NCBI GenBank assembly: GCA_041664165.1 | Contig: JBAYLH010000007.1 | Span: 1-59,894 of the forward strand | Source: Candidatus Buchananbacteria bacterium | Lineage (GTDB): Bacteria; Patescibacteriota; Patescibacteriia; Buchananbacterales; UBA6539 | DNA length: 59,894 nucleotides | Reading direction: 5' to 3' | Shown here: piece after piece, positions 1 through 59,894 of the stretch | Position numbering within the stretch: position 1 is the stretch's first letter | Layout: every line of letters starts with the position of its first letter | Made by a program: the position numbers and the translations under genes | Notes under the pieces: model-generated | Databases searched by the model: none | What the model was told of the DNA's origin: nothing | The model's input: only the letters and a program-made list of their open reading frames with translations

Positions 1-26
1 CCAGACGGCGCACCGCCCGGCTGCGA

Positions 27-3000
27 TTAATACTTTTCTATCACTTTGATCGAGGCAGCGGCCGATGGGATATTTTTCTTGTTCCAGTTATCTTGAACTT
101 CAATGACTGGTTTAACCAGGCAGTAGTTTTGATCCGCCGGACAATCCAAATTCGGACCACGATTCGGGGAATTAGAAGTCCGCTTTAACTGCCAATAATC
201 ATAAGTATGATAAATCGTAAACGGATTTTCCAAATTCGGCCGCTCGCGCAAAGAAACGCCGGAAACCGAAGTTTTTTCGCCGTCTTGCCAGTCAACCGAA
301 TAGGACTTCAAAGGCAGCTGGTTGGCATCAACTTTAACCGTAAAATCCAATTTAACGGCGCCAACACCGTTAATCACCGTACTTTTCTGGCCATTAACTA
401 GCGTACTAGGAATTGCCGGTTCAATCCAGCAAACGTCGCTGAAAACACCCATCGGATCGGGATTGCCGGCCGGACGCTTGTTCTCTCCACACCTAGGGAA
501 AGAACCGCAGTTGATTGGCGGATTGGCTAAACAGTCCCAAGTTAAGGCATTACTGTTACTCACTTCTTTATACCCGTCGCCAAAATGGTTGATATTGCAA
601 GTCGCGGTATTGGTATTAGCGCAAAGGCTTTTATCGGTAACCGTACAATTCGCTGAATTATCGCTGCAAAGACCGCCAGTGGCCGCCGTGAAATCCCAGC
701 CGGTGCCATAACTTTTCAGAAAAATCCGTTTTAAATAATTTATGTCGTGTAGTTCGCCCATCCTGGCCTGATACGGCGCGCCTAAAGACGGCTGGGGCGG
801 TTCATAGAAAAGCGGCTGGCGGTTATTGGTCGTCCGGCTGTCCCAGTCCGGCGGATTTTGCAGGCCGGCCGGTGGAACAATCGCGCCGAAAGGTTCGTAA
901 TCTGAAGATTGATAGGCAAAATCCGGACTGTCAATATTGCCGTTCACGGCTTGGGCGGCCGTCAGAAATTGATCATAATTAAACGGATCGTAATAAAGAT
1001 AATAATTCCGATAGCTAGCGCCGACTTTTTTGCTGTTGGGGTCAGGCAAGAGGTATTGAGAACCCGGCGCCACCCGCGTTGACCAGGCCTTATTATTGCC
1101 GGTCGCGTCAACCACCTGGACTACTTGCTTGCAATAATTAACATTAATATCGTTAGTTTTAAAATTACCGTAAACTCCCGGCGCTTGTTCGGAACCTTCC
1201 ACCAAATTAATTACCGCCACGCCGTAAATATCGTTAGGAATATCCGGCATCGGATCAACAAACTGGCCGGTAAACCGCGGGTCATTTTCCGTTACAATGG
1301 TAACGCCGGTCGCCATTCCGATTTTGGCGCTGAACTGAACTCCTGAACTTATTTGAAGCGCCGCGGCTATATTTTCCATATCGCCGCCAGCCGCAAAGCC
1401 AAGGAGTGCTGAACCGGCTTGAGTAAATAAATTTAGAAATAGAGCTTGTGATTGAAAAGTTTGCATATCATCAATATAGCTGGCTGAACTTATTTGCGTT
1501 GAATTGTAGAACTTAAAACTATTTATATTTAAAAGAAGAGCCGCAGATGGATCTCCGGGAGAACCACCTGCAAGATTACCTACTATATCTAATGCTGAAC
1601 CAATAAGTTGAGAAATTCCAGGGTCACCACCTAATGCCCCTATTAAACCGGTAATTGCCGACCAAGGAACTATGAAACTCAGGGTGGCCGGTAAAAAACC
1701 ATAAATCTCACTGCCTTGCGATTGTAAATTAAAAGTTACATCACAACCTTGTATATGATCAATATTAGGATCACAATTTCCCGTTGGACCAAACGGCGTG
1801 CTATCTACGGTCGGCGGTAAATTCAAAACCATTCCTAAACCTCGCATCGCGAAGGCGGGCAAGTTGTCCGGTTCAAATTTAAAGTGGCCCTTGATTTGCC
1901 GGACATACGGATAGCGGAAAAGCGGCCGGTAGTCTTCGTTGATTTGAAACGGCACCAGCTGAACCGATCGGCCCTGGTTGTCATTGCTGCCGGCGCTGTA
2001 GCTGGTATAAGTATTGAAAGTGGCCATCAGCTGAGTTGACGGGAAAGCCGGCATCTCGCCTTTTTGCACACAATAATAAAGCGGCGTCTGGATTTGGTAA
2101 GGCACGACTTCATCGGCCATTTCGCCTTTGATTTGGTCGATTGGCAGCCACTGGACGCACTGCTGGGGATTATTCGGATCAGCGGTCAGGCAATAGCCGT
2201 ATTGGCCGATATGATAAATATTTTTGGCGTCGATATATTCGCAGGCCAAAGAACTATATTCGGGGTAAACCCGGCAGCTGCGGGAGACAAAATCATTGGC
2301 CGCAAAATTCAAATCATTACTCGTAACATTTTTAACCTGCAAAACCGGTTTTAAAGAAATCTGGTCAAACAGGGAATAGCCGCTGATGCCGCACTTGGTA
2401 TCGTCTTTACCGTCCCGGCAAGTGGCAACGTCACTAGCATAATTACTCAAATAAAGCGTCATTTTTGAACCCTTATCGCCGGAATTAAAGTCATAAGTCA
2501 GCTTCTGCCATTTGTTGCCGCTGGGTAAAACCAAAGCTTTGGGGCAGCAAACTTTGCTTCCGCTGTTATAATAGTCTCCTTCTTTTCGGCAGCTACTTTC
2601 GATTTCTGGATAGTAACAGACTTGCCCCCGCAAATAAGTACCCGGCAAAGTTCCCATAGTGGGATCGTCATGTTTTAATTCTTCGGTATTAATCCAGGCG
2701 GTCAAAATATAGTCGGTATTTTTTTCCAAATCAATTTCGGAAGATTTTGCCTCATAAGACGTGTTTAATTTCAAGTATCGGCCTTCGAGCCGCTGTTTGG
2801 AATTGGTTTCCAAAGTATATTTGTAAGGCATCCAGCCGCGGCCGTCAGTCGTATGGTCTGAACTCTGATTGCTGTATTCGCTCCAGGCCAGCGGCTGATT
2901 AGTTTGGTTAAAAGCCAATTCAAAATCGCCGTTGGAAATATAAGCCGCATTGCCGTACTGGGTCATTTCCGCGTAGGGGAAATAGCCGTTGATAGTCCGG

Positions 3001-6000
3001 GCGCAAGTTGTGAACGAGCCGGTGCAATCATTTTTAGAGTTGCAGGCGGCGCCGTTATTCATGCCGTTAGCGCAAACGCCCTGGTTAAAGCTCAAGCCGG
3101 CCGTGGCATAACCGCTTAAATTTTTAATTTCCTCAACTGTGCTGAACGCCGACTTTCTTAAATCATTGCCGCTTGAATCTTTACCGGCCGCCGGAACAAA
3201 ATTAGTGCAAATGCCGCTCTCATCAGCCGCATTGCAAAGGCCGAGGCTGAGGCATTGCTTTTGTTCGCCTTCGCTGGTAACGGCCGTAACCGCGTAGCTG
3301 GTACAAGCCAGCCAAGCTTCGCATTCGCGATCCGGCGTTACTTTCAAGACGGCATTGGAATCGCAGCTGCCCGAACAATTCGCCACCGGCAAGCCGTTAT
3401 TAACGTTGATGCCGCTGGTGTCGGCGTCAAAGCCCAGGGAGCTGATGTCATCTTCGCCGATTTTGAAATTAACCTGGCTGCGGTCATTAAACAAAACACA
3501 GCCCCGCTCCGGATCAACGATGCCGTTGCAGCTGAATTCATCAACCGTGTTGCTTAAAGTATAATAAATGCCGGTTTTGAATAAATTGACTTGTTTGACT
3601 GAATCTTTAATGTTATCCAAATCGCTGCCTTTTAAGTCCAGTTTGCAAACTTGCTTTTTGGGCACCGTAAAGCGGACGGAATAGGTGGTTTCCGCTGGAA
3701 AATTGCTGATTTGGTCAATTGTCCGGCTGTCGGCCTGGTAATTTCTCGGCGGAATTTTAAACGATTTATTGTCGCTGGCGATTTCAATTGAATGGTCGAA
3801 GGAAACGGCGTTCGGGCAGTCTTTCATTTCAATCACTAACAGGCTGCCATCAAGTTTCTTTTTGGCAGTAAAACTCAAAGTATATAAAGTATTGGCTTCC
3901 AGCTGCAAACCTTCCTGCGTGTAATTATCAGCGCCTTTTACCCAGCCATCGGGGACACTATTATTATCACTATCCCGGCTTAAATCGCCGTTGAAGATTA
4001 AATTTTTGGCAATCGTGCTGACGGGATCAATAAACTGAGTGCAGGAATTGAATTCGCCCGGACATAAGCCCGTCCAGCCATTGCTCGGATGGACAGCACC
4101 GACCGGCGGCTGAACCAGCGGGCAATCCGGTATTGTCGAAGCTGAACCGGATTTGAACCAGGCCGAGCTCGCCTGGCCGGGGGCAACCCGGTATTCGCAG
4201 GTTTTGGCTCCCGGATCTTTGAAATAAGCCGTCCCGTTGCCGGTCCGAAATTCATCGCAGCCGAATTCCGAACTTTGGCAAAGAATTGAACTATATTTAT
4301 CCGGATCATTAATCAGATAAGCCGTCTGGTAGCCGACGACTTTGTCAGCCGTGCTGATTTGCGGCCAGCCCAAAGCCTGGCAGCCTTTGTTGGCCGCGGT
4401 GCATTGAAACTGCGGCCGGTTAACCAGATAAACCAATTTGTCAGCCGGCACGCTAACCGCCGAAATCGGATCGTTGGCATTAAATGGCACTTCCGGTTCA
4501 TAAGGCGAAGCGGAATTAAAAGTATCAATCAGCGCCTGGCAGCCGATTACTTCCTGGCGGCACAAATGGTCGAATGATTTTAAATTATGGGTTCGGCTGT
4601 AGGAATCCCGATACTGCTTGCAGCCGAGCATAAATTGCGGCGCGGCAATCGGACCGGACGAAAGCCACGGATTGGTGTCGCAGCTATTCGGCGTTTTCCA
4701 GGAATTTTTGATTTCATAAACATAATTTTGAACTTCTTTGATTTCAATATTATCCGCGTAGAAAGCCGGCGTCCCGCCATTTTCACCAGTTAAGCTTAAA
4801 GCTAAATCCGAAGGAATGGCATCGGGCATGGTAAACGGCCCGAAATTATAATAATTCCAGTCCGAACCGAGGTTGGTTGATTCTTGAATAATGGCGCTGC
4901 CGGCCGAACCGCTGGCGAGCTTAACTTTGATTGGAATAGTATTGGTGGTCGAGCCTTTGGCCCAAAAAGAAATCAAATAAGTCTTAATCGGTTTAATCAG
5001 CTGGCTCAAATCCGAGCAAGATGATTCGCCGACATTAATCAGGCAAACCTGGCCGCCGGCGGTATCATCGGAAACGCACTTGCCCAAAGTCCGATCGAAA
5101 CAATCTTTGGCGTTATTGCCGCTGCAGGCTGTTACGCTTTCCGTGCAATTGCCGCCAGACGATAATTTGCTGTAAGCGCTGGCAATAGTTTCCAAACCAG
5201 CCAGCTGCTGGCTTTTAATTGAGTGGCCGCCGACGGACAACGCTTCGCTGCTAATCGTGCCGCTCTTCCAACCGACCGTGTCGCCGGGTTCAAAATTATC
5301 GGCAAAAGCCGTAAAGACGTTGCCGCTGGCATTACCGCTGTATTCGCGGCAGCCGGCGACGTTATTAGAACAGGCCAAACCTTGGCTGGGAATTGCCTGG
5401 TAAACGCAAGTTTTACTGCTGCCGTCCCAGGTGCCATGGCTGGCAGTACAATTAGCCGTCGCTTCGGCATCGCCTTCGTTCAGCCGCGATTTGCGGAACG
5501 GATGGCAGTCATCTGAACAGGCGATGGTATTATTATAAATCCGATAATAAATATTGCCGTCAATGCCGTAAAATTCCTTGCAGAAAGGATTGGAAATTAT
5601 ATCTTCCGGCCCGTCGCAGCAAGCCGGCTGGCCGTTAGCGCCGGCCGCCGTATCAGCGCACCAGTAAGGCAGCCAGCTTGAAATATCCATGGCCGCTTGC
5701 GGCGAACCGGCCGCGGCGGCTAAATTATAGACTTTGAGCTGGTAGCCGGCTTCGTCGGAACCCTGCCAATTATAGAAATTCTGGCAGCTGACGCCCGGGT
5801 CATTCGGCTTTTCGCAAAGCCTCAGGTATTTATAATATTCCTTGCCTTCGCCGCCCTTGGCAACTTCGTCTAAATTGGTAAATTCATCGCAGCCGGCGCT
5901 GGCGGCATTGCATTGTTTTCCGGTGGCCGGAATGAAATAATTAATCGAAGCCTGGCTTTCAAAAAAAGTATTTGATTGTTTATAAGAATCATAGCCGACG

Positions 6001-9000
6001 CATTCCGCCGGGCAATAGTCTTCCAGTTTGACGACGCCCGGAATTGTGGTTCCGCCTTTTAGCGGGGTATAAGCTTCGCAGCCGACTTCGTCTTGCTGGC
6101 AATACAAAGCGTAATTGGCGCACTGGGGCGAATCAACTTCGTGGCAGCAAAAATTGCCGGCCGCATCGCAGCTGTCAGCGGCGCAGGTGCCAGAGCCGCA
6201 ATCGGAATTAGCGCTGCAGCCTTGGCCGGCTTTGTCACCGCCCTGGCAGAACTTCCGCCAGACCAAAGTGTCGCCAACGCACTGAGCTTTGGTAACGCCG
6301 TCTAAAACCGCGGGGTTTGGCCGATCCAAACTATAGCCTTTGCAATCCAGTGAAACCGGCGCTTTTTTCAGATAAGTTAGGTTAGCCGCGCCATAATCTT
6401 TGTAGCTGGTCGTTACCGGATTTTTAGTTTCAACTTCTTCGATTTGAACGCCGTCAAGATAAAGCGGCTTGGTATTATCGGTACTCAAATTAGCGATTGA
6501 GAGTTTAAAATTATCGCTGCTGATTCGGGTAGTAATCGGATTGGCGACAAATCTCTGCCATTGGTCGGTTAAATGCAAAAATGCCGAATTATTAATTTGA
6601 AGCGGCGAAAAATCAGCCAAGCATTTGCCCTGGTTTCGGCCGCCAGCCGGACAGCCGCTCACCCCGTCGGCGCAGGTGCATAAATCATTAGTTGGCTCGC
6701 AGCTTAAAGCCGGATTCAAACTGCAAAAATGATCCGGATTATGATCGGATAAAATTTCCAAATACCACAGGCCGTCTTCCGGTTTTATTTCTTTGGTCGT
6801 CGAATCGGTTTTGGCCCAAAAAGAAATCCGGTAAGTGGTGTTGGCTTTCAAACCGGTAACCGGCCCGGTATCAAAATCCCGCGGCCGGCCCAAATTATCA
6901 TTATTTATTTTCAAGCATAATTTACCCACCGGGCAATCATTTTGAATTTGTTCAATTGAAGCATTATCGCTCGCTTGATGGCTTTCTCCCCAAAACCAGC
7001 CTTTGGGCAAACTACTAGCATCCGGCCAGTCTTCAAAACTGGCATTGTCAATCAAATTCGTGCCGGCATTGGGCAAAGTCTGGATGAATTCGGAACAACC
7101 AGCTTCCTCGGCCGAACAAGAACCGGCATCGCGGTCTAAATATAATTTGCTTTCGTCGCGGTCAATCGTCCCGACCAAAGTTAAAACTGCCCGATTAGTG
7201 ATGCAGCTTTTGGAAATCCGGAAATTATCAAACCAAACCACACCACTGACTTGTTTAACGCCGTCGCCGACTTCAATTCCGACCTTCACTTTGCCTTTGC
7301 CGTTGCCGGCGGCCGTAACCTTAAAATCAAAACTGATTTGCTGCCAGCCATTTTCTTTATTGACCATTTTTTCCCCTAGCACGCTGCTAGCCAAAGCATC
7401 GGTAACTTTTAAAGTAACATCGCCTTGGTTTAAATAATCATAAACTTGACTTGAAAAAGTATAATCGCCGGCCGGCAATTCCAATTCGGCCGAAGTCGCC
7501 GATTCGTCAATAACCGAACCGTAGTTGAAAAATCTCAAGCTCGCCTGGCCGCCATCGGCATAAATTCTTTCCGCCCCGCCGGCAACCTGGCTGAAATATT
7601 CCCGGTTGCCTTGCCACTTCAAAGAAAGCTGGCCGGTTGCCGGTGCCACGGCCGTTTCAAAACTCGGATTAGGCAACAAATTATCCAGGCTACTGCAGCT
7701 GTCGATAGCGCAAGAAACTCCGTTTTGCTTGATGGTGCAGCCGGTATTGACCACGCATTTGCTGCCGCTGGCCACCCAGAATTTTGAGCCGGAACTGCAT
7801 TTGTCGCTGATAGTCAAATTAACCTGCGAATTGGCGTCAAGACAGAAATTCAAGCCGTTGGGAATATCGCAGCTCGCCGTTACCGGACAGCCGCCTTTCT
7901 GGGTGCAGGGTTTGAGAACTTTTTTACCCTCATTAACGCAAGTCCAAATATTGTCAACCGGATTATAAGTCTGGCAATACCATTTGCAGCCGGCGTTATT
8001 GATGCTGCAGCCGTTGTAATTCAAAGAATTGGCCAAATAGCTGGCCACTGAGCCGCTGCTGCTTTGAAAAGTCTGACAGGTGTTATAATTAGCGCTGCAA
8101 TCTTTTCCGGCTAAATCCCAAACTCTTTTTTCTTCGCTGCAATAGCCGTAATTGCGGCAAGTGCCGTCGTTATTCCGGCTGATACAAGACTGGAAATCCG
8201 CGCAATATTCGGCGCGGCCGATATCGAGACTGGCCGCTTCGTCAGCCGAGCTGCCGGTTTCGGCTTGATAGATAATTTTCGGCCCGAAGCCCTGATTTTT
8301 ACAGATGACTTCCGGCAATTTTAAAACCCAATCCGGATCAATCAAGCCGTGATAAATACTCGCCGCATCGTTAGGGTCATTAAATTTTGAAACTAAATAA
8401 TTAAGGGTAATAATTTTACCGGGATCAAGCAGATGACCGGCTTCGGCCGCTAATTCCCAGCCAACCGGCACAATCCGGTAACTCCTCATAATCACGATAT
8501 TCCGATAAGACAGCTCCAAATTTTTCGCCGTCGGATCAAAATTCCAGGCTCCGAACGGCGCTTCACCGTCAATTAACCCGGCCTTCAGCGCATCCTTTAA
8601 AGTCATTTTTCTTTCGATGATATCGCGAAAAGCCGGCGAAATCACGCATTCTTCCGATCCCGGATTTTTGGGATCAGGACAAAAACTCAATTTGCTTAAT
8701 AAATCATAATCGCTGCTCGGCTTAACGCCGGCTTCCAAAAAATCCAAAAACCGCCGTTCGGCCGCCTTCTTGCCGCCGTATAAAGACACTCCGGTGTCGC
8801 CGGTATATAAATCCTGACTGCCGCCAGGACCCGGCCGAGGCAATAAACCCGCCAAAGCCCGGGCCAAATCTTCAATATAATTTTCATCATTGCCGGCATT
8901 GCTGGCCAAACCCTGCCTAAACCATTTGTCAAAAAGTTTGGACATTAAAGTATTGGCAAAAGTCGCAATCGCATAACCAAAAATATCGCCGAAAGGAACG

Positions 9001-9959
9001 TCCTCGGCCGCCTTGGTGCCTTTGCTGAGCGCCTGGTAAGACGCTTCGGAAACCAAAGACGATGGCGTCAAAATCGAATCAGCAATTTTTTGGCCGACCG
9101 ACTTCCAGCCTTGGCCTTCCTGCCGGCCCAAAATCCCGGCTAATTCATCTTTGGCTTTGGTCTGATAATAAAAATCAAACATCGAAAAAGCAATGCCGAT
9201 GTCATTAGCTGACGGCTCAAAAATACCGGTGAATTTATTCAAAAAATTCGGATCCTTGGCAAAACTTTGCCAATTCTTTACTAGCTGGGTTACGGTGCAT
9301 TTCGGCGGTTTCGGCCGACCCAGTTCGCTGATTCCCAAACTGATTCTGATTTTAATCGGACTGGCCGGTTCGCAAACATTATAATGCAGCCAGCTGCCGC
9401 TCAAACTTTCCAAAAATTTACCGCCGGCGGCATCGGCCAAATCCTTTAAATAAGCGCCCCAGCCCTTGGTATAAAACATCGGCTTTTGGCCTTCATCGCC
9501 GGTCGCCAGCCAAGTGGCCGTATCATAAGCAAAGGTATTAAGCATGTGGCTGACTGCGGTTTTGGCCGCCGCGTAAACGGAGTCTTTCAAGCTTTCCCAG
9601 CCCCAGTCCCTGACTTTAAAGAAATTACCCCACCAATCCTGCAAGCGCTGAATAAAAGTCAGATTTTTATTGGTGGTTTTGGTATCTTTATCAACTGCAT
9701 TGATAGTATCTTTTTGATTACCAGTTACTTCATCAAATTGGGGCTTGGTTACTTCGACTTCAATTGCGCTGGGCGACGCTGCCGCTTTGACCGGCAGCGG
9801 ATATAAAGCCGCTGGCATTACCGAAACTAAAACCATTTGAACCGTAATAATGATGGAAGCGGTTTTTTTAAAGCCGGAAAACCAAGGCCGACTCACCCGA
9901 TTTTTCAGCTGGGTTTGACCGTCTCCTGGCTTGGCAGATTTATTTGAAAAGTAATTCAT
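27..9959 (-). CDS. Giant (3310 aa) secreted/surface protein, Cys-rich, with several CBM4/9-like (galactose-binding fold) domains
   Basis: Single long ORF; N-terminal hydrophobic segment (ASIIITVQMVLVSVMPAALY); recurring domain starts NLLPNPSFET, NLIDNASFED, NLIFNGDLS, YISNGDFE; about ten C-x4/5-(G/S/T)C-xx-(F/Y/L) modules. Confidence 0.8.
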   Translation of the reverse strand: MNYFSNKSAKPGDGQTQLKNRVSRPWFSGFKKTASIIITVQMVLVSVMPAALYPLPVKAAASPSAIEVEVTKPQFDEVTGNQKDTINAVDKDTKTTNKNLTFIQRLQDWWGNFFKVRDWGWESLKDSVYAAAKTAVSHMLNTFAYDTATWLATGDEGQKPMFYTKGWGAYLKDLADAAGGKFLESLSGSWLHYNVCEPASPIKIRISLGISELGRPKPPKCTVTQLVKNWQSFAKDPNFLNKFTGIFEPSANDIGIAFSMFDFYYQTKAKDELAGILGRQEGQGWKSVGQKIADSILTPSSLVSEASYQALSKGTKAAEDVPFGDIFGYAIATFANTLMSKLFDKWFRQGLASNAGNDENYIEDLARALAGLLPRPGPGGSQDLYTGDTGVSLYGGKKAAERRFLDFLEAGVKPSSDYDLLSKLSFCPDPKNPGSEECVISPAFRDIIERKMTLKDALKAGLIDGEAPFGAWNFDPTAKNLELSYRNIVIMRSYRIVPVGWELAAEAGHLLDPGKIITLNYLVSKFNDPNDAASIYHGLIDPDWVLKLPEVICKNQGFGPKIIYQAETGSSADEAASLDIGRAEYCADFQSCISRNNDGTCRNYGYCSEEKRVWDLAGKDCSANYNTCQTFQSSSGSVASYLANSLNYNGCSINNAGCKWYCQTYNPVDNIWTCVNEGKKVLKPCTQKGGCPVTASCDIPNGLNFCLDANSQVNLTISDKCSSGSKFWVASGSKCVVNTGCTIKQNGVSCAIDSCSSLDNLLPNPSFETAVAPATGQLSLKWQGNREYFSQVAGGAERIYADGGQASLRFFNYGSVIDESATSAELELPAGDYTFSSQVYDYLNQGDVTLKVTDALASSVLGEKMVNKENGWQQISFDFKVTAAGNGKGKVKVGIEVGDGVKQVSGVVWFDNFRISKSCITNRAVLTLVGTIDRDESKLYLDRDAGSCSAEEAGCSEFIQTLPNAGTNLIDNASFEDWPDASSLPKGWFWGESHQASDNASIEQIQNDCPVGKLCLKINNDNLGRPRDFDTGPVTGLKANTTYRISFWAKTDSTTKEIKPEDGLWYLEILSDHNPDHFCSLNPALSCEPTNDLCTCADGVSGCPAGGRNQGKCLADFSPLQINNSAFLHLTDQWQRFVANPITTRISSDNFKLSIANLSTDNTKPLYLDGVQIEEVETKNPVTTSYKDYGAANLTYLKKAPVSLDCKGYSLDRPNPAVLDGVTKAQCVGDTLVWRKFCQGGDKAGQGCSANSDCGSGTCAADSCDAAGNFCCHEVDSPQCANYALYCQQDEVGCEAYTPLKGGTTIPGVVKLEDYCPAECVGYDSYKQSNTFFESQASINYFIPATGKQCNAASAGCDEFTNLDEVAKGGEGKEYYKYLRLCEKPNDPGVSCQNFYNWQGSDEAGYQLKVYNLAAAAGSPQAAMDISSWLPYWCADTAAGANGQPACCDGPEDIISNPFCKEFYGIDGNIYYRIYNNTIACSDDCHPFRKSRLNEGDAEATANCTASHGTWDGSSKTCVYQAIPSQGLACSNNVAGCREYSGNASGNVFTAFADNFEPGDTVGWKSGTISSEALSVGGHSIKSQQLAGLETIASAYSKLSSGGNCTESVTACSGNNAKDCFDRTLGKCVSDDTAGGQVCLINVGESSCSDLSQLIKPIKTYLISFWAKGSTTNTIPIKVKLASGSAGSAIIQESTNLGSDWNYYNFGPFTMPDAIPSDLALSLTGENGGTPAFYADNIEIKEVQNYVYEIKNSWKTPNSCDTNPWLSSGPIAAPQFMLGCKQYRDSYSRTHNLKSFDHLCRQEVIGCQALIDTFNSASPYEPEVPFNANDPISAVSVPADKLVYLVNRPQFQCTAANKGCQALGWPQISTADKVVGYQTAYLINDPDKYSSILCQSSEFGCDEFRTGNGTAYFKDPGAKTCEYRVAPGQASSAWFKSGSASTIPDCPLVQPPVGAVHPSNGWTGLCPGEFNSCTQFIDPVSTIAKNLIFNGDLSRDSDNNSVPDGWVKGADNYTQEGLQLEANTLYTLSFTAKKKLDGSLLVIEMKDCPNAVSFDHSIEIASDNKSFKIPPRNYQADSRTIDQISNFPAETTYSVRFTVPKKQVCKLDLKGSDLDNIKDSVKQVNLFKTGIYYTLSNTVDEFSCNGIVDPERGCVLFNDRSQVNFKIGEDDISSLGFDADTSGINVNNGLPVANCSGSCDSNAVLKVTPDRECEAWLACTSYAVTAVTSEGEQKQCLSLGLCNAADESGICTNFVPAAGKDSSGNDLRKSAFSTVEEIKNLSGYATAGLSFNQGVCANGMNNGAACNSKNDCTGSFTTCARTINGYFPYAEMTQYGNAAYISNGDFELAFNQTNQPLAWSEYSNQSSDHTTDGRGWMPYKYTLETNSKQRLEGRYLKLNTSYEAKSSEIDLEKNTDYILTAWINTEELKHDDPTMGTLPGTYLRGQVCYYPEIESSCRKEGDYYNSGSKVCCPKALVLPSGNKWQKLTYDFNSGDKGSKMTLYLSNYASDVATCRDGKDDTKCGISGYSLFDQISLKPVLQVKNVTSNDLNFAANDFVSRSCRVYPEYSSLACEYIDAKNIYHIGQYGYCLTADPNNPQQCVQWLPIDQIKGEMADEVVPYQIQTPLYYCVQKGEMPAFPSTQLMATFNTYTSYSAGSNDNQGRSVQLVPFQINEDYRPLFRYPYVRQIKGHFKFEPDNLPAFAMRGLGMVLNLPPTVDSTPFGPTGNCDPNIDHIQGCDVTFNLQSQGSEIYGFLPATLSFIVPWSAITGLIGALGGDPGISQLIGSALDIVGNLAGGSPGDPSAALLLNINSFKFYNSTQISSASYIDDMQTFQSQALFLNLFTQAGSALLGFAAGGDMENIAAALQISSGVQFSAKIGMATGVTIVTENDPRFTGQFVDPMPDIPNDIYGVAVINLVEGSEQAPGVYGNFKTNDINVNYCKQVVQVVDATGNNKAWSTRVAPGSQYLLPDPNSKKVGASYRNYYLYYDPFNYDQFLTAAQAVNGNIDSPDFAYQSSDYEPFGAIVPPAGLQNPPDWDSRTTNNRQPLFYEPPQPSLGAPYQARMGELHDINYLKRIFLKSYGTGWDFTAATGGLCSDNSANCTVTDKSLCANTNTATCNINHFGDGYKEVSNSNALTWDCLANPPINCGSFPRCGENKRPAGNPDPMGVFSDVCWIEPAIPSTLVNGQKSTVINGVGAVKLDFTVKVDANQLPLKSYSVDWQDGEKTSVSGVSLRERPNLENPFTIYHTYDYWQLKRTSNSPNRGPNLDCPADQNYCLVKPVIEVQDNWNKKNIPSAAASIKVIEKY

Positions 9960-9965
9960 TTTTTA

Positions 9966-11186
9966 TCAAGGCTTAGTCGAGGTGGAATTTTTATTGTAAT
10001 TATTTAAAGTCTGGCCGACCAGCTGAAGCAATTCGTCGTCGGAAACTTTGTCCAAAGTCGCTTTGGCCACTCCGGCCTGGCTCAGCAAATCGCGCAGCTG
10101 CGCCGGGCTTAAATTTTGGAGATTACTAGGGGTTAAAGAAATAGTTTTTGGCGCCGGCTGAGTTGCCGTCTGACCAACCGACGATTGAGTTGTCGACAAA
10201 GTTTCTTTGGCAAAATTTAATAATTCACTGTCCGTGATATTATCCAAAATGTCCTTTGTCATCCCGGCCTTGGTCAAAAGATCACGCAGCTGCTGGGGAG
10301 TTAAATTCTGCAATTGCTGAGGAGTCAAAGAAACGCTGCTTGGCGCGGTTGAATTCGCCGCGGGCTGGCTGGCGGCTAAAGTTTCCTGGGCTAAACTCAA
10401 TAATTGCTCATCAGTTACGCTGTCTAAAATGTCATTTGTCATCCCGGCCTTGGTCAAAAGATCACGCAGCTGCTGCGGAGTTAAATTCTGCAATTGCTGA
10501 GCCGTGCTGGCCGAAGATGCCGCACCGGACGAACCGGTCCCGCCGCCCATTTCCGCCATGACTTCCTGGTAGGCCTGAAGCAGTTCCGCATCGCTTAAAT
10601 TGGCCAAATCTTGCGCCGACATGCCGCCTTGAGCTAACGCACTGCGCAAACTGTCAATTTGGATTTGATCGGCGGAAATAAAATTATCCGGTGCCGCTGC
10701 TCCTGACTGGCTGGCGGCGGAATTACCGGCCAAACTGCTCCAGGAAGCGAAGCAATTCTGGCCTTCCGGGCAATTAGGATCGGTTTGTCGGACAACTTCC
10801 GTTTTATCTTCAACGCCATCGGAGTCGGAATCTTTCAAATATGGACTGGTATTGTAAACGTAAAGCTCATCGTAATCAGAAAGGCCGTCGGAATCAGTAT
10901 CTTTTTCCTTTAAACCAAGCAAATCCGGAGCCTCGTCGGCCGAAGCTAAATTCTGGCCAGTCGCCGGCAAAAAACTCTTGACAATCCGATGGCGAAACTG
11001 GGAAAAACCGAAAATCAGGCCGATTAAACCAAAAAAAAGAATGGCGACGGCAAGCAATTGATCAACCTTTTTAGGGTCTTTGAAATATTCCTTAACTGAT
11101 TTTTTCCCTTGAGATTTTTGGGCATCTTTTTGATAAATCTCTTTTAAAATAGTAAGGTTTTCAATTTTTCTGCCAGCTTGAGCCAT
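9966..11186 (-). CDS. Membrane-anchored protein with thrombospondin type 3-like Ca-binding motifs and internal helical repeats
   Basis: One TM helix (LLAVAILFFGLIGLIFGF); DTDSDGLSDYDE and DSDSDGVEDKTE motifs; repeated QLQNLTPQQLRDLLTKAGMT units; ends 6 nt before the giant gene start. Confidence 0.75.
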   Translation of the reverse strand: MAQAGRKIENLTILKEIYQKDAQKSQGKKSVKEYFKDPKKVDQLLAVAILFFGLIGLIFGFSQFRHRIVKSFLPATGQNLASADEAPDLLGLKEKDTDSDGLSDYDELYVYNTSPYLKDSDSDGVEDKTEVVRQTDPNCPEGQNCFASWSSLAGNSAASQSGAAAPDNFISADQIQIDSLRSALAQGGMSAQDLANLSDAELLQAYQEVMAEMGGGTGSSGAASSASTAQQLQNLTPQQLRDLLTKAGMTNDILDSVTDEQLLSLAQETLAASQPAANSTAPSSVSLTPQQLQNLTPQQLRDLLTKAGMTKDILDNITDSELLNFAKETLSTTQSSVGQTATQPAPKTISLTPSNLQNLSPAQLRDLLSQAGVAKATLDKVSDDELLQLVGQTLNNYNKNSTSTKP

Positions 11187-11294
11187 TTTTCTTTATGACG
11201 TTAAAAGTAATGGTAAAACCCATCTGATTTGTTTAGATTAACTTGTCTATATTATAGCAGAAAAATCCAGCAGCAAGCAAGGGAGTTCAACGCT

Positions 11295-12155
11295 TTAATT
11301 AAGATAATTATTTAACTCTTTGGCAAGTTTGAGCCAATCGGCAACCGACAATTCTTGAGCCCGAATTTTTGGATTAAAATTGGCTTCATTGAGCATTTTT
11401 TTTAAATCATCGGATGAAATTTTAAAACCGGCGGCTAAATTATTTTGCAGCTGCTTTCTTTTGGCGGCAAAACCAATTTTAGCCATTTGCCAAAAAAACT
11501 TCTCAGTTATCCCCTCTAAAAACTTATCCACTTGCGGCTGATTTTTAATTTTAGAAATTCGCAAGATCGCCGAATCAACTTTCGGTACCGGCCAAAAATT
11601 ATTTCGGCCGACAATTTCGATAATTTCAGGATCGCCGTAAAGCTGCGCCGAAACCGAAAGCAAGCTCATCTGGCCGGGCTTGGCGCAAATTCTTTCGGCG
11701 ACTTCTTTTTGAACCAACAGCGTCATGGTCGCCGGCCGCTCTCGTCTGGTTAAAAAATTCTTCAAAAAGTGGGAAGTAATGTTGTAGGGCAGGTTGGCAA
11801 CGATCTTGTAGCTTATAGATTTTAGGTTATAGGTTTCTGGGTTGAATTTTAAAATATCTTCATTAATTAATTCCAAATTGCTGGCACCGGCAAATTTTGC
11901 CTTTAAAAACCCAAAAAGCTTGGCATCTAGCTCAACGCTGATAACTTTTTTAACTTTTTTGACCAAAGCCTCGGTTAAAATTCCTAGCCCCGGCCCGACT
12001 TCTAAAACCGTATCGGTCGGCAAAAGCTCCGCCCTGGTAATAATTTGATTCAAAACTTTTTGGTTAATTAAAAAATTCTGACCTTTACTTCGCGCCGGCC
12101 AAAGATCATAAGCCTGGCAGATTTTTTTTATTTGATCAACAATTGGTTGCGGCAT
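11295..12155 (-). CDS. rsmA: 16S rRNA (adenine-N6,N6)-dimethyltransferase
   Basis: GQNFL, VLEVGPGLGILT, VANLPYNIT and PVPKVDSAIL motifs. Confidence 0.97.
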   Translation of the reverse strand: MPQPIVDQIKKICQAYDLWPARSKGQNFLINQKVLNQIITRAELLPTDTVLEVGPGLGILTEALVKKVKKVISVELDAKLFGFLKAKFAGASNLELINEDILKFNPETYNLKSISYKIVANLPYNITSHFLKNFLTRRERPATMTLLVQKEVAERICAKPGQMSLLSVSAQLYGDPEIIEIVGRNNFWPVPKVDSAILRISKIKNQPQVDKFLEGITEKFFWQMAKIGFAAKRKQLQNNLAAGFKISSDDLKKMLNEANFNPKIRAQELSVADWLKLAKELNNYLN

Positions 12156-12179
12156 AAAACTTAAAGTTAAAACTAATTT

Positions 12180-12306
12180 CCTCCCCCTCGCCCACTAAGT
12201 TAAGACGTGATCCCTCTCCCTCAATGGAGAGGGGAAAAAGCAAGACTTATTTCTAAGTTTCCCTCCACCCGCGGGGGAGGGACAAAGGGAGAGGGGCGAA
12301 GGGAGG
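12180..12306. repeat. REP-like palindromic cluster (CCCCTC/CCCTCTCCC...GGGAGAGGGG)
   Basis: Nested inverted repeats ccctctccctcaatggagagggg and ccctccacccgcgggggaggg; similar element at 57058-57117. Confidence 0.55.
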
Positions 12307-12352
12307 AATACTCAGAAAAGCTTATTTTCTTATTCTATGTTATAATAATCCT

Positions 12353-12796
12353 ATGATTTATCTTGAAGGGCTAATGCACCGAAAAATCAATCTCTGGCTG
12401 GCTTTATTGATAATTGCCATTATCGCCGCTATTTTTGCTTTGGTAATTTCAGCCAAAGCTTTTACTCTTGGCCAACCCGTGGCAATTCAGGTTTTGAGCA
12501 TGCCGGTAAAATGCGTGCCCGATCCGGATTTGGTAACCTGTCTGGCCAGCTGCCCGGTTTGCGGCAGTTTACCCAGTTGCAGCGCCGTATGGGAAGTTAA
12601 AGCCAGATACTTAAGCGGCTCGCGGCTGGTTTTGAGAAAAGGCCCCGGCGGCGAAGCTTTGTGCCTTACCTCGCCAATTTTATTTCCCCCGCCAATGAAA
12701 CCGGGATCATTCAAACCGATGGGCAAATGTCTGGGCTTAGTCCAAAAAACCCCGGCTGGCATTCATGTTTTACTTGTTTTCGCCTGCCGGCCATAA
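12353..12796 (+). CDS. Hypothetical exported Cys-rich protein
   Basis: Signal/TM segment (LWLALLIIAIIAAIFALVI), 8 Cys; AT-rich promoter-like TATAAT upstream; short convergent overlap with tsaC. Confidence 0.55.
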   Translation: MIYLEGLMHRKINLWLALLIIAIIAAIFALVISAKAFTLGQPVAIQVLSMPVKCVPDPDLVTCLASCPVCGSLPSCSAVWEVKARYLSGSRLVLRKGPGGEALCLTSPILFPPPMKPGSFKPMGKCLGLVQKTPAGIHVLLVFACRP

Positions 12797-13354
12797 TGAT
12801 TTAATTTTAATTTCCCCGGCTCGTAAAATTTCAATTTTATTTTTAGTTATCTTAACCACGGTTGAAACTTTCCTTTTAGCTAATTGGCCAGCATCGATAA
12901 TCAAATCCGGCTGGTTTTTTTGGTTGGCAAATTGTTTAATCGCTTCGGAAACCCGGTAAGGCGTTTTGCCGCCGGCTAAATTGGCCGAAGTCGCAATTAT
13001 CGGCCGGCCGGCCAGTTTAGCTAATTTCAAAGCCACCAAATTTTTCGGCACCCGAACGGCAAAGCGCCGGGAAATAACCAGCGACAGCGGGCCGGGCCAG
13101 CACTCCTTGGCTAATTTCTTTTGATTTTGATTCAATTTGAAAAATTTCCGAACCTGGCTTAAATCAGCCGCAATCAAAGTAAACTTATCATCTTTTCTTT
13201 TTTTGATTTTTAAAATTTTGGCATTAACTTTTTTAAAATTAAAAATACCGCCCAAAGCATAAGCCGTATCGGTCGGGTAAACTATTACTCCACCTTTTTT
13301 TATAACTCTAACCGCTTGCAAAATTCCCGCTTGAGTTGGTTTAACAATTATCAT
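12770..13354 (-). CDS. tsaC: L-threonylcarbamoyladenylate synthase (Sua5/YrdC family)
   Basis: VIVYPTDTAYALG, WPGPLSLV, PIIATSAN and STVV motifs. Confidence 0.93.
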   Translation of the reverse strand: MIIVKPTQAGILQAVRVIKKGGVIVYPTDTAYALGGIFNFKKVNAKILKIKKRKDDKFTLIAADLSQVRKFFKLNQNQKKLAKECWPGPLSLVISRRFAVRVPKNLVALKLAKLAGRPIIATSANLAGGKTPYRVSEAIKQFANQKNQPDLIIDAGQLAKRKVSTVVKITKNKIEILRAGEIKIKSLWPAGENK

Positions 13355-13369
13355 TGAAGTAATTAGGAA

Positions 13370-14401
13370 TCAGCCTCTTATCTGCTTCACGAATTTATAA
13401 ATTGAAAAAATTACCGGGTTAGTAACCAAATCAAAGCTGCCGACGTATTCTTTGGGCGCCGTTGACTGGGAAAAACTGGTTTTAAACCGCGTAATCCCTT
13501 GCCACTTGGCATTGTTGTAAGTTTGGCCGTTAACGCCGCCGAAATCATAAAAAGAACAGCCCTGCTTTTTTGCCGCGCTAATTGCTTCCCATTGCAAAAG
13601 GTACGGTGCCATGACTTCGCGGTATAAATCCGAAGAAGCGCCATGAAGATAAGTGCAATATTTGCCGAAAAAAGACACGATGTTAGCGGCAATTACTTTG
13701 TTGTCATATTCGGCAATAAATAATTTAACCAAATTTTCCGCCGCCAAAACCTCGAACATTTTTTTATAGTGTTCTTTGGTGTGGGGCTGAAAGCCATCGC
13801 GGCTTGAAGTCTGTTTGATTAATTGCCAAAAACTTTCAATGTCGGAAATTTCCGTGCTAATTCTAATATTAACTTTGTGCCGCTGAGCTAAGCCGATATT
13901 GTACCGGGTTTTCGGTTTCATGTCGACCAACAATTGATCCTCACTTTTGGCTAAATCGATAATGGCATTGCACTTCGGCTGAATTTCATATTCGCCTTTT
14001 CGGAAGCCAACGTCAGTTAAGCGCTTTTCATGACCCAAAATCCAGGGCGGGTCAACCCGGATTAAAAAACTTTTTTCCTCCCGGGCGATTTTTTTAATTT
14101 CGGCAAACAGCGAATCCAAATCATCAATTTTCAAAACATTAATTACCGGCCCGCGCGGACAGTAAAGATAATTATATTCAAAAGGCAAATCGTGTTTAAT
14201 TAACAAAGCCGCAGCCTGGAGCTGGCCTTCGTCGTCAATAACCCCGAGCCGGATGATATGATTATCCAAGGCTTTTTGAAAATCGCCCCAAAGCCAAGAC
14301 TGCAGCAGACCGCCGTCAGTGGCGTTGGTTTTAATGAAGCTATCCCAATGCTGTTTTAATTCATCGCCAACTTGGACTATCTGCATAAAACTAAATGACA
14401 A
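13370..14401 (-). CDS. FemAB/FemX-family peptidoglycan bridge aminoacyltransferase
   Basis: LLQSWLWGDF, YLYCPRGP, KTRYNIGLA, YLHGAS, YDFGG and GITRFKTSF motifs. Confidence 0.9.
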   Translation of the reverse strand: MSFSFMQIVQVGDELKQHWDSFIKTNATDGGLLQSWLWGDFQKALDNHIIRLGVIDDEGQLQAAALLIKHDLPFEYNYLYCPRGPVINVLKIDDLDSLFAEIKKIAREEKSFLIRVDPPWILGHEKRLTDVGFRKGEYEIQPKCNAIIDLAKSEDQLLVDMKPKTRYNIGLAQRHKVNIRISTEISDIESFWQLIKQTSSRDGFQPHTKEHYKKMFEVLAAENLVKLFIAEYDNKVIAANIVSFFGKYCTYLHGASSDLYREVMAPYLLQWEAISAAKKQGCSFYDFGGVNGQTYNNAKWQGITRFKTSFSQSTAPKEYVGSFDLVTNPVIFSIYKFVKQIRG

Positions 14402-16961
14402 AATTAATTAATTTCCCCGGCACAAAAACGATATTTTTCACCGTCTGGCCGTCTAAATACTTTTTAATTTTTTCGCTTTGACGGGCAACGATTTCGGCCT
14501 GCTGCTCGGTAATATCGGATCTTACTTTCACTTTATCGCGAAATTTGCCGTTGATTTGGATAATTAGTTCGAATTCTTCGGCTTTGGCTAAATTCTCATC
14601 AGCTTTCGGCCAGGCCGCTTTAAAAATCGACTTTTTATTGCCGAGTTTTTCCCAAAGCTCCTCGACTAAATGCGGGGCAAACGGCGCCAAAAGCTTTAAA
14701 AAATTTTCTAAAGCGGCTAAATCAACCTGATATTCCCCTTTCATCTCTTCCAGCCTTGGCCGCCAATCCGGTCGGCTGTCTATGCCATTAAACTGGATCA
14801 TTAAAGCGGAAACCGCCGTATTGTAATTTTGCGTTTCAATATCTTCGGAAACTTTTTTGATAGTCCTATGAATTAGCCTCGATTTTTCCGATCTCTGATT
14901 TCCGATCTCTGATTTTTTTAAATCATCGGCAATCTTTGAAACTACCATATAAACTCTATCTAAAAATCTCCTTACCCCAACTACCCCTTTGGTATCCCAG
15001 GGAATCGCCTGGTCAAACGGCCCCATAAACATTTCATAAACCCGAAAAGTATCAGCGCCGAATTTTTTTACGACTTCATCGGGATTGACCACGTTGCCTT
15101 TGGATTTCGACATTTTTTCGCCGCCCTCGCCTAAAATTAAACCGTGCGATGTCCGTTTTTTGTAAGGCTCCGACCCGCAGCTTTTCGGTACGGCGCCGAT
15201 ATCATACAAAAATTTATAAACAAAGCGGGAATAAAGCAGATGTAAAGTAGTATGCTCCATGCCGCCGTTATACCAGTCAACCGGAATAAAGTGGGCTAAT
15301 TTTTTTTCCGCGGCCAAGGCTTTATCATTTTTCGGGTCAACGTAACGCAAGAAATACCAGTTAGAGCCTGCCCAGTTTGGCATGGTATCGGTTTCGCGCC
15401 GAGCCGAGCCGCCGCAAACCGGGCATTTGGTATTGACCCAGTCGGTAATTACCGAAAGCGGCGATTCGCCGTTATCGGTCGGCTCATACTTTTTCACATC
15501 CGGCAATTTGACCGGCAAATTTTTTTCCGGCACCCTCACCCAGCCGCTCGCCTCGCCAGTTAGCGGGTCTTTGACCGCTCCGGTTTTCTTACAATTTTCA
15601 CAATAAACCATGGGAATCGGTTCGCCCCAGTATCTTTGGCGCGAAAAAACCCAGTCGCGAAGTTTATAATTAACGGCTTTTTTGCCTAACCCCTGCTTAA
15701 CCAGCCATAAAGTAATTTCAGCAATCGCTGCTTTAACCGGCAAATCATTAAACTGACCGGAGTTGACTAATTTGCCCTCGGCAATTTCTTCATAAGCTTT
15801 CTCTTTGATATTGCCGCCGGCGATTACTTCAACAACCGGCAAGCCGTACTTCTGGGCGAAATCCCAGTCGCGCTGGTCATGGGCCGGCACCGCCATAATC
15901 GCGCCGGTACCGTAAGAAGTCAAAACGTAATCAGCGACAAAGATTGGAATTTCTTTCTGAGTCGCCGGATTAACCGCTTTAAGGCCCTTCAATTCAACGC
16001 CGGTTTTTTCCTTATTTAATTCCGTCCGTTCCAAATCGGACTTACTTTTAGCCTGCCTTATATAATCTTCGACTTCTTCCTGATTTCTGATTTCTGATTT
16101 CTGCCTGCCCGCCGAAGCATTTGCGAAGGCGGGATTTCTTAAAAGTTCATGCTCTGGCGAAATTACCATAAAAGTCGCGCCGAACAAAGTATCCGGCCGG
16201 GTGGTAAAAACCTTCAAACTTGTCACTTGTCTCTTGTTACTTGTCACTACGACAAAATCAATCTCCGCGCCTTCACTTCTGCCGATCCAATTAATCTGCT
16301 GCTGCTTAATCCGGTCTAAATAATCAACAGTTTCCAAATCTTCAATCAGCCGGTCGGCGTAATTGGTAATTTTGAGCATCCACTGTTCCTTTTCCCGTTT
16401 TTCCACTTCACCGCCGCAGCGCTCGCATTTGCCGCTGACCACTTCTTCGTTGGCTAAACCGATCTTACAAGATAAGCACCAGTTGATTGGAATTTTAGCC
16501 TTATAAGCTAAGCCATGCTCATACATTTTTAAAAATATCCATTGCGTCCATTTGTAATACTTCGGGTCAGTCGTGGTTATAACCCGGTCCCAGTCAAAAG
16601 AAAAACCAAGCGCTTTGAGCTGGGTAGTAAAAGTTTTGATATTTTTTTCCGTGGTAATAGCCGGATGAATGCCGGTTTTAATGGCGTAATTTTCCGACGG
16701 CAGGCCGAAAGCGTCAAAACCGATCGGATACAAAACATTATAGCCTTCCATCCGGCGTTTTCGCGCTAAAATATCCAAAGCGGTATTGCTGCGCGGATGG
16801 CCGACATGCAGACCTTCGCCGGAAGGATAAGGAAATTCAATTAAACAATAATACTTCGGTTTGGCGGATTTATCAGCAGCGGCAAAAGCCTTGGTTTTCT
16901 CCCAAACCTTCTGCCATCTAGACTCACCTTTTTTGTCTAAAAAATTTTTATATGTTGACAT
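14391..16961 (-). CDS. leuS: Leucine--tRNA ligase, with several short in-frame insertions
   Basis: FPYPSGEGLHVGH, KMSKS, DTMPNWAGS and GGMEHTTLHLLYSRF motifs; ATG at 16961 chosen over TTG at 16970. Confidence 0.98.
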   Translation of the reverse strand: MSTYKNFLDKKGESRWQKVWEKTKAFAAADKSAKPKYYCLIEFPYPSGEGLHVGHPRSNTALDILARKRRMEGYNVLYPIGFDAFGLPSENYAIKTGIHPAITTEKNIKTFTTQLKALGFSFDWDRVITTTDPKYYKWTQWIFLKMYEHGLAYKAKIPINWCLSCKIGLANEEVVSGKCERCGGEVEKREKEQWMLKITNYADRLIEDLETVDYLDRIKQQQINWIGRSEGAEIDFVVVTSNKRQVTSLKVFTTRPDTLFGATFMVISPEHELLRNPAFANASAGRQKSEIRNQEEVEDYIRQAKSKSDLERTELNKEKTGVELKGLKAVNPATQKEIPIFVADYVLTSYGTGAIMAVPAHDQRDWDFAQKYGLPVVEVIAGGNIKEKAYEEIAEGKLVNSGQFNDLPVKAAIAEITLWLVKQGLGKKAVNYKLRDWVFSRQRYWGEPIPMVYCENCKKTGAVKDPLTGEASGWVRVPEKNLPVKLPDVKKYEPTDNGESPLSVITDWVNTKCPVCGGSARRETDTMPNWAGSNWYFLRYVDPKNDKALAAEKKLAHFIPVDWYNGGMEHTTLHLLYSRFVYKFLYDIGAVPKSCGSEPYKKRTSHGLILGEGGEKMSKSKGNVVNPDEVVKKFGADTFRVYEMFMGPFDQAIPWDTKGVVGVRRFLDRVYMVVSKIADDLKKSEIGNQRSEKSRLIHRTIKKVSEDIETQNYNTAVSALMIQFNGIDSRPDWRPRLEEMKGEYQVDLAALENFLKLLAPFAPHLVEELWEKLGNKKSIFKAAWPKADENLAKAEEFELIIQINGKFRDKVKVRSDITEQQAEIVARQSEKIKKYLDGQTVKNIVFVPGKLINFVI

Positions 16962-16989
16962 AATTAACAATTACTTTATAACTCTGCTC

Positions 16990-17058
16990 ACCTTGCTAGG
17001 CGAGCCAAAGCGGGTTTGCCTCGCCGAAGCCCCGATTTATCGGGACGGAGGCGGGCCA
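16990..17058. repeat. Single copy of the GCGAG..AAGCGGG..CGCCTCG palindromic repeat family plus small hairpin
   Basis: gcgagccaaagcgggtttgcctcgccgaagc resembles the array unit seen at 21430, 48440, 51470 and 59760. Confidence 0.5.
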
Positions 17059-17160
17059 TTTTGATTCAACTTTTTTTGGATCGTATTTCGTCATATTAAT
17101 AATGAATATAAATTACCATAAAATCAGGCTTTTTTCAAGTTAAAATTAATTTCTCTAAAC

Positions 17161-17186
17161 TAAAACCGAGGATCCATACCTCGGCT
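17161..17186 (-). terminator. Probable intrinsic terminator after uvrA
   Basis: CCGAGG-atccata-CCTCGG hairpin with A-run on the + strand (U-tail on the - strand). Confidence 0.5.
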
Positions 17187-17229
17187 TAATTTTTTTGATT
17201 GTAGCTTCCTACTTCCTACCAGCTACTTC

Positions 17230-20064
17230 CTATTGCAACACTTCTTTCAAATATTTTCCCGTATAAGATTTAACCGCTTTGGCGATGTCTTTTGGTATGC
17301 CCTGAGCAACCAAATAACCGCCTTTGACGCCGCCTTCCGGCCCCAAATCAATCACCCAGTCAGCACATTTAATCACGTCTAAATTATGTTCGATAATCAA
17401 AACGGTATTGCCCTTATCGACTAATTTATTCAAAACGATCAAAAGCTGCTTGATATCTTCAAAATGCAAGCCGGTCGTCGGCTCATCCAAAATATACAAA
17501 GTTTTACCGGTTGACCGCCGGGAAAGTTCCGTGGCTAATTTCACCCGCTGGGCTTCGCCGCCGGAAAGCGTCGTGGCCGGCTGACCCAGTTTGACGTAGC
17601 CCAAGCCGACTTCGAATAAAGTTTTCAATTTGTTATAAATAATCGGCTGCTGGCGGAAAAACCGCAGCGCCTCTTCGACTGACATATCTAAAATCGCGGC
17701 AATATTTTTACCTTGGTAATGGACTTCCAGCGATTCCGCCTTATAGCGCTGGCCGTGGCACTCTTCGCACTGGACATAAACATCCGGCAAAAACTGCATT
17801 TCAATTTTGACCAAGCCCTCGCCGGCGCAGTTTTCACAGCGGCCAGCCTTAGAATTGAAACTGAATTTGCCGGCTTTATAGCCCCGGATTTTGGCTTCCT
17901 GGGTCTGGGTAAATAAATCACGGATATAGGTAAAAACGCCGGTATAAGTTGCCGGGTTGCTTCGGGGCGTCCGGCCGATCGGCGACTGATCAATGGCAAT
18001 GACTTTATCGATATTTTCAATGCCTTTAATTTCCTTGTGCTTGCCCGGCAAATCTTTGGCTCGATAAAACTTTTTGGCTAAAGCTTTAACTAAAATCTCC
18101 AGCATCAAAGTTGATTTTCCCGAACCGGAAACGCCGGTTAAACAGATAAATTTGCCTAAAGGAATTTTGACATCCAAATTTTTCAAGTTAAATTCCTCAG
18201 CCCCAATAATTTCCAAAAATTTGCCGCTGCCTTTACGATAAGTTTTCGGCACGGAAATTTTCAGGCTGCCGGAAAGATAGCGGCCGGTTAAAGAATTTTT
18301 ATTTTTTTTAATTTCCGCCGGCGACCCTTGAGCCACCACTTTGCCGCCAGTTTCGCCCGCGCCCGGCCCGATATCGATAATTTCATCCGCCGCTTCCATA
18401 GTCATTTCGTCGTGTTCGACCACGATAACCGTATTACCCAAATCGCGGAGGTGTTTTAGCGTGTCAATTAGCCGCTGATTGTCTTTTTGGTGCAAGCCGA
18501 TTGACGGTTCGTCTAAAATATAAACCACGCCGGTCAAAGATAATCCCAGCTGCGTCGCCAGCCGGATTCTTTGGGCTTCGCCGCCAGACAATGTTGCTGA
18601 CGGCCGATCCAAAGTCAGGTAATTCAAGCCGACATTATTCAAATACTGCAAATGGCTGACGATTTCCTTGATGGCCTGGTCGGCAATTTTATGCTCCCGG
18701 CCGGTCAAATTGTTTTTTTCCGCCTTGCCAATTAATATTTTTTTAAATAAATCCAAGCTGGTTTCAATGGTTTTGGCGGTAATTTCGGAAACATTAAAAC
18801 CGCCGACGGTAACGGCCAAAAAAACCGGCTTTAACCTTTTGCCCTGGCAATAAGGGCAGACTGACACCCGCATATACTGCTCGATTTCCTGCCGCAAATA
18901 ATCCGAGGCCGTCTCTTGGTATTTTTCCTGCAATAATTCCAGGACTCCCGGGAAAGCGACTTTACCGGTACCAGCATTATATTCCTTGCCGCCGGTGCCA
19001 TGAAAAATTATCTCGACGGCTTTTTTTGATAAATCCAAAATCGGAACGTTAAGGGAAAAATTATTTTCTTTAGCCACCGCTTCTAAAAGTTTCCAATAGC
19101 TGCTTTGGTTGGAAAAATTGCGCGCCCAGGGCTTAATCGCCCCTTCGGCCAAAGTCAGGCGTTTATTGGGAATGACTAAATCCGGATCAACTTCCAGGCG
19201 AGTGCCTAAACCCAGACATTTTGGACAAGCGCCGGCCGGACTGTTAAAAGAAAAATTGCGCGGCTCCAAATTAGGCAAATTGACGCCGCAATCCGGACAA
19301 AAATAATGCTGGGAATAAAATCTTTCCTGGCCGTCGATATTAACAATCACTTGCCCGTTAGCCAAATCCAGAGCCAGCTCAATAAACCGGTAAAATTCTT
19401 CTTTAAACAATTCTTTTTCTTCGGCCGCATATTTCAATTCGCCGACAATAATCTGAATTTCAAATTTGTCTTGGTTGATTAATTCGCTAGCGGCTTCCAA
19501 ATCCTTAATTTTACCGTCAACTCTGACTTGTTTAAAACCGGATTTTTTGATTTCCTGCAATTTTTTCTGCTGATTTTCTTTTTGGTCGATGACAACCGGC
19601 GCTAAAACCAAAAGCTTTGAGCCGGCTTTAATGGCCACCAAAACTTCGGCATTGATCTGTCCGGAAGATTGCTGAAAAAGTTCTTTACCACAAACCGGAC
19701 AATGGACATGGCCGATCCGGGAAAAGACTAGCCGCAAGTAATCATAAATTTCCGTGATGGTGCCGACGGTTGACCGCGGATTAGCCGAAGAGGATCGCTG
19801 GTCAATGGAAATTGCCGGCGATAAGCCTTCAATTGAATCCACGTCCGGCTTGTCCATTAAACCTAAAAATTGCCGGGCATAAGTTGAAAGTGATTCAACG
19901 TAGCGCCGCTGGCCTTCGGCATAAATAGTATCAAAAGCGAGAGAAGATTTGCCCGATCCGGAAATACCTGTCAGGACGACTAATTTTTCCCGCGGGATCT
20001 CGACGTTGATATTTTTCAAATTATGCACTCGAGCGCCCCGAATTTTGATAAATTTGTAGGACAT
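17230..20064 (-). CDS. uvrA: Excinuclease ABC subunit A
   Basis: Two Walker A motifs ([18 protein letters not shown]), LSGGEAQR signatures, Zn-finger CxxC pairs. Confidence 0.99.
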
Positions 20065-20175
20065 AGATAAAATGGTGACCCCGCTTTAGTGGGCTTTTAT
20101 GGCCGACTAAAGTCGGGTACCTATTAAATTAAATTTATACATAAAAACAGGTGCATTTACTAAAACTAAATATAA

Positions 20176-20204
20176 ATGATACACCTGTTTTACTTCTATG
20201 TCAA
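20176..20204 (-). promoter_or_regulatory. Sigma70-like promoter of uvrA
   Basis: TTGACA-17 nt-TATCAT on the - strand. Confidence 0.65.
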
Positions 20205-20245
20205 ATGTTGTTTAACAATATTTTAAATAACCAAAAACCAGCCAA

Positions 20246-21349
20246 TTAATGATTAAGCAAAAAATCAAAACTGCCGGAAATCATGGCATGGGCGTTCCTA
20301 ATTGCCCGGTCGCCAACTTGGCCGGCATATCGGCTGGTTATAATATCATTACCCACGGCAACCCAAGCGGCCTGGCTGCCGCCGATTCCCGCCAAAATAT
20401 CAGTTTGAAGCTGGGTAAAACCATTGAGCCCGGCTTGGCCTAAATTAAAAGCCATATCCGTCAAGACCACCTGCCGGGCTTCGGAAATTCGGCCCAAAGC
20501 ATCCCAATTCGCCTGGCCGCCGACATAATTAATTGCTGTTTGATTGGCAGCGACTAGCCTTGATTGATACAAAGCTTCGGCCTGTTGCGGCGACAGTACC
20601 GTGTTAGCATTTAAAGTGACGGTTTCGGAAGTACCGTTGGCATAAGTCAAAGTAACCTGGTCGCCCGGCGTAAACCGGCACCCGGCGCCAATCGTCCAAT
20701 TGCCGAGGTTATCCTGATAAGCGCCCAAAGAAAAATTGCCAGATCCTTCATTATTTAAAATATAAGAATAAGCATCGCCGGCATAACCGCCGGGTAAATT
20801 ATATTGCCCCGGATTGGGATAATAATCATAATCACCGATACCGGTATAACCGGGCGTAAAAATCGGACCGGTCACGCCGGGCAATTTCGCCACTTGAATC
20901 TGTTTGATTTTAATCCCCTGCAAATTAATTAATGAGGGATTAATGGTCGCTAAAATCATAAACGCAAAAAAGGCCAAAAGCAAGCCGCTCAAAGCGCTGG
21001 CGATAAATTCTTTGGCCGTGCCGACTTTATCCGGACTGCCGGCTGACATCAGCCAAACCAAGCCGCCGGCCATAATCATCACAATAGCCAAAGTCGCCGC
21101 CAAACCGATGCCGTATTTATACAAAGCCGAAATGTAATCGCCGATCCAAGGAATACAATAATTACCGCCGCAAGGCTCAATCGGTCCGAATTTAATCGGC
21201 GTATTGCCCAGCTGAAACTGAATTTTCGGTTCGCTAACCGCCCCGGAAGAATTGGGAATGGTAACGGTGTTTGAATCCGCTTTTAAACCAACGGGCAATA
21301 ATAAAAAAACTAAAAAAAATGAGAAAATAATAATCCTGAAATATTTCAT
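20246..21349 (-). CDS. VirB2/TrbC-like pilin fused to a T4-type (GH24) lysozyme domain
   Basis: Pilin segment YISALYKYGIGLAATLAIVMIMAGGLVWLMSAGSPDKVGTAKEFI; C-terminus ILNNEG...AYQDNLGNWTIGAG and RQVVLTDMAFNLGQAGLNGF...SRYAGQVGDRAIR parallel T4 lysozyme motifs. Confidence 0.85.
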   Translation of the reverse strand: MKYFRIIIFSFFLVFLLLPVGLKADSNTVTIPNSSGAVSEPKIQFQLGNTPIKFGPIEPCGGNYCIPWIGDYISALYKYGIGLAATLAIVMIMAGGLVWLMSAGSPDKVGTAKEFIASALSGLLLAFFAFMILATINPSLINLQGIKIKQIQVAKLPGVTGPIFTPGYTGIGDYDYYPNPGQYNLPGGYAGDAYSYILNNEGSGNFSLGAYQDNLGNWTIGAGCRFTPGDQVTLTYANGTSETVTLNANTVLSPQQAEALYQSRLVAANQTAINYVGGQANWDALGRISEARQVVLTDMAFNLGQAGLNGFTQLQTDILAGIGGSQAAWVAVGNDIITSRYAGQVGDRAIRNAHAMISGSFDFLLNH

Positions 21350-21429
21350 AAAAAGTAATGCTGCTCAATTTTAACTGACCTATGACCCTCGCCCGCTAAA
21401 TACTAAGTATAACTAGGCACGGAGACCCC

Positions 21430-21505
21430 ACTTCGACTCGAACGACGCGAGCCCGCTTCGCCGAATCGATTCCGAGTCGAAGCGAGGCGAGCCCGCTTCG
21501 CCGAA
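21430..21505 (-). repeat. GCGAGCCCGCTTCG repeat cluster between pilin genes
   Basis: Two cores gcgagcccgcttcgccgaa, the reverse complement of the array core at 48440/51470/59760. Confidence 0.75.
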
Positions 21506-21526
21506 ACAAAAGGTGGTTTAAAAAAA

Positions 21527-22396
21527 CTAACGCGGCCACTCCGGTACCCAGGTCCAATTAGCCCCGGCAGCTTCAACGTGAAAATGCCGCCCGGTTCCTC
21601 CCGGTTCATCCACGAAAATCGTACCGTCTCGCATTCTATATGCCCTGCCCCACGTAAGCTGAGTAAAATTTGACCCATCGGGATTTTTGATAGCATTGGT
21701 TGTTACATAGTTATAACAAGGAGCCGTCATACTCGCATCCCAGACATAACCCGAACCATGGCGGTTCTCACCGGCTCGATAGCCATCAGTCGAAGTGCAG
21801 CCTTGGTCTTGATAGAGTTGCCGCCTTTGATTTGCTTCGTCTGTTAGCTGAGTAAAATTGCCGCGAGCCGTGCCGCCGCCGGCTCCTGTCCCGGCTCCGA
21901 TTGCCGCAAATTCCGCTGAACCGCCCGAACCAAACCCGGGCGATATCACGCCCGGCAACTTCGCGACGGCGATTTGCTTTATCCTAATGGCTTCCAAGTT
22001 GGTCAGTTTCGGATTTATCGCCGTTAGCACCATAATGGCAAATAAGGCCAAAAACAATCCGCTCAAGGCGCTAGTGATAAACTCTTTGGCTTTACCGACT
22101 TTATCCGGACTGCCGGCCGACATCAGCCAAACTAACCCGCCGACCATAATCATCACAATGGCTAAAGCGGCGGCGAAACCGACGCCGTAGTTATATAAAG
22201 CGGAAATATACTGGCCAAGCCAAGGAATTGAACACTCGGAACCGGCGGTGCAACTGACCGTTTGAAAATCAATTTTAGTTGAGCCGATTATAACCTGCAT
22301 TTTAGGCGGCGTGGTCTCACCAGCGGCCAAAACTAAAACCGGCAGAAAAATTGTCAAAATTAAACTGGCTAATAAAATTTTATTTCTCTTTTTCAT
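21527..22396 (-). CDS. VirB2/TrbC-like pilin fused to a putative M15-like Zn peptidase domain
   Basis: Same pilin segment; C-terminal GYR...RHGSGYVWD and HFHVE match the H-x(3-6)-D / HxH pattern of M15/LAS peptidases. Confidence 0.75.
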   Translation of the reverse strand: MKKRNKILLASLILTIFLPVLVLAAGETTPPKMQVIIGSTKIDFQTVSCTAGSECSIPWLGQYISALYNYGVGFAAALAIVMIMVGGLVWLMSAGSPDKVGKAKEFITSALSGLFLALFAIMVLTAINPKLTNLEAIRIKQIAVAKLPGVISPGFGSGGSAEFAAIGAGTGAGGGTARGNFTQLTDEANQRRQLYQDQGCTSTDGYRAGENRHGSGYVWDASMTAPCYNYVTTNAIKNPDGSNFTQLTWGRAYRMRDGTIFVDEPGGTGRHFHVEAAGANWTWVPEWPR

Positions 22397-22508
22397 TCTC
22401 TAAAAAATTAATATTTCTGTAAAAAATCGAATAGGATAAATCACTTTTAACCAAGCTGCCAATCAATGACAACACTTACCATTTCCGCCCGCCCTAGCCG
22501 ATTAAATA

Positions 22509-23387
22509 TCACATTGAAATATTCAACCTATTTGATTGCATCATATTTTCTATATATGACAACCCGGATGACATATCCATATTATTCAAATTCTGAGCCA
22601 TATCCCTAAATAGTTGGGGGATAGGAAAAATCAAATTACCCGGTGAATACCAGTGATTAGCAAGATTTGCTTGATTTGAAGCATCAACCCAGGGTATGCC
22701 ATCATTTATCGTTCGCGCATCAATTCCCCCATAATAGTATTGCCACCGGCCATCGTAAAATCTTAAATTTAACACACTTGTTGCCGACATTCCGACACGA
22801 TTTATTTCCGGCGGCGTTTCGACATGGATAAATCTACCATTATCAAAATCAGTCGCAGAAATACGCGCATTTAGGCCATTAGTGATTCCTTCAAGCCGCG
22901 GATTTACCCCGGTAACGGTAATTCCTTTTAAATTAACCAAATTGGGATTAATCGTGGTTAAAATCATCACCGCAAAAAGCGCCAAAAGCAAACCGCTCAA
23001 AGCGCTGGCGATAAATTCTTTCGCTTTGCCGACTTTGTCCGGACTGCCGGCTGATAATAGCCAGACTAAGCCGCCGACCATAATCATCACAATAGCTAAG
23101 GCGGCGGCCAAACCGATGCCGTAGTTATATAAAACGGAAATATACTGGCCGATCCAGCTAATTTGCAAGCACTGAACGCCGTTGGCCGTGCCGTTGGGAC
23201 AATAATTCGAACCACTTTGCCAGCCGGCGTTTTCGCCCGTCCAGCCGCTAAAGCCGCCGAGATGAATTTGAACTGTCGGCACAATCGGATCAGCCGCCAA
23301 GGTCAGGTTGGCGCCAAAAATAAAAATGAAAAAAAATAGCAAAAATTTTCCCGGGAGGCTCAAATTAAAATTTATTTTTTTAGCCAC
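22509..23387 (-). CDS. VirB2/TrbC-like pilin with unrecognised C-terminal domain
   Basis: Same pilin segment (YISVLYNYGIGLAAALAIVMIMVGGLVWLLSAGSPDKVGKAKEF); AT-richer unrelated C-terminus; GTG start 3 nt after the dsbA stop. Confidence 0.75.
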   Translation of the reverse strand: MAKKINFNLSLPGKFLLFFFIFIFGANLTLAADPIVPTVQIHLGGFSGWTGENAGWQSGSNYCPNGTANGVQCLQISWIGQYISVLYNYGIGLAAALAIVMIMVGGLVWLLSAGSPDKVGKAKEFIASALSGLLLALFAVMILTTINPNLVNLKGITVTGVNPRLEGITNGLNARISATDFDNGRFIHVETPPEINRVGMSATSVLNLRFYDGRWQYYYGGIDARTINDGIPWVDASNQANLANHWYSPGNLIFPIPQLFRDMAQNLNNMDMSSGLSYIENMMQSNRLNISM

Positions 23388-23390
23388 AAA

Positions 23391-24146
23391 TTATTGGTTT
23401 AGATAAGAAGTAATCATCTGCTCAAAAACGTTAAAAGGAACCGCGCCGGAAAGCTTGAGTCCGTTGATAAAAAAAGTGGGCGTGGCGGTAACGCCTAAAT
23501 CGGCGCCAGCTTGTAAATCCTCTTCGATTTTTTTGAGATATTTGCCTTCGGCGATGCAGGTATCAAACAGCGGCATATTCAAACCAGTCTGCAGGGCATA
23601 GGTTCTCAAGTCCGGAGTTAATAATTTAGTCTGATTATCAAAAATTTTATCATACATCGGCCAAAATCCGCCTTGTTCATTGGCGCAAGCCCCGGCCATC
23701 GCCGCCATTAAGGCTTGGGGATGATTATCAACTAAGGGGAAATTGCGAAAGACAAAAAGAATCCGGTCGCCATAATCTTTTAAAAGCTTTTTAACCACGG
23801 GGTAGGCTTCTTCGCAAGCCGGACACTGAAAATCGGCAAATTCAACAATTACCACTTTAGCGTCTTTTTTGCCGAACTTGGGGTCGTCAACTCCAAAAAA
23901 GCTGGAAAAATCTTTCGGCTGGGCTGAATTGACATTGCCGAAAACCTGTTTTGGGCTGACTTCACCGCTTTTGACCAAAGTTACAACTCTGGCGGCATAA
24001 AAAATCAAAGCCGACAAAATCATCAAAAAAACCGCCGAGAAAGCCAAAATTATCCGGCCCCACCATTTCTGATACCATTTTTTTTTGGTTTTTCCGGTTT
24101 TTTGTTGGCTGGGCGGCAGATTAAAATAATCGTTTGAACTAGGCAT
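23391..24146 (-). CDS. Membrane-anchored DsbA-family thiol-disulfide oxidoreductase
   Basis: EFADFQCPAC active site, RNFPL, GVTATPTFFING (cis-Pro loop); N-terminal TM. Confidence 0.93.
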   Translation of the reverse strand: MPSSNDYFNLPPSQQKTGKTKKKWYQKWWGRIILAFSAVFLMILSALIFYAARVVTLVKSGEVSPKQVFGNVNSAQPKDFSSFFGVDDPKFGKKDAKVVIVEFADFQCPACEEAYPVVKKLLKDYGDRILFVFRNFPLVDNHPQALMAAMAGACANEQGGFWPMYDKIFDNQTKLLTPDLRTYALQTGLNMPLFDTCIAEGKYLKKIEEDLQAGADLGVTATPTFFINGLKLSGAVPFNVFEQMITSYLNQ

Positions 24147-24341
24147 AACTTTAATAATATTATATCATAAAATCAAGCAACCGATAATAACCCCAGAGAT
24201 TATGAGACATTTTCCAACCTTTGCCGAAGAAATTGAAAAAAAATATAACCGGCAAGACCAAAAATTTAATAAAAAGATGAAAATCAGCGGCAAAAGCGTT
24301 TTTGGGCTTAAAAAAATTATTATCAAAAAAGCCAAACCTAG

Positions 24342-24370
24342 TTGACAATGCCGGGCTTATCTGCTAAAAT
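24342..24370 (+). promoter_or_regulatory. Sigma70-like promoter of secG
   Basis: TTGACA-17 nt-TAAAAT with a TG extended -10. Confidence 0.7.
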
Positions 24371-24382
24371 CTATTTATTACT

Positions 24383-24592
24383 ATGATTATCGACCTCATC
24401 CAAATAATTTCCGCAATTTTACTTATAATTGCTATTCTCATCCAGAATAAAGGCACCGGCTTAGGTGCTGCTTTTGGCGGCTCCGGTAATGTTTACCGCA
24501 CCAAACGCGGTTTGGAAAAAAATCTTTTCATTGCCACCATCGTCCTAGCGGTCATTTTTTTAGCCACCGCTTTGGTTAATGTTATCTACTAA
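24383..24592 (+). CDS. secG: Preprotein translocase subunit SecG
   Basis: ILIQNKGTGLGAAFGG and RGLEK motifs, two TM helices. Confidence 0.95.
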   Translation: MIIDLIQIISAILLIIAILIQNKGTGLGAAFGGSGNVYRTKRGLEKNLFIATIVLAVIFLATALVNVIY

Positions 24593-24684
24593 ACTCTCCC
24601 CCTCAACTGAATTTTTGTCCTCGCTAAAATAAAGGGTATTACACCCTTTTTGCCTCACTCGCTCTAAAATACAAAAATATAATT

Positions 24685-26712
24685 TTGTATTTTACTCGCT
24701 CTGTTCGGCAATTAACAAAACTTTTTGTGTTAGAAAAACTTTCTCTACTCAAAAAAATCAAAAAGGAAAAACCAATTATAACGGAAAATCAGCTCTTAAA
24801 CCAAAAAACCGAACCGACGACTGGCTTGATTTCACAAAAAGACCTAGACAAAAAACTGGTTTATTCTTTGAATAGCAAAAAAATCCCCAGTCTAAAGCAG
24901 CTTAAATATCTAAGCCATGTTTTAGACCAAAAACAACTGCTGACTTTCCGGGGACTGGCGGCTTTAATTATTGCCTGCCTGATTTTTATTGCTGCCAGCT
25001 TTTATTTTCAAAATTTCCGGCCAATACCGGCTTTCGGCGGCGAATATACCGAAGGCTTAATCGGCGCCCCGCAATATATTAATCCGATTCTTTCCCAAAC
25101 CAACGACGTTGATTCCGATATTTCCCGCCTGATTTTTTCCGGCTTGATGAAATTCGACCGGGAACTTAACTTAGTGCCGGATTTGGCGGAAAAATGGGAA
25201 GTCAGCACTGACCAAAAAAATTATACTTTTGTTTTAAAAGATAATCTCAAATGGCACGACGGCGAACCGCTGACTATCGATGATGTCATTTTTACTTTTC
25301 AAAGCATCCAGGATCAGGATTTCAAAAGTCCGCTTCTAATCAGCTTGCGCGGCGTGGAAATTGAAAAAGTTGACGACAAAACCGTTAAATTTATCCTGCC
25401 CGAACCTTACTCGGCGTTTTTGGAAATAATGGCCACTGGCATTTTGCCGGAGCACCTTTGGGGTGAAATTTCGCCGATCAACGCCAACTTGACCGAGTAC
25501 AACTTAAAACCCGTCGGCAGCGGGCCCTGGAAATTCAAATCGCTAGCCAAGGATAAATTGGGAAACATCAAATCTTATGTTTTGATTCCTAGCCCGGATT
25601 ATTACGGCAAAAAGCCTTATTTAGAAAAAATCACTTTCAAATTTTATCCGGATTTCGAAACCGGAATTGCCGCTTTGAAAAGCCATTCGACTGACGGCAT
25701 CAGCTTTTTGCCGAAAGAAATGAAATCAAGCTTTACCAGCCAAAAAAACATCACTTACCATTCCTTTGATTTACCCCAATACACCGCGATTTTCTTTAAC
25801 TCAAAACAAAATGAAATTTTAAAGGATAAAAATGTCCGGCTGGCTTTGGCTTTAAGTATCGATAAATCAAAAATTTTAAGCGACTCGCTGCAGCAGGAAG
25901 GCGAAATCATCAACGGTCCTATTTTGCCTTTAAACGTCAAGCTCAGCCAAGACAAGGTAATCGGTTTTGACCCCGTCAAAGCCCAGGAAGTTCTTGACCA
26001 AAACGGCTGGATCAAAATCAATCCTTTGGATTACGATGCGTTTTTGAAAGACCAGGAAAACAAAAAAGCGGAGGCGGAAAAAAATAATACCGCCGAGTCT
26101 AGCACCACCACGCCGACAACGACCGAAGAAAATTTACCGGCGGAGCAAAAAGATCAAAATCCGCCGCCTTTCTACCGTAAAAATAAAGATGTAATTTTGG
26201 AACTGACCTTAACCACCGTCAACCAACCGGAAAATGTCAAAGACGCCGAAATAATCAGGGACTTCTGGCAGAATATCGGCGTTAAAGTTAATTTGCAAAT
26301 TTTAGACGGGGGAAAAATCATGCGCGAAATTATCAAACCGCGCAATTACGAAATCCTTTTGTTCGGCATTATCGTCGGCGCCAATTCCGACCCTTACCCA
26401 TTTTGGCATTCATCGCAGGTTTCCGATCCCGGCTTGAACTTGGCCGGCTTTGGCAATCGCGATGTTGATAAAATCCTCGAAGATGCCAAAAAAACCGATG
26501 ACCCCGACAAACAGGCTGAATTATACCAAAAGTTTGATCAAATCTTAGCCGCCGAAATTCCCGCTATCTTTTTATACAACCCGACTTATACTTACGCTTT
26601 GGATAAAAAAATCAAAGGCATTGATACCAAAAGAATTACGACTCCGTCGGATCGCTTCAATAATTTAGAAAATTGGTACATCAATACTAATAGAACCTGG
26701 CAGGGAAAATAA
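24685..26712 (+). CDS. Peptide/nickel ABC transporter substrate-binding protein (family 5), TM-anchored
   Basis: INPIL, LIFSGL, PDLAEKW, WHDGEPLTIDDVIFT and PVGSGPWKF motifs; start codon uncertain. Confidence 0.9.
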   Translation: MYFTRSVRQLTKLFVLEKLSLLKKIKKEKPIITENQLLNQKTEPTTGLISQKDLDKKLVYSLNSKKIPSLKQLKYLSHVLDQKQLLTFRGLAALIIACLIFIAASFYFQNFRPIPAFGGEYTEGLIGAPQYINPILSQTNDVDSDISRLIFSGLMKFDRELNLVPDLAEKWEVSTDQKNYTFVLKDNLKWHDGEPLTIDDVIFTFQSIQDQDFKSPLLISLRGVEIEKVDDKTVKFILPEPYSAFLEIMATGILPEHLWGEISPINANLTEYNLKPVGSGPWKFKSLAKDKLGNIKSYVLIPSPDYYGKKPYLEKITFKFYPDFETGIAALKSHSTDGISFLPKEMKSSFTSQKNITYHSFDLPQYTAIFFNSKQNEILKDKNVRLALALSIDKSKILSDSLQQEGEIINGPILPLNVKLSQDKVIGFDPVKAQEVLDQNGWIKINPLDYDAFLKDQENKKAEAEKNNTAESSTTTPTTTEENLPAEQKDQNPPPFYRKNKDVILELTLTTVNQPENVKDAEIIRDFWQNIGVKVNLQILDGGKIMREIIKPRNYEILLFGIIVGANSDPYPFWHSSQVSDPGLNLAGFGNRDVDKILEDAKKTDDPDKQAELYQKFDQILAAEIPAIFLYNPTYTYALDKKIKGIDTKRITTPSDRFNNLENWYINTNRTWQGK

Positions 26713-26755
26713 ATTCGAAATTCGAATCTCTAAGCTTAGGATTTTAAAAACTTAA

Positions 26756-26840
26756 GGGCGAGTGGCGAAACTTGGTAGACGCGCTAGCTTCAGGAGCTAG
26801 TTCCCGCAAGGGATTGGAGGTTCAAATCCTCTCTCGCCCA
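26756..26840 (+). tRNA. tRNA-Leu (anticodon CAG), CCA not encoded
   Basis: Acceptor GGGCGAG/CTCGCCC, anticodon arm CTAGC-TTCAGGA-GCTAG, long variable arm CCC-GCAA-GGG, T-arm GGAGG-TTCAAAT-CCTCT. Confidence 0.96.
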
Positions 26841-26876
26841 TCTCCCGTATCCTGCAATATAAAATGGTGCAGGGAC

Positions 26877-26987
26877 GGGGAAACCCATGAGAGTTTCCCG
26901 ACGCACGTATTATTAAAAATAATTAATGAAGTCGGGATCCCGATTGCCAACTTTAGTAGCACATCGGGACGAGTCTCCCCTTCGGCA
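26877..26987 (+). pseudogene. tRNA-Leu-like 3' fragment interrupted in the T-loop by a palindromic element
   Basis: GGGGAAACCCATGAGAGTT [26896-26969 insert] CGAGTCTCCCCTTCGGCA. Confidence 0.6.
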
Positions 26988-27015
26988 TAGACATAAGTGG
27001 CACTTTACGTCGGGA

Positions 27016-27247
27016 TTCTCGCAAGAGATTGGAGGTTTCCCGACGCACGTATTACTTATATTAATTTAAGAAGTCGGCCTGCCCGCCATTTGTCTCCTTA
27101 AATTTAAGGTTTAAAGTTTTTGGGTTATAACGCTCCAATCATTCTAATTTATAAATTGAGCAGGCATTGGCAGGCGGGGATCCCGATTTTCTAAACCATA
27201 ATTTTAAAAAATCAGGACAAATCCTCTCTTGCCCACCTTCGGCACCA
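27016..27247 (+). pseudogene. Second tRNA-Leu 3' fragment interrupted in the T-loop, plus a third 3' end with CCA
   Basis: TTCTCGCAAGAGATTGGAGGTT [27038-27217 insert] CAAATCCTCTCTTGCCCA, overlapping CCCACCTTCGGCACCA. Confidence 0.7.
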
Positions 27248-27296
27248 GACAATTCTTAAATTTAATAATTAAACAAAACTAACAAATATTTTTATT

Positions 27297-29063
27297 ATGA
27301 AAAAAACTAACAAACCAAAAGGCCGGCAATGGCACCGGCCGCTCTCCAGACAACAGTCAAAGGGAGCCAACGAATCTTATAAAATCGGCAACAAAGCCGA
27401 GGCGAAGCTTAAAATTTATGCTTTAGGGGGCCTCGAAGAAGTCGGCCGGAATATGACGGTTTTCGAATTCGGCTCCGATATTATTATCGTTGATATGGGT
27501 TCGCAATTTCCCGAAGAAGACATGCATGGCATTGATTACATTATTCCCAACGTGACTTCGCTGAAAGGCCGGGAAAAAAATATCCGCGGCGTGATTATCA
27601 CCCACGGCCATTTAGACCATATCGGCGCCGCGCCTCACCTTCTGCCGAAACTAGGCAATCCTTTGGTTATCGGGGCGCCAATGACCATTGCCTTATTGAA
27701 AAAACAGATTGAAAACCATCAGGAAAAATTTACCCCTAAGGTTTTAGAAATAAAATCGCTGAAAACCCAGGTTCAACTGGGCAAATTTAAAATCAATTTT
27801 TTCCAGGTTACCCACAGCATTAAAGATTCAATCGGCGTAATCATTCAAACGCCGGTGGCCAATGTCATCCATCCCGGCGATTGGCGGTATGATTTGGATC
27901 CGGTGGCCGGTCCGAGAACCGATTTGAGATATTTGGCTCGCTGGAATACCAAATTAGCGCCTTCGATTTTAATGATGGAAAGTTTAGGTTCAACCGAATT
28001 GGGCCATCAAGGTTCGGAAAAAGAGGTTTATAAAAATGTTGAAAATATCATCAAAAAAGCCGAAGGCCGGGTCATTTTCGGCACCTTTGCCAGCATGTTG
28101 GAACGGATCGGCCAAGTCATTGAAATTGCCCAAAATCACGGCAAAAAAGTGGCGGTTGACGGTTTCAGCATGAAAACCAACGTCGAAATCGGCAAAAAAT
28201 TCGGCTTTATTAAAGCCAGCAAAAACACTTTAATCGATATTGATAAAATTGACAGCTACCCTAAAAATAAAATTGTGGTAATTTGTACCGGTTCGCAGGG
28301 CGAAGGCCGAGCCGTGCTGAGCCGGATCGCCAACCGCGAGCACCGCTACATTAAAATTGAGCCCAAAGACACCGTGGTCTTTTCTTCTTCAGTGATTCCC
28401 GGCAATGAAAGAACAATTCAATATCTCAAAGACAGCCTGTATCGGCAGGGCGCGAATGTTATCCACAAAGAAATTATGGATGTTCACGCCGGCGGCCATG
28501 GCAAAATTGAAGACATCAAACTTTTACTCAGCCAAGTCAGGCCGGCCTGGCTAATTCCGATTTATGCCAACCATTACCTTTTGCGGGAAGCGGCTAAAGT
28601 CGCCGAAAGCATCGGTTTCAACAAACAAAAAATCTTGGTCGCTGACAACGGCCAAATCATTGAATTCGATAAAGCCGGCGGCCGGCTGACCGATAACCGC
28701 GTCCCGACCGATTACGTTTTCGTTGATGGCTTAGGCGTCGGCGATGTTTCCCACGTCGTTTTACGCGACCGCCAAGTCATGGCCGACGATGGGATGATTG
28801 TCGTCATTGCGACGATCAGTAAAGCAACCGGCACTTTGGTCCAAAATCCCGATTTGATTTCCCGCGGTTTTATCTATATGAAGGAAAACAAAAAGCTGAT
28901 TGAAGAAACCAGGATGAAAGCCAAAAAAATCTTCAAGGAAAATTTAACCGGCGGCATTGATGAAAATTATTACAAAGATAAAATCAGAAATGAAATCGGC
29001 CAATTCCTGTACCAAAAAACTCAAAGGCGACCGATGGTACTTCCAGTAATTATCCAGGTTTAG
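27297..29063 (+). CDS. rnj: Ribonuclease J
   Basis: LGGLEEVGRNM, THGHLDHIGA, VTHSI, GSQGE and HAGGH motifs. Confidence 0.97.
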   Translation: MKKTNKPKGRQWHRPLSRQQSKGANESYKIGNKAEAKLKIYALGGLEEVGRNMTVFEFGSDIIIVDMGSQFPEEDMHGIDYIIPNVTSLKGREKNIRGVIITHGHLDHIGAAPHLLPKLGNPLVIGAPMTIALLKKQIENHQEKFTPKVLEIKSLKTQVQLGKFKINFFQVTHSIKDSIGVIIQTPVANVIHPGDWRYDLDPVAGPRTDLRYLARWNTKLAPSILMMESLGSTELGHQGSEKEVYKNVENIIKKAEGRVIFGTFASMLERIGQVIEIAQNHGKKVAVDGFSMKTNVEIGKKFGFIKASKNTLIDIDKIDSYPKNKIVVICTGSQGEGRAVLSRIANREHRYIKIEPKDTVVFSSSVIPGNERTIQYLKDSLYRQGANVIHKEIMDVHAGGHGKIEDIKLLLSQVRPAWLIPIYANHYLLREAAKVAESIGFNKQKILVADNGQIIEFDKAGGRLTDNRVPTDYVFVDGLGVGDVSHVVLRDRQVMADDGMIVVIATISKATGTLVQNPDLISRGFIYMKENKKLIEETRMKAKKIFKENLTGGIDENYYKDKIRNEIGQFLYQKTQRRPMVLPVIIQV

Positions 29064-29188
29064 GCCAACTTGCCCCGCACCAATTCAAAAGCTAAACTTT
29101 GACTATATTATAAAGCAAGCCGCAGGCGAATCCGCGCCCAAGTATCAATGATCTCTAATTTTATTTTTTTCGCGGAATTCAGTGCGGG

Positions 29189-29218
29189 GTGGTTTTACCC
29201 GTTATTATTCAAGTCTAA
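29189..29218 (+). repeat. Partial duplicate of the rnj 3' end
   Basis: Reads VVLPVIIQV-stop versus rnj MVLPVIIQV-stop. Confidence 0.75.
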
Positions 29219-29265
29219 ACTGTGGAGATGAACAGTGGATGGCTTTTTAATAAATTTATTACTTT

Positions 29266-30513
29266 ATGAAAAAACTTTTACTCTGTTTGCCGCTTTTATT
29301 AACCTTGCTTGTTTCCGGCTGTCAAGCACCACCGATTGCCCAACCTAATGTTAACGACAACGGTGCTAATTTGGATTCAATTGGTAAAACCATTAAAGGT
29401 AATGATGAATTCGGCTTGAATTTATATACTAAATACAAGACCAAAGACGGCAATATTTTCTTTTCACCCTATAGCATCTCTTCGGCTTTGGCGATGACTT
29501 ACGAAGGCGCCAAAGGCCAAACCGCCGCTGAAATGCAGAAAGTTTTCGGCTTTTTAGCCGACCCGACCGATCGCCGGTCTTCTTTTGCTAAAATCTACAA
29601 CGATTTGAACGCAAAAAATGAAGATTACCAGCTTAACACAGCCAACGCTTTATGGGTGCAAAAAGATTTTCCATTTTTAGCTGATTATCTTAACCTGGTT
29701 GAAAAATATTACGGTGGCAAAGCAACCAATTTGGATTTTATAAATCAAACCGAACAGTCCCGACAGACAATTAACCAATGGGTGGAAAAAAAGACTAATA
29801 ACAAGATTCAAAACCTCCTGCCCCAAGGCAGTGTTTCTGGTGACACCAGGCTGATTTTAACCAATGCCGTTTATTTCAAAGGAACCTGGCTTTTCCCGTT
29901 TGAAAAAAGCAGCACTCAAAAAAAAGATTTTCAGCTAACACCAACCAATACCGTTACTGTCGATATGATGCAACTATACGGCAAAAAATTTAAGTATAGC
30001 GAGACTAATAAACTCCAAGCCTTAGAAATACCATACAAGGGTGATAAAATTTCCATGCTAATTCTATTGCCAAAAAATAACGATTTGGCGTATCTGGAAA
30101 ATAACCTCAACTTGAAAAATTTAAATGAGTGGAAAACCAGCATGAACTCAGAAAAAGTCACAGTTTTTTTACCTAAATATAAATTTGATACAAAATATGA
30201 TATGGCCCAAGATTTAACTCAATTAGGCATGCCAACCGCTTTCAATTGTTCACTCGCTGATTTCTCCGGCATGACCGGCAAAACTGACTTATGTATTGAC
30301 CAGGTCATTCATAAAGCCTTTATTGAAGTTGATGAACAGGGAACTGAAGCCGCGGCGGCTACGGCGGTTATCATGAAGACTAGCATGGCTGGTCCGACTC
30401 AACCAGAAAAAATCTACTTTTTTAATGCTGATCATCCATTTATCTTCTTAATTCAAGACAAACAAAGCGGCAATATCTTATTTTTAGGCCGAGTCAGCGA
30501 CCCGACCAAATAA
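29266..30513 (+). CDS. Serpin-family protease inhibitor, probable lipoprotein
   Basis: NIFFSPYSISSALAMTYEGAKGQT, hinge EQGTEAAAATAV, FNADHPFIFLI; lipobox LLVSGC. Confidence 0.95.
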   Translation: MKKLLLCLPLLLTLLVSGCQAPPIAQPNVNDNGANLDSIGKTIKGNDEFGLNLYTKYKTKDGNIFFSPYSISSALAMTYEGAKGQTAAEMQKVFGFLADPTDRRSSFAKIYNDLNAKNEDYQLNTANALWVQKDFPFLADYLNLVEKYYGGKATNLDFINQTEQSRQTINQWVEKKTNNKIQNLLPQGSVSGDTRLILTNAVYFKGTWLFPFEKSSTQKKDFQLTPTNTVTVDMMQLYGKKFKYSETNKLQALEIPYKGDKISMLILLPKNNDLAYLENNLNLKNLNEWKTSMNSEKVTVFLPKYKFDTKYDMAQDLTQLGMPTAFNCSLADFSGMTGKTDLCIDQVIHKAFIEVDEQGTEAAAATAVIMKTSMAGPTQPEKIYFFNADHPFIFLIQDKQSGNILFLGRVSDPTK

Positions 30514-30528
30514 TTGCCTTCCCGCAGC

Positions 30529-30606
30529 CGCAATGAAATCGGCCAATTCCTATACCAAAAAACCAAAAGAAGGCCACTGGTTTTACCAGCCATTATTCAA
30601 GTCTAA
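30529..30606 (+). repeat. Diverged duplicate of the last 25 codons of rnj
   Basis: Reads RNEIGQFLYQKTKRRPLVLPAIIQV-stop versus rnj RNEIGQFLYQKTQRRPMVLPVIIQV-stop. Confidence 0.9.
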
Positions 30607-30632
30607 ACTAATTTTTGGTACAATAAATCTAT

Positions 30633-30968
30633 ATGGATATTATTATTAAAAGCATAGCGTCTGGCATAGTAACGGCAATAATTTTGCTAATTGCAAAATT
30701 TGCCGGCCCTAAAATGGGGGGGGCAATTGGCGGAATACCAATCGTTTTTGCCGTGTCGTATGTCATGCTGACCTTAAAGGACAAAAGTTTAGGCCATGAA
30801 TTTCTAATTGGCGGAATTTATGGCGCTATCGCTGCAATATTTTTCAGTCTTATTCTTATGTGGTTTAATATTCAGTTTGCTAAAAGCCATTGGTTAAATT
30901 TTGCCATAGCCTATATTCTGACATTTTTACTTGCCCTTGCTCTAGTATATTTTACCTCAAAGAAATAA
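30633..30968 (+). CDS. Small 4-TM membrane protein (DUF3147-like)
   Basis: IIKSIASGIVTAII, GGAIGGIP motifs; family recalled from motif only. Confidence 0.65.
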   Translation: MDIIIKSIASGIVTAIILLIAKFAGPKMGGAIGGIPIVFAVSYVMLTLKDKSLGHEFLIGGIYGAIAAIFFSLILMWFNIQFAKSHWLNFAIAYILTFLLALALVYFTSKK

Positions 30969-31059
30969 TGGAAATAAAATAGTCTTCTAGCAAACACAGA
31001 GCGCAGAGTTGACAAAGATTTTAAACCTGCTAAACTGGATTTATTCGTTAACAATTCTA

Positions 31060-31498
31060 AAACCTATGAAACGTGTCCCCCCCCACTTTCTATTCTACTT
31101 AATCCAGAAATCAAATCGAGATAATATATAAAACTTTAAATCAAGAGAATAGAAAGTGAAAAAGAAAGTGGGGGAGGGATTGGGCACGCTTCGTTACGTC
31201 GCTCGCGAACGATGTAACAAGGTGATTACTGCGTTAGTGGCAATCCGGCAGCCTCCGTAACCAAGGGCTAGAGCGTGTTGCCCCGAATCAAGTTCGGGGT
31301 CAAAGCGCTTGAAAGTTTACCCCCACACCTTGGATGAATAATCCAGGGCGTGAAGCCAACTCAAATTAAAATAAATTTAATGGCAACAACTTAACCCAAA
31401 AGGTTAAGGTGTAGGGGTGAATAAGGGTGGTACCGCGGAATAACCTTTCGTCCCTTAAGTATATTTTAGATATACCTAAGAGCTGAGAGGTTTTTTTG
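31060..31498 (+). promoter_or_regulatory. T-box leader/antiterminator upstream of trpS; 5' boundary uncertain
   Basis: AATAAGGGTGGTACCGCGG...TTTCGTCCCTT at 31420-31456, followed by hairpin and T-run to 31498. Confidence 0.8.
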
Positions 31499-31543
31499 TT
31501 GGCGGCAACTAGAGGCTCTTTAGACGAGAAGGAGGATTAGACC

Positions 31544-31729
31544 ATGGCTTGGGGTCAAACTAAAGTCTTGGAAGGGGCGGGAATTTGCCCCTTTTGTCAG
31601 CAACCGAAAGCTGGCACCAAAACCGGCCCGGTCGGCGGCGGCGGCTGGGGCAGCCAATGCAGAGAAGGGATGATAGCTTGCTGCATTAATCCCAATTGCT
31701 CCGAAGGCCGGAAGAATCCGGCCAAATAA
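31544..31729 (+). CDS. Small Cys-rich hypothetical protein (putative Zn-binding)
   Basis: Strong SD AAGGAGG 7 nt before the ATG; CPFC...C...CCINPNC. Confidence 0.55.
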   Translation: MAWGQTKVLEGAGICPFCQQPKAGTKTGPVGGGGWGSQCREGMIACCINPNCSEGRKNPAK

Positions 31730-31849
31730 AAGCAATAAGCAGCTTGGTTTCACCATTGAGTCGCTGGCGGCAGGAATTATCCTCCGCCAGCGGCCATTTT
31801 TTCAAAATTAACAGTTTACAATAAACGATTTAAGTAATAAAATAAGTAT

Positions 31850-32821
31850 ATGACTAAAGAAATTATCGTGTCGGGAATTAGACCGACGGGAAAACTTCAT
31901 ATCGGCAACTATTTGGGGGCTTTAAAAAACTTCGTTAAACTGCAAAAAGATTACGAGTGCTACTTTTTTATTGCTGATCTGCATTCTTTGAATGCGCCAT
32001 TTGATCCTAAAATCAAACCTCAGCAAATTTTAAATTTGGTCAAAGATTTTCTAGCCGCCGGATTGGACCCAAAAAAATGCACCCTCTTTATTCAGTCTCA
32101 TATCGCCGAACATAGCGAACTGGCGGTTATCCTTTCCAATTTTATTCCGGCATCTTTCCTTTTCCGAATGACTCAATATAAAGAAAAGTCTGCCGATCAA
32201 TCCCAAGAGAATGCAAATGCCGGCCTGCTTTATTATCCGATTTTAATGGCTTCGGACATATTGATGTACAAAGCCAGCCGCGTACCGGTCGGTATTGACC
32301 AAACCCAGCACGTTGAACTGGCTCGAGATGCCGCCGGTTTTTTCAACAACAAATTCGGCGGAACTTTCCCGGAGCCAAAGCCGCTTTATACGGAGACACC
32401 AAAAGTTATGAGCTTATTGGCGCCTGATAAAAAAATGGCAAAAAGCTTAGGCGATAGTCATTGTCTTTATATCGACGACGAACCGGAAGTAATCAAAACC
32501 AAGCTGGCCAAGGCAGTAACCGACACCGGCGACGGCAAAAGTTTAGGCGCGAAAAATCTTTTGGATTTAGTCAAAATCTTCAGCACCAAAAAAACCTACG
32601 ATAAACTCTCAGCCGACAGCAATGCCGGCAAATTAAAATACTCGGAATTAAAAAGCCAGCTGGCTTTAGACATTGCCGACTATTTTGCCGATTTCCGCAA
32701 AAAGAAAAAACAAATTACTGAAAAAGAAGTAAAAAAAGTTTTAGCGGCCGGCGCCAAAAAAGCCCAAAAGGTCGCCGCTAAAACCATGGCTGAAATCCGG
32801 AAAAAAATTGGTTTAAGATAA
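31850..32821 (+). CDS. trpS: Tryptophan--tRNA ligase
   Basis: SGIRPTGKLHIGNYLGA, VPVGIDQTQHVELAR and KKMAKS motifs. Confidence 0.97.
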   Translation: MTKEIIVSGIRPTGKLHIGNYLGALKNFVKLQKDYECYFFIADLHSLNAPFDPKIKPQQILNLVKDFLAAGLDPKKCTLFIQSHIAEHSELAVILSNFIPASFLFRMTQYKEKSADQSQENANAGLLYYPILMASDILMYKASRVPVGIDQTQHVELARDAAGFFNNKFGGTFPEPKPLYTETPKVMSLLAPDKKMAKSLGDSHCLYIDDEPEVIKTKLAKAVTDTGDGKSLGAKNLLDLVKIFSTKKTYDKLSADSNAGKLKYSELKSQLALDIADYFADFRKKKKQITEKEVKKVLAAGAKKAQKVAAKTMAEIRKKIGLR

Positions 32822-32825
32822 AAAT

Positions 32826-33371
32826 ATGACTATTGTTTACTCAATTGCTTTTTTTATTGCTGGCGTTGCTTTAATTATCGGCCTGTTTACCCTGGCGAGC
32901 TTGATTGTTTTGTTTTTTACTAAAGTCCCGTTTGTGCCGACGCCGAAAAAAAATGTCAAGCTAATTATCGATCAGCTGAATTTGAAGCCCGGCCAGATTT
33001 TTTACGATTTAGGCTGCGGCGACGGCCGATTTTTAATTGAAGCCGAGAAACACGGCGCCAAAGTTTTTGGCTTTGAAATCTCGCCCTGGGCTCATTTTCG
33101 GGCGAGGTTGAATTTAATAATTCACCAAAGCCGCGGCAAAATCTTTTACCAAAATTTTTATTTCCGCCCGATTGCCGATGCCGATGCAGTTTTTTGTTTT
33201 TTGATGGATAATGTCATGCCCAAAGTTGAAGAAAAGCTGCTCAAAGAGCTGAAACCGGGAGCCATTGTCGCCAGTTACGGCTTTAAAATGCCGAATTGGT
33301 CGCCGGAAAAAATAGTTGACCTCAAGCCTTTTGATAAAAAAGCAAGCAAAATTTATATCTATAAAAAATAA
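32826..33371 (+). CDS. Membrane-anchored class I SAM-dependent methyltransferase
   Basis: N-terminal TM, PFVPT, FYDLGCGDGR, GFEISP motifs. Confidence 0.88.
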   Translation: MTIVYSIAFFIAGVALIIGLFTLASLIVLFFTKVPFVPTPKKNVKLIIDQLNLKPGQIFYDLGCGDGRFLIEAEKHGAKVFGFEISPWAHFRARLNLIIHQSRGKIFYQNFYFRPIADADAVFCFLMDNVMPKVEEKLLKELKPGAIVASYGFKMPNWSPEKIVDLKPFDKKASKIYIYKK

Positions 33372-33384
33372 CCGACTAATAACT

Positions 33385-34632
33385 ATGCCTTCACCCTTTC
33401 AAAATGCGATGCGACAATTGGCCATTGCGGCCAAAATTTTAAAGCTAAAACCAAAAGACTTGGCGGCTTTGCAAAAACCAAAAAGAATTTTTAAAGCTGA
33501 TATTTCGGTAAAAATGGATAACGGACAAACCAAAAAATTCAAGGCCTTCCGGGTTCAATATAATGATTTTCGCGGACCGTTTAAAGGCGGCATCCGGTTT
33601 CATTCCCAAGTCAATTTGGATGAGGTCAAGGCTTTGGCTTTTTGGATGACCATCAAAACCGCGACTGTCGGCATTCCCATGGGCGGCGGCAAAGGCGGCG
33701 TGGTTGTTGATCCGCGCCACTTGTCACTTCCCGAACTGGAAAAATTGTCCCGCGGCTATATCAAAGCTTTTTATAAACACCTGGGCCCCAAGCTTGATGT
33801 TCCGGCTCCCGACGTCAACACCAATTCCCAAATCATGGATTGGATGGTTGACGAATACAACAAACTGACCGGAAAAATCCAACCGGCGGTCATCACCGGC
33901 AAATCTTTGGCCGGCGGCGGTTCACTGGGCCGCGACACGGCTACAGCCGACGGCGGCTTTTTCATCCTTGACGCTTTGGTTAAAAAATTAAAAATTAATC
34001 CAAAAAATACCACCGTGGCCGTTCAAGGCTATGGCAACGCCGGCGCCAATATCGCCCATTCGCTTTACCATGCCGGTTTTAAAATCGTGGCGGTTTCCGA
34101 TTCCCAGACTGCCGTCGTTGACGCCAAAAACCAAGGATTCGATGCCCATGTCATTGAAAAAATTAAAAAAAATCATGGCCGGGTTGATATTTGCGGCTGC
34201 GATAAAATTAAGTGCGGCTGTACCGATCACCAGCATCTTGACCCGAAAAAAATCCTGGAATATCCTTGCGACATTTTGGTTTTAGCCGCGCTGGAAAATC
34301 AAATCACCAAAACGAACATGAAAAAAATTAAGGCTAAAATAATTTTGGAACTCGCTAACGGGCCATTAACCCCGGATGCCGATTGCTATCTTTTCGGCAA
34401 AGGCGTAACCGTTTTGCCCGATGTTTTGGCCAATGCCGGCGGGGTAACGGTTTCCTATTTTGAGTGGCTGCAAAATCTAAAGCATGAGAAGTGGAGCCGA
34501 ACCAAAGTCAAAAAAATGCTCAAGCCGATTATGATTAAGGCTTTTACCGAAATCCAAAACGTCGCCAAAAAATACCAGGTTGATTTGCGTACTGCCGCTT
34601 TTGTCGGCGCCGTTAAAAAACTAGTGAGATAA
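33385..34632 (+). CDS. gdhA: Glu/Leu/Phe/Val dehydrogenase (glutamate dehydrogenase)
   Basis: GPFKGGIRF, PMGGGKGG, DVPAPDVNT, QGYGNAG and NAGGVTVSYFEW motifs; ATG at 33385 chosen. Confidence 0.93.
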   Translation: MPSPFQNAMRQLAIAAKILKLKPKDLAALQKPKRIFKADISVKMDNGQTKKFKAFRVQYNDFRGPFKGGIRFHSQVNLDEVKALAFWMTIKTATVGIPMGGGKGGVVVDPRHLSLPELEKLSRGYIKAFYKHLGPKLDVPAPDVNTNSQIMDWMVDEYNKLTGKIQPAVITGKSLAGGGSLGRDTATADGGFFILDALVKKLKINPKNTTVAVQGYGNAGANIAHSLYHAGFKIVAVSDSQTAVVDAKNQGFDAHVIEKIKKNHGRVDICGCDKIKCGCTDHQHLDPKKILEYPCDILVLAALENQITKTNMKKIKAKIILELANGPLTPDADCYLFGKGVTVLPDVLANAGGVTVSYFEWLQNLKHEKWSRTKVKKMLKPIMIKAFTEIQNVAKKYQVDLRTAAFVGAVKKLVR

Positions 34633-34667
34633 AAAAACTCCTTCGTCCAAAATTCAGGACGAAGGAG
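34631..34667 (-). terminator. Intrinsic terminator after the FGGY kinase gene
   Basis: CTCCTTCGTCC/GGACGAAGGAG perfect 11-bp stem with 7 A on the + strand. Confidence 0.75.
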
Positions 34668-34694
34668 ACTAAATAGCAATTTCCTCCTGTTTCT

Positions 34695-36020
34695 TCAACG
34701 AAGCATTGCCAGCGCTTCGTTGAAAGTTTTAGCATCGCCGACGCGAACCAAAGCGTCAGCGGCCAAACCGGCATGAGTCGCTTCCGCGGCGAACGGCGGG
34801 ATGTGGACTTTGTAGCCCAGCTTTCTCAAAGCGTTGATGAAAGCGCTGTTCTGCGCCCAGCCGCCGATCACGCTAATCTCCGTCGGTGCCGCTAAACGCA
34901 AAACTCCTGCCGTGGCTTCCAATTTTTGATGACAAGCCAGAGCCGCCGACTTGAGCAAACCGGCAATCGCCGCCTGCGGGCTTCGTTTGTTATAGAGTTC
35001 TCTCAGCCAAGTCTTAGCCTCGGCTTCGTCTGTTGGCATGCCAGTCAAGTCATAAGGTCTGGTACAATCAATTACTGTGTTTGCCTGTAGTGCCGCGGTG
35101 GCATAATCCCAATTGGCGAACCCAATCATCCACTTATAGGCTCTGCCAAGCTGAGCGATATTAGTAATCGCCGCCCGACTGGATCCAATCCCTTCAAACG
35201 CAATGCCGGCCGCAAAAGTCTGAGCCGTCGGTTTAATCCCGAGGTGTTTTAGCAGGCAAAACGCTATCCCCAGCCAAGTACCGGACCAAATCACCCAGGG
35301 ACACTGACTGAAACCGACCATTCTGGCCGGCACCGAATCGTGAGTTACGGGCACGATGATCGCCCCGCTGGCACGGTCTCTCACCACTTCGCACCGTCGG
35401 AAAAAATCAGACCGGAATAGCTTGGCAGCTAGATCTTTGCCAAACAGTTTTCGGTATAGCGCTTCTGAGGTGAGTGTCGCCAAACCCTGGCTTTGCCACA
35501 TTACTTGATCGGCTCTTAAACCTACCCGCCAATTATGCAAAACACCTGTCAGCCAGTCAGCCAACGGCACAATTGTGTCGGTATTCCACATTGTACTTCG
35601 GGAGGCAAACATCGCTGCCAGCTGGCAATAAGGCTGGTAAAAATCCACGTTTGCCCCGCCGGTGGCCATGTAAAGCTCAAGGGCGGGAATTTTGGCCGTA
35701 ATTTCGGCCAATACACCTTCCGGAGTTGAGGGGTAATGCCGCGCCTTGAGAGGGAAACCAGACTTCAAAAATACCAGGTCAGCTCCGGGCATCGCGCCGG
35801 CAATTAAGTCACCTCGGCCGGCATAGCTTCTGACCGCTTTCATCATATCTTGCAACCAATCTAGCGGCCAGTAGATCGCTCCGCCTTTCCCAGTTTGCCA
35901 AGGAACCTTGGCCTCAACTACCTTCTGATTGCCAGTTGGACTATACACTCTGACGGTGAAGTCAGAGGTTGCCCCAAATCCGGCCGCCACCACATTTCTG
36001 CTGCCCTTTTTACTATTCAC
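34695..36020 (-). CDS. Divergent FGGY-family carbohydrate kinase (rhamnulokinase-like)
   Basis: AAGFGATS, PVTHDS, IWSGTWLG and VIGGWAQN resemble FGGY/RhaB motifs; SD AAGGAG before the GTG. Confidence 0.65.
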   Translation of the reverse strand: MNSKKGSRNVVAAGFGATSDFTVRVYSPTGNQKVVEAKVPWQTGKGGAIYWPLDWLQDMMKAVRSYAGRGDLIAGAMPGADLVFLKSGFPLKARHYPSTPEGVLAEITAKIPALELYMATGGANVDFYQPYCQLAAMFASRSTMWNTDTIVPLADWLTGVLHNWRVGLRADQVMWQSQGLATLTSEALYRKLFGKDLAAKLFRSDFFRRCEVVRDRASGAIIVPVTHDSVPARMVGFSQCPWVIWSGTWLGIAFCLLKHLGIKPTAQTFAAGIAFEGIGSSRAAITNIAQLGRAYKWMIGFANWDYATAALQANTVIDCTRPYDLTGMPTDEAEAKTWLRELYNKRSPQAAIAGLLKSAALACHQKLEATAGVLRLAAPTEISVIGGWAQNSAFINALRKLGYKVHIPPFAAEATHAGLAADALVRVGDAKTFNEALAMLR

Positions 36021-36137
36021 GGCTAGTTCTCCTTATGTGTTGTAATTCAGCCAATTTGCTTAAGCTAAATCTAGGGTAGATACCATAAGACTACTGGTTA
36101 TTTAACATAAAATCATTCCCTTTGTCAATAAAATTTT

Positions 36138-36189
36138 AATTTGTCATTTCCGCCCTGGTCTATTGATGACAAGCTTGATGTGAAATCCC
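36138..36189. repeat. Left end of the composite repeat element
   Basis: aatttgtcatttccgccctggtctattgatgacaagcttgatgtgaaatcc matches the starts of the elements at 51284 and 59573. Confidence 0.7.
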
Positions 36190-36262
36190 AGAAGTTTTGA
36201 TTAAACTCTGGATAAACAAAAAACCGAAGTATCACCTTCGGCTTGGTATTAATTAAAAATTA

Positions 36263-37069
36263 TCAGCTTAACTCGATTTTTTCCAGTTCAATTTTTCGGC
36301 CCAGCCAGTCTTGGGCATTATCTTTAAAAACTGCCGTCAAGTCGGTGACTAAAAAGCGATTATTTTTTCCTTTGACTAATTTACTTTCAATTTCCGGATG
36401 GCGCTTAAGATAATCAACCAATTTTTCCCCGACGATTTTAGCCGAATCCAAAACTTTGATATTTTTGCCGCCGACGCGCTGAAATGATTTATATAAAATC
36501 GGATAATGGGTGCAGCCTAAAATTAAAGTGTCGATTTTCTGCTGCTTTATCGGCCTTAAATAAAAGCGCAGTATTTTCATGGTTTCCGGCCTGGCTCCCC
36601 AGCCTTCTTCGATTAATGGCACGAGCAGCGGACAAGGCCGGGCGATTACTTTTATTTCCGGTTTTAAGACTTTTAATTCCCGATCATAAGCGCCGGAGCT
36701 AATCGTTGCCCTGGTGCCGCAAACGCCAATCCGATTGGAGCGTGAGACCTTAATTGCCGCTTCGGCGACCGGCCGGATCACGCCGAGCACTCGCTTGTCT
36801 GGATAATGTTTAGGCAGCCATTCCTGCTGCAGTTTTTTCAAAGCTTCGGCCGAAGCGGTATTACAGGCCAAAATAACCAGTTCGCAGCCTTGCTTGAATA
36901 AATAATCAACCGCCTCAACGGTAAACTTGTAAATTAATTCCTGCGACCGGTTGCCGTAAGGCGTTCTGGCCGTATCGCCCAAATACAAAAGCTGGTAGCC
37001 GGGTAATTGCCTGGCTACTTCTTTATAAACGGTTAAACCGCCGATGCCGGAATCAAAGATGCCAATCAT
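36263..37069 (-). CDS. murI: Glutamate racemase
   Basis: IGIFDSGIGGLTV, PYGNRS, LACNTAS and LGCTHYP motifs. Confidence 0.98.
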   Translation of the reverse strand: MIGIFDSGIGGLTVYKEVARQLPGYQLLYLGDTARTPYGNRSQELIYKFTVEAVDYLFKQGCELVILACNTASAEALKKLQQEWLPKHYPDKRVLGVIRPVAEAAIKVSRSNRIGVCGTRATISSGAYDRELKVLKPEIKVIARPCPLLVPLIEEGWGARPETMKILRFYLRPIKQQKIDTLILGCTHYPILYKSFQRVGGKNIKVLDSAKIVGEKLVDYLKRHPEIESKLVKGKNNRFLVTDLTAVFKDNAQDWLGRKIELEKIELS

Positions 37070-37136
37070 GGATTAGTTGGTAAGTTTACAAGTTAATAAA
37101 TTTTTAAGTTGGTAAGTTGAAGTTCGGATCGAACTA

Positions 37137-37901
37137 TTATTTTTTAGCGAAGCCGTCAAAAGCTTTCAAGGTTTCCACCGGCACCATAAAGACAACCGTA
37201 TTGGAATCATCGGAAGACATATCGTTAATCGACTGCAAAGTTCGCAAATGAAGCGCGCCCGGCACTTTAGCCAGAGTTTCGGCCGCTTTGCTCAAATTCT
37301 GCGAAGCCAGCACTTCGCCTTCGGAATTAATAATCACCGCGCGTTTTTCCCTTTCCGCTTCGGCTTGTTTGGCAATCGTCCGCTTCATCCCTTCGGGCAA
37401 AGTAATATCCTTTAATTCCACGTCAATAATTTGAATGCCCCAGGATTCCGAAGATTTATCGACAATTTCTTTGATCCGGGAAGAAATCTGCTCCCGATTG
37501 GCCAAAAGTTCGTCCAAGGTAACTTCGCCGCTGGCGTTTCTCATCGTGGTTTGAGCCAGCTGGGAAACGGCAAATTCATAATTTTCCACTTCCAATTTGG
37601 CCTTGGAGGCGTCAACAACCCGATAATAAATAACCGCATTGATTTTGACCGAAACATTATCACGGGTAATTGATTCCTGATCCGGAACATCGGCGACTTT
37701 AGTTCGAATGTCAATTTTAAACATCCGCTGAATATTCAAAAAAGTAAAAATCCAAGTCAAGCCCGGCTGGCGCATGCCCGCGTACCGACCCAAAGTTAGA
37801 ATTACTCCCCGCTCATTTTGGTCAACCACTCTCAAACCGGCAATTAGAATAACTACGATAAAGATACCGACTAAACTAAGCACTGATAAAAATGGACCCA
37901 T
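37137..37901 (-). CDS. SPFH/band 7 (slipin/stomatin-like) protein
   Basis: N-terminal TM, ITRDNVSVKINAVIYYRV, AQTTMRN and QAEAEREKRA motifs. Confidence 0.95.
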   Translation of the reverse strand: MGPFLSVLSLVGIFIVVILIAGLRVVDQNERGVILTLGRYAGMRQPGLTWIFTFLNIQRMFKIDIRTKVADVPDQESITRDNVSVKINAVIYYRVVDASKAKLEVENYEFAVSQLAQTTMRNASGEVTLDELLANREQISSRIKEIVDKSSESWGIQIIDVELKDITLPEGMKRTIAKQAEAEREKRAVIINSEGEVLASQNLSKAAETLAKVPGALHLRTLQSINDMSSDDSNTVVFMVPVETLKAFDGFAKK

Positions 37902-37919
37902 ACTTTTTGCAATTAATAA

Positions 37920-39263
37920 TTATTTTATTTCATTGACAAAATCAACCAGCTCCCGCTTTTTCGAAAGCAGTTTCTCTTCGGTATCAGCTTCAACCGTAAC
38001 CCGTAATAACGGTTCGGTATTAGAAGCCCTGGCGTTAAACCACCAGTCATTATATTCAACCGTCAAACCATCCAAAAAATCCTGTTTGCCGTCGCGATAT
38101 TGCTTTTTAAATTCGGCGATTACCCGGTCAATCGTTTGCCGGTTTTCAAAAACTAAATTTTCTTCCGGTGCCTTGGCGTATTTATAAAAAGGCTTAACGA
38201 TTTCGGAAAGCGGCTGATTTTGCCGTGAAAGCAGCTCAAGCAAAATTACCAAAGGAATAAAACCGGAATCAGAATAAGCGTTATCCCGAAAACAGTAATG
38301 AGCCGCCAATTCCCCACCCATTATTCCCTGATTCTTTTTTAAACCGTCGCTCACGTTGACAAAGCCGACTTTGGTTCTGATCGGTTTGCCGCCCCACTCT
38401 TTGATTTTTTCCGGAACAATTTTTGAACAAATTAAATTATAGGCGATGCTGGCGCCCGGTTCGCGGCGCAAAAATTCTTTGGCTAAAAGCAATAAGGTAA
38501 TATCCGCCCGGATAAACTTGCCTTTTTCATCGACAAAAAATAGCCGGTCGGTATCGCCGTCAAAAATTACGCCGAAGTCCGCTTTTTGCCTGACCACTTC
38601 TCGCGTAATTTGAATTTGGCTTTCAGGCAGAAGCGGATTAGAAGGATGAACGGGAAAACTGCCGTCCAGCTTGAAATTCAAAGGGATAACTTTAATCGGC
38701 AAATGAGGTTCAAGTAACGGGGTAATTTTTCCGGCCATGCCGTTACCCGCATCAATAATGACTTTCAAATTTTTTATTTTTTTTGGATTGCAGAAAGAAA
38801 GAACATGCTTGATATAATCAGGTAAAATATCAACTGCCTCGACTTTGCCTTTGGTCTTGGCTATTTTTTTCGGCAGCTTCAAAACATCGTTTAACAAAGC
38901 TTCGCCGCGCAGCCATTTAGTTTTAGCTAAAATCATCTTGAAACCGTTATATTCCTTGGGATTATGGGAAGCGGTAACCATTATTCCGCCGGCATATTTC
39001 AAAATACCGACGGCGACATAAACCGTATCAATCGTTACTAAGCCAATATCCGCCACATCAACGCCTTCGTCGGTAATGCCTTCAATTAGCTTAGCTTTCA
39101 GCGCCGGGCCGGACAAACGCATATCGCTGCCGACCGCTACTTTTTTGGCTTTGGTTTTTCTGGCAAAGGCCCGGCCAATCAGATAAGCCGCCTCTTCATT
39201 AAGCTCGGCCGGATAAACTCCCCGAATATCGTAAGATTTAAAAATTTTTTGGTTAATCGCCAT
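37920..39263 (-). CDS. Phosphomannomutase/phosphoglucomutase
   Basis: IFKSYDIRG, VTASHNP, FDGDTDR, GGELAAH and RASNTEP motifs. Confidence 0.96.
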   Translation of the reverse strand: MAINQKIFKSYDIRGVYPAELNEEAAYLIGRAFARKTKAKKVAVGSDMRLSGPALKAKLIEGITDEGVDVADIGLVTIDTVYVAVGILKYAGGIMVTASHNPKEYNGFKMILAKTKWLRGEALLNDVLKLPKKIAKTKGKVEAVDILPDYIKHVLSFCNPKKIKNLKVIIDAGNGMAGKITPLLEPHLPIKVIPLNFKLDGSFPVHPSNPLLPESQIQITREVVRQKADFGVIFDGDTDRLFFVDEKGKFIRADITLLLLAKEFLRREPGASIAYNLICSKIVPEKIKEWGGKPIRTKVGFVNVSDGLKKNQGIMGGELAAHYCFRDNAYSDSGFIPLVILLELLSRQNQPLSEIVKPFYKYAKAPEENLVFENRQTIDRVIAEFKKQYRDGKQDFLDGLTVEYNDWWFNARASNTEPLLRVTVEADTEEKLLSKKRELVDFVNEIK

Positions 39264-39267
39264 TATT

Positions 39268-40428
39268 TTAACGGTAAGTTTTGATTAAATATTTTTTAGT
39301 CTGAATCATCGCCCCAAACGCCCACAAAACCAAAGCCAGTCTGGCCAGCCAGCCCAAAAACGGAATTGAACCAACGATAACAAAAATCAGAAGTCCTAGC
39401 ACTAACGGCCACATCAAGCTGCCTTTGTGTTTTTTGCCCGGCGCCAAGCTGTCCAAAATTACCAAGCCAATCACAAAAGCGGCGATTATCTTGCTGAGGT
39501 ATAAACCAATCAGATATAAAGGAATAATTATCAAAGCCAAAGGCAGGCCGATAATCGTCATCATTAATAAAATAGTAGCGGCCGGAATAACGATTAAATA
39601 AACTAAGCCCCAGCCGATTGACGGCCAGATTCTTTTCAGCATTTCTTCCTTAATTTCCAAAACCGGCTTCGGAATCAAAGTGATTAAAACCAAACCGACA
39701 ACCAACAGACTGAATAAAGAAATAATTTTTAATAGCCCAACCGCCGAATTAAAACTTTTCTGCCAGTCTGACTGAGCTGATAAATCTCGGGCTTCTCTCG
39801 TAATCTTGCCAATAACAACCGAACCCTCTTTCAAAATTAGCTGCTGGTCATTTACCGCCTGGTAATTCAAATTGCCAGTGATGCTGGCCTCGGGCGCCAA
39901 GGTTAATTTACCGTCGCTGCCAAGCGCGGCGGTAATGTCGCCGCCGACTTGGTTGGCAATTAAAATATTAGCACCGGTAACGGCAACGCGGCGGTCAACC
40001 GCTCCTTTGATTGCGATGTCAGCCGCCGTGCTATAAAAATCCCAGCCGACCCAGGCGTCCGAATTTAAAACGACGCTGCTGCCGAGCGCCCAGACGTTAT
40101 GGCTGACGTTGCCGTCAATTTCAATGTTACTGCCCAAAACCCGGACACTGCCGGAAACATCGCCTTTAATTTTGATATTGCTGCCTAAAATAATGACGTC
40201 GCCGGCCACCGGACCGGAGATGGTGATATTATTGCCTAAAATCATAACATCGCCGTTAACCGCGCCGGCTAAATCGATATTTTCACCGGCTTTGATAAAA
40301 TTGCCTTCAATGATTTCATCGGGTCCGACCGAATCCGGCTGATTTTTCGCAGCAAAAACTAAAACCGGCAAGGTAATAAAAAAAAGACCCGCTAGAATAA
40401 AAATTGATAACTTTTTAAATTTTTTCAT
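39268..40428 (-). CDS. Exported beta-helix (bactofilin-like repeats) protein with C-terminal multi-TM domain
   Basis: Repeats GxVxGDVxxxGxxIxI; signal peptide; about four C-terminal TM helices. Confidence 0.8.
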   Translation of the reverse strand: MKKFKKLSIFILAGLFFITLPVLVFAAKNQPDSVGPDEIIEGNFIKAGENIDLAGAVNGDVMILGNNITISGPVAGDVIILGSNIKIKGDVSGSVRVLGSNIEIDGNVSHNVWALGSSVVLNSDAWVGWDFYSTAADIAIKGAVDRRVAVTGANILIANQVGGDITAALGSDGKLTLAPEASITGNLNYQAVNDQQLILKEGSVVIGKITREARDLSAQSDWQKSFNSAVGLLKIISLFSLLVVGLVLITLIPKPVLEIKEEMLKRIWPSIGWGLVYLIVIPAATILLMMTIIGLPLALIIIPLYLIGLYLSKIIAAFVIGLVILDSLAPGKKHKGSLMWPLVLGLLIFVIVGSIPFLGWLARLALVLWAFGAMIQTKKYLIKTYR

Positions 40429-40473
40429 AAATTTTATAATGTTAATTATCGGCTTTTTATTAGTATTATATTA

Positions 40474-41202
40474 TCATTTTTTGGCAATACTGACAAGATT
40501 GGCGGCTTTAAAATAATCAAACCTCGCCGCCCGACCACCGGACCAAAAAGCTAAATAATTTTTTTCTAATTTTAAACCAGACCGGCTGAATAATCTTTTT
40601 AACTCGCCTAAAGTAAAAGCGTGATAATAGCGGAAAGCTTTGCCTTTCATCCAGGGCAAATAGATGTCTTTAAAATCCAAGTCACTATGGCCGATTAGTT
40701 TTAGCCAGGCGTGTTTGATGATATAATGCAGGTAGTTTAATTGCCAGCGGTTCCAGTTAGTCATTACTAAAATTCCGCCCGGTTTCAAAACTCTTTTGAT
40801 TTCCGCCAGAGTTTTTAACCTTAATTCCCGGCCGGGCAAGTGGTGCAAAACGGCGACTAGAAAAACTACGTCAAAATAGTTATCAGAGAAAGGCAGCTTG
40901 AAAACATTCGCTTGAATAAATTTTTGGCTGTTCAGCTTGAAATCTAATCTTTTTTCTGCTACGCTTAAAAGCTCGCTTGAACTATCAACACCGAAATAAT
41001 CAAGCGGCATATCTTTAAATAACAGACGCAACTTACCGTTGCCGCAGCCTAAATCTAAGACTTTATCCCTCGGCTGAACATACTTTTTAAAATCCTTCAG
41101 CCCGGGCCAAAGATAGCTTCTGGTCTGGTTAAAATCCGAAGCAATCGCGTCGTAGCTATTCTTCGTCTGTTCTAATATTTTTTGCGCTGTTTGCAGTTTC
41201 AT
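40474..41202 (-). CDS. Class I SAM-dependent methyltransferase
   Basis: VLDLGCGNG, GVDSS and AVLHH motifs. Confidence 0.9.
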   Translation of the reverse strand: MKLQTAQKILEQTKNSYDAIASDFNQTRSYLWPGLKDFKKYVQPRDKVLDLGCGNGKLRLLFKDMPLDYFGVDSSSELLSVAEKRLDFKLNSQKFIQANVFKLPFSDNYFDVVFLVAVLHHLPGRELRLKTLAEIKRVLKPGGILVMTNWNRWQLNYLHYIIKHAWLKLIGHSDLDFKDIYLPWMKGKAFRYYHAFTLGELKRLFSRSGLKLEKNYLAFWSGGRAARFDYFKAANLVSIAKK

Positions 41203-41213
41203 AAACTAATTTC

Positions 41214-41340
41214 TTGTCATTCTGAACCCCGACGCAGCAACGCAGTTAGTATGCAGTCGGGGTGAAGAATCTCTAACTATTCGAGTGTGTGAGATTCTTC
41301 GGTCGTCCAAATTTATGCCTAGACTCCCTCAGAATGACAC
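41214..41340. repeat. REP/BIME-like palindromic unit (GTCATTCTGA...GAAGAATCT / AGATTCTTC...TCAGAATGAC)
   Basis: Terminal inverted repeats tgtcattctga/tcagaatgaca; similar unit at 48206-48317. Confidence 0.75.
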
Positions 41341-41347
41341 ATAAAAA

Positions 41348-42922
41348 ATGAATAAAAAACTAACCATCATCGTCAAAAGCCTAATCAAAGCCAGGGTAAA
41401 CTCCCGGGCTAATCTTTTGAATCTTAAACGCCAGCTGTCCAACCGGCAAAAAATCGCGCCGCCGCTAAACTCCGATTTATTCAGGATTTACCGTCAGCTT
41501 TTAAAAAAGAAAGCGATTAAACCAAACCCAGCTTTGGAAACTTTTTTTCGCAAACGGGAAATCCGAACATTATCCGGCGTGGCTCCCATTACCGTTTTGA
41601 CCAAACCCTATCCTTGTCCGGGTCATTGCATCTATTGCCCCGATGAACCCGGCATGCCGAAAAGCTATCTTTCCAACGAACCGGCCGCGGCCCGAGCCAA
41701 AGGCACTAAATTTGACCCGTTCAAGCAAGTCAAGGTTCGCCTCAAAGCTTTGGCCAATAACGGCCATTCAACCGACAAAGTCGAGCTGATTGTTTTGGGC
41801 GGCAGCTGGACGGCTTACCCAAAAAATTACCAGACTTGGTTTATCAAAAAATGTTTTGACGCCTTAAACGGCAAAAGCGCGAAAACTTTGGCCGCCGCCC
41901 AGAAATTAAACGAAACGGCGAAACACCGCTGCGTCGGCTTGACTTTGGAAACCCGGCCGGATTTAATTGATACCGAAGAAATCAAGCGAATGCGCAAACT
42001 CGGCTGCACCCGCCTTGAATTGGGCGTTCAGAGTATTTATGATCCTATCTTAAAACTAAACAAAAGAGGCCAGACTGTCAAACAAACAATCGAGGCCACC
42101 AAATTGCTCAAGCAGTCCGGTTTCAAAGTGATGTACCATTTGATGCCGAATTTGCCCGGCAGCAGCCCGGCTTTGGATTTGAAGATGTTTAAACGGCTTT
42201 TTTCCGATTCCGACTTCCAGCCGGATCTGCTGAAAATTTATCCCTGCATTGTTACCAAAAATTCCGTTTTATGCCGCTGGTACCGGCAAAAAAAGTTTCG
42301 ACCCTATTCTGACAAACAATTGAAAGACTTGCTGATTAAAATTAAAAAAACTGTCCCGAGCTACGTCCGAATTACCCGGTTAATCCGCGATATTCCGGCC
42401 GAAAGCATTGTTGCCGGCAACAAGATTACCAATCTTCGCCAGATTATTGCCAATGATTTCAAAGGCTGCAAATGCATCCGCTGCCGCGAAGCCGGACACC
42501 AAAAAAGTTCAGGGTTTTCCGCCAAAGGCGGAAAAGTTAAAAGTTTAAAGCTATTTACTAAAAAATACCAAGCATCGGAAGGTATTGAATATTTTTTGAG
42601 TTATGAGTCAAAAAACCGGAAAATTCTTTATGCTTTTTTGCGCTTGAGGATAAACGATAATGCCAACGAAAACTTTATCGACGAATTAAAAGGCGCGGCA
42701 ATTATCCGCGAGCTGCATACCTACGGCGAACTGGCGCCATTAGGCCAGGCCGGAAAAGTCCAGCACTTAGGTTTGGGTAAAAAATTGATTTTTGAGGCTG
42801 AAAAAATTGCTAGAAAAAATAAGCTAAAAAGGATCGCCGTCATTTCCGGAATTGGCGTTCGGCAATATTACCAAAAATTAAGCTATAAACTGGAAGGAAC
42901 TTACCTGGTTAAAATCTTATAA
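41348..42922 (+). CDS. elp3: Elp3-like radical SAM tRNA uridine(34) acetyltransferase
   Basis: CPGHCIYCP, LETRPD, ELGVQS, IRELHTYG and QHLGLGK (GNAT) motifs. Confidence 0.93.
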   Translation: MNKKLTIIVKSLIKARVNSRANLLNLKRQLSNRQKIAPPLNSDLFRIYRQLLKKKAIKPNPALETFFRKREIRTLSGVAPITVLTKPYPCPGHCIYCPDEPGMPKSYLSNEPAAARAKGTKFDPFKQVKVRLKALANNGHSTDKVELIVLGGSWTAYPKNYQTWFIKKCFDALNGKSAKTLAAAQKLNETAKHRCVGLTLETRPDLIDTEEIKRMRKLGCTRLELGVQSIYDPILKLNKRGQTVKQTIEATKLLKQSGFKVMYHLMPNLPGSSPALDLKMFKRLFSDSDFQPDLLKIYPCIVTKNSVLCRWYRQKKFRPYSDKQLKDLLIKIKKTVPSYVRITRLIRDIPAESIVAGNKITNLRQIIANDFKGCKCIRCREAGHQKSSGFSAKGGKVKSLKLFTKKYQASEGIEYFLSYESKNRKILYAFLRLRINDNANENFIDELKGAAIIRELHTYGELAPLGQAGKVQHLGLGKKLIFEAEKIARKNKLKRIAVISGIGVRQYYQKLSYKLEGTYLVKIL

Positions 42923-43000
42923 AAGGGACAAAGCTTGGTGCGGGGTTAAAAAAAAGTGATCCAATCCTGAGACTGGACCACGTAGAACTTACGCTTCAAG

Positions 43001-43336
43001 CTACTGCATCGGCTTAAAGCGTTCCTCGACGACGACGGAAAGATCGAACGTCTTCTCTCCACCGCCCGGCACATTAATGACGGCTGCCAAGCCTTGCGTG
43101 CACGGCAACCTCTTGGGATCAACCGGTCCCATGAAATTGATCGGGACTGAGAAAGCACAGCCATCCTTTCCGCAGGGTGTGCACATGACGGCGCGGCCGT
43201 CGTGCAAGCGCAAGTAACCACTCCCGCGACAAGTGCCGAGGCAGGCATTACCGCCGCCGCCTTGATGCGCCGGGAATACTACTCCAGCCGCTTCTGCCGT
43301 TACCGGTGCGGCCGCCAATCCATCCGTATTCGTCAT
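43001..43336 (-). CDS. Hypothetical small protein with CxxxC/CxxC pairs
   Basis: SD AAAGGAG before the ATG; own TTGACA promoter near 43497; GC-richer than flanks. Confidence 0.55.
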   Translation of the reverse strand: MTNTDGLAAAPVTAEAAGVVFPAHQGGGGNACLGTCRGSGYLRLHDGRAVMCTPCGKDGCAFSVPINFMGPVDPKRLPCTQGLAAVINVPGGGEKTFDLSVVVEERFKPMQ

Positions 43337-43521
43337 CGTAGTACCACTCCTTTTTGTTTGGCTTGCGCGTATTATGCGCCGCCGTTTCTGCCTATGTTTA
43401 AGCCATGGTCATACCCACGGCAACTAAGGTAATCAAAGGACATGTCTAAAATAATAACCTTATACCATACTCTTTTCAAAATAGCTTGTCAAGGCCAATT
43501 TCCCGTTATATAATAAAAACG

Positions 43522-43929
43522 ATGAAAAACGATAACTACAAATTTAATAACGTCATCATTGCTGCCGGCCCGGTGATTATTAAGGGTGGCAAGGTTTTAC
43601 TCAATAAACACGGCGAAGGCAGGCTTTGGAAATTCCCCGGCGGCGATATTTACGAAGCCACCGGCGATTTGGAAAACTGGGCCTGTAAAAAAGCCAAAGA
43701 AGAAATGGGTCTTGACGTCAAATTGATCAGGCCGCTTAAACCCATGGTAATTTGGCAAGCTGACGAAGTGATAATTTTAATCCATTATTTAGCCGAAATG
43801 ACCAGCGAAGAAATCAAACCGGCTGACTACATTTTAGATTACCAATGGCTAGACATTAATAATCTGCCGGCTGACTGTTCGCCTAATATTAAACCAGTGG
43901 TTGATGAATATAAAAATTCAATAAGCTAA
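43522..43929 (+). CDS. NUDIX hydrolase
   Basis: WKFPGG...ACKKAKEEMG degenerate Nudix box; ATG at 43522 chosen. Confidence 0.8.
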   Translation: MKNDNYKFNNVIIAAGPVIIKGGKVLLNKHGEGRLWKFPGGDIYEATGDLENWACKKAKEEMGLDVKLIRPLKPMVIWQADEVIILIHYLAEMTSEEIKPADYILDYQWLDINNLPADCSPNIKPVVDEYKNSIS

Positions 43930-44090
43930 GATTAACAACCGACATGATTTTTGAATCCCTTGAATTCAAATAACAAATTAACTCAGGCCGCCGAAAAATC
44001 TTTTGTTTTACAGGCGGTTTTTTGTTTGCTAAACTTAAATAACTACCTAATTCCTAATCCCTAATCCCTAATCCCTAATTTCCTAAATAT

Positions 44091-45344
44091 ATGATCTACG
44101 AACAACTCCCCAAACAAGACCCCCAAATTGCCGACTTGGTCCGAAAAGAAATCGGCCGACAGCAAAATGGCTTAGTCATGATTGCTTCGGAAAACCACGC
44201 TTCGGTGGCGGTTTTAGAAGCGATGGCCACGGTTTTATCCAATAAATATTCCGAAGGCTACCCCAATAAACGCTATTACACCGGCAACCAATTCATTGAC
44301 CAGGTAGAACAATTGGCCATTGACCGGGCGAAAACTCTATTCAACGCCGAGCACGCCAATGTCCAGCCGAACGCCGGCAGTCCGGCTAATTTGGCCATTT
44401 ACCTGGCCACGCTCAAACCCGGCGACAAAGTCATGGGCATGAAGCTTGACCAGGGCGGCCATTTGACCCACGGCCATCCGGTCAACCTCTCCGGCCAGCT
44501 TTATAACTTCGTTCAATACGGCGTCAAAAAAGATACGGAACTAATTGACATGGATGAAATCCGGGAACAGGCGTTAAGAGAAAAACCAAAAATGATTGTT
44601 ACCGGCGCCACGGCTTATCCCCGTATTTTTGATTTCAAAGCCTTCCGTGAAATCTGCGATGAAATCGGCGCCACGCTGCTCGCTGACATTTCCCATTTTG
44701 TCGGACTTTGCATTTCCGGCGATCACCCTCACCCGTTTCCGTATGCGGATTTTGTCATGACCACGACTCATAAGACTTTGCGCGGTCCGCGCAGCGCCAT
44801 AATTTTGTGCAAAGAAAATTACGCCAAAGCCATTGACAAAGCGATTTTCCCCGGCATGCAAGGCGGGCCGCTAGAACATATCATTGCCGCCAAGGCTGTC
44901 TGTTTTGCCGAAGCTTCCACGCCTGAGTTCAAAATTTACGCTTCGCAAATTGCCAAAAACGCCAAAGCCTTAGCCGCGGTTTTGATGGCCGAAGGCATTA
45001 GGTTAGTCTCCGGCGGCACGGATAATCATTTAATGCTAATTGACTGCGGGCCGCTAAAAATTACCGGCCGGCTCGGCTCCGAAGCTTTAGCGGCCGGCGG
45101 CATCTACACTAACCGCAACACGATTCCTTATGATCCGGGTTCGGCCTTTGAACCGTCCGGCATTCGAATCGGCACGCCGGCGGTAACCACCCGCGGGATG
45201 AAAGAACCGCAGATGGAAATTATCGGCAAAATTATCGCCAAAGTTTTAAAAAATCCAACCAGCGACGAAACAATCAAAGAACTGAAAAATACGGTTACTC
45301 AGCTGACCGAAGAATTTCCCGTGTACGAAGGAATGACAATTTAA
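44091..45344 (+). CDS. glyA: Serine hydroxymethyltransferase
   Basis: MIASEN, YSEGYP, GGHLTHG, TTTHKTLRGPR and GIRIGTPA motifs. Confidence 0.98.
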   Translation: MIYEQLPKQDPQIADLVRKEIGRQQNGLVMIASENHASVAVLEAMATVLSNKYSEGYPNKRYYTGNQFIDQVEQLAIDRAKTLFNAEHANVQPNAGSPANLAIYLATLKPGDKVMGMKLDQGGHLTHGHPVNLSGQLYNFVQYGVKKDTELIDMDEIREQALREKPKMIVTGATAYPRIFDFKAFREICDEIGATLLADISHFVGLCISGDHPHPFPYADFVMTTTHKTLRGPRSAIILCKENYAKAIDKAIFPGMQGGPLEHIIAAKAVCFAEASTPEFKIYASQIAKNAKALAAVLMAEGIRLVSGGTDNHLMLIDCGPLKITGRLGSEALAAGGIYTNRNTIPYDPGSAFEPSGIRIGTPAVTTRGMKEPQMEIIGKIIAKVLKNPTSDETIKELKNTVTQLTEEFPVYEGMTI

Positions 45345-45380
45345 GCAAGCTAAATTTTAAGTTTTCGGCAAGATAAGCCA

Positions 45381-45441
45381 CTTATCTTGCTTATCTCGCT
45401 TATCTCGCTTATCTTGCTTATCTCGCTTACCACTTATCTTG
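45381..45441 (+). repeat. 9-bp tandem repeat (CTTATCTYG)n between glyA and folD
   Basis: About six copies visible. Confidence 0.85.
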
Positions 45442-45446
45442 TTTAC

Positions 45447-46292
45447 ATGCCTGCTCAAATAATCGACGGCAAAACCATTGCCGAAAATATCCTACTAGAC
45501 TTAAAGACCAAAATTACTGGCCTAAAACGCCAGCCTGGCTTAGCCGTGATTTTAGTCGGCGACGATCCGGCTTCGCATCTTTACGTCAAAAACAAAAAGA
45601 AAGCCGCCCAAAAAATCGGCGTGGTTTTTAATGATTACTACTGCGGCCAGAAATGCTGCCCCCAGGCCACGGCTAAAGAGGTTTTGGAAATGATTGATTT
45701 TTTAAATAATGATCAAGCTATCGACGGCATCATTGTCCAGCTGCCTTTGCCCAAAAATTTTGACCGAGAAAAAATTATTAACCAAATTTCACCGGCCAAA
45801 GACGTTGACGGTTTCCATTCACAAAACCAAAAAGATTATTTAGCCGACCAAAGCCCGATTACGCCGCCGTTAATTGGCGCCGTTAATGAAGCGCTGAAAG
45901 CCACCGGCCAAAATTTAGCCGGCAAAAATGCCGTCATTGTCGCTAAGGGCGAAATTTTTGCCGAAGCTCTAAAAAAAGATTTGGAAAACCAAGGTTTAAA
46001 AGTTAAAATCAGCAAACCCGACCGCGCCCTGGCTGGCCTGACCAAACAAGCGGATGTCTTAGTTGTTATTTTGGGCCAGAAAAAATTCATCACCAAAAAT
46101 ATGGTCAAGCCGGAGGCAATTATCATCGACATCGGCACTAATTTAATTGGTGAAAATAAATTTGTCGGCGACGCTAGTCCTGAGGTCGCCGAAGTAGCGG
46201 GTTTTCTCACGCCGGTGCCGGGCGGCATTGGCCCGCTGACAGTCGCGATGCTTTTAAAAAATGTTTACGAACTGGCAAAAAATAATCAATAG
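45447..46292 (+). CDS. folD: Bifunctional methylenetetrahydrofolate dehydrogenase/cyclohydrolase
   Basis: IIDGK, LAVILVG, GIIVQLPLP, KDVDG and TPVPGGIGPLTVAML motifs; ATG at 45447. Confidence 0.96.
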   Translation: MPAQIIDGKTIAENILLDLKTKITGLKRQPGLAVILVGDDPASHLYVKNKKKAAQKIGVVFNDYYCGQKCCPQATAKEVLEMIDFLNNDQAIDGIIVQLPLPKNFDREKIINQISPAKDVDGFHSQNQKDYLADQSPITPPLIGAVNEALKATGQNLAGKNAVIVAKGEIFAEALKKDLENQGLKVKISKPDRALAGLTKQADVLVVILGQKKFITKNMVKPEAIIIDIGTNLIGENKFVGDASPEVAEVAGFLTPVPGGIGPLTVAMLLKNVYELAKNNQ

Positions 46293-46350
46293 CTGAATTT
46301 ACTAAAAAAGACTGAGAAATTTTCCCGGCCTTTTTTAGTACCTAGAATTT

Positions 46351-46791
46351 TTAAACTTTGGGCATTATTGGCGGCTGCGGTTGATTTGGCATTTTGGCAA
46401 TTTCGCCGCCATGAGTCATTTTCGCCGCCAAAACAACACCGGCAAACATTAATAAAAATCCAACCCATAAATTCCACATGCCATAAAATGTTTTTAAGCC
46501 GGCAAAGTAGCCGGCGCCAGCTTTGACGTATTGAACCGTAATTAATAAATCTAAAACTCCGCCGACCAAAAACCAAACCGCGCCCAAAGCTAAGCCGTCT
46601 TTTAGCTCACCCGGGTTTTTCTTGAAATAAATCCGGGCCAAAATAAAGCTGGCCGCGCCCGACAGGACAATTTCTAAAATTTTCTGCCAAATTGCTGGTA
46701 ACGGCGCGACCATTAAGGCCGAAACACCGATAAACATGACCACCCAAAGCCCCAAGGCTAAGGCAATCGCGGTAATCCAATTTTTTACCAT
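46351..46791 (-). CDS. Hypothetical 4-TM membrane protein
   Basis: Four hydrophobic segments, host-like codon usage. Confidence 0.75.
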   Translation of the reverse strand: MVKNWITAIALALGLWVVMFIGVSALMVAPLPAIWQKILEIVLSGAASFILARIYFKKNPGELKDGLALGAVWFLVGGVLDLLITVQYVKAGAGYFAGLKTFYGMWNLWVGFLLMFAGVVLAAKMTHGGEIAKMPNQPQPPIMPKV

Positions 46792-46876
46792 AAGTTTTAA
46801 AATAGCGATACTAATTATCCCAATTTAAATATTTTTGGTAATTAAAGTAATCGGGATGGTTAGTATCGGTTATTAA

Positions 46877-47266
46877 TTAATAATTTTTTATCAAATTGCA
46901 ATTGCCGTCAATTTCCACGTAGTGATGAGCCTTGCCGTCGCGAAAATTCGAACATTGGTTTTTTGGATCATTATCCTCCGGCGTTCGCGGCGAATGAGCC
47001 ACGTCGCAAACCCAATCCGGAATAATCTCATTATTTAAACAGGGACCAACGGCCATATTTTCGCCGTCGGAAGATAAAATATTTTGGCATAGTTCCTGGC
47101 ATTTAACGGTCGCCAAAGTTTTATCCGCCTGCAATTTTTGTTCAATCTGAACTTTGCCCGTAACGTAATCCGCAAAATTAGCAACCGGATTATTCGCCAG
47201 CTCACAGCCGGCTAAAATAAAAAAACCGCAACTGGCTAAAAACATAATTTTAATAATTTTTTTCAT
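46877..47266 (-). CDS. Hypothetical lipoprotein with Cys motifs
   Basis: Lipobox ILAGC; GPCL...WVCDVAH...C; SD AAGGAGG before the ATG at 47266. Confidence 0.75.
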   Translation of the reverse strand: MKKIIKIMFLASCGFFILAGCELANNPVANFADYVTGKVQIEQKLQADKTLATVKCQELCQNILSSDGENMAVGPCLNNEIIPDWVCDVAHSPRTPEDNDPKNQCSNFRDGKAHHYVEIDGNCNLIKNY

Positions 47267-47292
47267 ACCTGCCTCCTTAGCTATATTATATA

Positions 47293-47754
47293 TCATTTTA
47301 CCATTTTAAACAGCAGCCAATTTTTGCCTTTCAGCTGAAACAAAACGTAATTGCCTTTCAGTTTTTTCCCCCTAAGCTCAAACTTCAAAGACTTGAGCGT
47401 AGATTCCAGCAACTTAAACTTGCCCTGATCCCAAATTTCCACTTTGCCCGCGCCATAATTGCCTTCGGGAATGATGCCGGAAAAATTAAGGTAACTGACC
47501 GGATGGTCTTCCACGGCCACGGCCAAATGTTTTATTTTCGGTACAACCGGTATCCCTTTCGGCACGGCCCAAGATTTTAAAACAATTTTTCCAAAGTCAA
47601 CTTCGGCGGGCAGCTCCAGCCGAAAATCATAATGCAAGTGGCTGGCCTGGTGTTTTTGAACGACAAAACGGTTTAAACTTTTAATTTTGGCCAAAGCTTT
47701 TGGCTCCGGCGTTTTAGTAAAATTTCTTTTCTTTTTATACTTTTGTAAAACCAT
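47293..47754 (-). CDS. Stand-alone LigD 3'-phosphoesterase domain protein
   Basis: YKKKRNFTKTPEP, FVVQKHQASHLHYDFRLE, LKSWAVPKG, EDHP and YGAGKVEIWD motifs. Confidence 0.92.
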   Translation of the reverse strand: MVLQKYKKKRNFTKTPEPKALAKIKSLNRFVVQKHQASHLHYDFRLELPAEVDFGKIVLKSWAVPKGIPVVPKIKHLAVAVEDHPVSYLNFSGIIPEGNYGAGKVEIWDQGKFKLLESTLKSLKFELRGKKLKGNYVLFQLKGKNWLLFKMVK

Positions 47755-47850
47755 TTGTTTAAATCAGAAATCAGAAATAAGAGATAAAAAATAAGAAATA
47801 AGAGACAGAGATAGAACTTATCTCTGATTTTTTTATTTATTGATTTCAGC

Positions 47851-48138
47851 CTAGTCTTTCAAATACGCCAAATCGCCGACTTTCACCGGCTGGCTGACTT
47901 TCAAACCGACTGAATCGCCGGCTTTGGCTGAAATTACCTGGCTGTGTTCAACCTGCATCGAATCAACCGGCTGGGAAAAATCACCCTGAGCAGTGGCAAT
48001 GACGATAGTATCGCCAACCTTTAAATCACTAGTTAGCACCAAAACGGCCACGCCGATTTTGTTAAAATAATGGGTGATTTTGCCAATTGGTTTTCCTTTG
48101 ATCGGCTCGGTTTTTTTAGCGGTTTTTTCTTGATCCAT
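47851..48138 (-). CDS. Small translation-factor-like beta-barrel protein
   Basis: IGKITHYFNKIGVAV and AKAGDSVGLKV motifs. Confidence 0.8.
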   Translation of the reverse strand: MDQEKTAKKTEPIKGKPIGKITHYFNKIGVAVLVLTSDLKVGDTIVIATAQGDFSQPVDSMQVEHSQVISAKAGDSVGLKVSQPVKVGDLAYLKD

Positions 48139-48205
48139 ATACTAAAAGCGTAGCGCTGGCGGGCAAAAAAGTCAAAGTGCTGTATGCAAGTGCGAAAAAA
48201 AATTT

Positions 48206-48715
48206 GTCATTCTGAGTTCCGATCGCCGGCCGTGATGGCAGGTAGGCGACCAGAACGAAGAATCTCGACTCAATGAGACAAACCGAGATCCTTCGGCCTC
48301 CGGCCTCAGGATGACAATTCGGCGTATAGCTGTTTTAATTTCCAGGCTAAGCCTCAAGACAAGTCTCAGTCTCCAAGCTGTGTCGTCTAAAGACCAACAC
48401 TTGTGTTGACCGCTAATACTACAAAACAAGTTTTGTTCACCTCGCTTGACGCGAGTCGAAGCGGGCTCGCCTCGATTCGGCGAAGCGGGCTCGCCTCGCT
48501 TCGACTCGGAATCGACTCGGCGAAGCGGGCTCGCCTCGACTCAACCGCCCGCTTAACGTGAGTCGAAGCGGGTTCTCCGGGCTGCATCGCACTTGTGCTA
48601 CCAATCGGATAACCCCGCACTAAAACTTAGTATTTGTAACTGCTCGGCTTCGCCTCACAGACAAATACTAAAAAAAAGACCAGCTAAGCTCGTCTTAAAC
48701 GACAAGTAGCTGGTC
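48206..48715. repeat. Composite repeat element copy 1 (REP-like unit, GAAGCGGGCTCGCCTCG array, conserved hairpins/terminator)
   Basis: Shares 48393-48440 and 48627-48715 with the element at 51284-51938. Confidence 0.8.
48671..48715 (-). terminator. Intrinsic terminator after purC
   Basis: GACCAGCTA...TAGCTGGTC stem followed by T-run on the - strand; near-identical one at 51891-51938 after purH. Confidence 0.7.
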
Positions 48716-48797
48716 AGAATAGTTTTCCTCCTGTTGCGCGACCTCAGCCGACGTAATCGTCGAACATTTGGTCTATGGCAATAGACTCCCGCCGAGC

Positions 48798-49733
48798 TTA
48801 GGCGACGAATTCTCGTCCCATAAGGTGACGATAAGCTTCGAGATAGGCTTTCCGCGTATTGCTGACAACTTCATCCGGAAGCCTCGGCGGCGGGGAATTT
48901 TTGTTCCAGCCAAACTGTGTCAACCAGTCGCGCAAATTTTGTTTATCCCAACTGACTGGCGACCTGCCAACCACGACTCCAGCGGCCGGCGAGAAACGCG
49001 ACGAATCCGGCGTGTGCACTTCGTCGATAAGAATCAGTTTCCCATCACGGGTGCGGCCGAATTCATACTTGGTGTCGAGGAGGCTGATACCGCGTCGCAA
49101 CGCCCAAAGGGCAGCGGCGGAATAAAGCATCAGGCTCCGCTCTCGAATAGCGACGGCAGTCCGCCGACCCAGAATTTCCACGGCTTTCCCAAATGAAACA
49201 TTCTCGTCGTGCAGACCCTGTCGTGCCTTAGTGGCTGGAGTGAAAATCGGCGGCTCAAGCGGACTGGCTAGTTGCAGGCCTTCGGGCAATTTAATCCCGC
49301 AGACCAAACCAGTCTTTTGGTAATCGGTCAAGGCCGAACCAAGCAAGTAGCCACGAACCACGCACTCCACTGGCAAGGCTTCGACCTTGCGTACCAATAT
49401 GCTTCGACCGGCCAAAATCTTGGCCAGCGACTTGAGCGTGGGACGAAGCTTCACAATCTCATCCCACACTCCGGAAATCAGATGGGTCGAAAGTCCCAGA
49501 CCTTGGGCAAACTGCAATCCCAAAAGCGAAAGGTCGGTCAAAATCTTGCCCTTGCCAGGGACTGCCGGAGTCTGGTTCCAATCGAAGGCCGATACTTCGT
49601 CGCTGGCAACCATCAATAGTATGCCGCCGCCGACTTCGACCATGACGCGAACCTTACCGACCTTATTGACCATTAAGCCCTGACTGACCAAGGCAGATCG
49701 AATAGCACTGCGAGTAACACCTGTTTCATTCAT
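48798..49733 (-). CDS. purC: SAICAR synthetase
   Basis: GKVR, SAFD, PGKG, VECVVRGY, FTPATKA, DTKYEFG and DEVHTPDSSRF motifs; SD AAAGGA before the ATG at 49733. Confidence 0.92.
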   Translation of the reverse strand: MNETGVTRSAIRSALVSQGLMVNKVGKVRVMVEVGGGILLMVASDEVSAFDWNQTPAVPGKGKILTDLSLLGLQFAQGLGLSTHLISGVWDEIVKLRPTLKSLAKILAGRSILVRKVEALPVECVVRGYLLGSALTDYQKTGLVCGIKLPEGLQLASPLEPPIFTPATKARQGLHDENVSFGKAVEILGRRTAVAIRERSLMLYSAAALWALRRGISLLDTKYEFGRTRDGKLILIDEVHTPDSSRFSPAAGVVVGRSPVSWDKQNLRDWLTQFGWNKNSPPPRLPDEVVSNTRKAYLEAYRHLMGREFVA

Positions 49734-49813
49734 GATAGTTCCTTTCATCTTTGAGTTTTGCCTGCCGGCGATCAAGTCTCACAATAGACATGAACCGGTT
49801 TTTAGCATCCACG

Positions 49814-51007
49814 TTAGATAATCCGGCCCGCTATCGGCGCACCGTTTTGGGCACACTCTACTGCCGCTTCAATGAAGCGCATACCTCTAACACCATTCTC
49901 AACACCGGCATAGTTTACTCCGGCGTGGATTGAGGGTAAACCGCGGTAATAGCGCCGGACATCGACTTCGAAAAAGTCATAGAGCCGACACCAGGCGTCA
50001 TGCAATCCTTCCGGATGACCACTGGGCCAATAAGTTTTGAGTAGCTCTCTTGGCACGGCTTTCAAAAATCCGTCATGGGCGCAGACATTGCCGCGCCAAT
50101 ATACCAGATCCGGTTTGTTAATCCGACAGACGGTCAGCTCTTCGGGTTTTTCCTGATCCCAAATGACACTACCTTTGTCGCCGTTGACTTCGAACTGCAA
50201 ATGGTTTTTATGACCCACCCGGACTTGCGACGCCCGGATATCAAATGGCGTTCCGTCAGCCAACTGGGCGCAGACCGTAAAGTCGTCATCGAGTCGGCGT
50301 TGACCAATCAAACTGGCTAGCCGGGCAAAGCTAATCTGACTGACAGGCAATCCGGTCACAAATTCCAGTTGCATCAGCGCGTGCGTACCGATGTCGCCGC
50401 CGCAGCCGCTCATACCGGCCTTAGCCGGATCGGTACGCCATTCGGCTTGCTGGTTTCCCATTTTTTCCAGTTGAGTTACTAGCCAATCTTGGTCGTATTC
50501 GGCCGTGGCTTTGATCACCCGGCCAATCAAACCTTGCTGGATAATGAACCGGGCAAAACGCGCGGTCCAATGGCCCCAATAGCCGTGCATCAACATGAAT
50601 GGCACCCCGGTCTTAACAACCGCCGCGGTCAATTCATCGGCTTCCGCCACAGTCATAGTCATCGGCTTTTCGCAGACGACCGGAATTCCAGCTTTCACAA
50701 ACGCCATTGCCTGTTCAAAATGACAGAAGTTTGGCGTCGTGATGACCGCGAAATCAATCCGGTCATTTGCCGGCAAGCCTTGCTGGTGAGCCAGCATCTC
50801 CTGCCAACTGGCATAGCCGTGCAGTGGATAGCGCCACTGCTTAGCCGCCGCCAGAGCAGTCTCCGGATCCTGGTGCAAGGCGGCATAAACTACCCGGCGC
50901 GTCCCCGACATGAAAATCGCGGCTTCATGGTGGGACGCAATAAAGGCCTGATGACCGCCAACCACACCAGCCTGAAGAACTTGATTCCTTCCGACTTTTT
51001 TCTTCAT
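49814..51007 (-). CDS. Gfo/Idh/MocA-family oxidoreductase
   Basis: ITTPNFCH, VVCEKPM, GCGGDIGTHA and GHPEG motifs; ATG at 51007 chosen. Confidence 0.9.
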   Translation of the reverse strand: MKKKVGRNQVLQAGVVGGHQAFIASHHEAAIFMSGTRRVVYAALHQDPETALAAAKQWRYPLHGYASWQEMLAHQQGLPANDRIDFAVITTPNFCHFEQAMAFVKAGIPVVCEKPMTMTVAEADELTAAVVKTGVPFMLMHGYWGHWTARFARFIIQQGLIGRVIKATAEYDQDWLVTQLEKMGNQQAEWRTDPAKAGMSGCGGDIGTHALMQLEFVTGLPVSQISFARLASLIGQRRLDDDFTVCAQLADGTPFDIRASQVRVGHKNHLQFEVNGDKGSVIWDQEKPEELTVCRINKPDLVYWRGNVCAHDGFLKAVPRELLKTYWPSGHPEGLHDAWCRLYDFFEVDVRRYYRGLPSIHAGVNYAGVENGVRGMRFIEAAVECAQNGAPIAGRII

Positions 51008-51283
51008 CGCTTTTCTCCCTCTCAACTAGGTTAGCCCAAATCTCAAAACAGAAAGTCTGTTCAGCTATACTCTAACAGTAGAGATAATTAACTCTTCTAC
51101 TGAATTGATGTCAAAAAACAAAGCCTTTCCTTGCCCCGCCGTCGCCCCAAGCTTATCAAGCGGCAAAAGCGAGCCTCTAAAAAAGACCCGAAACCGGTTT
51201 TAAATTAGCAAAAAAACCGCTCAATGTCAAGGCAATTCGAAAATTTTTTGTCCCTTAAATACCCAAAAAATCAAAAATATTTT

Positions 51284-51938
51284 AATTTGTCATTCCACAC
51301 TGGTCTATTGATGACAGGCTTGAGGCGGAATCCAGGAGTCCTTTTTTGCCGCCCATGGCGACATAAGCCCAGGGCTACGCCTCATAACAAATCTCGGATT
51401 CCCAAGCCGCGCCGTCTGGCGGAGACCAACACTTGTGTTGGCCGCTAAAACTACAAAACAAGTTTTGTTCGCCTCGATTCGGCGAAGCGGGCTCGCCTCG
51501 ATTCCGATCGCTTCCGAGTCGAAGCGGGCTCGCCTCGATTCGGCGAAGCGGGCTCGCCTCGATTCCGATCGCTTCCGAGTCGGAGCGGGCTCGCCTCGCT
51601 TGACGCGAGTCGGAGCGGGCTCGCCTCGCTCGACGCGAGTCGGAGCGGGCTCTCCACTAGTCAAGTTAAGCTGCCGGACTAAAGTCCGGCCTGCGTGGAG
51701 AACCCAGCTTATCCCGCTCCAAGTTTGCGAACCGGCTTTAATTAATATTATCGTCTAGTTGGCGCAAAGATCGCCTTACCTGAAATAAACTCAATTATCG
51801 GCTGGTAAGATTAATAATCATGTTTAATTAGGAACTTGGTGCGGGATTAGTATTTGTAACTGCTCGGCTTCACCTCGCGGACAAATATTAAAAAAAAGAC
51901 CAGCTAAGCTCGTCTTATATTGACAAGTCTAACTGGTC
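51284..51938. repeat. Composite repeat element copy 2
   Basis: First ~220 bp nearly identical to 59573-59790; internal array of six (A/G)GCGGGCTC cores; right end shared with copy 1. Confidence 0.9.
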
Positions 51939-51967
51939 GAGATACTCCCTCCGCCTCTTGGCGAGGC

Positions 51968-53632
51968 TTAATGGCCGGCAAAACCGCGATCTTCCGGCGG
52001 CAAGTAAGCCACCGAAACGCCATTTTTCGAAAAGTACTCCTGCACTTTGGGCAGCTCTTTGCCGTCGGCCGGAACTACGCCGCCGACACAACCGGCTTGC
52101 ACCAAAAGTTCTGGACCTTCCAATGGTTCGCCCTCAAACCCGTGTTCAGCATACGGAAAGAAGGCATCGGAAGCAAAGACCGCACCGTTTGTATCGTGGC
52201 CGGAACGTCTGGCGCGATCCAGACAAAGCTGAACGCAGGCAATGCGATCCTGCTGGCCACAACCCAAACCGATAAGCATGCTATCTTTGGCTAAAGCAAC
52301 CGTGTTACTAGTAGCCCGCCAAGTTATTACCTGTGCCAATAAAAGATTGCCTAGCTGAACAGAAACGAACTGCTCCTCTGTTGTCCGCCAAGTGATATCA
52401 AGGCTGCTCTGGTCGAAAATAAACCACGGCGCTTTCTGCTGGAGCCAGCCGCTAGGAACCGGCCGCCGCATCCAAACTTCCGACGACATCGGCGGATCAA
52501 GTAATACTGGATTGGAAAACAACCGGCGCTTCTCCCGCTTGCCGAGCAATTCAATACTGGTGGCTGAAAACTCGGGAGCAAAAATCACGTCTAACCCCCA
52601 ATTCTTCCGCCCCACCAAGTTAACCAGATCTTTCGGCACGGCAAAAATCGCCGTACCCAATTCATCGGTAATTTCAAAGTTGGTTACCAGCTCGCCGCCC
52701 ATGCACGCGATCGGATCGCCGAGCAAAGCATTCTGCAAAGCCACGTACGGATATTTCCAATCAAATGCCGCACCGCACGGATTGCCGTGTTTACAAATCA
52801 CGGCGATATAAGGCACCGTGCCGTGGAAGTTACGGCGAAATGACTCAGCCAAAAACCGCAGGATGCTGATGGCTTTATCACCATCAGCAAAGCTAATGTA
52901 GCTGGGATTGCCAGAAACAACGGAAAACCTGGCTAACGCCAGCGGATCATGCGGTCTCGGCGACAGGTTTCCATACAGATACGCCGGATTCTGGTCACGA
53001 TTTTCCCCATAAGCCACCTCACGCAACCGTTGACCAACCACACCATCAAATTCGCCACCACTGTGAAAACGGGCGGCGTCAAGGCAATAACCAGACACGA
53101 TCGCTTCGGCCTTAGCCCGCAGGTATTGACGGGTTTTTGCGTCAACGTCGCCAATGGTCTTGAGCGACTCAGTAACCAAGGCTCGGTCTTCGGGATCACA
53201 AATAACGATCCGACCGCCTTTGGCTGCCGACCGAACCATGGTTGGTCCGCCGATATCAGTCTGTTCCACGACAGCGTCAACCGTTACACCCGCTTTGGCG
53301 ATTTCCTCGGCGAGCGGATAGAAATCACAGCAGACCATCTCAATCCGGGGAATGTTCAGTCTGGCCAGTTCGTCTCGGTCTTCCTGACAATCACGGGCCA
53401 AAAGGCCGGCGTGAACTTCACGCGATAAAGTCACTACCCGGTGACCCAAAATCGCACCGCCGCCGACCAGATCGGCCACGTCTTTGACTTCCAGTCCAGC
53501 CTCACGCAAATGGCGACAAGTACCACCTGAAGCCAGAAGATGCCAGCCCAAACCAACTAGCTTTTGGGCAAACCCGGTAATACCGTCCTTACTGTAGACG
53601 CTTAATAGCGCCCATTTATCTGTTTCACTCAT
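51968..53632 (-). CDS. purH: Bifunctional AICAR transformylase/IMP cyclohydrolase
   Basis: ALLSV, SGGT, DIGGPTMVRSAAK, YGENRDQ, KHGNPCG, GQQDRI and ASDAFFP motifs. Confidence 0.92.
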   Translation of the reverse strand: MSETDKWALLSVYSKDGITGFAQKLVGLGWHLLASGGTCRHLREAGLEVKDVADLVGGGAILGHRVVTLSREVHAGLLARDCQEDRDELARLNIPRIEMVCCDFYPLAEEIAKAGVTVDAVVEQTDIGGPTMVRSAAKGGRIVICDPEDRALVTESLKTIGDVDAKTRQYLRAKAEAIVSGYCLDAARFHSGGEFDGVVGQRLREVAYGENRDQNPAYLYGNLSPRPHDPLALARFSVVSGNPSYISFADGDKAISILRFLAESFRRNFHGTVPYIAVICKHGNPCGAAFDWKYPYVALQNALLGDPIACMGGELVTNFEITDELGTAIFAVPKDLVNLVGRKNWGLDVIFAPEFSATSIELLGKREKRRLFSNPVLLDPPMSSEVWMRRPVPSGWLQQKAPWFIFDQSSLDITWRTTEEQFVSVQLGNLLLAQVITWRATSNTVALAKDSMLIGLGCGQQDRIACVQLCLDRARRSGHDTNGAVFASDAFFPYAEHGFEGEPLEGPELLVQAGCVGGVVPADGKELPKVQEYFSKNGVSVAYLPPEDRGFAGH

Positions 53633-53670
53633 CGCTTCCTTCTCCTTTTTCTTGCTCCTGCATTAGGAGC

Positions 53671-54168
53671 TTAGGGTTGTTCTTCTTTAGCGCCACAACC
53701 AGCACACTGATCAGCAGACGCTTCTTCAAGCATTGCCACTATCAGACCATCGGCATGTTGCAAAACCTCTTCGGTTACTAAGATTTGACAACCAACCACC
53801 CGAAGGGCTACAGCGATTGCATCACCGGGCCGGCAGTCAATCCGAGTTAAGGTTTCCTTTTCCGGTTCCGAATAAATAAGCTGGCCGATAAAGGTGCCAT
53901 CTACTAATTCGGAGATAAGAACTTCGGCTCTAGTCGAACTCCCGACCATTGTTTTGGCAACCAGGTCATGTATTAGCGGCCGAGGCGGCTTATTACAATC
54001 CAACGCCAGACGAATGGCAGTGGCTTCGAATCGGTTTACAACAAGAACCAAATCCGTTTCACCACTTGCCATCGTAACCAAAAAACGGCCGCTATCCTCA
54101 ATTACCCCGACACCGGAGATTCTGGCAGTGTAATAGGTAATCCCATCTCTAGTCACTCTCATCTTCAT
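53671..54168 (-). CDS. Bifunctional nuclease (DUF151/BFN) family protein
   Basis: EATAI, PRPLIHDL, DGTFIG and IDCRPGDAIAVALR motifs; SD GGAAAGGAG before the ATG at 54168. Confidence 0.85.
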   Translation of the reverse strand: MKMRVTRDGITYYTARISGVGVIEDSGRFLVTMASGETDLVLVVNRFEATAIRLALDCNKPPRPLIHDLVAKTMVGSSTRAEVLISELVDGTFIGQLIYSEPEKETLTRIDCRPGDAIAVALRVVGCQILVTEEVLQHADGLIVAMLEEASADQCAGCGAKEEQP

Positions 54169-54178
54169 CGCTCCTTTC

Positions 54179-55657
54179 CTATTCCCCTGCTTCCCACCAG
54201 AGGGTTTTTTCCGCTTCCGCTTGCGCAATCTTGACTGCGTCGCCGACATAGAGTTGCGGGTTACGCAGCAATTCCTTAGTACTGACCGGAACTTTCTTCC
54301 AGGCTCGCCTAATGGCTTTATTTTCTTTCTGACCGACCAATGAGTCCATCGCCATTCCCAAGTCCTGATTCGTCAAACGCGCTAACGGCACCACGGTCCG
54401 GTTGACAAACTCGTGAGCGCCGATAAAGCCCTGCTGTTGCAAAGACAAATAGAGCAGCTCAGCCATTACGACATTAGCATCGACGGCAAAATTTTGCCGA
54501 CAACGTTCAGAGTCAATCACCAGACTCTTCAAAATCCGCAGCGTGGTTAACATCTGTTCATACGTGTAGACCATAACTTCGGAATAACCCCGCATCACGC
54601 AAGACCATCGTAGATCACGCTGCAAATCACAAACCAAAGTCAGCAGCAGCCGATTGAAAGCGGCAATGACAATAACGTGCATGCCGGCGTCATTTTCGGC
54701 CGCAATCGGATTAGTCATCTTGTGCGCCATCGTCGAAGAGGACGAAGACGCCGAAGTCAATTCGCCGCACATTGACGATTGCAGAATTCTGACATCTTCA
54801 CCCAGGTTAGCCATCGCACCGGAAAGCAAAACCATTTCGCTGTAACAGCGATAGGCACCTTCCGGCGGCGTGATCTGGGTTGTAATGGCCGCTTGCGGCA
54901 AGCCAAGCAAATCCAGCATCATTTTTTCGGCATTGACATCGCCAAACAGCTCCCGCTGCGCGGCAAAACTGCCAACCGCACCGGAAACCTTACCCGGCAC
55001 TTCATGAGCATACCGGCCGGCTTGCCGCGCCGTCAGGACAAATCGGCTATGCAGATTCGCCAGCCAAAAACCGACAGTTACCGGCAAGGCGGTCTGTAAA
55101 TGAGTCCGACCGGCGCAAACCACTTCGGCATTTTCGGCAATCCTTTGCCGCCAGAGCTCATCAACTTCGCAAAGCTTCGGCCAGAAAACCAGATCGTAGG
55201 TCTTGGCAATTTGCAACGCGTATGCCGTGTTAATAATGTCATACGACGTCGCGCCAAAGTGCAGCCAACGTTGCAGTTCCGGCGGCAGATACTTCCGCAT
55301 CAGCCGCAGTAAAGCCAGGATGTCGTGGTTGGTTTTGTTCAGCGCCTGCTTTTCTTCGTAGTCCTGCATCGTCGTCGTGATACTGAAAAGCAATTTCTGT
55401 AACCGACGAACCGTCAGGTACTTAGCATGCTGTTTCGGCATAACACCAATTTTGGCCAAAGTCAAAAGCCAAAACCATTCGACAATGACGAGCCAGCCAG
55501 CCCACTGATCGTAGCCGAGGTAAGGCCGTAAATCATTGGGTTGGTAGCGGGGATCACCAGGCATCTGTAAATTCAGATTGCCTTTTTTCCTTTCAACAGC
55601 GGTCAAAGCATCCAAAGCTTCGGTCAGCCATTTTTTACCATCAGTCAATGCAATCAT
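54179..55657 (-). CDS. purB: Adenylosuccinate lyase-like protein (fumarase/ASL superfamily), divergent
   Basis: LHFGATSYDI, GRTHLQ, GKVSGAVG, TTQI and SSTMAHKMTNPI signatures. Confidence 0.82.
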   Translation of the reverse strand: MIALTDGKKWLTEALDALTAVERKKGNLNLQMPGDPRYQPNDLRPYLGYDQWAGWLVIVEWFWLLTLAKIGVMPKQHAKYLTVRRLQKLLFSITTTMQDYEEKQALNKTNHDILALLRLMRKYLPPELQRWLHFGATSYDIINTAYALQIAKTYDLVFWPKLCEVDELWRQRIAENAEVVCAGRTHLQTALPVTVGFWLANLHSRFVLTARQAGRYAHEVPGKVSGAVGSFAAQRELFGDVNAEKMMLDLLGLPQAAITTQITPPEGAYRCYSEMVLLSGAMANLGEDVRILQSSMCGELTSASSSSSTMAHKMTNPIAAENDAGMHVIVIAAFNRLLLTLVCDLQRDLRWSCVMRGYSEVMVYTYEQMLTTLRILKSLVIDSERCRQNFAVDANVVMAELLYLSLQQQGFIGAHEFVNRTVVPLARLTNQDLGMAMDSLVGQKENKAIRRAWKKVPVSTKELLRNPQLYVGDAVKIAQAEAEKTLWWEAGE

Positions 55658-55996
55658 GATCTTTCTCCTCTACCCTCAGTTTCTATCCCAAACTTCATCC
55701 AAATTCAAAATGTCAAAAAACAAAGTCCCTCCTTGCCTCGTCGTAACCACAAGTTTACCAAGTAACAGAGGCGGGCAGGGACTTGCAAGTGCCTTTAAAT
55801 TAACAAAAAATCACCCTTAATGTCAAGGTAAATTTTTTAGGCTGATAACCCTAAAACTTAATTCAAAAATAAGGATTCTCAGCTGCTTGTTTCCCCCGGC
55901 TGGGACATTTTTCCATCGGCGATTGAAAAAAATTCTCCTCCCTGCTAAACTAACCTTGCCTCCTGAATTTATAATTCATAATCTATAATTTCACTC

Positions 55997-57046
55997 ATGT
56001 CTTTCTCCATTGGCATCGTCGGCCTGCCCAACGTCGGCAAAAGCACCCTCTTCAAGGCTTTAACCAAAAAACAAGTTGATATCGCTAATTACCCCTTTTG
56101 CACCATCGCGCCCAACGTTGGCGTGGTTACCGTACCGGACGAGCGCTTGGATCAACTGTCAAAATTATCCAATTCCGCTAAAACCGTTTACACTACCGTC
56201 GAATTCGTTGATATCGCCGGCTTGGTCAAAGACGCCCACAAAGGCCAGGGTTTAGGCAACCAATTTTTAGCCCACATCCGGGAAGTTGACGCCATTGCCC
56301 AAGTCTTGAGAGAATTTTCGGATCATAACGTCATTCATGTTGATGGCAAAGTCGATCCGGAGTCGGACAAAGAAACTATTAATTTGGAATTAATTTTTGC
56401 CGATTTACAGACGGTTGACAAAAGAATTTCCAAAAACCACAAAGACTTGCGCGCCAATTTAAAAGAGGCCAAAGAACTTCAGTCGGTTTTGGCTAAACTA
56501 AAAACCGGACTGGAAGCCGGCCATTTGGCGAATGAAATTATTACCGAGGAAAAAGAAAAATTAATGGCTCGCGAATTGAATTTATTGACGATGAAACCGA
56601 TGCTTTATGTTTTGAACGTTGACGAAGATAAGGTCGTAGACGATTCCGATTACATTACGACCTCGGCTAAAATTGAAGCTGAGCTGTCCGAACTTTCGCC
56701 AGAGGAAGCCGCAGAATACCTCAAAGAGTTAAAATTAAATTCCTCGGGCTTAGACCGCCTGATTAAAAAATCTTACGAAACTTTGGATTTGATTACTTTT
56801 TTAACCACCGGCCCGACCGAATCGCGCGCTTGGACGATCAAAAAAGGGACGAAAGCGCCCCAGGCCGCCGGCGTCATTCATACTGATTTTGAAAGCCATT
56901 TTATCCGCGCCGAAATCATCAACTGGCAGGACTTGCTCAAAGCCGGCAGCGAAGCCAAGGCTAAAGAGCTTGGTTTGGTTCGGATTGAAGGCAAAGACTA
57001 CGTCATGCAAGACGGCGATACCGTCTATTTCCGAACCGATGTCTAG
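55997..57046 (+). CDS. ychF: Redox-regulated ATPase YchF
   Basis: GIVGLPNVGKST, NYPFCTIAPN, DIAGL, GLGNQFL and EGKDYVMQDGD motifs. Confidence 0.98.
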   Translation: MSFSIGIVGLPNVGKSTLFKALTKKQVDIANYPFCTIAPNVGVVTVPDERLDQLSKLSNSAKTVYTTVEFVDIAGLVKDAHKGQGLGNQFLAHIREVDAIAQVLREFSDHNVIHVDGKVDPESDKETINLELIFADLQTVDKRISKNHKDLRANLKEAKELQSVLAKLKTGLEAGHLANEIITEEKEKLMARELNLLTMKPMLYVLNVDEDKVVDDSDYITTSAKIEAELSELSPEEAAEYLKELKLNSSGLDRLIKKSYETLDLITFLTTGPTESRAWTIKKGTKAPQAAGVIHTDFESHFIRAEIINWQDLLKAGSEAKAKELGLVRIEGKDYVMQDGDTVYFRTDV

Positions 57047-57134
57047 ATTTTATCAATTCCCCTCGCCCCGCTTCAGCGGGGAGAGGGTTCAAGTCACTTT
57101 TCAGTGGGTGAGGGGAAAAAAGATAAACTTTGAA

Positions 57135-58307
57135 TCAGAACTGACGCTTAAAAATATAAATCTGCCGCCAGACTTTCTGGCCTTCGCGGCTGTAAATTAA
57201 TTTATCGGCATTAACTTGGCTAAAACCAAGTTTTTTGATTTGGTCTAAAATCGGCATTTCTAAAATTTGGCTGCCCACCCGAAAAGACGGAAAAATCATC
57301 ACCACTTTGCCGCCATTATTTAAAATCTTTCGAAACTCGGAAAACGCCTCAATATACAGCTCGGCTAAGCCCTTAATATTTTTTTCAACTTCGTGCCGGT
57401 CTTCACTGCCTCGCAGCGGCGGGCCCAAATGCGGTTCAGTCACAATGGCATCAACATTACTGACTTTACTGGATACATTTTTAACATCAACTTGAAAAAC
57501 TTGAAACTGATTTCTGCCTGCCCGCCGAAGAGGCGGATTTTCTGTTTTCTGTTTTCTGTTCTCTGTTCTCTGTTCTCTGTTTTCTGCTCTCTGTTCTCTG
57601 TTCTCCAAAAGCCACTCTAAGTTCTTCTTGGTATCTTTAATCGCTTTTTCAGCAATATCCGAACCAATCATTTTGTAGCCCAAAAGTAACCCTTCCTGAA
57701 GCATCGTGCCGGAGCCGCAAAACGGATCTAAAATTGTTTCGCCGACTGGCAGCTGAGCCAAGTTAATCATAATCTTCGCCAGCTTCGGCGGCATGCTGCC
57801 CGCGACTAAATCGCGGCTTGGCCGGCCGTAATCGCGGAAACTATAGTCTTCAAATTCCTGAACCGCGCCGGTTTCACCCAGCCACTTATTGCCTAAAATT
57901 AAAAATTCATGGCATTTATTTTTTGTTACCACTACCGATGACAAAGCTTTGTCTCGACTGACCACTAACCGGCAGCTGATGCCGGCGTCTTTTAATTCTT
58001 TTTTAATTTCCATGCCGAAATTATCGGGTTTAGCATCGTAATAACTAATGCCGAAGTTAAGCTTGTTTTCGGCTTTTATCTGTTTCAATTTTTCTATCGT
58101 TACTTTTTTACTGATTTGGCTGCCGATAATGGTGCCGATTTTAATCGTGCCACCTAACCGCGCTAAAATTTTCTGGCAGTCAATTTCTTCATTTTCCAAA
58201 ATCAAAAAAGTACTGGTTTCGGCAACGACTTTGGCGTGAGGCAAAACCGCTAGAATTTCCGCCGCGGAAAGCTTGGGGTTATGGCCTAAAATGAAAACAT
58301 ACTGCAT
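57135..58307 (-). CDS. Trm11/Trm14-like RNA methyltransferase with an in-frame repeat insertion
   Basis: DYGRPSRD, SMPPKLAKIMINLA, ILDPFCGSGT and IVTEPHLGP motifs. Confidence 0.85.
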   Translation of the reverse strand: MQYVFILGHNPKLSAAEILAVLPHAKVVAETSTFLILENEEIDCQKILARLGGTIKIGTIIGSQISKKVTIEKLKQIKAENKLNFGISYYDAKPDNFGMEIKKELKDAGISCRLVVSRDKALSSVVVTKNKCHEFLILGNKWLGETGAVQEFEDYSFRDYGRPSRDLVAGSMPPKLAKIMINLAQLPVGETILDPFCGSGTMLQEGLLLGYKMIGSDIAEKAIKDTKKNLEWLLENREQRAENREQRTENRKQKTENPPLRRAGRNQFQVFQVDVKNVSSKVSNVDAIVTEPHLGPPLRGSEDRHEVEKNIKGLAELYIEAFSEFRKILNNGGKVVMIFPSFRVGSQILEMPILDQIKKLGFSQVNADKLIYSREGQKVWRQIYIFKRQF

Positions 58308-58434
58308 ATTATTAAAAAGATATTAATAAGGCAATTGAACTTAAAACCTACCAACTTATTAACTTATCAACTTAAAAACTTACTAAACGACTCTCCAGCG
58401 CCAACTTACCAACTTAAGTATACCACATCCGTTC

Positions 58435-58483
58435 AAAAAAAGACCCCGGAAAGCCAAGGTTTGAAAACCAAGGTTTCCCGGGG
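58435..58483 (-). terminator. Probable terminator after the 58512-59363 gene
   Basis: CCCCGGAAA...TTTCCCGGGG stem with A-run on the + strand. Confidence 0.55.
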
Positions 58484-58511
58484 AAAATGTATCAAGGGCA
58501 GCTCGACATCC

Positions 58512-59363
58512 TTACTTCGGAGGACCGGAGAGCGCCATTCTTAAACGGCGCGCAAATATGCGTGCCAAAAGACTGCCTTTCCTAAACGGCTTTAATCGAG
58601 CCGCAATCGCTTTTTCCACATCTTCGGGAGAAATAACTGGTGCCGGCGGCTTTGACTGCGGGTTAGTAACAGTTTCCTCTGCAACCGGCGGCTTTGACTG
58701 TGAGCTGGTCGCGGCTTGGCGGTAAATCACCATGAGCTTTTGGACATCATCAAGCAAACTCGCCGAAGCGTACCGACCCTCTATTCCGTCAATGGCCTTG
58801 CGGATCTCGTCCAGCTCTTCTCGCGCCGTTTTCTCGGCCATGCACTCTTGAGCCGCTTCCTGCAGGTCTTTGAGCTCCGCCCGACCGGCCAAAAAGCGGC
58901 AAAGCAGGTCGCCGTCGGCAACGTGAGACGTGCCCGGCACGTCCGGCTGGGTGGTAAAGATCTCATCCAACCGGCCTTTCTCACCCCGTGCGATCACGCG
59001 CAAGACATAGACAATGTGGGCGCAGACAACCTCTACGATTTCGGCCAACTGTCCTGAATCGCAAACGAAGGCTTTGCTCAATTCAATCCCATTCTGATTT
59101 ACTTCCAGGATAGCCGGATAGCTTAGAGAATTACCTCGCGGCCCCGACCATTTGACAAAAATCGCGATTACACCGCGGTCTGTGCCCAGATCTGCCAGAT
59201 CAAAAGAGATTGTACCCTCCCTTTCTTGACCCAGATCAGCCGATGTCGGTACTGAACTACCCAGCAACCAAAAACGAGTTGCTGGATCCTTTGGACTCAT
59301 TGCTATCGTCGTTGAGTCCTGTCTTCGGTCTACTGCAAATAATTGACTCAGATCCATTTCCAT
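58512..59363 (-). CDS. Hypothetical protein
   Basis: 283-aa ORF, SD GAGGAG (start may be ATG 59357), own TTGACA promoter near 59520; no family recognised. Confidence 0.7.
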   Translation of the reverse strand: MEMDLSQLFAVDRRQDSTTIAMSPKDPATRFWLLGSSVPTSADLGQEREGTISFDLADLGTDRGVIAIFVKWSGPRGNSLSYPAILEVNQNGIELSKAFVCDSGQLAEIVEVVCAHIVYVLRVIARGEKGRLDEIFTTQPDVPGTSHVADGDLLCRFLAGRAELKDLQEAAQECMAEKTAREELDEIRKAIDGIEGRYASASLLDDVQKLMVIYRQAATSSQSKPPVAEETVTNPQSKPPAPVISPEDVEKAIAARLKPFRKGSLLARIFARRLRMALSGPPK

Positions 59364-59572
59364 CTCCTCATTAGCGCCAGCTCATTGCTGCGCGCCAGTC
59401 AAGGAACAATCGGTGTCTACCAACGTAGCACACCTGAGGCAGCCGCTCCTGCCCTGCGAGGTTGCAAAACCACAGTGGTTTTGAACTCTAAATCCTAGTC
59501 TATTTTTCAAGATTTGTCAATGCCAACAACACTTTAAATTCTTTAAATACCAAAAAATCAATAAAACCTTTC

Positions 59573-59894
59573 AATTTGTCATTCCGCACTGGTTTATTGA
59601 CGATAGGCTTGATGCGGAATCCAGGAGTCCTTTTTTGCCGCCCATGGCGACATAAGCCCAGGGCTACGCCTCATAACAAATCTCGGATTCCCAAGCCGCG
59701 CCGTCTGGCGGAAACCAACACTTGTGTTGGCCGCTAAAACTACAAAACAAGTTTTGTTCACCTCGATTCGGCGAAGCGGGCTCGCCTCGCTTGACGCGAG
59801 TCGAAGCGGGCTCGCCTCGCTTGACGCGAGTCGAAGCGGGCTCGCCTCGCTTGACGCGAGTCGAAGCGGGCTCGCCTCGCTTGACGCGAGTCGA
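59573..59894. repeat. Composite repeat element copy 3, truncated by the window end; includes a 30-bp tandem repeat
   Basis: TTGACGCGAGTCGAAGCGGGCTCGCCTCGC repeated exactly three times from 59791 plus a partial fourth. Confidence 0.92.

Follow-up and report, generated by a model that had tools for sequence, protein, structure and literature searches.

The locus lies at positions 20,246 to 24,146 of the window, a 59,894-nt stretch of DNA, and belongs to a CPR/Patescibacteria bacterium whose nearest relatives are Buchananbacteria. It contains four genes, all on the minus strand and at exactly the positions given in a preliminary description made from the sequence alone: a gene for a DsbA-like protein, followed by genes for three proteins (P3, P2 and P1) that share a pilin hairpin and differ in their C-terminal tails. 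The public annotation labels these proteins just 'pilin'. The features are as follows.

23391..24146, minus strand: DsbA-like thiol:disulfide oxidoreductase, 251 aa (Pfam Thioredoxin_4 8.3e-30, DSBA 4.2e-17)
22509..23387, minus strand: P3, 292 aa; signal peptide, Cys loop C63-C73, pilin core aa 76-148, orphan tail aa 149-292 (PF18895 28.8 bits)
22944..23162, minus strand: P3 pilin hairpin core, ISWIGQY...TINP (core alignment)
21527..22396, minus strand: P2, 289 aa; signal peptide, Cys loop C49-C55, pilin core aa 57-129, Gly-rich disordered linker ~aa 143-177, predicted zinc-peptidase tail aa 178-289 (PF18895 27.7 bits)
22010..22228, minus strand: P2 pilin hairpin core (core alignment)
21530..21865, minus strand: predicted P2 C-terminal clan-MD (LAS-type) zinc peptidase domain; R207, H213, D220, H271, H273 (profile match to PDB 9flh)
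21350..21526, minus strand: P2-P1 intergenic spacer; two copies of a GC-rich 23-nt repeat giving a long hairpin (-64.8 kcal/mol, z = -3)
20246..21349, minus strand: P1, 367 aa; signal peptide, Cys loop C60-C65, pilin core aa 66-138, Gly/Pro/Tyr-rich linker, predicted GH24 lysozyme tail (core 78-83% identical to P2/P3)
20936..21154, minus strand: P1 pilin hairpin core (core alignment)
20249..20782, minus strand: predicted P1 C-terminal T4-lysozyme-like (GH24) muramidase domain; E201, D213, T219 (Pfam Phage_lysozyme 22.9 bits)

The dsbA and P3 genes are separated by 3 nt, P3 and P2 by 112 nt, and P2 and P1 by 177 nt. No terminator-like sites were found in the gaps between the four genes, and weak promoter-like sites lie 5' of dsbA and 5' of P2; a single dsbA-P3-P2-P1 operon is plausible. 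P3 begins with a GTG codon and is 277 aa long according to other gene callers. The GC-rich 23-nt repeat family of the P2-P1 spacer has three further sites within the window. The surrounding genes are housekeeping genes in conserved synteny, RNase J-SBP-SecG-[dsbA-pilins]-UvrA-LeuRS-FemAB, and no further pilin-core gene was found in the ~70 kb visible.

Each of the three proteins starts with a Sec-type signal peptide, as read from its N-terminal sequence, followed by a short outer segment containing a Cys-x(4-9)-Cys loop and then by a hairpin, in which a short Lys-rich loop (GSPDKVGKAKE in P2) connects two hydrophobic helices. An AF2 model of P2 built on a 26-sequence alignment places the helices at residues 58-92 and 97-127, with pLDDT <50 in the linker and ~95 in the tail. 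The pilin segment had been described as alike even at the DNA level, and this was confirmed: the first of the two DNA strings quoted for it occurs at 21021, 22095 and 23029 with 0, 0 and 1 mismatch and the second at 21071, 22145 and 23079, where dinucleotide shuffles give an expectation of 0 matches. A repeat search returned one 283-nt direct repeat family with three copies of 75-78% identity. Among P1, P2 and P3 the cores (IPW...INP, 73 aa plus 5) share 78-83% identity as protein and 80-83% as DNA, with dS of 0.58-0.84 and dN/dS of 0.12-0.18; identity over the whole proteins is just 42-43% because the tails do not align.

As had been proposed, the shared segment is T4SS_pilin (PF18895), which P2 and P3 match with 27.7 and 28.8 bits against a gathering cut-off of 26.6. 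P1 scores 18.9 bits, under the cut-off, its core nonetheless being 78-83% identical to those of P2 and P3. The family is matched by 123 of 149 relatives, with a best value of 1.8e-25. The VirB2/TrbC-type likeness that had been claimed for the segment was not recovered: none of the three proteins matched PF04956 at E<=1, alignment of a CPR pilin profile with a 7-sequence VirB2/TrbC profile by hhalign gave a probability of 1.1%, and a sequence search of the PDB with the core matched no solved pilin. One of the 149 relatives does match PF04956 (6.7e-8).

The hairpin of P1, P2 and P3 aligns over its full length with short pilins of 110-145 aa, and the tails start where these ordinary members of the family end, ~8-10 residues past INP. 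The C-termini had been called unrelated after INPxL; they do differ, but P1 and P2 remain similar for ~20 residues further (IxIKQIxVAKLPGV), and their divergence point is therefore later than that of P3. The coincidence of the tail start with the end of the short pilins, and the disordered linker that comes next in the P2 model, would suit cleavage near the INPxLxxL junction, by which soluble bacteriolysin-like hydrolases would be freed and the core would mature into an ordinary pilin. RP4 TrbC undergoes C-terminal processing. We consider tail release improbable here, since no protease or cleavage motif was identified and the strand that follows INP appears in the P2 model to be part of the folded module.

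The identification of the first gene as dsbA is upheld by its thioredoxin-type Pfam matches, a CPAC active site (aa 108-111) and, near the N-terminus, a hydrophobic membrane anchor at ~aa 29-52. The Cys pairs reported ahead of the pilin helix are present as C60/C65 in P1, C49/C55 in P2 and C63/C73 in P3, and such a pair occurs in 115 of 150 relatives. Cysteine makes up 4.5% of the tails versus 1.7% of the other window proteins, and its count is even in 127 of 139 tails. Synteny with dsbA, which had been put forward for checking, extends to 37 of 45 related loci, where the gene immediately precedes the pilin gene(s), at a median distance of 1 nt.

The tails had been taken for interchangeable cell-wall hydrolases. 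This stands for P1 and P2, whose tails are peptidoglycan-hydrolase homologues with intact catalytic residues, and not for P3, whose tail has no detectable hydrolase relationship. The P1 tail matches Phage_lysozyme (PF00959) with 22.9 bits against a cut-off of 22.3 and T4 lysozyme in the PDB by phmmer at 6.5e-8 (residues 14-161). E11, D20 and T26 of T4 lysozyme align to E201, D213 and T219 of P1; among the seven P1-tail relatives the E and D are invariant and the T varies. The P1 tail is a homologue of GH24 / T4-type muramidases.

In the P2 tail, H213, D220 and H273 are invariant among 26 relatives, and R207 and H271 are also present in P2 itself. The P2-tail profile matches PDB 9flh, which we take to be VldE-MT3 (tape-measure motif 3), at 1.9e-4 with the R/H/D/HxH residues aligned, and gives weaker matches to the Sonic hedgehog N-domain and VanY-like carboxypeptidases. 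VldE-MT3 is an L,D-endopeptidase with the residues R294/H301/D308/H373/H375, from which the residue roles for the P2 catalytic set were taken (PMC11667670). The set is common to the P2 tail, the MT3 of VldE (Spr1875) and the tape-measure motif 3 of mycobacteriophage TM4, in which the motif sits on a filament-like structural protein (PMC11667670). The P2 tail is ~20% identical to VldE MT3, and VldE differs in its LysM anchor and in having the septal wall of its own cell as substrate. A Foldseek search with the full-length P2 model was dominated by the helical hairpin and gave no match at E<=0.001. From the residue pattern and the profile match, the P2 tail is predicted to be a clan-MD zinc peptidase like pneumococcal VldE-MT3. 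The P3 tail has no homologue in the PDB, Pfam or the word index and no recognisable enzymatic motif; weak pairwise similarity (3e-6) links it solely to the N-terminal ectodomain of one relative (P0116). It appears to be an orphan module, non-enzymatic as far as visible.

The family numbers 30,774 cluster representatives at E<=1e-3, and tail statistics were drawn from the closest 151, in which the tails have a median length of 164 aa and reach at least 80 aa in 133. The variety of C-terminal domains anticipated among homologues was found: tails are highly variable, not invariant, and wall hydrolases dominate. All tail domains recognised by Pfam at E<=1e-3 in two scans are peptidoglycan hydrolases or peptidases. 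The well-supported types in relatives are 3D, SLT, Phage_lysozyme (GH24), Glucosaminidase, Peptidase_M15, VanY and SLT_3, to which representative tails add M23 and Peptidase_C39_2; the remaining Pfam families in the relatives' scan, for the most part hydrophobic or transporter models, were each matched by a single member. Among the closest relatives, fusion of this kind is the rule.

Cys-rich tails that lack a catalytic signature are found in many relatives. Together with the P3 tail and the host-range adaptation proposed for pilin arrays (PMC12102498), such tails would fit a surface or adhesin variation in which paralogs diversify what the pilus exposes and the tails are binding modules for different host strains, not enzymes. 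We regard this as very improbable, for the catalytic residues in P1 (E, D, T) and P2 (H, D and H invariant, R and the second H present) argue for active enzymes.

Tails are all different in 15 of 16 arrays, and at one and the same locus close relatives carry different tail types. Cores from within a locus are on average 74% identical, versus 53% for cores from different loci that share a tail type. In one relative (L004), neighbouring cores are 97% identical in DNA and 96% identical at third codon positions, and the DNA 30-210 nt downstream of the cores is just 25% identical, a gene-conversion footprint in that relative. In ten relatives, a single polypeptide contains two to four hairpins in tandem.

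On the same contig in assembly ERZ27249449, a T4SS cluster (TrbL_3/VirB6-like, PrgI/VirB3, TraC-like) begins ~21 kb from P1, outside the window, with the TraC-like gene ~15 genes from the array. The proximity of this cluster bears on a reading of the three proteins as housekeeping autolysins, in which the hairpin would be a two-helix membrane anchor and the cell's own wall would be remodelled for growth, division or envelope-machine insertion, the proteins never becoming part of a pilus or reaching a host. The conserved housekeeping neighbourhood, the absence of immunity genes and the missing similarity to classical VirB2 are consistent with such a role, and tandem hairpins fit a membrane platform better than a filament subunit. 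However, housekeeping autolysins are usually conserved, whereas these tails vary between close relatives and within nearly all arrays, and the conservation of the hairpin (dN/dS 0.12-0.18, with motifs common to short free-standing pilins) is far above the needs of a simple anchor. With a T4SS cluster also close by, we judge the autolysin reading unlikely.

We favor, with a probability of about 60%, a dsbA-led array of modular pilins that would be exported by Sec, oxidised by DsbA and docked through the hairpin to the T4SS, with the tails cutting peptidoglycan. Sec would insert the modular pilins into the membrane, where the co-translated, membrane-anchored DsbA would oxidise the cysteines of loop and tail. 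The hairpin would then dock to the nearby T4SS, either as a pilus subunit or at the pilus base, and the tails would cut glycan strands and stem peptides. The target could be the cell's own wall, letting the apparatus out (the VirB1 function that is otherwise missing), and/or the host wall at the contact site. Core likeness within a genome would be kept by purifying selection and occasional gene conversion, and exchange of tails at the core-tail junction would give each lineage its own set of wall-cutting activities. We infer that the proteins may be displayed on a pilus and may attack host rather than own peptidoglycan. Against this favored reading, subunits that each bear a 15-25 kDa domain may not pack easily into a helical filament, the housekeeping-gene setting would equally suit an ordinary autolysin locus, and immunity genes are absent although the enzymes face the producer's own wall. 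A stronger version, a 'self-drilling' T4SS pilus whose subunit itself delivers polymorphic wall-degrading domains, with DsbA maturing the subunits, gene conversion keeping the core uniform and tails shuffled to match host wall chemistry, is possible but doubtful.

Polymorphic toxin systems include CDI, Rhs and LXG. The resemblance to them drawn in the preliminary description is real in the conserved N-terminal module (for trafficking in those systems), the swapped C-termini, the junction recombination and the tandem cassettes. Cognate immunity genes are absent, as it had also said: no conserved intervening ORF was found in the gaps, which measure 112 and 177 nt here and <=391 nt in relatives. 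Also unlike those systems, the array encodes extracytoplasmic wall hydrolases, not cytoplasmic toxins, and its cassettes are complete genes that each have a core. 'Evolved' T6SS effectors include VgrG3, which carries a peptidoglycan hydrolase at its C-terminus, and Hcp or PAAR proteins extended by a toxin. They likewise join an apparatus subunit to a variable C-terminal effector, often a wall hydrolase, but use another machine and fold and have cognate immunity genes. VirB1-type hydrolases (MPF_T VirB1; monoderm PrgK, TraG and CD419) are also T4SS-dedicated; virB1 directly adjoins virB2 in classical T4SS loci, and the monoderm enzymes are membrane-anchored and multi-domain. In contrast, the array fuses the hydrolase to the pilin module and varies its type (GH24, clan MD, SLT, 3D, M23, C39-like), and the window tails are neither SLT nor CHAP. 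The modular pilins PilB and PilC of the monoderm Streptococcus sanguinis (PMC8179133) display C-terminal functional domains on a filament; these differ in belonging to type IV pili, an unrelated pilin class, in grafting adhesins or lectins, and in having no within-array tail swapping.

The closest known systems are the VirB2-like pilin arrays of Patescibacteria, which are widespread in a group most of whose genomes lack VirB1 (Quinonero-Coronel et al. 2025, PMC12102498) and one of which is essential in Ca. Southlakia epibionticum (Wang et al. 2023, PMC10633639). They share PF18895 and likewise consist of tandem co-oriented paralogs on a CPR chromosome within ~15 genes of virB4. Overall identity between paralogs is low in both, at 42-43% here versus a mean of 25% and a maximum of 54% in the published arrays. 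The published work describes pilins only and makes no mention of enzyme domains at the C-terminus, of swapped tails, of core homogenisation or of dsbA as a conserved partner; in the one locus retrieved from Saccharibacteria the pilin is short (147 aa). Such arrays are thus already known, and we found no paper on hydrolase fusions, tail swapping or DsbA coupling. Pilus formation by the PF18895 family is still called a possibility in a 2025 review (PMC12857230), and our literature search found no experiment showing these proteins to form a pilus in any CPR organism.

The array gives a hint of how CPR epibionts pass through cell walls. Within one large subfamily of the CPR, fusion of the pilin module to interchangeable peptidoglycan hydrolases is routine, as is its coupling to a disulfide oxidase, and the locus offers a concrete, testable answer to the questions of wall breaching by CPR epibionts and of their essential T4SS pilin arrays. 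It provides biochemists with defined enzymes for assays on sacculi from the host and from the cell itself, and a possible explanation for the reported absence of VirB1 from most Patescibacteria. The cassette-exchange logic of a conserved core with swapped tails may track host range. A self-drilling pilus, if true, would account for the essential pilin arrays of Patescibacteria as well as for their missing VirB1, and would constitute a new class of effectors that are borne by a secretion apparatus and have no immunity proteins.

The interval 20246-24146 is filled by four co-oriented minus-strand ORFs, the last three of which (P3, P2 and P1) encode paralogs with a shared pilin hairpin core and different C-terminal tails:

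23391-24146, minus strand, dsbA, gene for a membrane-anchored DsbA-like oxidoreductase
22509-23387, minus strand, P3, 292 aa
21527-22396, minus strand, P2, 289 aa
20246-21349, minus strand, P1, 367 aa

The array contains three copies of one 283-nt direct repeat, and the DNA strings quoted for it in the preliminary description were found exactly at the positions given (0 expected in shuffled sequence). The cores of P1, P2 and P3 extend from IPWxGxY to INPxLxNL and are 78–83% identical in protein and 80–83% in DNA; overall identity is just 42–43% because there is no alignment outside the core. The tails had been called unrelated, and indeed they do not align, but similarity between P1 and P2 runs ∼20 residues beyond that of P3. 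Each protein has one Cys pair shortly N-terminal of the core; ORFs, strings, core and Cys pairs were all as first described. Both a recent duplication and an assembly artefact were ruled out as the origin of the repeat, given dS values of 0.58–0.84 between cores and the identical recurrence of the window proteins in four independent assemblies. With dN/dS of 0.12–0.18, the window cores are under purifying selection, and they are older than the neighboring cores of the related arrays L004, L008 and L005 (see below).

A separate GC-rich repeat with the core GGCGAAGCGGGCTCGC, in tandem units of 24–30 nt, occurs in 16 copies (0.55 expected), all of them clustered:

21443-21505, minus strand, cluster in the P2-P1 spacer, folding as a long hairpin
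48455-48577, plus strand, cluster
51469-51654, plus strand, cluster
59770-59894, plus strand, cluster extending to the contig end, which suggests that the repeat broke the assembly

The preliminary description had proposed that the tails are interchangeable cell-wall hydrolases. The P1 tail is homologous to T4 lysozyme (Pfam just over the cut-off; PDB phmmer 6.5e-8 over T4L residues 14–161); the T4L catalytic residues E11/D20/T26 align with P1 E201/D213/T219, of which E201 and D213 do not vary across seven relatives of the tail. The P2 tail has no Pfam match, and H213, D220 and H273 are invariant among the 26 members of its subfamily. Its profile matches PDB 9flh (1.9e-4) and, more weakly, the Sonic hedgehog N-domain and VanY-like carboxypeptidases. 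We read 9flh as the MT3 domain of pneumococcal VldE/Spr1875, because the spacing in the alignment (R, +7 H, +7 D, then HxH) equals the published R294/H301/D308/H373/H375 exactly, although the main text of that publication does not give the accession; the P2 counterparts are R207, H213, D220, H271 and H273. VldE belongs to the clan-MD L,D-endopeptidases, and its MT3 domain takes its name from motif 3 in the tape-measure protein of mycobacteriophage TM4 (PMC11667670). The P1 and P2 tails are thus wall-hydrolase homologues with intact active sites, whereas no hydrolase relationship was found for the third tail. The P3 tail is an orphan without a match in PDB sequences, Pfam or the word-index homology search; its sole similarity, found by local phmmer, is to the N-terminal ectodomain of the relative P0116, and this pairwise match is weak (3e-6). 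P3 aa 204–281 (window ∼22545-22778) and P0116 aa 47–101 have the motif N[FL]RFYDGxWQY... in common. The P0116 domain lies N-terminal to its pilin core and the P3 domain C-terminal, so modules of this type could be attached at either outer end of the hairpin.

Since a word-index search with the core gave only three proteins, an exhaustive profile search (E≤1e-3; 30,774 cluster representatives) supplied the relatives instead, and tails were surveyed in the 151 closest. The closest relatives of the pilin core are all from Patescibacteria MAGs, chiefly Buchananbacteria and Uhrbacteria. The tails surveyed (median 164 aa; at least 80 aa in 133/151) fall by BLAST into about 60 groups, in keeping with the C-terminal variability proposed at the outset. 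Every tail-type Pfam domain at E≤1e-3 is a wall hydrolase or peptidase: 3D (7 relatives), SLT and Phage_lysozyme (6 each), Glucosaminidase (2), and Peptidase_M15, VanY and SLT_3 (1 each); M23 and Peptidase_C39_2 were added by a scan of representative tails. Other Pfam families in the scan of relatives had one member each and were mostly hydrophobic or transporter models. Many further tails are Cys-rich and unannotated. Long examples (e.g., P0042, P0082, P0014, P0110 and L029 5178-7406), for which Pfam gave no match, contain repeated CxxxC and SGxC-like motifs. Such modules may be binding domains knotted by disulfides, a reading that fits the conserved DsbA. Two to four hairpin cores occur in tandem within one polypeptide in ten of the 151 relatives (P0012, P0020, P0021, P0045, P0080, P0093, P0098, P0101, P0103 and P0137), several with an SLT-type tail after the cores, and these proteins are predicted covalent pilin concatemers.

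P2 and P3 score above the gathering threshold of PF18895 (T4SS_pilin) and P1 below it, though the core is the same; among the closest relatives, 123/149 match this family (best 1.8e-25). Short free-standing pilins of the family (110–145 aa) align end to end with the window proteins, and they end 8–10 residues past INP, exactly where the window tails start. The short pilins in the alignment are without the Cys pair. A single-sequence AF2 model of P2 had tail pLDDT <50 and was remade with a 26-sequence alignment. The resulting model contains a helical hairpin (residues 58–92 and 97–127) flanked on either side by short strands, a disordered Gly-rich linker (143–177) and a confidently folded tail (pLDDT ∼95). 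With the full-length model, Foldseek searches of PDB and BFVD returned nothing significant: the hairpin dominated the alignments, and the matches were limited to tape-measure proteins and helical hairpins. From the N-terminal signal peptide and the Lys-rich inter-helix loop, we infer an extracytoplasmic location for both the Cys loop and the tail. The claim that these are T4SS_pilin/VirB2 proteins held for PF18895 membership (P2, P3) and not for similarity to classical TrbC/VirB2: none of the three matched PF04956, a profile comparison (hhalign) between the CPR pilins and VirB2/TrbC gave a probability of 1.1%, and the core profile matched no PDB sequence. NCBIfam matches all stayed below threshold; one of them, at 0.006, was to a Mycoplasma ICE ‘pilin-like conjugal transfer protein’, and the NCBI name for relatives is ‘pilin’ only. 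The label ‘VirB2-like’ therefore denotes PF18895 membership, architecture and gene context, not demonstrable homology to the Agrobacterium or F pilins.

Among GTDB species genomes, 45 related loci were evaluated for linkage to dsbA; about 20 of these loci have 2–3 tandem pilin genes. In 37/45 a same-strand DsbA homologue lies directly upstream of the pilin gene(s) with a median gap of 1 nt; most of the loci without it end at a contig edge. The pre-core Cys pair is present in 115/150 relatives, Cys makes up 4.5% of tails compared with 1.7% of the window's other proteins, and 127/139 tails have an even number of cysteines. A large CPR subfamily conserves this architecture, along with the diversity of tails and the pairing with DsbA.

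No T4SS machinery is located inside the window. A longer contig from the same organism, ENA ERZ27249449 (99.7 kb), extends beyond window position 1 and carries a T4SS cluster ∼21 kb from P1, immediately past a giant protein:

L050 20062-29933, T4SS cluster: 1402-aa TrbL_3 (VirB6-like), 418-aa uncharacterised protein, GIY-YIG, MetK, 375-aa uncharacterised protein, PrgI (VirB3-like), and a TraC-like gene cut at the locus end, about 15 genes away from P1
27-9959, minus strand, Cys-rich giant protein of 3310 aa adjoining the T4SS cluster

No further pilin-core genes occur in the ∼70 kb visible. The giant protein carries a carbohydrate-binding domain (CBM_4_9) and, at its N-terminus, a membrane segment; it may serve the system as an adhesin on the surface or as a partner that binds the wall.

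The window, which is an entire 59.9-kb contig, otherwise holds one tRNA and housekeeping genes including KsgA, Sua5, FemAB, LeuRS, UvrA, SecG, RNase J, TrpRS, SHMT and purine genes. Among its other genes is one for a full-length bacterial serpin, here in a CPR genome (29266-30513, plus strand; Pfam Serpin 2.5e-124). FemAB-type cross-bridge modification confers self-protection against lysostaphin; the FemAB-family gene three genes downstream of the array (13370-14401, minus strand; synteny kept in L002 and L003) might, speculatively, protect from the array's own peptidase. The order RNase J-SBP-SecG-[dsbA-pilins]-UvrA-LeuRS-FemAB is kept in 10–16 loci, and the array is thus a variable cassette within a fixed chromosomal frame. 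CPR-type dsbA-pilin loci were also found in MAG records that bear the title ‘uncultured Gammaproteobacteria bacterium’ (L006, L012-L014, L017, L021, L024, L025, L028, L029, L033, L034, L036-L038 and L043), several of them with the CPR flanking synteny as well, and the organism labels of these records look wrong.

Of the 16 arrays in which two or more genes are complete, 15 have a different tail family in every gene. Mean core identity is 74% within a locus, compared with 53% between loci for the same tail type and 47% for different tails; cores thus group by genome rather than by tail. Neighboring cores in L004 are 97% identical in DNA (third codon positions 96%), whereas the DNA 30–210 nt downstream of them is 25% identical, the chance level; L008 (92% and 86%) and L005 (89% and 78%) are intermediate. 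The core-only homogeneity in L004 is the footprint of core-confined gene conversion or of recent duplication with tail replacement. As previously proposed, there are no evident immunity genes, since no ORF fits between the array genes. This absence, together with the housekeeping gene neighborhood and the bulk of the tails, keeps alive an alternative in which the array proteins are anchored autolysins, although the turnover of tails at a fixed locus is evidence to the contrary. A third variant is that tails are released through C-terminal processing.

Pilin arrays are already known in Patescibacteria: a 2025 survey lists 441 VirB2-like arrays of 2–11 genes each and reports that VirB1 is absent from most genomes with VirB2 (PMC12102498), and the pilin array of S. 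epibionticum is essential (PMC10633639). The literature searched contained no account of pilins fused to hydrolases, of swapped tails or of a coupling to dsbA. Among the closest concepts are evolved VgrG, Hcp or PAAR effectors, phage tape-measure lysin motifs, the modular type IV pilins of S. sanguinis, VirB1, which adjoins the VirB2 gene in classical loci, and polymorphic toxins, from which the array differs in having no immunity genes.

Taken together, T4SS_pilin-family hairpin proteins carry different extracytoplasmic modules at their C-termini, and the preliminary interpretation was largely borne out at the molecular level, display on a pilus being what we infer. The mechanistic hypothesis is directly testable: DsbA would oxidise the Cys loop and the tails, the hairpin would carry the enzymes to the T4SS, either in the pilus or at its base, and the tails would cleave the peptidoglycan of the cell itself, of a host, or of both. 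The replacement of tails at one chromosomal position argues for an interaction-driven role over a housekeeping one.

What the first reader, a model, noticed from the sequence alone, without database searches (positions are those of the whole stretch)
20246..21349. Pilin fused to a T4-lysozyme-like muramidase with intact catalytic residues
Seen: ILNNEG...AYQDNLGNWTIGAG and RQVVLTDMAFNLGQAGLNGFTQL...SRYAGQVGDRAIR. Established: T4 lysozyme reads LRIDEG...IYKDTEGYYTIGIG (catalytic Glu11, Asp20, Thr26) and [20 protein letters not shown]...SRWYNQTPNRAKR. The Glu, Asp and Thr equivalents are all present, with a few extra residues between Glu and Asp. Inference: an active GH24 muramidase is tethered by a Pro/Gly/Tyr-rich linker to a pilin. 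If the pilin is C-terminally processed like RP4 TrbC, the enzyme could be released at the host surface.
Basis: partly seen in the sequence, partly recalled or inferred. Interest (0 to 1): 0.8.

Follow-up and report, generated by a model that had tools for sequence, protein, structure and literature searches.

The report
Pilin-anchored cell-wall lysozyme in a CPR bacterium
A tiny uncultured (Patescibacteria) bacterium encodes a secretion-system pilin whose tail carries a T4-lysozyme-type cell-wall-cutting enzyme. It belongs to a wider, undescribed family of pilins carrying wall-degrading enzymes, which may explain how these bacteria get a pilus through a cell wall.

Summary
ORF 20246..21349 (-), 367 aa, has five parts: a signal peptide, a Cys-pair segment, a two-helix VirB2-type pilin hairpin (PF18895 family), a disordered 40-aa Pro/Gly/Tyr linker, and a T4-lysozyme-fold GH24 domain. 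Glu201, Asp213, Thr219 and Arg348 align to T4L Glu11, Asp20, Thr26 and Arg145.

It is the last gene of a three-gene tandem array of pilin-plus-cargo genes. The array follows a membrane DsbA-like gene in a housekeeping region of a Patescibacteria chromosome, and the window holds no T4SS gene.

The design recurs. There are at least 9 pilin::GH24 cluster representatives, found in Falkowbacteria, Parcubacteria and other CPR genomes. In Saccharibacteria a pilin::GH24::VanY protein sits two genes after virB4. Among 101 non-redundant pilin-cargo proteins from metagenomes, every cargo Pfam recognises is a peptidoglycan hydrolase (about a quarter of the proteins).

I favour a surface- or pilus-tethered muramidase that supplies the VirB1-like wall-cutting function in cis. 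Whether it cuts its own wall or a host wall is unresolved. Activity, pilus incorporation and C-terminal release are untested. I found no close phage relative and no published description of this fusion. I rate it a new variant of a known kind.

The parts
20246..21349 (-). Whole gene p1: pilin::linker::GH24 lysozyme, 367 aa plus stop
   Evidence: ORF list. Pfam PF00959 and PF18895. AF2 model m3dba061627f9.
21278..21349 (-). Signal peptide, res 1-24 (MKYFRIIIFSFFLVFLLLPVGLKA); the cleavage site was placed by eye
   Evidence: Hydropathy peak at the N-terminus. Helix 2-21 in the model. Covered by the stand-alone pilin precursor HMM.
21152..21277 (-). Extracytoplasmic N-terminal segment with a small beta-hairpin and the Cys60/Cys65 pair (probable disulfide)
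   Evidence: Strands 58-60 and 63-66 in the model. A Cys pair sits just before helix 1 in all three window paralogs and in most, not all, of nine fusion proteins. A DsbA-like gene lies upstream.
20900..21151 (-). VirB2-type pilin hairpin: helix 67-101, loop SAGSPDKVGTAKE, helix 106-136, NPSL motif, short strand 146-148
   Evidence: pLDDT above 90. PF18895 match at res 70-133. Stand-alone pilin HMM E=2.7e-29. It is the most conserved region, 56% mean pairwise identity.
20780..20899 (-). Disordered Pro/Gly/Tyr-rich linker, res 151-190
   Evidence: pLDDT below 50 for res 152-190. It is the least conserved region, 20%.
20249..20779 (-). GH24 (T4-lysozyme-type) muramidase domain, res 191-367
   Evidence: T4L E=1.7e-7. 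Family profile against T4L E about 1e-31. Foldseek TM 0.76, probability 1.0.
20747..20749 (-). Codon of Glu201, equivalent to T4L catalytic Glu11
   Evidence: Invariant in 9 of 9 fusions. Aligned to E11 by the profile.
20711..20713 (-). Codon of Asp213, equivalent to T4L Asp20
   Evidence: Invariant in 9 of 9. Aligned to D20.
20693..20695 (-). Codon of Thr219, equivalent to T4L Thr26
   Evidence: T in 6, S in 2 and V in 1 of nine fusions.
21527..22396 (-). Paralog p2: pilin (PF18895, 27.7 bits) plus a 110-aa C-terminal domain of unknown fold with invariant H-x6-D...H-x-H residues
   Evidence: No Pfam, PDB, Foldseek or hhalign assignment.
22509..23387 (-). Paralog p3: pilin (PF18895, 28.8 bits) plus an unknown C-terminal domain
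   Evidence: The 283-nt pilin-coding repeat is shared by the three genes at 75-78% nucleotide identity (family D1).
23391..24146 (-). Membrane-anchored DsbA-like thioredoxin (CPAC motif), 4 nt upstream of p3; probable first gene of the operon
   Evidence: PF13462 at 8.3e-30 and PF01323 at 4.2e-17. It holds the same position in L001, L002 and L004 and in 30 of 78 metagenome loci.
21426..21510 (-). GC-rich imperfect hairpin in the p2-p1 spacer; a copy of a dispersed repeat (CGAAGCGGGCTCGC)
   Evidence: RNA fold of 21350-21530: -64.8 kcal/mol, z -2.97. 16 copies in the window against 0.63 expected.

Best explanation
p1 is a Sec-exported membrane protein of a Patescibacteria (CPR) bacterium. Its N-terminal ~150 residues are a complete VirB2/TrbC-type T4SS pilin precursor: a signal peptide, a disulfide-stabilised cap and a two-helix hairpin. 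Its C-terminus carries a catalytically competent T4L-type muramidase on a ~40-residue flexible tether.

After signal-peptide cleavage both ends of the hairpin face outward and the short charged loop faces the cytoplasm. The enzyme therefore sits on the outer face of the membrane. In a polymerised VirB2-type pilus the loop lines the lumen and the termini face outward, so the enzyme would sit on the outside of the pilus.

I propose that it cuts peptidoglycan glycan strands locally, where the pilin pool or pilus meets a wall. That would supply in cis the VirB1-like 'hole-making' function that most Patescibacteria with VirB2 pilins appear to lack. It is one interchangeable cassette of a pilin-cargo array (p3, p2, p1) expressed with a DsbA oxidase.

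Shown: domain architecture, fold, conserved catalytic residues, the array, DsbA synteny, family-wide peptidoglycan-hydrolase cargos, and a virB4-adjacent version in Saccharibacteria.

Inferred: topology, the disulfide, activity, incorporation into a pilus, and whether the target wall is the cell's own or a host's.
For: Architecture and fold.

Catalytic residues: E201, D213 and R348 are invariant across nine fusions.

The N-terminal module is a whole pilin precursor. An HMM of 65 stand-alone CPR pilins (median length 130 aa) covers ORF positions 6-158 (protein residues 1-153) at E=2.7e-29. Relatives pass the Pfam cut-offs for both domains: L004 scores 38.3 bits on PF18895 and 61.6 bits on PF00959.

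The hairpin is the most conserved part, 56% against 41% for the enzyme and 20% for the linker. That argues for a constraint beyond simple membrane anchoring.

The cargo is systematically wall-degrading. In 102 pilin-cargo proteins (the window's p1 plus 101 from metagenomes) Pfam recognises SLT 5, NlpC/P60 5, VanY 4, Amidase_2 2, GH24 2, M15 2, 3D 2, M23 1, M15_3 1, Amidase_5 1 and glucosaminidase 1. Nothing else is recognised except one transmembrane-noise hit.

In the syntenic locus L083 the same slot before uvrA holds pilin::SLT instead of pilin::GH24.

T4SS link: in three Saccharibacteria loci a pilin::GH24 protein lies two genes after virB4, beside dnaA. VanY was shown by Pfam for L017 only. 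The stand-alone-pilin HMM scores 4e-9 to 7e-9 over their first ~130-140 residues.

Literature:
- VirB2-like pilin arrays are widespread in Patescibacteria and essential in S. epibionticum (PMC12102498, PMC10633639).
- In solved conjugative pili the inter-helix loop faces the lumen and the joined termini lie at the exterior (PMC11722321).
Against: No T4SS gene (virB4, virD4, virB6, virB8) was found among the scanned ORFs of the 59.9-kb window. None of 78 metagenome loci with this pilin subfamily has a virB4 within 6 kb, although that HMM was built from Saccharibacteria only.

The genes sit among housekeeping genes (uvrA, radA, even inside a por operon). That also fits a core autolysin.

No VirB2-type pilin with a globular cargo has been shown to polymerise, and a 177-residue domain on every subunit would crowd a pilus surface.

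The pilin profile gives no sequence hit to any solved pilin.

The window protein scores below the PF18895 cut-off.

The region around Glu201 has pLDDT of about 60 and a unique 3-residue insertion. The residue aligned to T4L His31 is Cys.

Activity is untested.
Confidence: 0.5

Rival explanations
1. Housekeeping autolysin on a pilin-derived membrane anchor. The hairpin only tethers the enzyme to the cell's own membrane. A monoderm cell with no outer membrane would otherwise lose secreted hydrolases. The family (muramidase, lytic transglycosylases, amidases, endo- and carboxypeptidases) would then be the organism's ordinary set of wall-remodelling enzymes for growth and division. No pilus and no T4SS are involved.
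For: The setting is a chromosomal housekeeping context with no T4SS gene nearby, in the window and in 78 of 78 metagenome loci. The cargo repertoire covers the bond types that autolysins cut. The window encodes peptidoglycan synthesis functions (FemAB, Glu racemase, GlmM-like). A 40-residue tether (at most about 14 nm) suits reaching the cell's own wall.
Against: The hairpin, including its cytoplasmic loop, is more conserved than the enzyme (56% against 41%). That is unusual for a passive anchor. The gene evolves far faster than its neighbours: 36% identity to the syntenic L003 ortholog, against 75% for UvrA and 72% for LeuRS. Gene number (1 to 3) and cargo type (GH24 or SLT) vary between syntenic loci. 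The Saccharibacteria version lies inside the T4SS cluster.
Confidence: 0.3
2. Released or pilus-delivered anti-host (or anti-competitor) enzyme. The pilin module serves as an export or delivery vehicle. The lysozyme is either cleaved off after the hairpin, as the C-terminus of RP4 TrbC or R27 TrhA is trimmed, or presented on the pilus to digest the wall of the bacterium the epibiont sits on. The variable cassettes track different host walls.
For: Fast divergence, cassette replacement and multiple bond specificities resemble polymorphic effector systems. C-terminal trimming of VirB2-type pilins has precedent (PMC11722321). Patescibacteria are epibionts whose T4SS and pilin array are essential for growth on hosts (PMC10633639). 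Known analogues fuse a structural component to a lysozyme: T4 gp5 appears among the phage matches as 'baseplate hub + tail lysozyme', and V. cholerae VgrG-3 is cited from my own knowledge.
Against: No TraF/TrhF-type (S26) peptidase gene was found in the window. There is no immunity-like small ORF between the array genes, whose spacers are 112 and 177 nt. No conserved cleavage motif was identified. Nothing shows contact with a host.
Confidence: 0.15
3. The lysozyme-like domain is a non-catalytic glycan-binding (adhesin) module or a decaying enzyme.
For: There is a unique 3-residue insertion between Glu201 and Asp213. The residue aligned to T4L His31 is Cys. Model confidence around the Glu helix is modest. 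The Pfam score only just passes its cut-off.
Against: Glu, Asp, the Arg145 equivalent and the F/Y-N/Q substrate-cleft motif are all retained, and they are invariant or conservatively replaced across nine fusions at 34-44% identity. That is the pattern of purifying selection on catalysis.
Confidence: 0.05

Closest known systems
VirB2-like (PF18895 T4SS_pilin) pilin arrays of Patescibacteria T4SS (Wang et al. 2023, PMC10633639; Quinonero-Coronel et al. 2025, PMC12102498)
   Same: The pilin family is the same, with a signal peptide plus a two-helix hairpin. The genes form tandem arrays of divergent paralogs, and the phylum is the same.
   Different: The described pilins are short (about 90-160 aa), and in 1135 of 1948 assemblies they lie near virB4. 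Here each pilin carries a 110-230-aa C-terminal cargo. The array sits behind dsbA among housekeeping genes, with no T4SS gene in 59.9 kb. I found no mention of pilin-hydrolase fusions in those papers.
Bacteriophage T4 lysozyme (gene e) / GH24, Pfam PF00959
   Same: The fold matches (TM 0.76). Equivalents of Glu11, Asp20, Thr26 and Arg145 are kept, as is the M-x-F/Y-N/Q-x-G cleft motif.
   Different: Identity is about 22-25%. There is a 3-residue insertion after the catalytic Glu, and His31 is replaced by Cys. The protein is not a soluble phage endolysin: it is C-terminal to a membrane or pilin module in a cellular chromosome. No phage relative exceeds 30% identity.
VirB1-type T4SS peptidoglycan hydrolases (VirB1; PrgK, TcpG, TraG of Gram-positive systems)
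   Same: They degrade peptidoglycan locally in association with a T4SS. The Gram-positive versions are membrane-anchored and multi-domain.
   Different: Those enzymes use SLT, CHAP or LytM domains and an ordinary transmembrane anchor, and they are encoded within the T4SS operon. Here the enzyme is GH24, the anchor is the pilin itself, and the gene is not in a T4SS operon, except for the Saccharibacteria relatives.
Structural-component::lysozyme fusions of penetration machines: T4 gp5 tail lysozyme and V. cholerae VgrG-3 (own knowledge; gp5-type hits)
   Same: A conserved structural module of a filament or needle carries a wall-cutting enzyme at its C-terminal side. In VgrG-type 'evolved' effectors the cargo is exchangeable.
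   Different: The machines are different (phage tail, T6SS spike) and the fusion sits at the tip, not on a polymerising subunit. VgrG-3 has a cognate immunity gene, and none is seen here.
SAR endolysins (P1 Lyz, phage 21 R21), which are membrane-tethered GH24 enzymes (own knowledge)
   Same: A T4L-family enzyme is held at the outer face of the membrane by Gly/Ala-rich helices that must be able to leave the bilayer.
   Different: A SAR domain is a single N-terminal helix fused directly to the catalytic domain, set in a phage lysis cassette. Here there is a cleaved signal peptide, a two-helix pilin, a 40-residue linker and no phage context.

Membership tests
GH24 / Pfam PF00959 (T4-type lysozyme) | Significant match to the family profile | tested here: met
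   PF00959 scores 22.9 bits against a cut-off of 22.3. T4L phmmer E=1.7e-7. The profile of nine fusion domains scores E about 1e-31 against T4L and down to 5e-32 against PF00959 proteins.
GH24 / Pfam PF00959 (T4-type lysozyme) | T4L two-lobed alpha/beta fold | tested here: met
   AF2 model, domain pLDDT mostly 80-97. Foldseek PDB top 25 hits are all T4L, TM 0.74-0.77 normalised to T4L, probability 1.0. Viral library hits are phage lysozymes.
GH24 / Pfam PF00959 (T4-type lysozyme) | Catalytic Glu (T4L Glu11) and Asp (Asp20) | tested here: met
   E201 and D213 are invariant in 9 of 9 fusions and are aligned to E11 and D20 by the profile. The spacing is 3 residues longer than in T4L.
GH24 / Pfam PF00959 (T4-type lysozyme) | Thr26 equivalent (hydrolase rather than transglycosylase chemistry) | tested here: met
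   T219 is present in the window protein. The position is T, S or V across the family.
GH24 / Pfam PF00959 (T4-type lysozyme) | Muramidase activity on peptidoglycan | not testable with these tools
   This needs a zymogram or turbidity assay plus muropeptide analysis.
VirB2/TrbC-type T4SS pilin (Pfam PF18895 T4SS_pilin) | Match to the family profile | tested here: inconclusive
   The window protein scores 18.9 bits, below the 26.6 cut-off. However, paralogs p2 and p3 score 27.7 and 28.8 bits. The ortholog-type L004 scores 38.3 bits. A stand-alone CPR pilin HMM gives E=2.7e-29. Some relatives also touch PF04956 TrbC.
VirB2/TrbC-type T4SS pilin (Pfam PF18895 T4SS_pilin) | Signal peptide followed by two hydrophobic helices joined by a short charged loop | tested here: met
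   Hydropathy. AF2 helices 2-21, 67-101 and 106-136 with pLDDT above 90.
VirB2/TrbC-type T4SS pilin (Pfam PF18895 T4SS_pilin) | Small protein consisting of the pilin only | tested here: not met
   The protein is 367 aa with a 217-aa C-terminal linker plus enzyme. In this subfamily 112 of 116 complete ORFs carry 100 aa or more beyond the pilin.
VirB2/TrbC-type T4SS pilin (Pfam PF18895 T4SS_pilin) | Encoded with T4SS machinery (virB4 etc.) | tested here: not met
   There is no T4SS Pfam hit in the window, and 0 of 78 metagenome loci have virB4. The feature is met only for the Saccharibacteria pilin::GH24 relatives (VanY shown for L017). The rest of the genome is unseen.
VirB2/TrbC-type T4SS pilin (Pfam PF18895 T4SS_pilin) | Polymerises into an extracellular pilus | not testable with these tools
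   A pilus has not yet been shown for any Patescibacteria T4SS (PMC12857230).
VirB1-like T4SS-associated peptidoglycan hydrolase | Peptidoglycan hydrolase domain | tested here: met
   GH24 domain, as above.
VirB1-like T4SS-associated peptidoglycan hydrolase | Homology to VirB1 (SLT/GH23) or TrsG/CD419 families, and a location in a T4SS operon | tested here: not met
   The fold is different (GH24) and there is no T4SS operon in the window. It works like VirB1 at most; it is not a member.
Polymorphic or 'evolved' effector fused to a structural module (VgrG-3-like logic) | Conserved N-terminal module with exchangeable C-terminal enzymatic domains | tested here: met
   A 283-nt pilin repeat at 75-78% identity, with unrelated 3' parts, occurs in three tandem genes. 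There are 11 different peptidoglycan-hydrolase Pfam families as cargo. GH24 and SLT occupy the same syntenic slot.
Polymorphic or 'evolved' effector fused to a structural module (VgrG-3-like logic) | Adjacent cognate immunity gene | tested here: not met
   The spacers of 112 and 177 nt hold no credible ORF. The next genes are uvrA and dsbA.
SAR endolysin | Single N-terminal signal-anchor-release helix directly preceding the GH24 domain, in a phage lysis cassette | tested here: not met
   The protein has a cleavable signal peptide, a two-helix hairpin and a 40-aa linker. There are no phage genes around it.

The most novel reading that the evidence does not exclude
Patescibacteria build T4SS pili (or pilin patches) whose subunits carry exchangeable peptidoglycan hydrolases. 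Each subunit would be an enzyme-armed 'evolved pilin'. The resulting filament would digest its way through the host bacterium's wall, and through the cell's own wall. The cassette arrays (GH24, SLT, amidase, NlpC/P60, M15, M23 and others) would be tuned to host wall chemistry. This would be the first VirB2-type pilin with a globular enzymatic cargo. It would also give a concrete mechanism for how epibiotic CPR bacteria breach their hosts.
Probability: 0.25. Interest if true: 0.85.

Novelty: new variant of a known kind. Interest (0 to 1): 0.62.

Why it matters
The role of the T4SS and its essential VirB2-like pilin arrays in Patescibacteria is an open question. PMC11665869 calls it 'completely unknown'. 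PMC12857230 speculates about a pilus in a monoderm. A survey of 3,035 genomes noted that most genomes with VirB2 lack VirB1, and that some other glycosidase might do that job (PMC12102498).

Pilins that carry the wall-cutting enzyme themselves would fill that gap. They also make the question testable, because the enzyme domains can be expressed and assayed and the fusion proteins can be tagged and located. The family further offers a set of about 75 unassigned C-terminal domains. These may be new cell-wall-active folds, and the ones that are recognised are enzymes that lyse bacterial walls.

Tried and rejected
1. Phage origin. tblastn of the lysozyme domain against 50,697 phage records gave only matches below 30% identity. 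The nearest relatives in 1.84 billion representatives are other pilin fusions. I reject a recent phage origin.

2. p2 cargo as an M15/LAS peptidase. By eye there is an invariant H-x6-D...H-x-H motif. However, there is no Pfam hit, no PDB sequence hit and no significant Foldseek hit for model m003e8a2fa4c2 (best E 0.025, to AcrA hairpins). hhalign against VanY domains is not significant. I leave it as unknown.

3. Sequence link of the pilin profile to solved pilins. No hit at E of 10 or less.

4. T4SS genes nearby. None in the window and none in 78 metagenome loci. That virB4 HMM was built from three Saccharibacteria sequences and may miss distant ones.

5. RNA elements. Rfam finds only tRNA-Leu.

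6. Terminator or promoter logic in the array. There are only weak consensus matches. The best minus-strand promoter-like site upstream of the array is at 24348-24319, upstream of dsbA. I did not rely on it.

7. The second homologous-protein search, with the pilin profile, returned only short stand-alone pilins because of its word prefilter. The cargo census was therefore done on metagenome loci instead.

8. Literature. Seven searches and the supplements of two key papers gave no description of a VirB2-pilin::hydrolase fusion. Absence from this library does not prove absence from all literature.
Full report
**1. What is there**

The AlphaFold2 model has mean pLDDT 77.7 and divides the protein into five parts:
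- an N-terminal hydrophobic helix (res 2-21), read as a signal peptide with a likely cleavage site after GLKA24, placed by eye;
- a short beta-hairpin segment carrying Cys60 and Cys65;
- two long helices (67-101 and 106-136, pLDDT above 90) joined by the loop SAGSPDKVGTAKE and ending in an NPSL motif;
- a disordered Pro/Gly/Tyr-rich stretch (152-190, pLDDT below 50);
- a globular domain (192-366, pLDDT mostly 80-97).

**2. The C-terminal domain is a T4-type lysozyme**

- The single sequence finds T4 lysozyme in the PDB at E=1.7e-7 and just passes the Pfam PF00959 cut-off (22.9 against 22.3 bits).
- A profile of nine homologous pilin-fused domains (A3) hits T4L at E about 1e-31 over T4L residues 8-160. 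It hits PF00959 proteins down to 5e-32.
- Foldseek places the model on T4L with TM 0.76 (normalised to T4L) and probability 1.0. The viral library returns phage lysozymes.
- In the nine-protein alignment, E201 (=Glu11), D213 (=Asp20) and R348 (=Arg145) are invariant. T219 (=Thr26) is T, S or V, and the F/Y-N/Q cleft motif is kept.

Three caveats apply to this copy. It has a unique 3-residue insertion (SGN) between Glu and Asp. It has Cys where T4L has His31. The helix carrying Glu201 is modelled at pLDDT of only about 60. Activity is therefore likely but not shown.

**3. The N-terminal module is a whole VirB2-type pilin precursor**

PF18895 (T4SS_pilin) scores 18.9 bits for this protein, below the 26.6 cut-off. 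It scores 27.7 and 28.8 bits for the two upstream paralogs and 38.3 bits for a Falkowbacteria counterpart that also scores 61.6 bits on PF00959. A search with the hairpin profile returned 65 short proteins (median 130 aa). Most are annotated PF18895, some also PF04956 TrbC/VirB2, and they come from Moranbacteria, Wolfebacteria, Paceibacterota and Parcubacteria. An HMM built from those stand-alone pilins matches ORF positions 6-158 of p1 (protein residues 1-153) at E=2.7e-29, and matches the same region of p2 and p3. So the lysozyme is appended to the C-terminus of a complete pilin, not to a generic transmembrane anchor. No solved pilin is detectable by sequence.

**4. Local context**

p1 is the last of three tandem, same-strand genes: p3 at 22509..23387, p2 at 21527..22396 and p1. 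They share a 283-nt pilin-coding repeat at 75-78% nucleotide identity but have unrelated 3' parts. Four bases upstream of p3 ends a membrane-anchored DsbA-like thioredoxin gene (23391..24146). Each of the three window pilin modules has a Cys pair just before helix 1. Downstream lie uvrA and leuS.

The rest of the window is housekeeping: KsgA, Sua5, FemAB, RNase J, TrpRS, GDH, SHMT, FolD, Pur genes, a serpin and a 3310-aa surface-type protein. There is no VirB4, VirD4, VirB6 or VirB8-type hit. The organism is a Patescibacteria bacterium. The syntenic locus L003 ('Patescibacteria group bacterium SMAG_U8121') has UvrA at 75% and LeuRS at 72% identity, yet its pilin::lysozyme is only 36% identical.

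**5. The fusion recurs**

Only 361 proteins in 1.84 billion representatives match the lysozyme domain at E of 0.001 or below. The best are other pilin fusions: P0020, P0002, P0003, P0024, P0043, P0087, P0080 and P0048. Species-representative genomes with the fusion include Falkowbacteria (L004, L005), Parcubacteria (L008), unclassified Patescibacteria (L003, L006, L010) and a contig binned as Gammaproteobacteria (L007).

Synteny is conserved: dsbA, then one to three pilin-cargo genes, then uvrA (window, L001, L002, L003) or radA (L004-L010).

In three Saccharibacteria loci (L017, L018, L050), next to dnaA/dnaN, the order is a PrgI-like gene, virB4, a 253-aa ORF, and then a 496-727-aa protein. 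The first ~130-140 residues of that protein match the stand-alone-pilin HMM (E 4e-9 to 7e-9). In L017 the rest is PF00959 plus VanY by Pfam; L018 and L050 were found through their GH24 match and were not scanned. This places the same design inside a T4SS cluster.

**6. The family's cargo is peptidoglycan hydrolases**

A metagenome scan with the hairpin profile gave 78 loci with 125 pilin ORFs. Of 116 complete ORFs, 112 extend 100 aa or more beyond the pilin, and 44 loci have two or three such genes. I scanned 101 non-redundant proteins plus p1 against Pfam.

| Pfam family | Proteins |
|---|---|
| T4SS_pilin | 88 |
| SLT | 5 |
| NlpC/P60 | 5 |
| VanY | 4 |
| Amidase_2 | 2 |
| Phage_lysozyme | 2 |
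| Peptidase_M15 | 2 |
| 3D | 2 |
| M23 | 1 |
| M15_3 | 1 |
| Amidase_5 | 1 |
| Glucosaminidase | 1 |

Every recognised cargo cuts peptidoglycan. The only other hit is one MFS_1 match, which is transmembrane noise. About three quarters of the cargos are unassigned.

In L083 the slot before uvrA holds pilin::SLT where the window has pilin::GH24. A DsbA-like gene is directly upstream in 30 of 78 loci. virB4 was found in none, using a Saccharibacteria-derived HMM.

Among eight pilin::GH24 proteins the hairpin is the most conserved region (56%). The enzyme is at 41%, the N-terminal segment at 27% and the linker at 20%.

**7. How it most likely works**

Shown: the architecture, the fold, the conserved catalytic residues, the array, and the family-wide hydrolase cargo.

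Inferred from established knowledge: with a cleaved signal peptide and two helices, both ends of the hairpin are outside and the loop is cytoplasmic, so the enzyme is extracytoplasmic. In solved VirB2-type pili the inter-helix loop lines the lumen and the termini are at the exterior (PMC11722321), so a C-terminal cargo would decorate the outside of a pilus.

Published surveys say that most Patescibacteria with VirB2 lack VirB1, and that another glycosidase may do that job (PMC12102498). I therefore favour a pilin-borne muramidase that provides local wall cutting in cis for the pilin or T4SS apparatus (confidence about 0.5). Whether the target wall is the cell's own or a host's is unresolved.

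The main rival (0.3) is that the hairpin is only an anchor for ordinary autolysins. The housekeeping context and the lack of nearby T4SS genes favour that view. The high conservation of the hairpin and its loop, the fast divergence, the cassette turnover and the virB4-adjacent Saccharibacteria version argue against it.

A non-catalytic domain is unlikely (0.05).

**8. Comparison and novelty**

It works like a VirB1-type hydrolase and like structural-module::lysozyme fusions (T4 gp5, VgrG-3), but it is a member of neither. It is a member of GH24. Its N-terminal module belongs to the PF18895 pilin family, but it fails two customary pilin features: small size and T4SS-operon location.

Pilin arrays and T4SS-cluster hydrolases of Patescibacteria are published (PMC10633639, PMC12102498, PMC12857230). 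I found no description of pilin::hydrolase fusions in seven searches or in the supplements of two key papers. The sequences are in public databases with automatic domain hits. I rate it a new variant of a known kind, with interest 0.62.

Noticed in passing
window 21447-21500 (-), 48457-48577, 51483-51654, 59772-59894 (+): A dispersed GC-rich repeat (core CGAAGCGGGCTCGC; units of 24-30 nt, some in tandem arrays of 2-4 copies) occurs 16 times against 0.63 expected, in four clusters. The copy between p2 and p1 folds into a long hairpin (-64.8 kcal/mol, z -2.97). The spacing is too short for CRISPR, so it looks like a REP-like element.
   Followed up: partly
L117, L120, L131, L137, L146, L148 (for example L117:1637-6822): In another lineage the pilin-cargo genes are interleaved with what look, from N-terminal sequence motifs by eye (not Pfam-checked), like 2-oxoacid:ferredoxin oxidoreductase genes. 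The order is a DsbA-like gene, gamma, delta, alpha, PILIN, beta, PILIN, conserved in at least six metagenome loci. I have no explanation for it.
   Followed up: no
window 27-9959 (-): A giant 3310-aa ORF whose only Pfam hit is one CBM_4_9 carbohydrate-binding domain. It looks like a large surface protein of the kind reported in CPR genomes.
   Followed up: no
window 29266-30513 (+): A full-length serpin (PF00079, E=2.5e-124) in a small-genome bacterium.
   Followed up: no
window 21527-22396 (-), res 175-289: The p2 cargo family has invariant R207, R212, H213, D220, H271, H273 and E275 (an H-x6-D...H-x-H pattern) but no detectable relative by Pfam, PDB sequence search, Foldseek or hhalign. It may be a new wall-active or metal-binding fold.
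   Followed up: partly
P0019 (3579 aa), found with window 20249-20797 (-): A giant protein matches res 219-283 of p1 (the beta-rich part of the small lobe, TLTYANGTSETVTLNANT...) in 26 separate stretches, E=8.9e-50 overall. This is probably a repeat with similar composition.
   Followed up: no
L007 (CAYVUR010000001.1): This contig is labelled 'uncultured Gammaproteobacteria bacterium'. It carries the CPR-type locus: membrane protein, pilin::GH24, pilin-X, then radA, as in L008 and L010. It is likely mis-binned or mislabelled.
   Followed up: no
L004:3900-5174, L006:552-1805, L007:1091-2335, L008:4589-5830, L010:4560-5801: A conserved 413-424-aa membrane protein with no Pfam family (no hit passing its cut-off in the two members scanned) lies just upstream of the pilin-cargo genes, with a DsbA-like gene between them in L004-L006. 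It appears in the radA-type loci and in 6 of the 78 metagenome loci. It is a candidate partner of the pilin-cargo genes.
   Followed up: partly

Follow-up and report, generated by a model that had tools for sequence, protein, structure and literature searches.

The gene at positions 21527-22396 (minus strand) of a 59,894 nt stretch of DNA from Candidatus Buchananbacteria (contig JBAYLH010000007.1, positions 1-59,894; this stretch is termed the window below) encodes a protein of 289 amino acids, with an ATG start, in which a VirB2-like pilin module is fused to a C-terminal domain homologous to the MT3 domain of the peptidoglycan endopeptidase VldE. This is probably a secreted, membrane-embedded pilin fusion carrying an endopeptidase-type domain, and the peptide-cutting member of a murein-opening set. 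From its sequence, the most precise label for the domain would be a minimal, divergent MT3/VldE-like domain of clan MD, rather than a member of the Pfam M15 families.

The Patescibacteria make up a large share of bacterial diversity and live mostly attached to other microbes, and little is understood of how they get across cell walls or remodel them. Their VirB2-like pilin arrays have so far been treated as small structural pilins. In the conserved locus described here the pilin module stays constant, and what varies is the set of wall-cutting enzyme domains attached to it; one of these domains is a very rare, reduced relative of the VldE/MT3 endopeptidase, itself characterised only recently. 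Such an arrangement would provide a concrete and testable function for part of the VirB2-like arrays.

Architecture of the pilin fusion

The coordinates of the protein and of its neighbours are collected in Table 1. An identical 289 aa gene call is present in three independent metagenome assemblies. The sequencing runs that match the gene are groundwater DNA metagenomes, with no RNA runs among them, and one member of the family is named 'pilin' by NCBI.

Table 1. Positions in the window of the features of the pilin-peptidase fusion and of the neighbouring genes.
Feature	Position	Strand	Basis or remark
Signal peptide, residues 1-25, MKKRNKILLASLILTIFLPVLVLAA	22322..22396	-	Sequence and hydropathy; predicted cleavage site
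Cys pair C49/C55 (CTAGSEC), in the putative extracytoplasmic N-terminal stretch ahead of TM1	22232..22252	-	
VirB2-like T4SS_pilin module, residues 60-127, two hydrophobic helices and SAGSPDKVGKAKEF loop	22016..22219	-	Pfam PF18895
Linker, residues 128-177, second half Gly/Ala-rich	21866..22015	-	Direct reading of the sequence
Minimal MT3/VldE-like (LAS, clan MD) zinc-peptidase-type domain, residues 178-278	21563..21865	-	hhalign
R207, equivalent of VldE R294	21776..21778	-	Invariant in the family; joint alignment
H213-x6-D220 (HGSGYVWD), equivalents of VldE zinc ligands H301 and D308	21737..21760	-	
H271-F-H273-V-E275 (HxHxE)	21572..21586	-	H273 corresponds to VldE ligand H375, H271 to essential H373
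C200 (21797-21799) to C227 (21716-21718), inside the enzyme domain	21716..21799	-	Putative disulfide
Trp-rich C-terminal tail, ANWTWVPEWPR	21530..21562	-	Alignments
Downstream paralogue, pilin module and GH24 (T4-lysozyme-like) domain	20246..21349	-	Pfam Phage_lysozyme, PDB
Upstream paralogue, pilin module and C-terminal domain without detectable relatives	22509..23387	-	
DsbA-like thiol-disulfide oxidoreductase, next to the array on its upstream side	23391..24146	-	Pfam Thioredoxin_4/DSBA

An earlier note on this DNA had described a Gly-rich linker followed by peptidase-like motifs, and both are recovered in that order on translating 21527..22396. The same note had proposed a pilin fusion; this is borne out by a T4SS_pilin score above the Pfam cut-off, together with the signal peptide and two hydrophobic helices. 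The PF18895 match covers model positions 5-71 of 71 with 27.7 bits (gathering cut-off 26.6; E 2.9e-6). Hydropathy windows lie at residues 4-30, 64-97 and 105-132, and the two helices are separated by a short charged loop.

The N-terminal part of the protein would therefore comprise a cleavable signal peptide and a VirB2/TrbC-like T4SS_pilin hairpin with two transmembrane helices. A cleaved signal peptide followed by two passes of the membrane should leave the C-terminus outside the cytoplasm, where a flexible Gly-rich linker would hold the enzyme domain of ~100 residues. The distribution of cysteine is consistent with this location. C55 occupies a column that is invariant across the three paralogues of the array, each of which has Cys residues in the stretch before TM1. 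Within the enzyme domain the two Cys columns (C200 and C227) co-occur in five of the 12 family members, and five of the 12 have no Cys at all; from this pattern a C200-C227 disulfide bond is probable. The co-occurring Cys pairs and the adjacent DsbA-like gene both fit an extracytoplasmic placement.

No T4SS component was found among the 32 window ORFs of at least 120 aa that were scanned, which include all ORFs longer than 200 aa. A role of the N-terminal module in a pilus is thus hypothetical.

Relationship of the C-terminal domain to MT3/VldE peptidases

Scans with Pfam, NCBIfam and PHROG gave no model matching the C-terminal domain; the copy of Pfam used lacks PF26571, and VldE-like sequences are also unmatched there. 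Word-indexed homologue searches, using either the domain or the family alignment, returned no relatives, and these were recovered solely by an exhaustive HMMER search of 1.84 billion representatives. This gave 14 matches, i.e. the protein's own cluster, 11 true relatives and two spurious matches (P0006 and P0009), the last being long repetitive proteins in which the scores add up over the repeats. In that set the domain was found in only 12 clusters, and every one is a fusion of a pilin N-terminus with the domain. A phmmer search of the PDB with the whole protein returned only low-complexity noise matching the exosome subunit CSL4.

The family members are 30-48% identical to the domain and have 13 invariant columns, including R207, H213, D220, H271 and H273 (R34, H40, D47, H98 and H100 in domain numbering, which is offset by 173). 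The His and Asp of the H-x-D motif are invariant in all 12 sequences; the spacing is x6 in ten of them and x12 in two, which carry a 6-residue insert. Because the spacing is H-x6-D and not H-x3-D, an M23 (lysostaphin-type) identity was rejected. In the SxxR motif the Arg (R207) is invariant, and this protein has Asp where nine of the 12 family sequences have Ser. E275 is invariant and particular to the pilin-peptidase family, and E264, D257 and R212 are likewise invariant within it. A C-terminal tail of the form WxW..P.R is kept in most of the family and is absent from VldE/MT3.

The closest known system is the MT3 domain of VldE (Spr1875) of Streptococcus pneumoniae (PDB 9FLH/J/K/L/M/N; PF26571). 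Its crystal structure shows a LAS fold (clan MD) and an active site resembling that of M15 enzymes, in which H301, D308 and H375 are the zinc ligands, accompanied by R294 and the HxH motif; zinc ligation, L,D-endopeptidase activity and loss of activity on mutation of these residues have been demonstrated experimentally, R294 serving in transition-state stabilization (PMC11667670). Alignment of the family with VldE-like sequences (whose PF26571 label comes from precomputed annotation) by hhalign gave a probability of 92.1% (E 6.2e-7, 100 columns), and alignment with a diverse set of 28 MT3 domains (from VldE and from phage tape measures, 24 phage MT3 representatives being included) gave 94% (E 1.3e-7 local, 2.5e-8 global). 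These alignments extend over 100-106 columns, i.e. the whole domain. For the reversed alignment and 20 column-shuffled controls the probability did not exceed 1.0, with scores of 16 or below against 46 for the real alignment. The family profile also finds 9flh, the C-terminal domain of VldE, in the PDB (E 0.004). In the joint alignment with the VldE family, which is ~20% identical, invariance is limited to one Gly column and to R, H, D, H and H, such that R207, H213, D220, H271 and H273 correspond to VldE R294, H301, D308, H373 and H375.

The family HMM alone places the MT3 motif in correct register within the 1229 aa tape measure protein (Tmp) of mycobacteriophage TM4, at residues 799-884, and this MT3 domain has actinophage relatives. 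In a scan of viral contigs a narrow VldE alignment led to one locus, and the TM4 MT3 domain worked as a seed. The phage MT3 domains are embedded in tape measure proteins of >1000 aa that are delivered at infection, whereas here a membrane protein of the cell carries the domain as its C-terminal head.

The domain has in common with VldE a size of ~100-115 aa and the succession of a helix, GYR-x-G, the H-x6-D strand, a helix, a W..Y strand and the HxH strand. By our reading of the alignment E210 would be a conservative match to VldE D297, which fixes the Arg. In both proteins an extracytoplasmic domain (predicted as such here) is connected by a long linker to a wall- or membrane-targeting module, although a VirB2-like pilin hairpin serves as carrier here and a LysM-type wall-binding module in VldE, and the lineage is Patescibacteria rather than the Firmicutes, Actinobacteria or their phages in which MT3/VldE is found. 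The zinc-zipper loop of VldE (360-372, with E368, H370 and D372) is missing or replaced by the shorter VDEPGGTG loop. The extended HxDHxH motif does not recur in this protein, there being no conserved His or Asp at the positions of H370 and D372, both of which are essential in VldE. On the other hand, the pilin-peptidase family has added the invariant E264, E275, D257 and R212 and the Trp-rich tail. A natural LAS peptidase of ~100 residues lacking the regulatory zinc-zipper loop, as its sequence suggests this to be, would be useful in defining the catalytic needs of the MT3 core.

Replacement of H370 or D372 by alanine inactivates VldE. The absence of counterparts of these two residues here, and the shortening of their loop, raise the question of whether the domain is an enzyme. 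It could instead be a LAS scaffold, perhaps retaining the metal, that serves as a peptidoglycan- or metal-binding head (an adhesin or a zinc reservoir) and carries out no hydrolysis. A multi-zinc state that is non-catalytic is known for VldE, and Foldseek matched the model of the domain to no peptidase. Yet at 30-48% identity there is no variation in any of the three metal ligands, in the oxyanion Arg or in the first His of HxH, and retention as strict as this is usual for active enzymes; a base could be provided by the invariant acidic residues E264, E275 and D257, and the sister genes have catalytic-type domains with their motifs intact. We consider a non-catalytic role improbable, and prefer an active MT3/VldE-like peptidase.

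The earlier note had called the domain an M15/LAS-type zinc peptidase. The LAS type is supported by the MT3/VldE homology with its aligned active-site residues, but the M15 part of the name does not hold at the level of Pfam, where the scores fall below the thresholds of the M15 families. This protein has no match to Peptidase_M15, VanY or M15_2/3/4 at E values up to 10, and the best score in the family is that of a member aligning colinearly with VanY from SxxR to HWH (E 1.2e-3, 19.1 bits, cut-off 25). When either the pilin-peptidase family or the VldE family is compared by hhalign with a Ply500/VanY alignment built from phage contigs, only a local HxxGxAxD motif is found. The bridge to M15 proper therefore runs through the crystal structure of VldE, for which 1LBU, 6AKV and 2MXZ are structural homologues (PMC11667670), and not through direct sequence similarity. 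The strict M15 peptidases (VanY/LdcB, VanX, Ply500, EndoT5 and the Streptomyces albus DD-carboxypeptidase) do share H-x6-D and a downstream His as zinc ligands, the upstream Arg of SxxR and peptidoglycan peptide substrates, while HxH here takes the place of E/D-x-x-H in VanX, VanY and EndoT5.

These likenesses allow a reading in which the domain is a D-Ala-D-Ala-directed M15 enzyme, i.e. a dipeptidase or carboxypeptidase like VanX, VanY or LdcB that trims the ends of the stem peptides rather than an endopeptidase. The H-x6-D spacing is of the M15 type, VanY is the sole Pfam signal in the family, and the LD-carboxypeptidase LdcB is the nearest structure other than VldE to the model of a VldE-like domain. 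Against this, the profile-profile probability of 94% to MT3/VldE compares with 0.4 to the VanY-type Ply500 subfamily, the long insert between R and H of the VanX/VanY enzymes is missing, and VldE has no carboxypeptidase activity on synthetic substrates. We therefore give this assignment a low probability and retain that of an MT3/VldE-like endopeptidase.

A model of the domain calculated by AF2 from the 12-sequence alignment has a pLDDT of 82.6, falling below 50 at domain residues 112-116, the extreme end of the C-terminal tail. The order of its elements is H-E-E-H-E-E-E-E, in parallel with that in an AF2 model of a VldE-like domain. The latter superimposes on 9flm with a TM score of 0.91-0.93, its next match being the M15B enzyme LdcB (E 0.015, probability 0.92). 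The model of the domain itself has no significant Foldseek match in the PDB (best E 0.86) or BFVD (best E 0.1), and VldE was missed although present in the structure library. The earlier note had named an unrelated fold as best structural match, or residues that form no metal site, as grounds for refutation, and on this point the domain does not come through cleanly; the LAS fold and the convergence of His, Asp and His on a single site are thus putative. Taken with the lack of a curated family model matching the domain, the Foldseek result could be read to mean that R, H-x6-D and HxH are a chance motif in an unrelated new fold and not a LAS active site. Such a coincidence seems very improbable in view of a profile-profile score far above that of the shuffled controls, a colinear alignment over the full length that keeps five catalytic residues in register, and the agreement in order of secondary structure with the VldE-like model.

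The paralogue array

The gene lies between two paralogues, and the array is flanked by dsbA-like, uvrA and leuS genes. The downstream paralogue matches Pfam Phage_lysozyme with 22.9 bits (cut-off 22.3), and its C-terminal domain aligns with T4 lysozyme in the PDB over residues 14-161 (E 6e-8). In syntenic arrays elsewhere the peptidase fusion is paired with a 3D-domain or glucosaminidase-like fusion, and the flanks contain SBP, DsbA-like, UvrA and LeuRS genes, with the DsbA-like gene in the same position at five loci (L006, L007, L008, L133 and L135). The suggestion that the peptidase complements the muramidase of the neighbouring paralogue is upheld by the lysozyme match and by these 3D and glucosaminidase-like partners. 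A scan of the array for promoters and terminators gave nothing informative.

The three paralogues have in common a 283 nt direct repeat, of which copy 2 (21946-22228) contains the pilin module of the present gene. The pilin modules in the array of this window are 76-83% identical. Within one genome the modules are 64-99% identical in amino acid sequence, compared with 51-74% between orthologues of different genomes, and the pilin modules thus evolve in concert inside each genome.

Tandem arrays of two to three PF18895 genes with a Sec signal and two helices have been described in Patescibacteria, with an average identity of 25% within the arrays (PMC12102498). The array described here has these same features. 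It differs in that each member has a C-terminal enzyme or unrecognised domain of 130-240 residues, in that it is not beside virB4, and in the much higher identity of its pilin modules (64-99% across the loci examined). Pilin-enzyme fusions are not mentioned in that study (PMC12102498), and we found no pilin-hydrolase fusions in Patescibacteria in the literature, of which our coverage is incomplete.

Possible mechanism and function

By homology with VldE one Zn2+ would be bound by H213, D220 and H273. R207 would polarise the scissile carbonyl group and stabilise the tetrahedral intermediate, and water would be activated by H271, the first His of HxH, possibly with help from E264 or E275, both of them invariant in the family. 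As substrate, an amide bond in the stem peptide of peptidoglycan is most likely. Our best guess, made by analogy, is that the bond cut is L-Ala-D-iGlx, as in VldE, EndoT5 and Ply500, although the specificity residues of VldE (K350, Y351 and R363) are missing here. The protein would act as one of two or three chromosomally encoded sisters having a common pilin module, among which the other heads are glycan-cutting (GH24 lysozyme here, 3D or glucosaminidase-like in the relatives). Together these proteins would amount to a toolkit for opening murein, either tethered to the membrane or carried on a pilus.

The wall on which such a toolkit would act may be that of the cell itself or that of a host. 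In one reading the fusions polymerise into a filament of T4SS type or a surface complex, which displays the peptidase and glycosidase heads to the peptidoglycan of the host bacterium that the Patescibacterium lives on. The enzymes would then be offensive, opening the wall of the host for attachment or for the uptake of nutrients and DNA, and would not serve to remodel that of the cell itself. Arrays of VirB2-like genes are common among Patescibacteria, and in Ca. Southlakia one such array is essential for epibiotic growth. Homogenisation of the pilin modules within genomes and the triple 283 nt repeat would be expected if the modules co-assemble or share one partner, and the long flexible linker is suited to display of an enzyme head. 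Set against these are the lack of a known host and the absence of VirB4, VirB6 and other T4SS genes from the 60 kb window and the flanks of the syntenic loci, although such genes could lie at a distant genomic locus. Moreover, the packing of known VirB2 filaments is hard to square with a C-terminal extension of 160 residues on every subunit. We regard a pilus-displayed offensive enzyme as possible but rather unlikely. The preferred reading, a membrane-embedded fusion providing the peptide-cutting activity of a murein-opening set, leaves the choice of wall to either side.

More speculatively, and with distinct doubt on our part, the 'VirB2 pilin array' of this clade might be a modular delivery platform and not a collection of antigenically varied pilus subunits. 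One constant, co-assembling pilin module would then carry exchangeable peptidoglycan-degrading heads (MT3-type peptidase, GH24, 3D, glucosaminidase and unrecognised). If this were true, the wall of the host bacterium would be breached by a filament or membrane complex studded with enzymes. The platform would in addition take over the function of the 'missing VirB1', a gap that has been noted in most Patescibacteria having VirB2 homologues, and offer a possible reason why most Patescibacteria that encode VirB2 are without VirB1.

The T4SS-associated hydrolases VirB1, PrgK, TrsG and CD419 likewise combine glycan- and peptide-cutting for an envelope-spanning apparatus. They are individual proteins, soluble or with a single anchor, that contain SLT, CHAP or M23 domains, whereas in the present array it is the pilin-like module to which the hydrolase heads are joined, and these heads are split over the paralogues.

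Pilin module and paralogue array

The open reading frame at 21527..22396 (-) begins with ATG and encodes 289 aa, and the identical gene call with identical neighbours is found in three independent metagenome assemblies. The earlier note proposed a pilin fused to a minimal M15/LAS-type zinc peptidase. Translation of the exact coordinates recovers the motif strings that it quoted, i.e. R207, H213-x6-D220 and H271-x-H273-x-E275, which are preceded by a Gly/Ala-rich linker. The pilin fusion also stands: residues 60-127 cover the whole of the Pfam T4SS_pilin model (PF18895) at 27.7 bits, just over the gathering cut-off of 26.6 bits, and the hydropathy profile indicates a signal peptide at residues 4-30 and then two hydrophobic helices, at 64-97 and 105-132, with the charged loop SAGSPDKVGKAKEF between them.

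A cleaved signal peptide followed by two membrane passes would place the C-terminal domain outside the cytoplasm. This agrees with the cysteine pairs, C49 and C55 in the N-terminal stretch and C200 and C227 in the C-terminal domain, and with the adjoining DsbA-like gene, which is directly upstream of the array at each locus examined. Of 12 family members, five have both C-domain cysteines and another five have no cysteine whatever. Cysteine pairs or Cys-rich N-terminal extensions (e.g. CCKCES, ICECNY) occur in many array members; together with the position of the DsbA-like gene, they suggest a dedicated disulfide-forming partner.

The three tandem paralogues have a common N-terminal module, and their C-terminal parts are entirely different. 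That of 22509-23387 matched nothing in Pfam, NCBIfam or PDB sequences, and may represent a head domain of this platform that has yet to be described.

Features of the window and of the pilin-fusion array
Feature	Position	Strand	Remarks
Giant ORF	27-9959	-	3310 aa; only Pfam signal CBM_4_9 carbohydrate-binding domain
FemAB-family gene	13370-14401	-	Downstream of LeuRS gene; 11-nt ORF overlap
Tandem paralogues	20246-21349, 21527-22396, 22509-23387	-	Common N-terminal module
Direct repeat, 283 nt, three copies	20872-21154, 21946-22228, 22880-23162		75-78% identity; pilin modules of the paralogues
Trp-rich tail ANWTWVPEWPR	21530-21562	-	After HxHxE; WxW..P.R in most relatives
HFHVE (H271-x-H273-x-E275)	21572-21586	-	From translation
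HGSGYVWD (H213-x6-D220)	21737-21760	-	From translation
R207	21776-21778	-	From translation
C-terminal domain of third paralogue	within 22509-23387	-	~140 residues; contains …RFIHVETPPEINRV…WQYYYGGIDART…
DsbA-like thioredoxin-fold gene	23391-24146	-	Same position in syntenic loci L006, L007, L008, L133, L135
tRNA-Leu(CAG)	26756-26840	+	Sole RNA gene in window (ARAGORN and Rfam)
Serpin, full-length	29266-30513	+	Pfam Serpin, E 2.5e-124

The C-terminal domain and its relation to VldE

No Pfam, NCBIfam or PHROG model recognises the C-terminal domain, and a word-indexed protein search gave no matches. An exhaustive HMMER scan covering 1.84 billion representatives yielded 14 hits: the protein's own cluster, two spurious repeat proteins and 11 real relatives with 30-48% identity. 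All 11 have a T4SS_pilin-like N-terminus, linker and C-domain. Since the real relatives are few and all are pilin fusions, the family is rare and the fusion is a fixed architecture. The public annotation of one member (P0011, NCBI MFA6322609.1) is merely 'pilin', leaving its enzyme-type C-domain unannotated. Thirteen alignment columns are invariant (G26, R34, R39, H40, D47, Y80, D84, G85, V89, E91, H98, H100 and E102; add 173 for full-protein numbering), and the five residues making up the proposed LAS motif are all among them.

Searched against the PDB, the family profile found a single orphan sequence, 9flh (E 0.004). One member matched Pfam VanY below the gathering cut-off (E 1.2e-3), colinear from an SxxR motif to HWH. 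The 9flh sequence is that of Streptococcus LysM proteins labelled PF26571 (the MT3/VldE domain), ending in NHYDHVHVS, and hhalign of the family against such sequences gave a probability of 92.1% (E 6.2e-7, 100 columns). In the tape measure protein of mycobacteriophage TM4, the family HMM alone located the MT3 motif (residues 799-884) in the correct register. With the target broadened by 80 collected phage MT3 domains, and 28 non-redundant MT3/VldE sequences used, the probability was 94% over 100-106 columns (E 1.3e-7 local, 2.5e-8 global); one reversed and 20 column-shuffled control alignments gave probabilities ≤1.0 and scores ≤16, compared with a score of 46 for the true alignment. When the two families are aligned jointly with MAFFT (~20% identity), only one Gly and R, H, D, H, H are invariant, with R294, H301, D308, H373 and H375 of VldE, a cell-wall endopeptidase of Streptococcus pneumoniae, aligned with R207, H213, D220, H271 and H273. 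These profile matches support a divergent, minimal MT3/VldE-like clan-MD domain; the proposed LAS-type assignment is thus retained, and M15 is refined to MT3/VldE-like.

The VldE-like domain, modelled with AF2 (pLDDT 89.9), matches PDB entries 9flm, 9flk, 9fln, 9flh and 9flj, entitled "C-terminal domain of VldE from Streptococcus pneumoniae", with TM 0.85-0.94; the next match is the M15B LD-carboxypeptidase LdcB (E 0.015, probability 0.92). The window-domain model (12-sequence MSA; pLDDT 82.6, pTM 0.79) had no significant Foldseek match in PDB or BFVD, and VldE was not among its matches though present in the searched library. The order of secondary-structure elements is the same in both models. 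The structural case for a predicted LAS fold and metal site rests on homology to the crystallised relative.

[quoted passage not shown] In the window protein the zinc-zipper loop of VldE (360-372, with E368, H370 and D372) is replaced by the shorter VDEPGGTG, and its family does not conserve the specificity residues K350, Y351 and R363. Particular to the family are the invariant residues E264, E275, D257 and R212 and a Trp-rich C-terminal tail (WxW..P.R) that MT3/VldE domains lack. The catalytic core is therefore kept, without the general base proposed for VldE, and bond specificity could not be transferred with confidence.

Locus, function and carrier evolution

The window is of chromosomal origin and includes housekeeping genes (UvrA, LeuRS, FemAB-family, KsgA-type methylase, RNase J, TrpRS/TyrRS-type synthetase, SHMT and purine synthesis); no T4SS machinery genes were found among the ORFs scanned. 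The runs containing the sequence are groundwater metagenomes. The 3310-aa ORF is probably a large surface protein. We note that the serpin is encoded by a groundwater bacterium with a small genome.

Scans of species-representative genomes and metagenome contigs gave nine loci, of which two pairs are one and the same contig, leaving seven distinct; MAGs labelled "Patescibacteria group bacterium" and "Candidatus Buchananbacteria" are among them. The five with long flanks have a common gene order, i.e. SBP_bac_5 (opposite strand), DsbA-like, an array of 2-3 pilin-fusion genes and UvrA, followed in all but one by LeuRS or its start; the other two are interrupted by the contig end. Loci L006 (CAZINP010000004.1) and L008 (CAZHUO010000001.1), species-representative MAGs titled 'uncultured Gammaproteobacteria bacterium', have the synteny of the Patescibacteria loci (SBP, DsbA-like, pilin array and UvrA, with LeuRS in L006), and that label is probably wrong or generic.

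The constant array member is the MT3-like fusion. Its partner in the window aligns with T4 lysozyme over residues 14-161 (E 6e-8), and partners elsewhere have a 3D domain (E 4e-6 and 1e-5), weak similarity to glucosaminidase (E 3.6e-3), or Cys-rich or unknown domains. The lysozyme-aligning partner and the 3D and glucosaminidase fusions support the suggestion that complementary glycan- and peptide-cutting activities are combined in one array, and the two kinds of head might act jointly. We consider it likely that the window protein is an extracytoplasmic zinc endopeptidase, membrane-tethered or pilus-carried, acting on stem peptides beside sister glycosidase fusions. The minimal MT3/VldE-type domain would act on peptidoglycan stem peptides, either of the cell's own wall (remodelling) or of a host wall (attack). 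The FemAB-family gene bears on the possible target, as it implies that the stem peptides in the cell's own peptidoglycan are branched or bridged.

VirB1 is absent from most Patescibacteria with VirB2 homologues, and VirB2 arrays are common and essential in one case (PMC12102498). Hydrolase heads fused to a pilin module are mentioned neither there nor in the further literature searched, and the architecture appears to be undescribed. Both the pilin module and this type of catalytic domain are already known; the MT3-like subfamily is rare and new, and its locus is conserved.

Across loci, pilin modules within one genome have 64-99% protein identity, compared with 51-74% for those of orthologous MT3-like genes in different genomes. 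Within each array the carrier is therefore homogenised or co-selected, and the heads remain orthologous between genomes. Such a pattern is that of a common carrier whose heads can be exchanged; it suggests concerted evolution or gene conversion acting on the carrier module. At locus L133 (4143-5312 / 5288-6133) the longest ORF for the following pilin paralogue starts 25 nt before the stop of the MT3-like gene, and the pilin modules of these two genes are 99% identical in protein and 97% in DNA, suggesting a very recent conversion event.

What the first reader, a model, noticed from the sequence alone, without database searches (positions are those of the whole stretch)
22509..22880. Unrecognised, AT-richer C-terminal domain on the third pilin
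Seen: about 120 aa with no motif I recognise (FDNGRFIHVETPP...FYDGRWQYYYGGIDARTINDGIPWVD...), encoded by visibly AT-richer DNA lacking the host GCC/GGC codon bias of the pilin part. Inference: a recently swapped-in module. By analogy with its paralogues it is a candidate novel wall-active enzyme, adhesin or toxin.
Basis: partly seen in the sequence, partly recalled or inferred. Interest (0 to 1): 0.6.

Follow-up and report, generated by a model that had tools for sequence, protein, structure and literature searches.

The report
Orphan tail on secretion-pilin-like protein
The last 125-135 residues of this exported, pilin-like membrane protein from an ultrasmall groundwater bacterium match nothing in any database searched and use AT-ending codons, so the tail is a lineage-specific surface domain of unknown job, most likely a replaceable binding head.

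Summary
Gene 22509..23387 (minus strand, 292 aa) has a signal peptide, a VirB2-type T4SS_pilin hairpin (PF18895, above cut-off) and a tail of about 130 aa with no family match.

- **Orphan status:** the tail's only significant relatives among 1.84 billion representatives and 5.8 billion clusters are near-identical copies. It was not found in 19 of 19 other genomes of its family.
- **Codon usage:** tail GC3 is 0.35 against 0.57-0.59 upstream. Corrected for amino acids it lies in the lowest 2.2% of genome windows. The step coincides with the end of homology.
- **Locus:** dsbA, then 1-3 pilin-hairpin genes, then uvrA, is conserved across the family. Hairpins cluster by genome (concerted evolution), while tails differ.
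- **Relatives:** the first gene after dsbA mostly carries unannotatable, mutually unrelated tails. Later genes often carry wall hydrolases. AT-shifted tails are family-wide, so the step alone does not date a swap.

"Swapped-in module" is therefore partly supported: a lineage-specific replacement is likely, but its recency is unproven. Function is unresolved because the structure models are poor (pLDDT about 49). My best guess, at 0.4, is an extracellular binding or specificity head working beside the two wall-hydrolase paralogues. Interest is moderate.

The parts
23391..24146 (-). DsbA-like thiol-disulfide oxidoreductase gene. Its stop codon lies 3 nt before the p3 start, so the two genes are probably co-translated.
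   Evidence: Pfam Thioredoxin_4 8.3e-30 and DSBA 4.2e-17. It sits upstream of the pilin-hairpin genes in 14 of 14 fetched family loci.
22509..23387 (-). p3, the whole gene (292 aa, GTG start). It is the first of three tandem VirB2-like hairpin fusion genes.
   Evidence: ORF list. Near-identical protein in 4 database members. A 3,880-nt contig of an independent run covers it.
23295..23387 (-). Signal peptide, residues 1-31, with a probable cleavage after LTLA.
   Evidence: Read from the sequence. AF2 predicts a helix at 11-32. The cleavage site is an inference.
23163..23294 (-). N-terminal ectodomain, residues 32-75, with two Cys (C63, C73) that are invariant in the three paralogues.
   Evidence: Alignment A1. 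This part is alignable to P0010 and G018 orthologues.
22920..23162 (-). VirB2-type T4SS_pilin two-helix hairpin, residues 76-156, with a short Lys-rich loop (SAGSPDKVGKAKE).
   Evidence: PF18895 1.3e-6, 28.8 bits against a cut-off of 26.6, residues 78-146. AF2 helices at 77-112 and 116-146. The three paralogues are 75-79% identical here and form one clade with 96/90 support.
22512..22919 (-). Orphan C-terminal tail, residues 157-292. The finding's span 22509-22880 covers residues 170-292 plus the stop. The tail has no Cys and no Lys and is 13% Asn. It is predicted as four beta-strands followed by three helices, at low confidence.
   Evidence: No family or homologue. Codon shift. AF2 pLDDT 48-50. 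Composition.
21527..22396 (-). p2, the paralogue with a different tail. This tail type is shared with three other family genomes. It carries an H..D / HxH motif that I read as a LAS-type metallopeptidase; the motif name is recalled, not computed.
   Evidence: PF18895 2.9e-6. Tail cluster of 4 genomes. Invariant R212 H213 D220 H271 H273 E275 in alignment A4. Weak PDB row at E=0.046.
20246..21349 (-). p1, the paralogue with a GH24 phage-lysozyme-type tail.
   Evidence: PF00959 1.2e-4, 22.9 bits against a cut-off of 22.3. PHROG endolysin 2e-7. Tail cluster with G011 and G010.

Best explanation
What p3 is: an exported membrane protein of a Patescibacteria genome. NCBI labels its relatives Candidatus Buchananbacteria.

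Topology (inferred): after signal-peptide cleavage, a VirB2-like two-helix hairpin sits in the membrane, or possibly in a T4SS-type pilus. Its Lys-rich loop faces the cytoplasm. Both ends lie outside the cell, so the tail of about 135 aa is extracellular.

What the tail is (shown for orphan status, inferred for role): a lineage-specific, non-enzymatic binding or specificity head. It occupies the first slot of a conserved dsbA-linked locus, and in that slot the head differs in almost every genus. The next two genes carry wall-cutting heads, a LAS-like peptidase and a GH24 lysozyme. The three proteins would act together at the cell surface or at a contact site with a host cell.

How the locus evolves (shown for hairpins, inferred for heads): the hairpins are kept alike within each genome by gene conversion. 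The heads lie between two such conserved stretches and are replaced or turn over quickly. This would produce the sharp break in both homology and codon usage.
For: Architecture and topology:
- PF18895 hit above its cut-off; signal peptide; two long helices joined by a K-rich loop.

Locus:
- dsbA lies immediately upstream in 14 of 14 fetched family loci, and uvrA lies downstream in 12 of 14. The other two stretches end, or show no UvrA hit, within what was fetched.
- 18 of 19 other family genomes carry this hairpin subfamily, against 0 of 11 genomes of the other four families of the order.

Head variability:
- 35 tails fall into 23 BLAST clusters, 16 of them singletons, including p3.
- Of 14 first-slot proteins in relatives, 12 have no supra-threshold Pfam domain in the tail.
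- Of 13 later-slot proteins, 3 have 3D or SLT domains above cut-off, and 3 more have 3D or glucosaminidase domains below cut-off.

Concerted evolution:
- Hairpin identity is 0.78 within genomes and 0.59 between genomes.
- In 8 of 12 genomes with two or more copies, all copies form one supported clade. No clade groups copies by slot across genera.

The tail is real coding sequence:
- It has 1 stop (the terminal one) in its own frame, against 4-12 in the other five frames. P(open for 123 codons) is about 1.2e-4 at this base composition.
- It is identical in a contig of a second, independent groundwater study.

Composition fits an extracellular protein (the general rule is recalled, not computed):
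- The tail has 0 Lys in 132 aa against 8.2% in the proteome. Only 0.57% of 132-aa windows, in 14 of 1,027 ORFs, are Lys-free. Many sister tails are also Lys-poor.

Recombination acts at this locus:
- 11 of the 12 differences between the window and the independent contig lie in 358 nt spanning the dsbA 3' end to p3 codon 70. The binomial P is 6e-11.
Against: - No binding fold, lectin motif or ligand is identified, so the role rests on position and exclusion.
- Both structure models are poor: pLDDT 48.3 and 49.5. Foldseek found nothing at E<=0.001, VIA-align's best Z was 3.7, and the ESM Atlas gave no usable hit. An enzyme fold is therefore not excluded.
- Two of 14 first-slot tails in relatives are wall hydrolases, a lysozyme in G011 and a 3D domain in G002. 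The slot is not reserved for non-enzymes.
- The locus is not next to the VirB4-like gene (G000 contig C14) or the short-pilin array (contig C13). A link to the T4SS or a pilus is unproven.
- There is no divergent homologue and no variant inside the tail, so selection on the tail could not be measured.
Confidence: 0.4

Rival explanations
1. The tail is a novel cell-wall-active enzyme. It would be a third hydrolase specificity beside the LAS-like peptidase (p2) and the lysozyme (p1), displayed on the same kind of hairpin anchor.
For: - The paralogues and many relatives carry wall hydrolases on the same anchor: PF00959 in p1; 3D, SLT and glucosaminidase in relatives.
- Two of 14 first-slot tails in relatives are hydrolases.
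- The tail contains His188, Glu190, Asp180 and Asp182, and His245, which could serve in catalysis. This is read from the sequence only.
Against: - No hit to any enzyme family in Pfam, NCBIfam, PHROGs or PDB sequences.
- There is no homologue, so no conserved catalytic residue can be named.
- Most first-slot tails in relatives are non-enzymatic in appearance, either Cys-rich knots or unannotatable.
Confidence: 0.15
2. The tail is an evolutionarily young or decaying stretch without a specific function. It would be a filler left after loss or replacement of an older head, or a recent extension into AT-rich DNA, tolerated because only the hairpin matters.
For: - It is an orphan in every search.
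- Its synonymous sites (GC3 0.31-0.35) are close to the GC of neighbouring intergenic DNA, about 0.31-0.33.
- The structure models have low confidence.
- Its Asn-, Ile- and Met-rich composition fits AT-driven sequence.
Against: - An open frame of 123 codons at this composition has P of about 1.2e-4 without selection, and all five other frames hold 4-12 stops.
- GC1 > GC2 > GC3, as in real genes of AT-rich style.
- The sequence is identical in two groundwater studies, with no frameshift or stop.
- AF2 and DSSP still give a regular pattern of four strands plus three helices in both runs.
Confidence: 0.2
3. The tail is a toxin or effector head delivered to a host or competitor cell. This would resemble polymorphic toxins, which have a conserved N-terminal carrier and variable C-terminal warheads.
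For: - The locus family combines a conserved carrier with hypervariable C-termini.
- The tail is Lys-free.
- Patescibacterial T4SS genes are essential for epibiotic growth and lack relaxases, so protein export has been proposed (passages of PMC10633639 and PMC12102498).
Against: - No immunity-like small ORF follows. The gap to p2 is 112 nt, and no ORF of 60 aa or more lies there.
- No match to any toxin family.
- The carrier is an integral-membrane hairpin, and no release site is evident.
- The locus is not near the VirB4-like gene.
Confidence: 0.08

Closest known systems
VirB2-like pilin arrays of Patescibacteria (Pfam PF18895 T4SS_pilin; Microb Genom 2025, PMC12102498, passages read; essential pilin series in the T4SS cluster of Southlakia epibionticum, Cell 2023, PMC10633639, passages read)
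   Same: - The same Pfam module, with a hit above its cut-off.
- Tandem paralogues with high variability.
- The same phylum.
- The proposed purpose of adapting to different hosts is stated in the passage read from PMC12102498.
   Different: - Here the hairpin carries extra extracellular domains of 106-227 aa.
- The variable part is the appended head, while the hairpins are homogenised within a genome at 0.78 identity. The paper reports an average of 25% identity within arrays.
- The locus sits between dsbA and uvrA, not beside virB4.
- I did not see such fusions described in the passages read. The paper's supplements (for example Table S3) were not opened and could list them.
Pilin-hairpin / peptidoglycan-hydrolase fusions: this window's own p1 (GH24 lysozyme) and p2, and similar fusions noted by earlier agents of this scan in other Patescibacteria
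   Same: The same anchor, the same operon and the same predicted outside-facing C-terminus.
   Different: The p3 tail matches no hydrolase family and none of the 34 other tails tested.
Polymorphic toxin / contact-dependent systems with a conserved N-terminal carrier and swappable C-terminal domains (recalled from general knowledge, not tested as a family)
   Same: It works like them in its layout. There is a conserved carrier and a sharp junction, unrelated C-terminal domains occur in close relatives, and the variable part has foreign-looking codon usage.
   Different: There is no immunity gene and no toxin family match. The carrier is a membrane hairpin, and several heads are wall hydrolases rather than toxins.
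VirB2 paralogue variation in Bartonella and Anaplasma T4SS loci (as cited in the passage read from PMC12102498)
   Same: Tandem VirB2 paralogues, thought to vary surface-exposed parts for interaction with hosts.
   Different: In those systems the pilin itself varies. Here the pilin part is the constant region, and an added domain varies.

Membership tests
PF18895 T4SS_pilin (VirB2-like pilin of Patescibacteria) | Match to the family HMM above Pfam's gathering score | tested here: met
   p3 scores 28.8 bits against a cut-off of 26.6, E=1.3e-6, residues 78-146. This applies to the hairpin, not to the tail.
PF18895 T4SS_pilin (VirB2-like pilin of Patescibacteria) | Signal peptide followed by two hydrophobic helices joined by a short, positively charged loop | tested here: met
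   Sequence, AF2 helices at 11-32, 77-112 and 116-146, and a loop with K118, K121 and K123. The topology itself is inferred from the positive-inside rule.
PF18895 T4SS_pilin (VirB2-like pilin of Patescibacteria) | Encoded in or beside the T4SS (virB4) gene cluster | tested here: not met
   The only AAA_10/VirB4-like match in the genome is on contig C14. The window's neighbours are housekeeping genes.
PF18895 T4SS_pilin (VirB2-like pilin of Patescibacteria) | Polymerises into a pilus | not testable with these tools
Peptidoglycan hydrolase families carried by the sister tails (GH24 Phage_lysozyme, 3D, SLT, glucosaminidase, LAS-type peptidase) | HMM or sequence match of the p3 tail to the family, with its catalytic residues | tested here: not met
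   - No Pfam hit at E<=10.
- No NCBIfam or PHROGs hit.
- BLAST and hhalign to 34 sister tails give nothing: no BLAST hit at E<=1e-3 (best E=0.96 in a relaxed search), hhalign probability <=1.2%.
- A fold-level test was not possible because the models are poor.
Uncharacterised 5-6-fold repeat proteins P0003 / P0004 (blade-like repeats of about 52 aa) | A significant match of the tail to a single repeat unit | tested here: not met
   - The whole-protein E-values (2.6e-5 and 2.7e-4) come only from summing 4-6 copies of one 30-aa match.
- Single stretches score -1.6 to 17.5 bits, which gives library-wide E of 350 or more.
- These proteins have no Pfam or PDB identity of their own.
Frataxin / CyaY fold | Sequence or fold match | tested here: inconclusive
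   A single PDB row, 4jpd_A, at E=1.3 over 47 residues. It was not recovered by Foldseek or VIA-align on the low-confidence model.
Diversity-generating retroelement target (variable region) | A near-identical template repeat of the variable DNA elsewhere in the genome | tested here: not met
   blastn of the tail DNA against the whole genome gives only the tail itself, plus chance matches of 16-31 nt.
Polymorphic toxin-type cassette locus | Conserved carrier, variable C-terminus and a cognate immunity gene directly downstream | tested here: not met
   The carrier and variable-tail pattern is met. There is no ORF of 60 aa or more in the 112-nt gap before p2.

The most novel reading that the evidence does not exclude
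The dsbA-uvrA locus of this Buchananbacteria family is a head-swapping system. The VirB2-like hairpins are kept uniform inside each genome by gene conversion. They also act as homology arms, between which extracellular heads are imported, exchanged or newly born. On this reading the p3 tail is a freshly acquired or de novo-born host-specificity determinant with a fold not yet represented in any database. It would be displayed next to two wall-cutting heads in order to pick and open a particular host envelope.
Probability: 0.22. Interest if true: 0.65.

Novelty: new variant of a known kind. Interest (0 to 1): 0.42.

Why it matters
Patescibacteria make up a large share of uncultured bacteria, and the cultivated members live attached to host cells. 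How they recognise and open a host envelope is largely unknown. VirB2-like pilin arrays have been reported as abundant in the phylum and essential in one cultured species (passages of PMC12102498 and PMC10633639).

This locus shows a different use of that module. The module is a constant membrane or pilus anchor, and changeable outside heads are hung on it. Some heads are wall hydrolases. Others, like this tail, are unique to one lineage. If the unique heads set host specificity, they would mark who parasitises whom in groundwater communities, and they would be a source of new folds.

The tail itself cannot yet be given a function, so its present value is as a well-defined orphan domain with clear boundaries for expression and structure work.

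Tried and rejected
1. **Propeller-blade lead.** HMMER's only non-self hits, P0003 and P0004, are 5-6-fold repeat proteins. BLASTP aligns one whole repeat to tail residues 35-85 at 25-28% identity. Single units score only -1.6 to 17.5 bits, with library-wide E of 350 or more, while 300 shuffled tails reach at most 6.1 bits. I kept this as a faint lead and rejected it as homology.
2. **Frataxin/CyaY.** E=1.3, which is chance level.
3. **Eyeballed shared motifs with non-Cys first-slot tails** (G007, G016, G015, P0010, P0022). hhalign probability for p3 was 0.8% or less. Rejected.
4. **Old tail read in another frame.** tblastn of 34 sister tails against the tail DNA in six frames gave a best E of 0.09. 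Rejected.
5. **Copies elsewhere.** Nothing was found in the own genome, genome contigs, viral contigs, phages or plasmids. The one metagenome hit, L058, lies in a wrong frame across ABC-transporter genes and is spurious.
6. **Structure.**
   - Two single-sequence AF2 runs gave pLDDT 48.3 and 49.5.
   - Foldseek against the PDB found nothing at E<=0.001.
   - VIA-align wide gave a best Z of 3.7.
   - The ESM Atlas gave no feature hit and TM of 0.45 or less.
   - No fold could be assigned, and this does not show that the fold is new.
7. **GC-rich hairpin through biased conversion or TM codon usage.** After amino-acid correction the hairpin is ordinary (z=+0.7), and TM-like segments genome-wide are not GC3-rich, at 0.43 against 0.45. 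Dropped.
8. **Expression.** No RNA holder was listed for this stretch, so nothing can be said.
9. **Selection from population data.** Only contigs were available. The independent contig has no difference in the tail, so pN/pS could not be computed. Run X3 (small share) gave only short hairpin-like pieces from other organisms.
10. **Complex prediction.** Not run, because no binding claim is made.
11. **Earlier notes of this scan.** There were none for this genome or this sequence.

Full report
**What is there.**
Four genes lie head to tail on the minus strand:
- a DsbA-like oxidoreductase at 23391..24146 (Thioredoxin_4, 8e-30);
- p3 at 22509..23387 (292 aa);
- p2 at 21527..22396 (289 aa);
- p1 at 20246..21349 (367 aa).

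uvrA follows downstream. The p3 start lies 3 nt after the dsbA stop. No terminator-like site separates p3 from p2.

The three p genes share a signal peptide, a short ectodomain with two invariant Cys, and a two-helix hairpin with a Lys-rich loop (alignment A1). The hairpin matches Pfam PF18895 T4SS_pilin. p3 and p2 score above the cut-off, and p1 scores below it.

After the hairpin the three proteins are unrelated. The p1 tail is a GH24 phage-type lysozyme (PF00959; PHROG endolysin). The p2 tail belongs to a type shared with other genomes and carries an H..D / HxH pattern. I read that pattern as a LAS-type peptidase; the motif name is recalled, not computed. The p3 tail is the subject of the finding.

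**The observation.**
The finding's coordinates are residues 170-292 plus the stop codon.

- *No motif.* Pfam finds nothing for the tail even at E<=10. NCBIfam, PHROGs and PADLOC also find nothing.
- *Raw composition.* GC falls from 0.51 to 0.39 and GC3 from 0.59 to 0.35. The change lies between codons about 150 and 165.
- *Codon choice.* In the sequence itself, GCC is used for 0 of 8 Ala and GGC for 3 of 10 Gly in the tail.
- *Genome-wide rank.* The raw tail GC3 is only in the lowest 6.8% of 123-codon windows. The step between adjacent windows (0.22) is in the top 0.29%, reached in 7 of 1,027 ORFs.
- *After correction.* With amino-acid content controlled and Met and Trp left out, the tail is at z=-3.8, the lowest 2.2% of windows. 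The hairpin is ordinary at z=+0.7, and the p1 and p2 tails are ordinary at -0.8 and -0.7.

The apparent GC3 richness of the pilin part was partly an effect of its many ATG and TGG codons.

**Orphan status.**
- A word-based search of 5.8 billion clusters with the tail returned only the protein itself.
- An exhaustive HMMER pass over 1.84 billion representatives returned the protein itself plus two repeat proteins. Their scores come solely from summing 4-6 copies of one weak match of about 30 aa. Single units are far from significant.
- The 90% cluster holds four near-identical sequences.
- The tail was not found in 19 of 19 other genomes of the family. It was also not found elsewhere in its own genome, in genome, viral, phage or plasmid collections, or in metagenome contigs beyond one spurious wrong-frame match.
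- Two single-sequence AlphaFold runs gave pLDDT 48-50, with a repeatable but unreliable pattern of four strands and three helices. Foldseek, VIA-align and the ESM Atlas gave no usable match.
- The frame is nevertheless real coding sequence. It is open for 123 codons at a composition where that has P of about 1e-4, while the other five frames hold 4-12 stops. A contig from an independent groundwater study carries it without a single change.

**The locus in relatives.**
- *Distribution.* The p3-type hairpin is found in 18 of 19 other family genomes and in 0 of 11 genomes of the other four families of the order. NCBI labels relatives Candidatus Buchananbacteria and calls them 'pilin' or 'hypothetical'.
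- *Sampling.* I fetched 14 of the 18 positive genomes. G004, G006, G010 and G016 were left out because their contigs are short.
- *Synteny.* All 14 have SBP-secG on one side and dsbA followed by 1-3 hairpin genes. In 12 of the 14, uvrA follows.
- *Tail diversity.* The tails are very diverse. 35 tails fall into 23 BLAST clusters with 16 singletons; one of the 35 is a duplicate read of the same gene.
- *First slot after dsbA.* 12 of 14 relatives have no Pfam domain above cut-off in the tail. The other two carry a lysozyme (G011) and a 3D domain (G002). Eight first-slot tails have 6-28 Cys, which fits the DsbA neighbour. p3 has none.
- *Later slots.* These hold 3D, SLT, glucosaminidase-like and p2-type tails.
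- *Remote homology.* hhalign of the p3 tail against 34 sister tails, and against grouped non-Cys first-slot tails, gave probabilities of 1.2% or less.
- *Closest orthologue.* P0010 is 51% identical to p3 over residues 15-173, including the unusual N-terminal insertion. It then carries an unrelated 183-aa tail.

**How the break arises.**
Hairpins cluster by genome, not by slot. Within-genome identity is 0.78 against 0.59 between genomes. The three G000 copies form a clade with 96/90 support. In 8 of 12 genomes with two or more copies, all copies are one supported clade. Tail types such as the p2 type and the lysozyme are nevertheless shared between genera. This is the pattern of concerted evolution of the hairpins, with the tails escaping it. 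Conversion tracts ending at the hairpin border would explain a sharp junction.

Recombination at the locus is also visible in the population data. Of the 12 differences between the window and the independent contig, 11 lie in 358 nt from the dsbA 3' end to p3 codon 70, mostly at third codon positions. The binomial P is 6e-11.

The AT shift is not special to p3. Measured against flanking genes and corrected for amino acids, first-slot tails average z=-2.7 (8 of 15 below -2). Later-slot tails average z=-3.5 (12 of 15 below -2). Hairpins average about 0. The extreme case is G005, where genes have GC3 of about 0.78 and the tails 0.48-0.50.

Two readings fit these figures:
- heads are repeatedly imported from AT-richer sources;
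- heads evolve fast under weak codon selection.

The G005 case and the Cys-rich versus Cys-free heads favour import or replacement as a process at this locus. The data do not date the p3 event. One caveat applies: flanking housekeeping genes may be GC3-richer than genome averages. For G000 the genome-wide baseline was used, and on that baseline only p3's tail stands out.

**Most likely function.**
- *Topology (inferred).* It follows from the VirB2 pattern, the positive-inside rule and the AF2 helices. The loop faces the cytoplasm and both ends lie outside, so the tail is extracellular.
- *Composition.* The tail has 13% Asn, no Cys and no Lys, against 8.2% Lys in the proteome. Lys-free 132-aa windows make up 0.57% of the genome, and many sister tails are also Lys-poor. 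That fits an exported domain; the general rule is recalled, not computed.
- *Best reading.* Given the slot pattern, the absence of any catalytic family and the two hydrolase partners, my best reading at 0.4 is a lineage-specific binding or specificity head. It would act with the p2 and p1 wall-cutting heads at the cell surface or at a host contact.
- *Rivals.* A new wall enzyme (0.15), a young or decaying filler (0.2) and a delivered toxin (0.08).
- *T4SS link.* This is unproven. The VirB4-like gene and the array of short pilins lie on other contigs.

**Comparison with what is known.**
VirB2-like pilin arrays in Patescibacteria are described in PMC12102498 (441 arrays, average 25% identity within arrays). 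Essential pilins in a T4SS cluster are described in PMC10633639. I read passages of both, not the whole texts or the supplements.

Searches for PF18895, T4SS_pilin, VirB2 with Patescibacteria, and pilin with peptidoglycan hydrolase and fused found no description of hairpin-plus-head fusions in the passages read. The supplements might list them.

Earlier notes of this scan record pilin-hydrolase fusions in at least 11 other Patescibacteria genomes. These are unchecked leads. They agree that the carrier design is widespread.

What this report adds is threefold. The dsbA-uvrA locus has homogenised anchors and changeable heads. The AT shift is a property of heads in general. This particular head is an orphan.

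**Verdict.**
This is a new variant of a known kind, of moderate interest, with function unresolved.

Noticed in passing
window 23178-23535 (dsbA 3' end to p3 codon 70): Eleven of the 12 differences between the window and a 3,880-nt contig of an independent groundwater run lie in this 358-nt stretch, mostly at third codon positions. There is only 1 difference in the other 3,400 nt or so. This looks like a recombination tract ending just before the conserved hairpin.
   Followed up: partly
window 21527-22396 (p2) and relatives L045:7898-8935, L054:7223-8545, L047:8015-9130: The p2-type tail has no Pfam match, but across 6 sequences it keeps R212 H213 .. D220 and H271 x H273 x E275 invariant. It gives a weak PDB row at E=0.046 (9flh). 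It is probably an unmodelled LAS/M15-like wall peptidase family.
   Followed up: partly
locus L051 (G005:C23), genes 7213-8064 and 8021-9151: In this GC-rich relative (flanking genes GC3 about 0.72-0.78) the hairpins have GC3 of 0.81-0.86, but both tails, one of them an SLT domain, have 0.48-0.52 (z=-6.4 and -10.8). This is a much stronger foreign-composition signal than in the window.
   Followed up: no
G000 contig C13:939-4718 and C13:19234-19431: There is a tandem array of about 9 short (130-172 aa) PF18895 pilin ORFs plus one more 15 kb away. This is the classical VirB2-like array, on a different contig from the window.
   Followed up: no
G000 contig C1:138359-138565 and C1:141447-141641: PF18895 hairpins are embedded in giant open frames of 6,032 aa and 1,023 aa. 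The larger one also contains Lys-free stretches.
   Followed up: no
window 27-9959 (-): This is a 3,310-aa ORF whose only Pfam hit is a CBM_4_9 carbohydrate-binding domain (2.4e-15). It has several internal GC3 steps as large as the one in p3, and is probably a giant surface protein.
   Followed up: partly
window 29266-30513 (+): A full-length serpin (PF00079, 2.5e-124) is present in this small Patescibacteria genome.
   Followed up: no
tails of the whole locus family (loci L014-L043): Many tails of unrelated type are Lys-free or nearly so: 0 Lys in 132-208 aa in six full-length tails, including p3, and 1 Lys in three more. The proteome is 8.2% Lys. This suggests a shared constraint on whatever is hung on this anchor.
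   Followed up: partly
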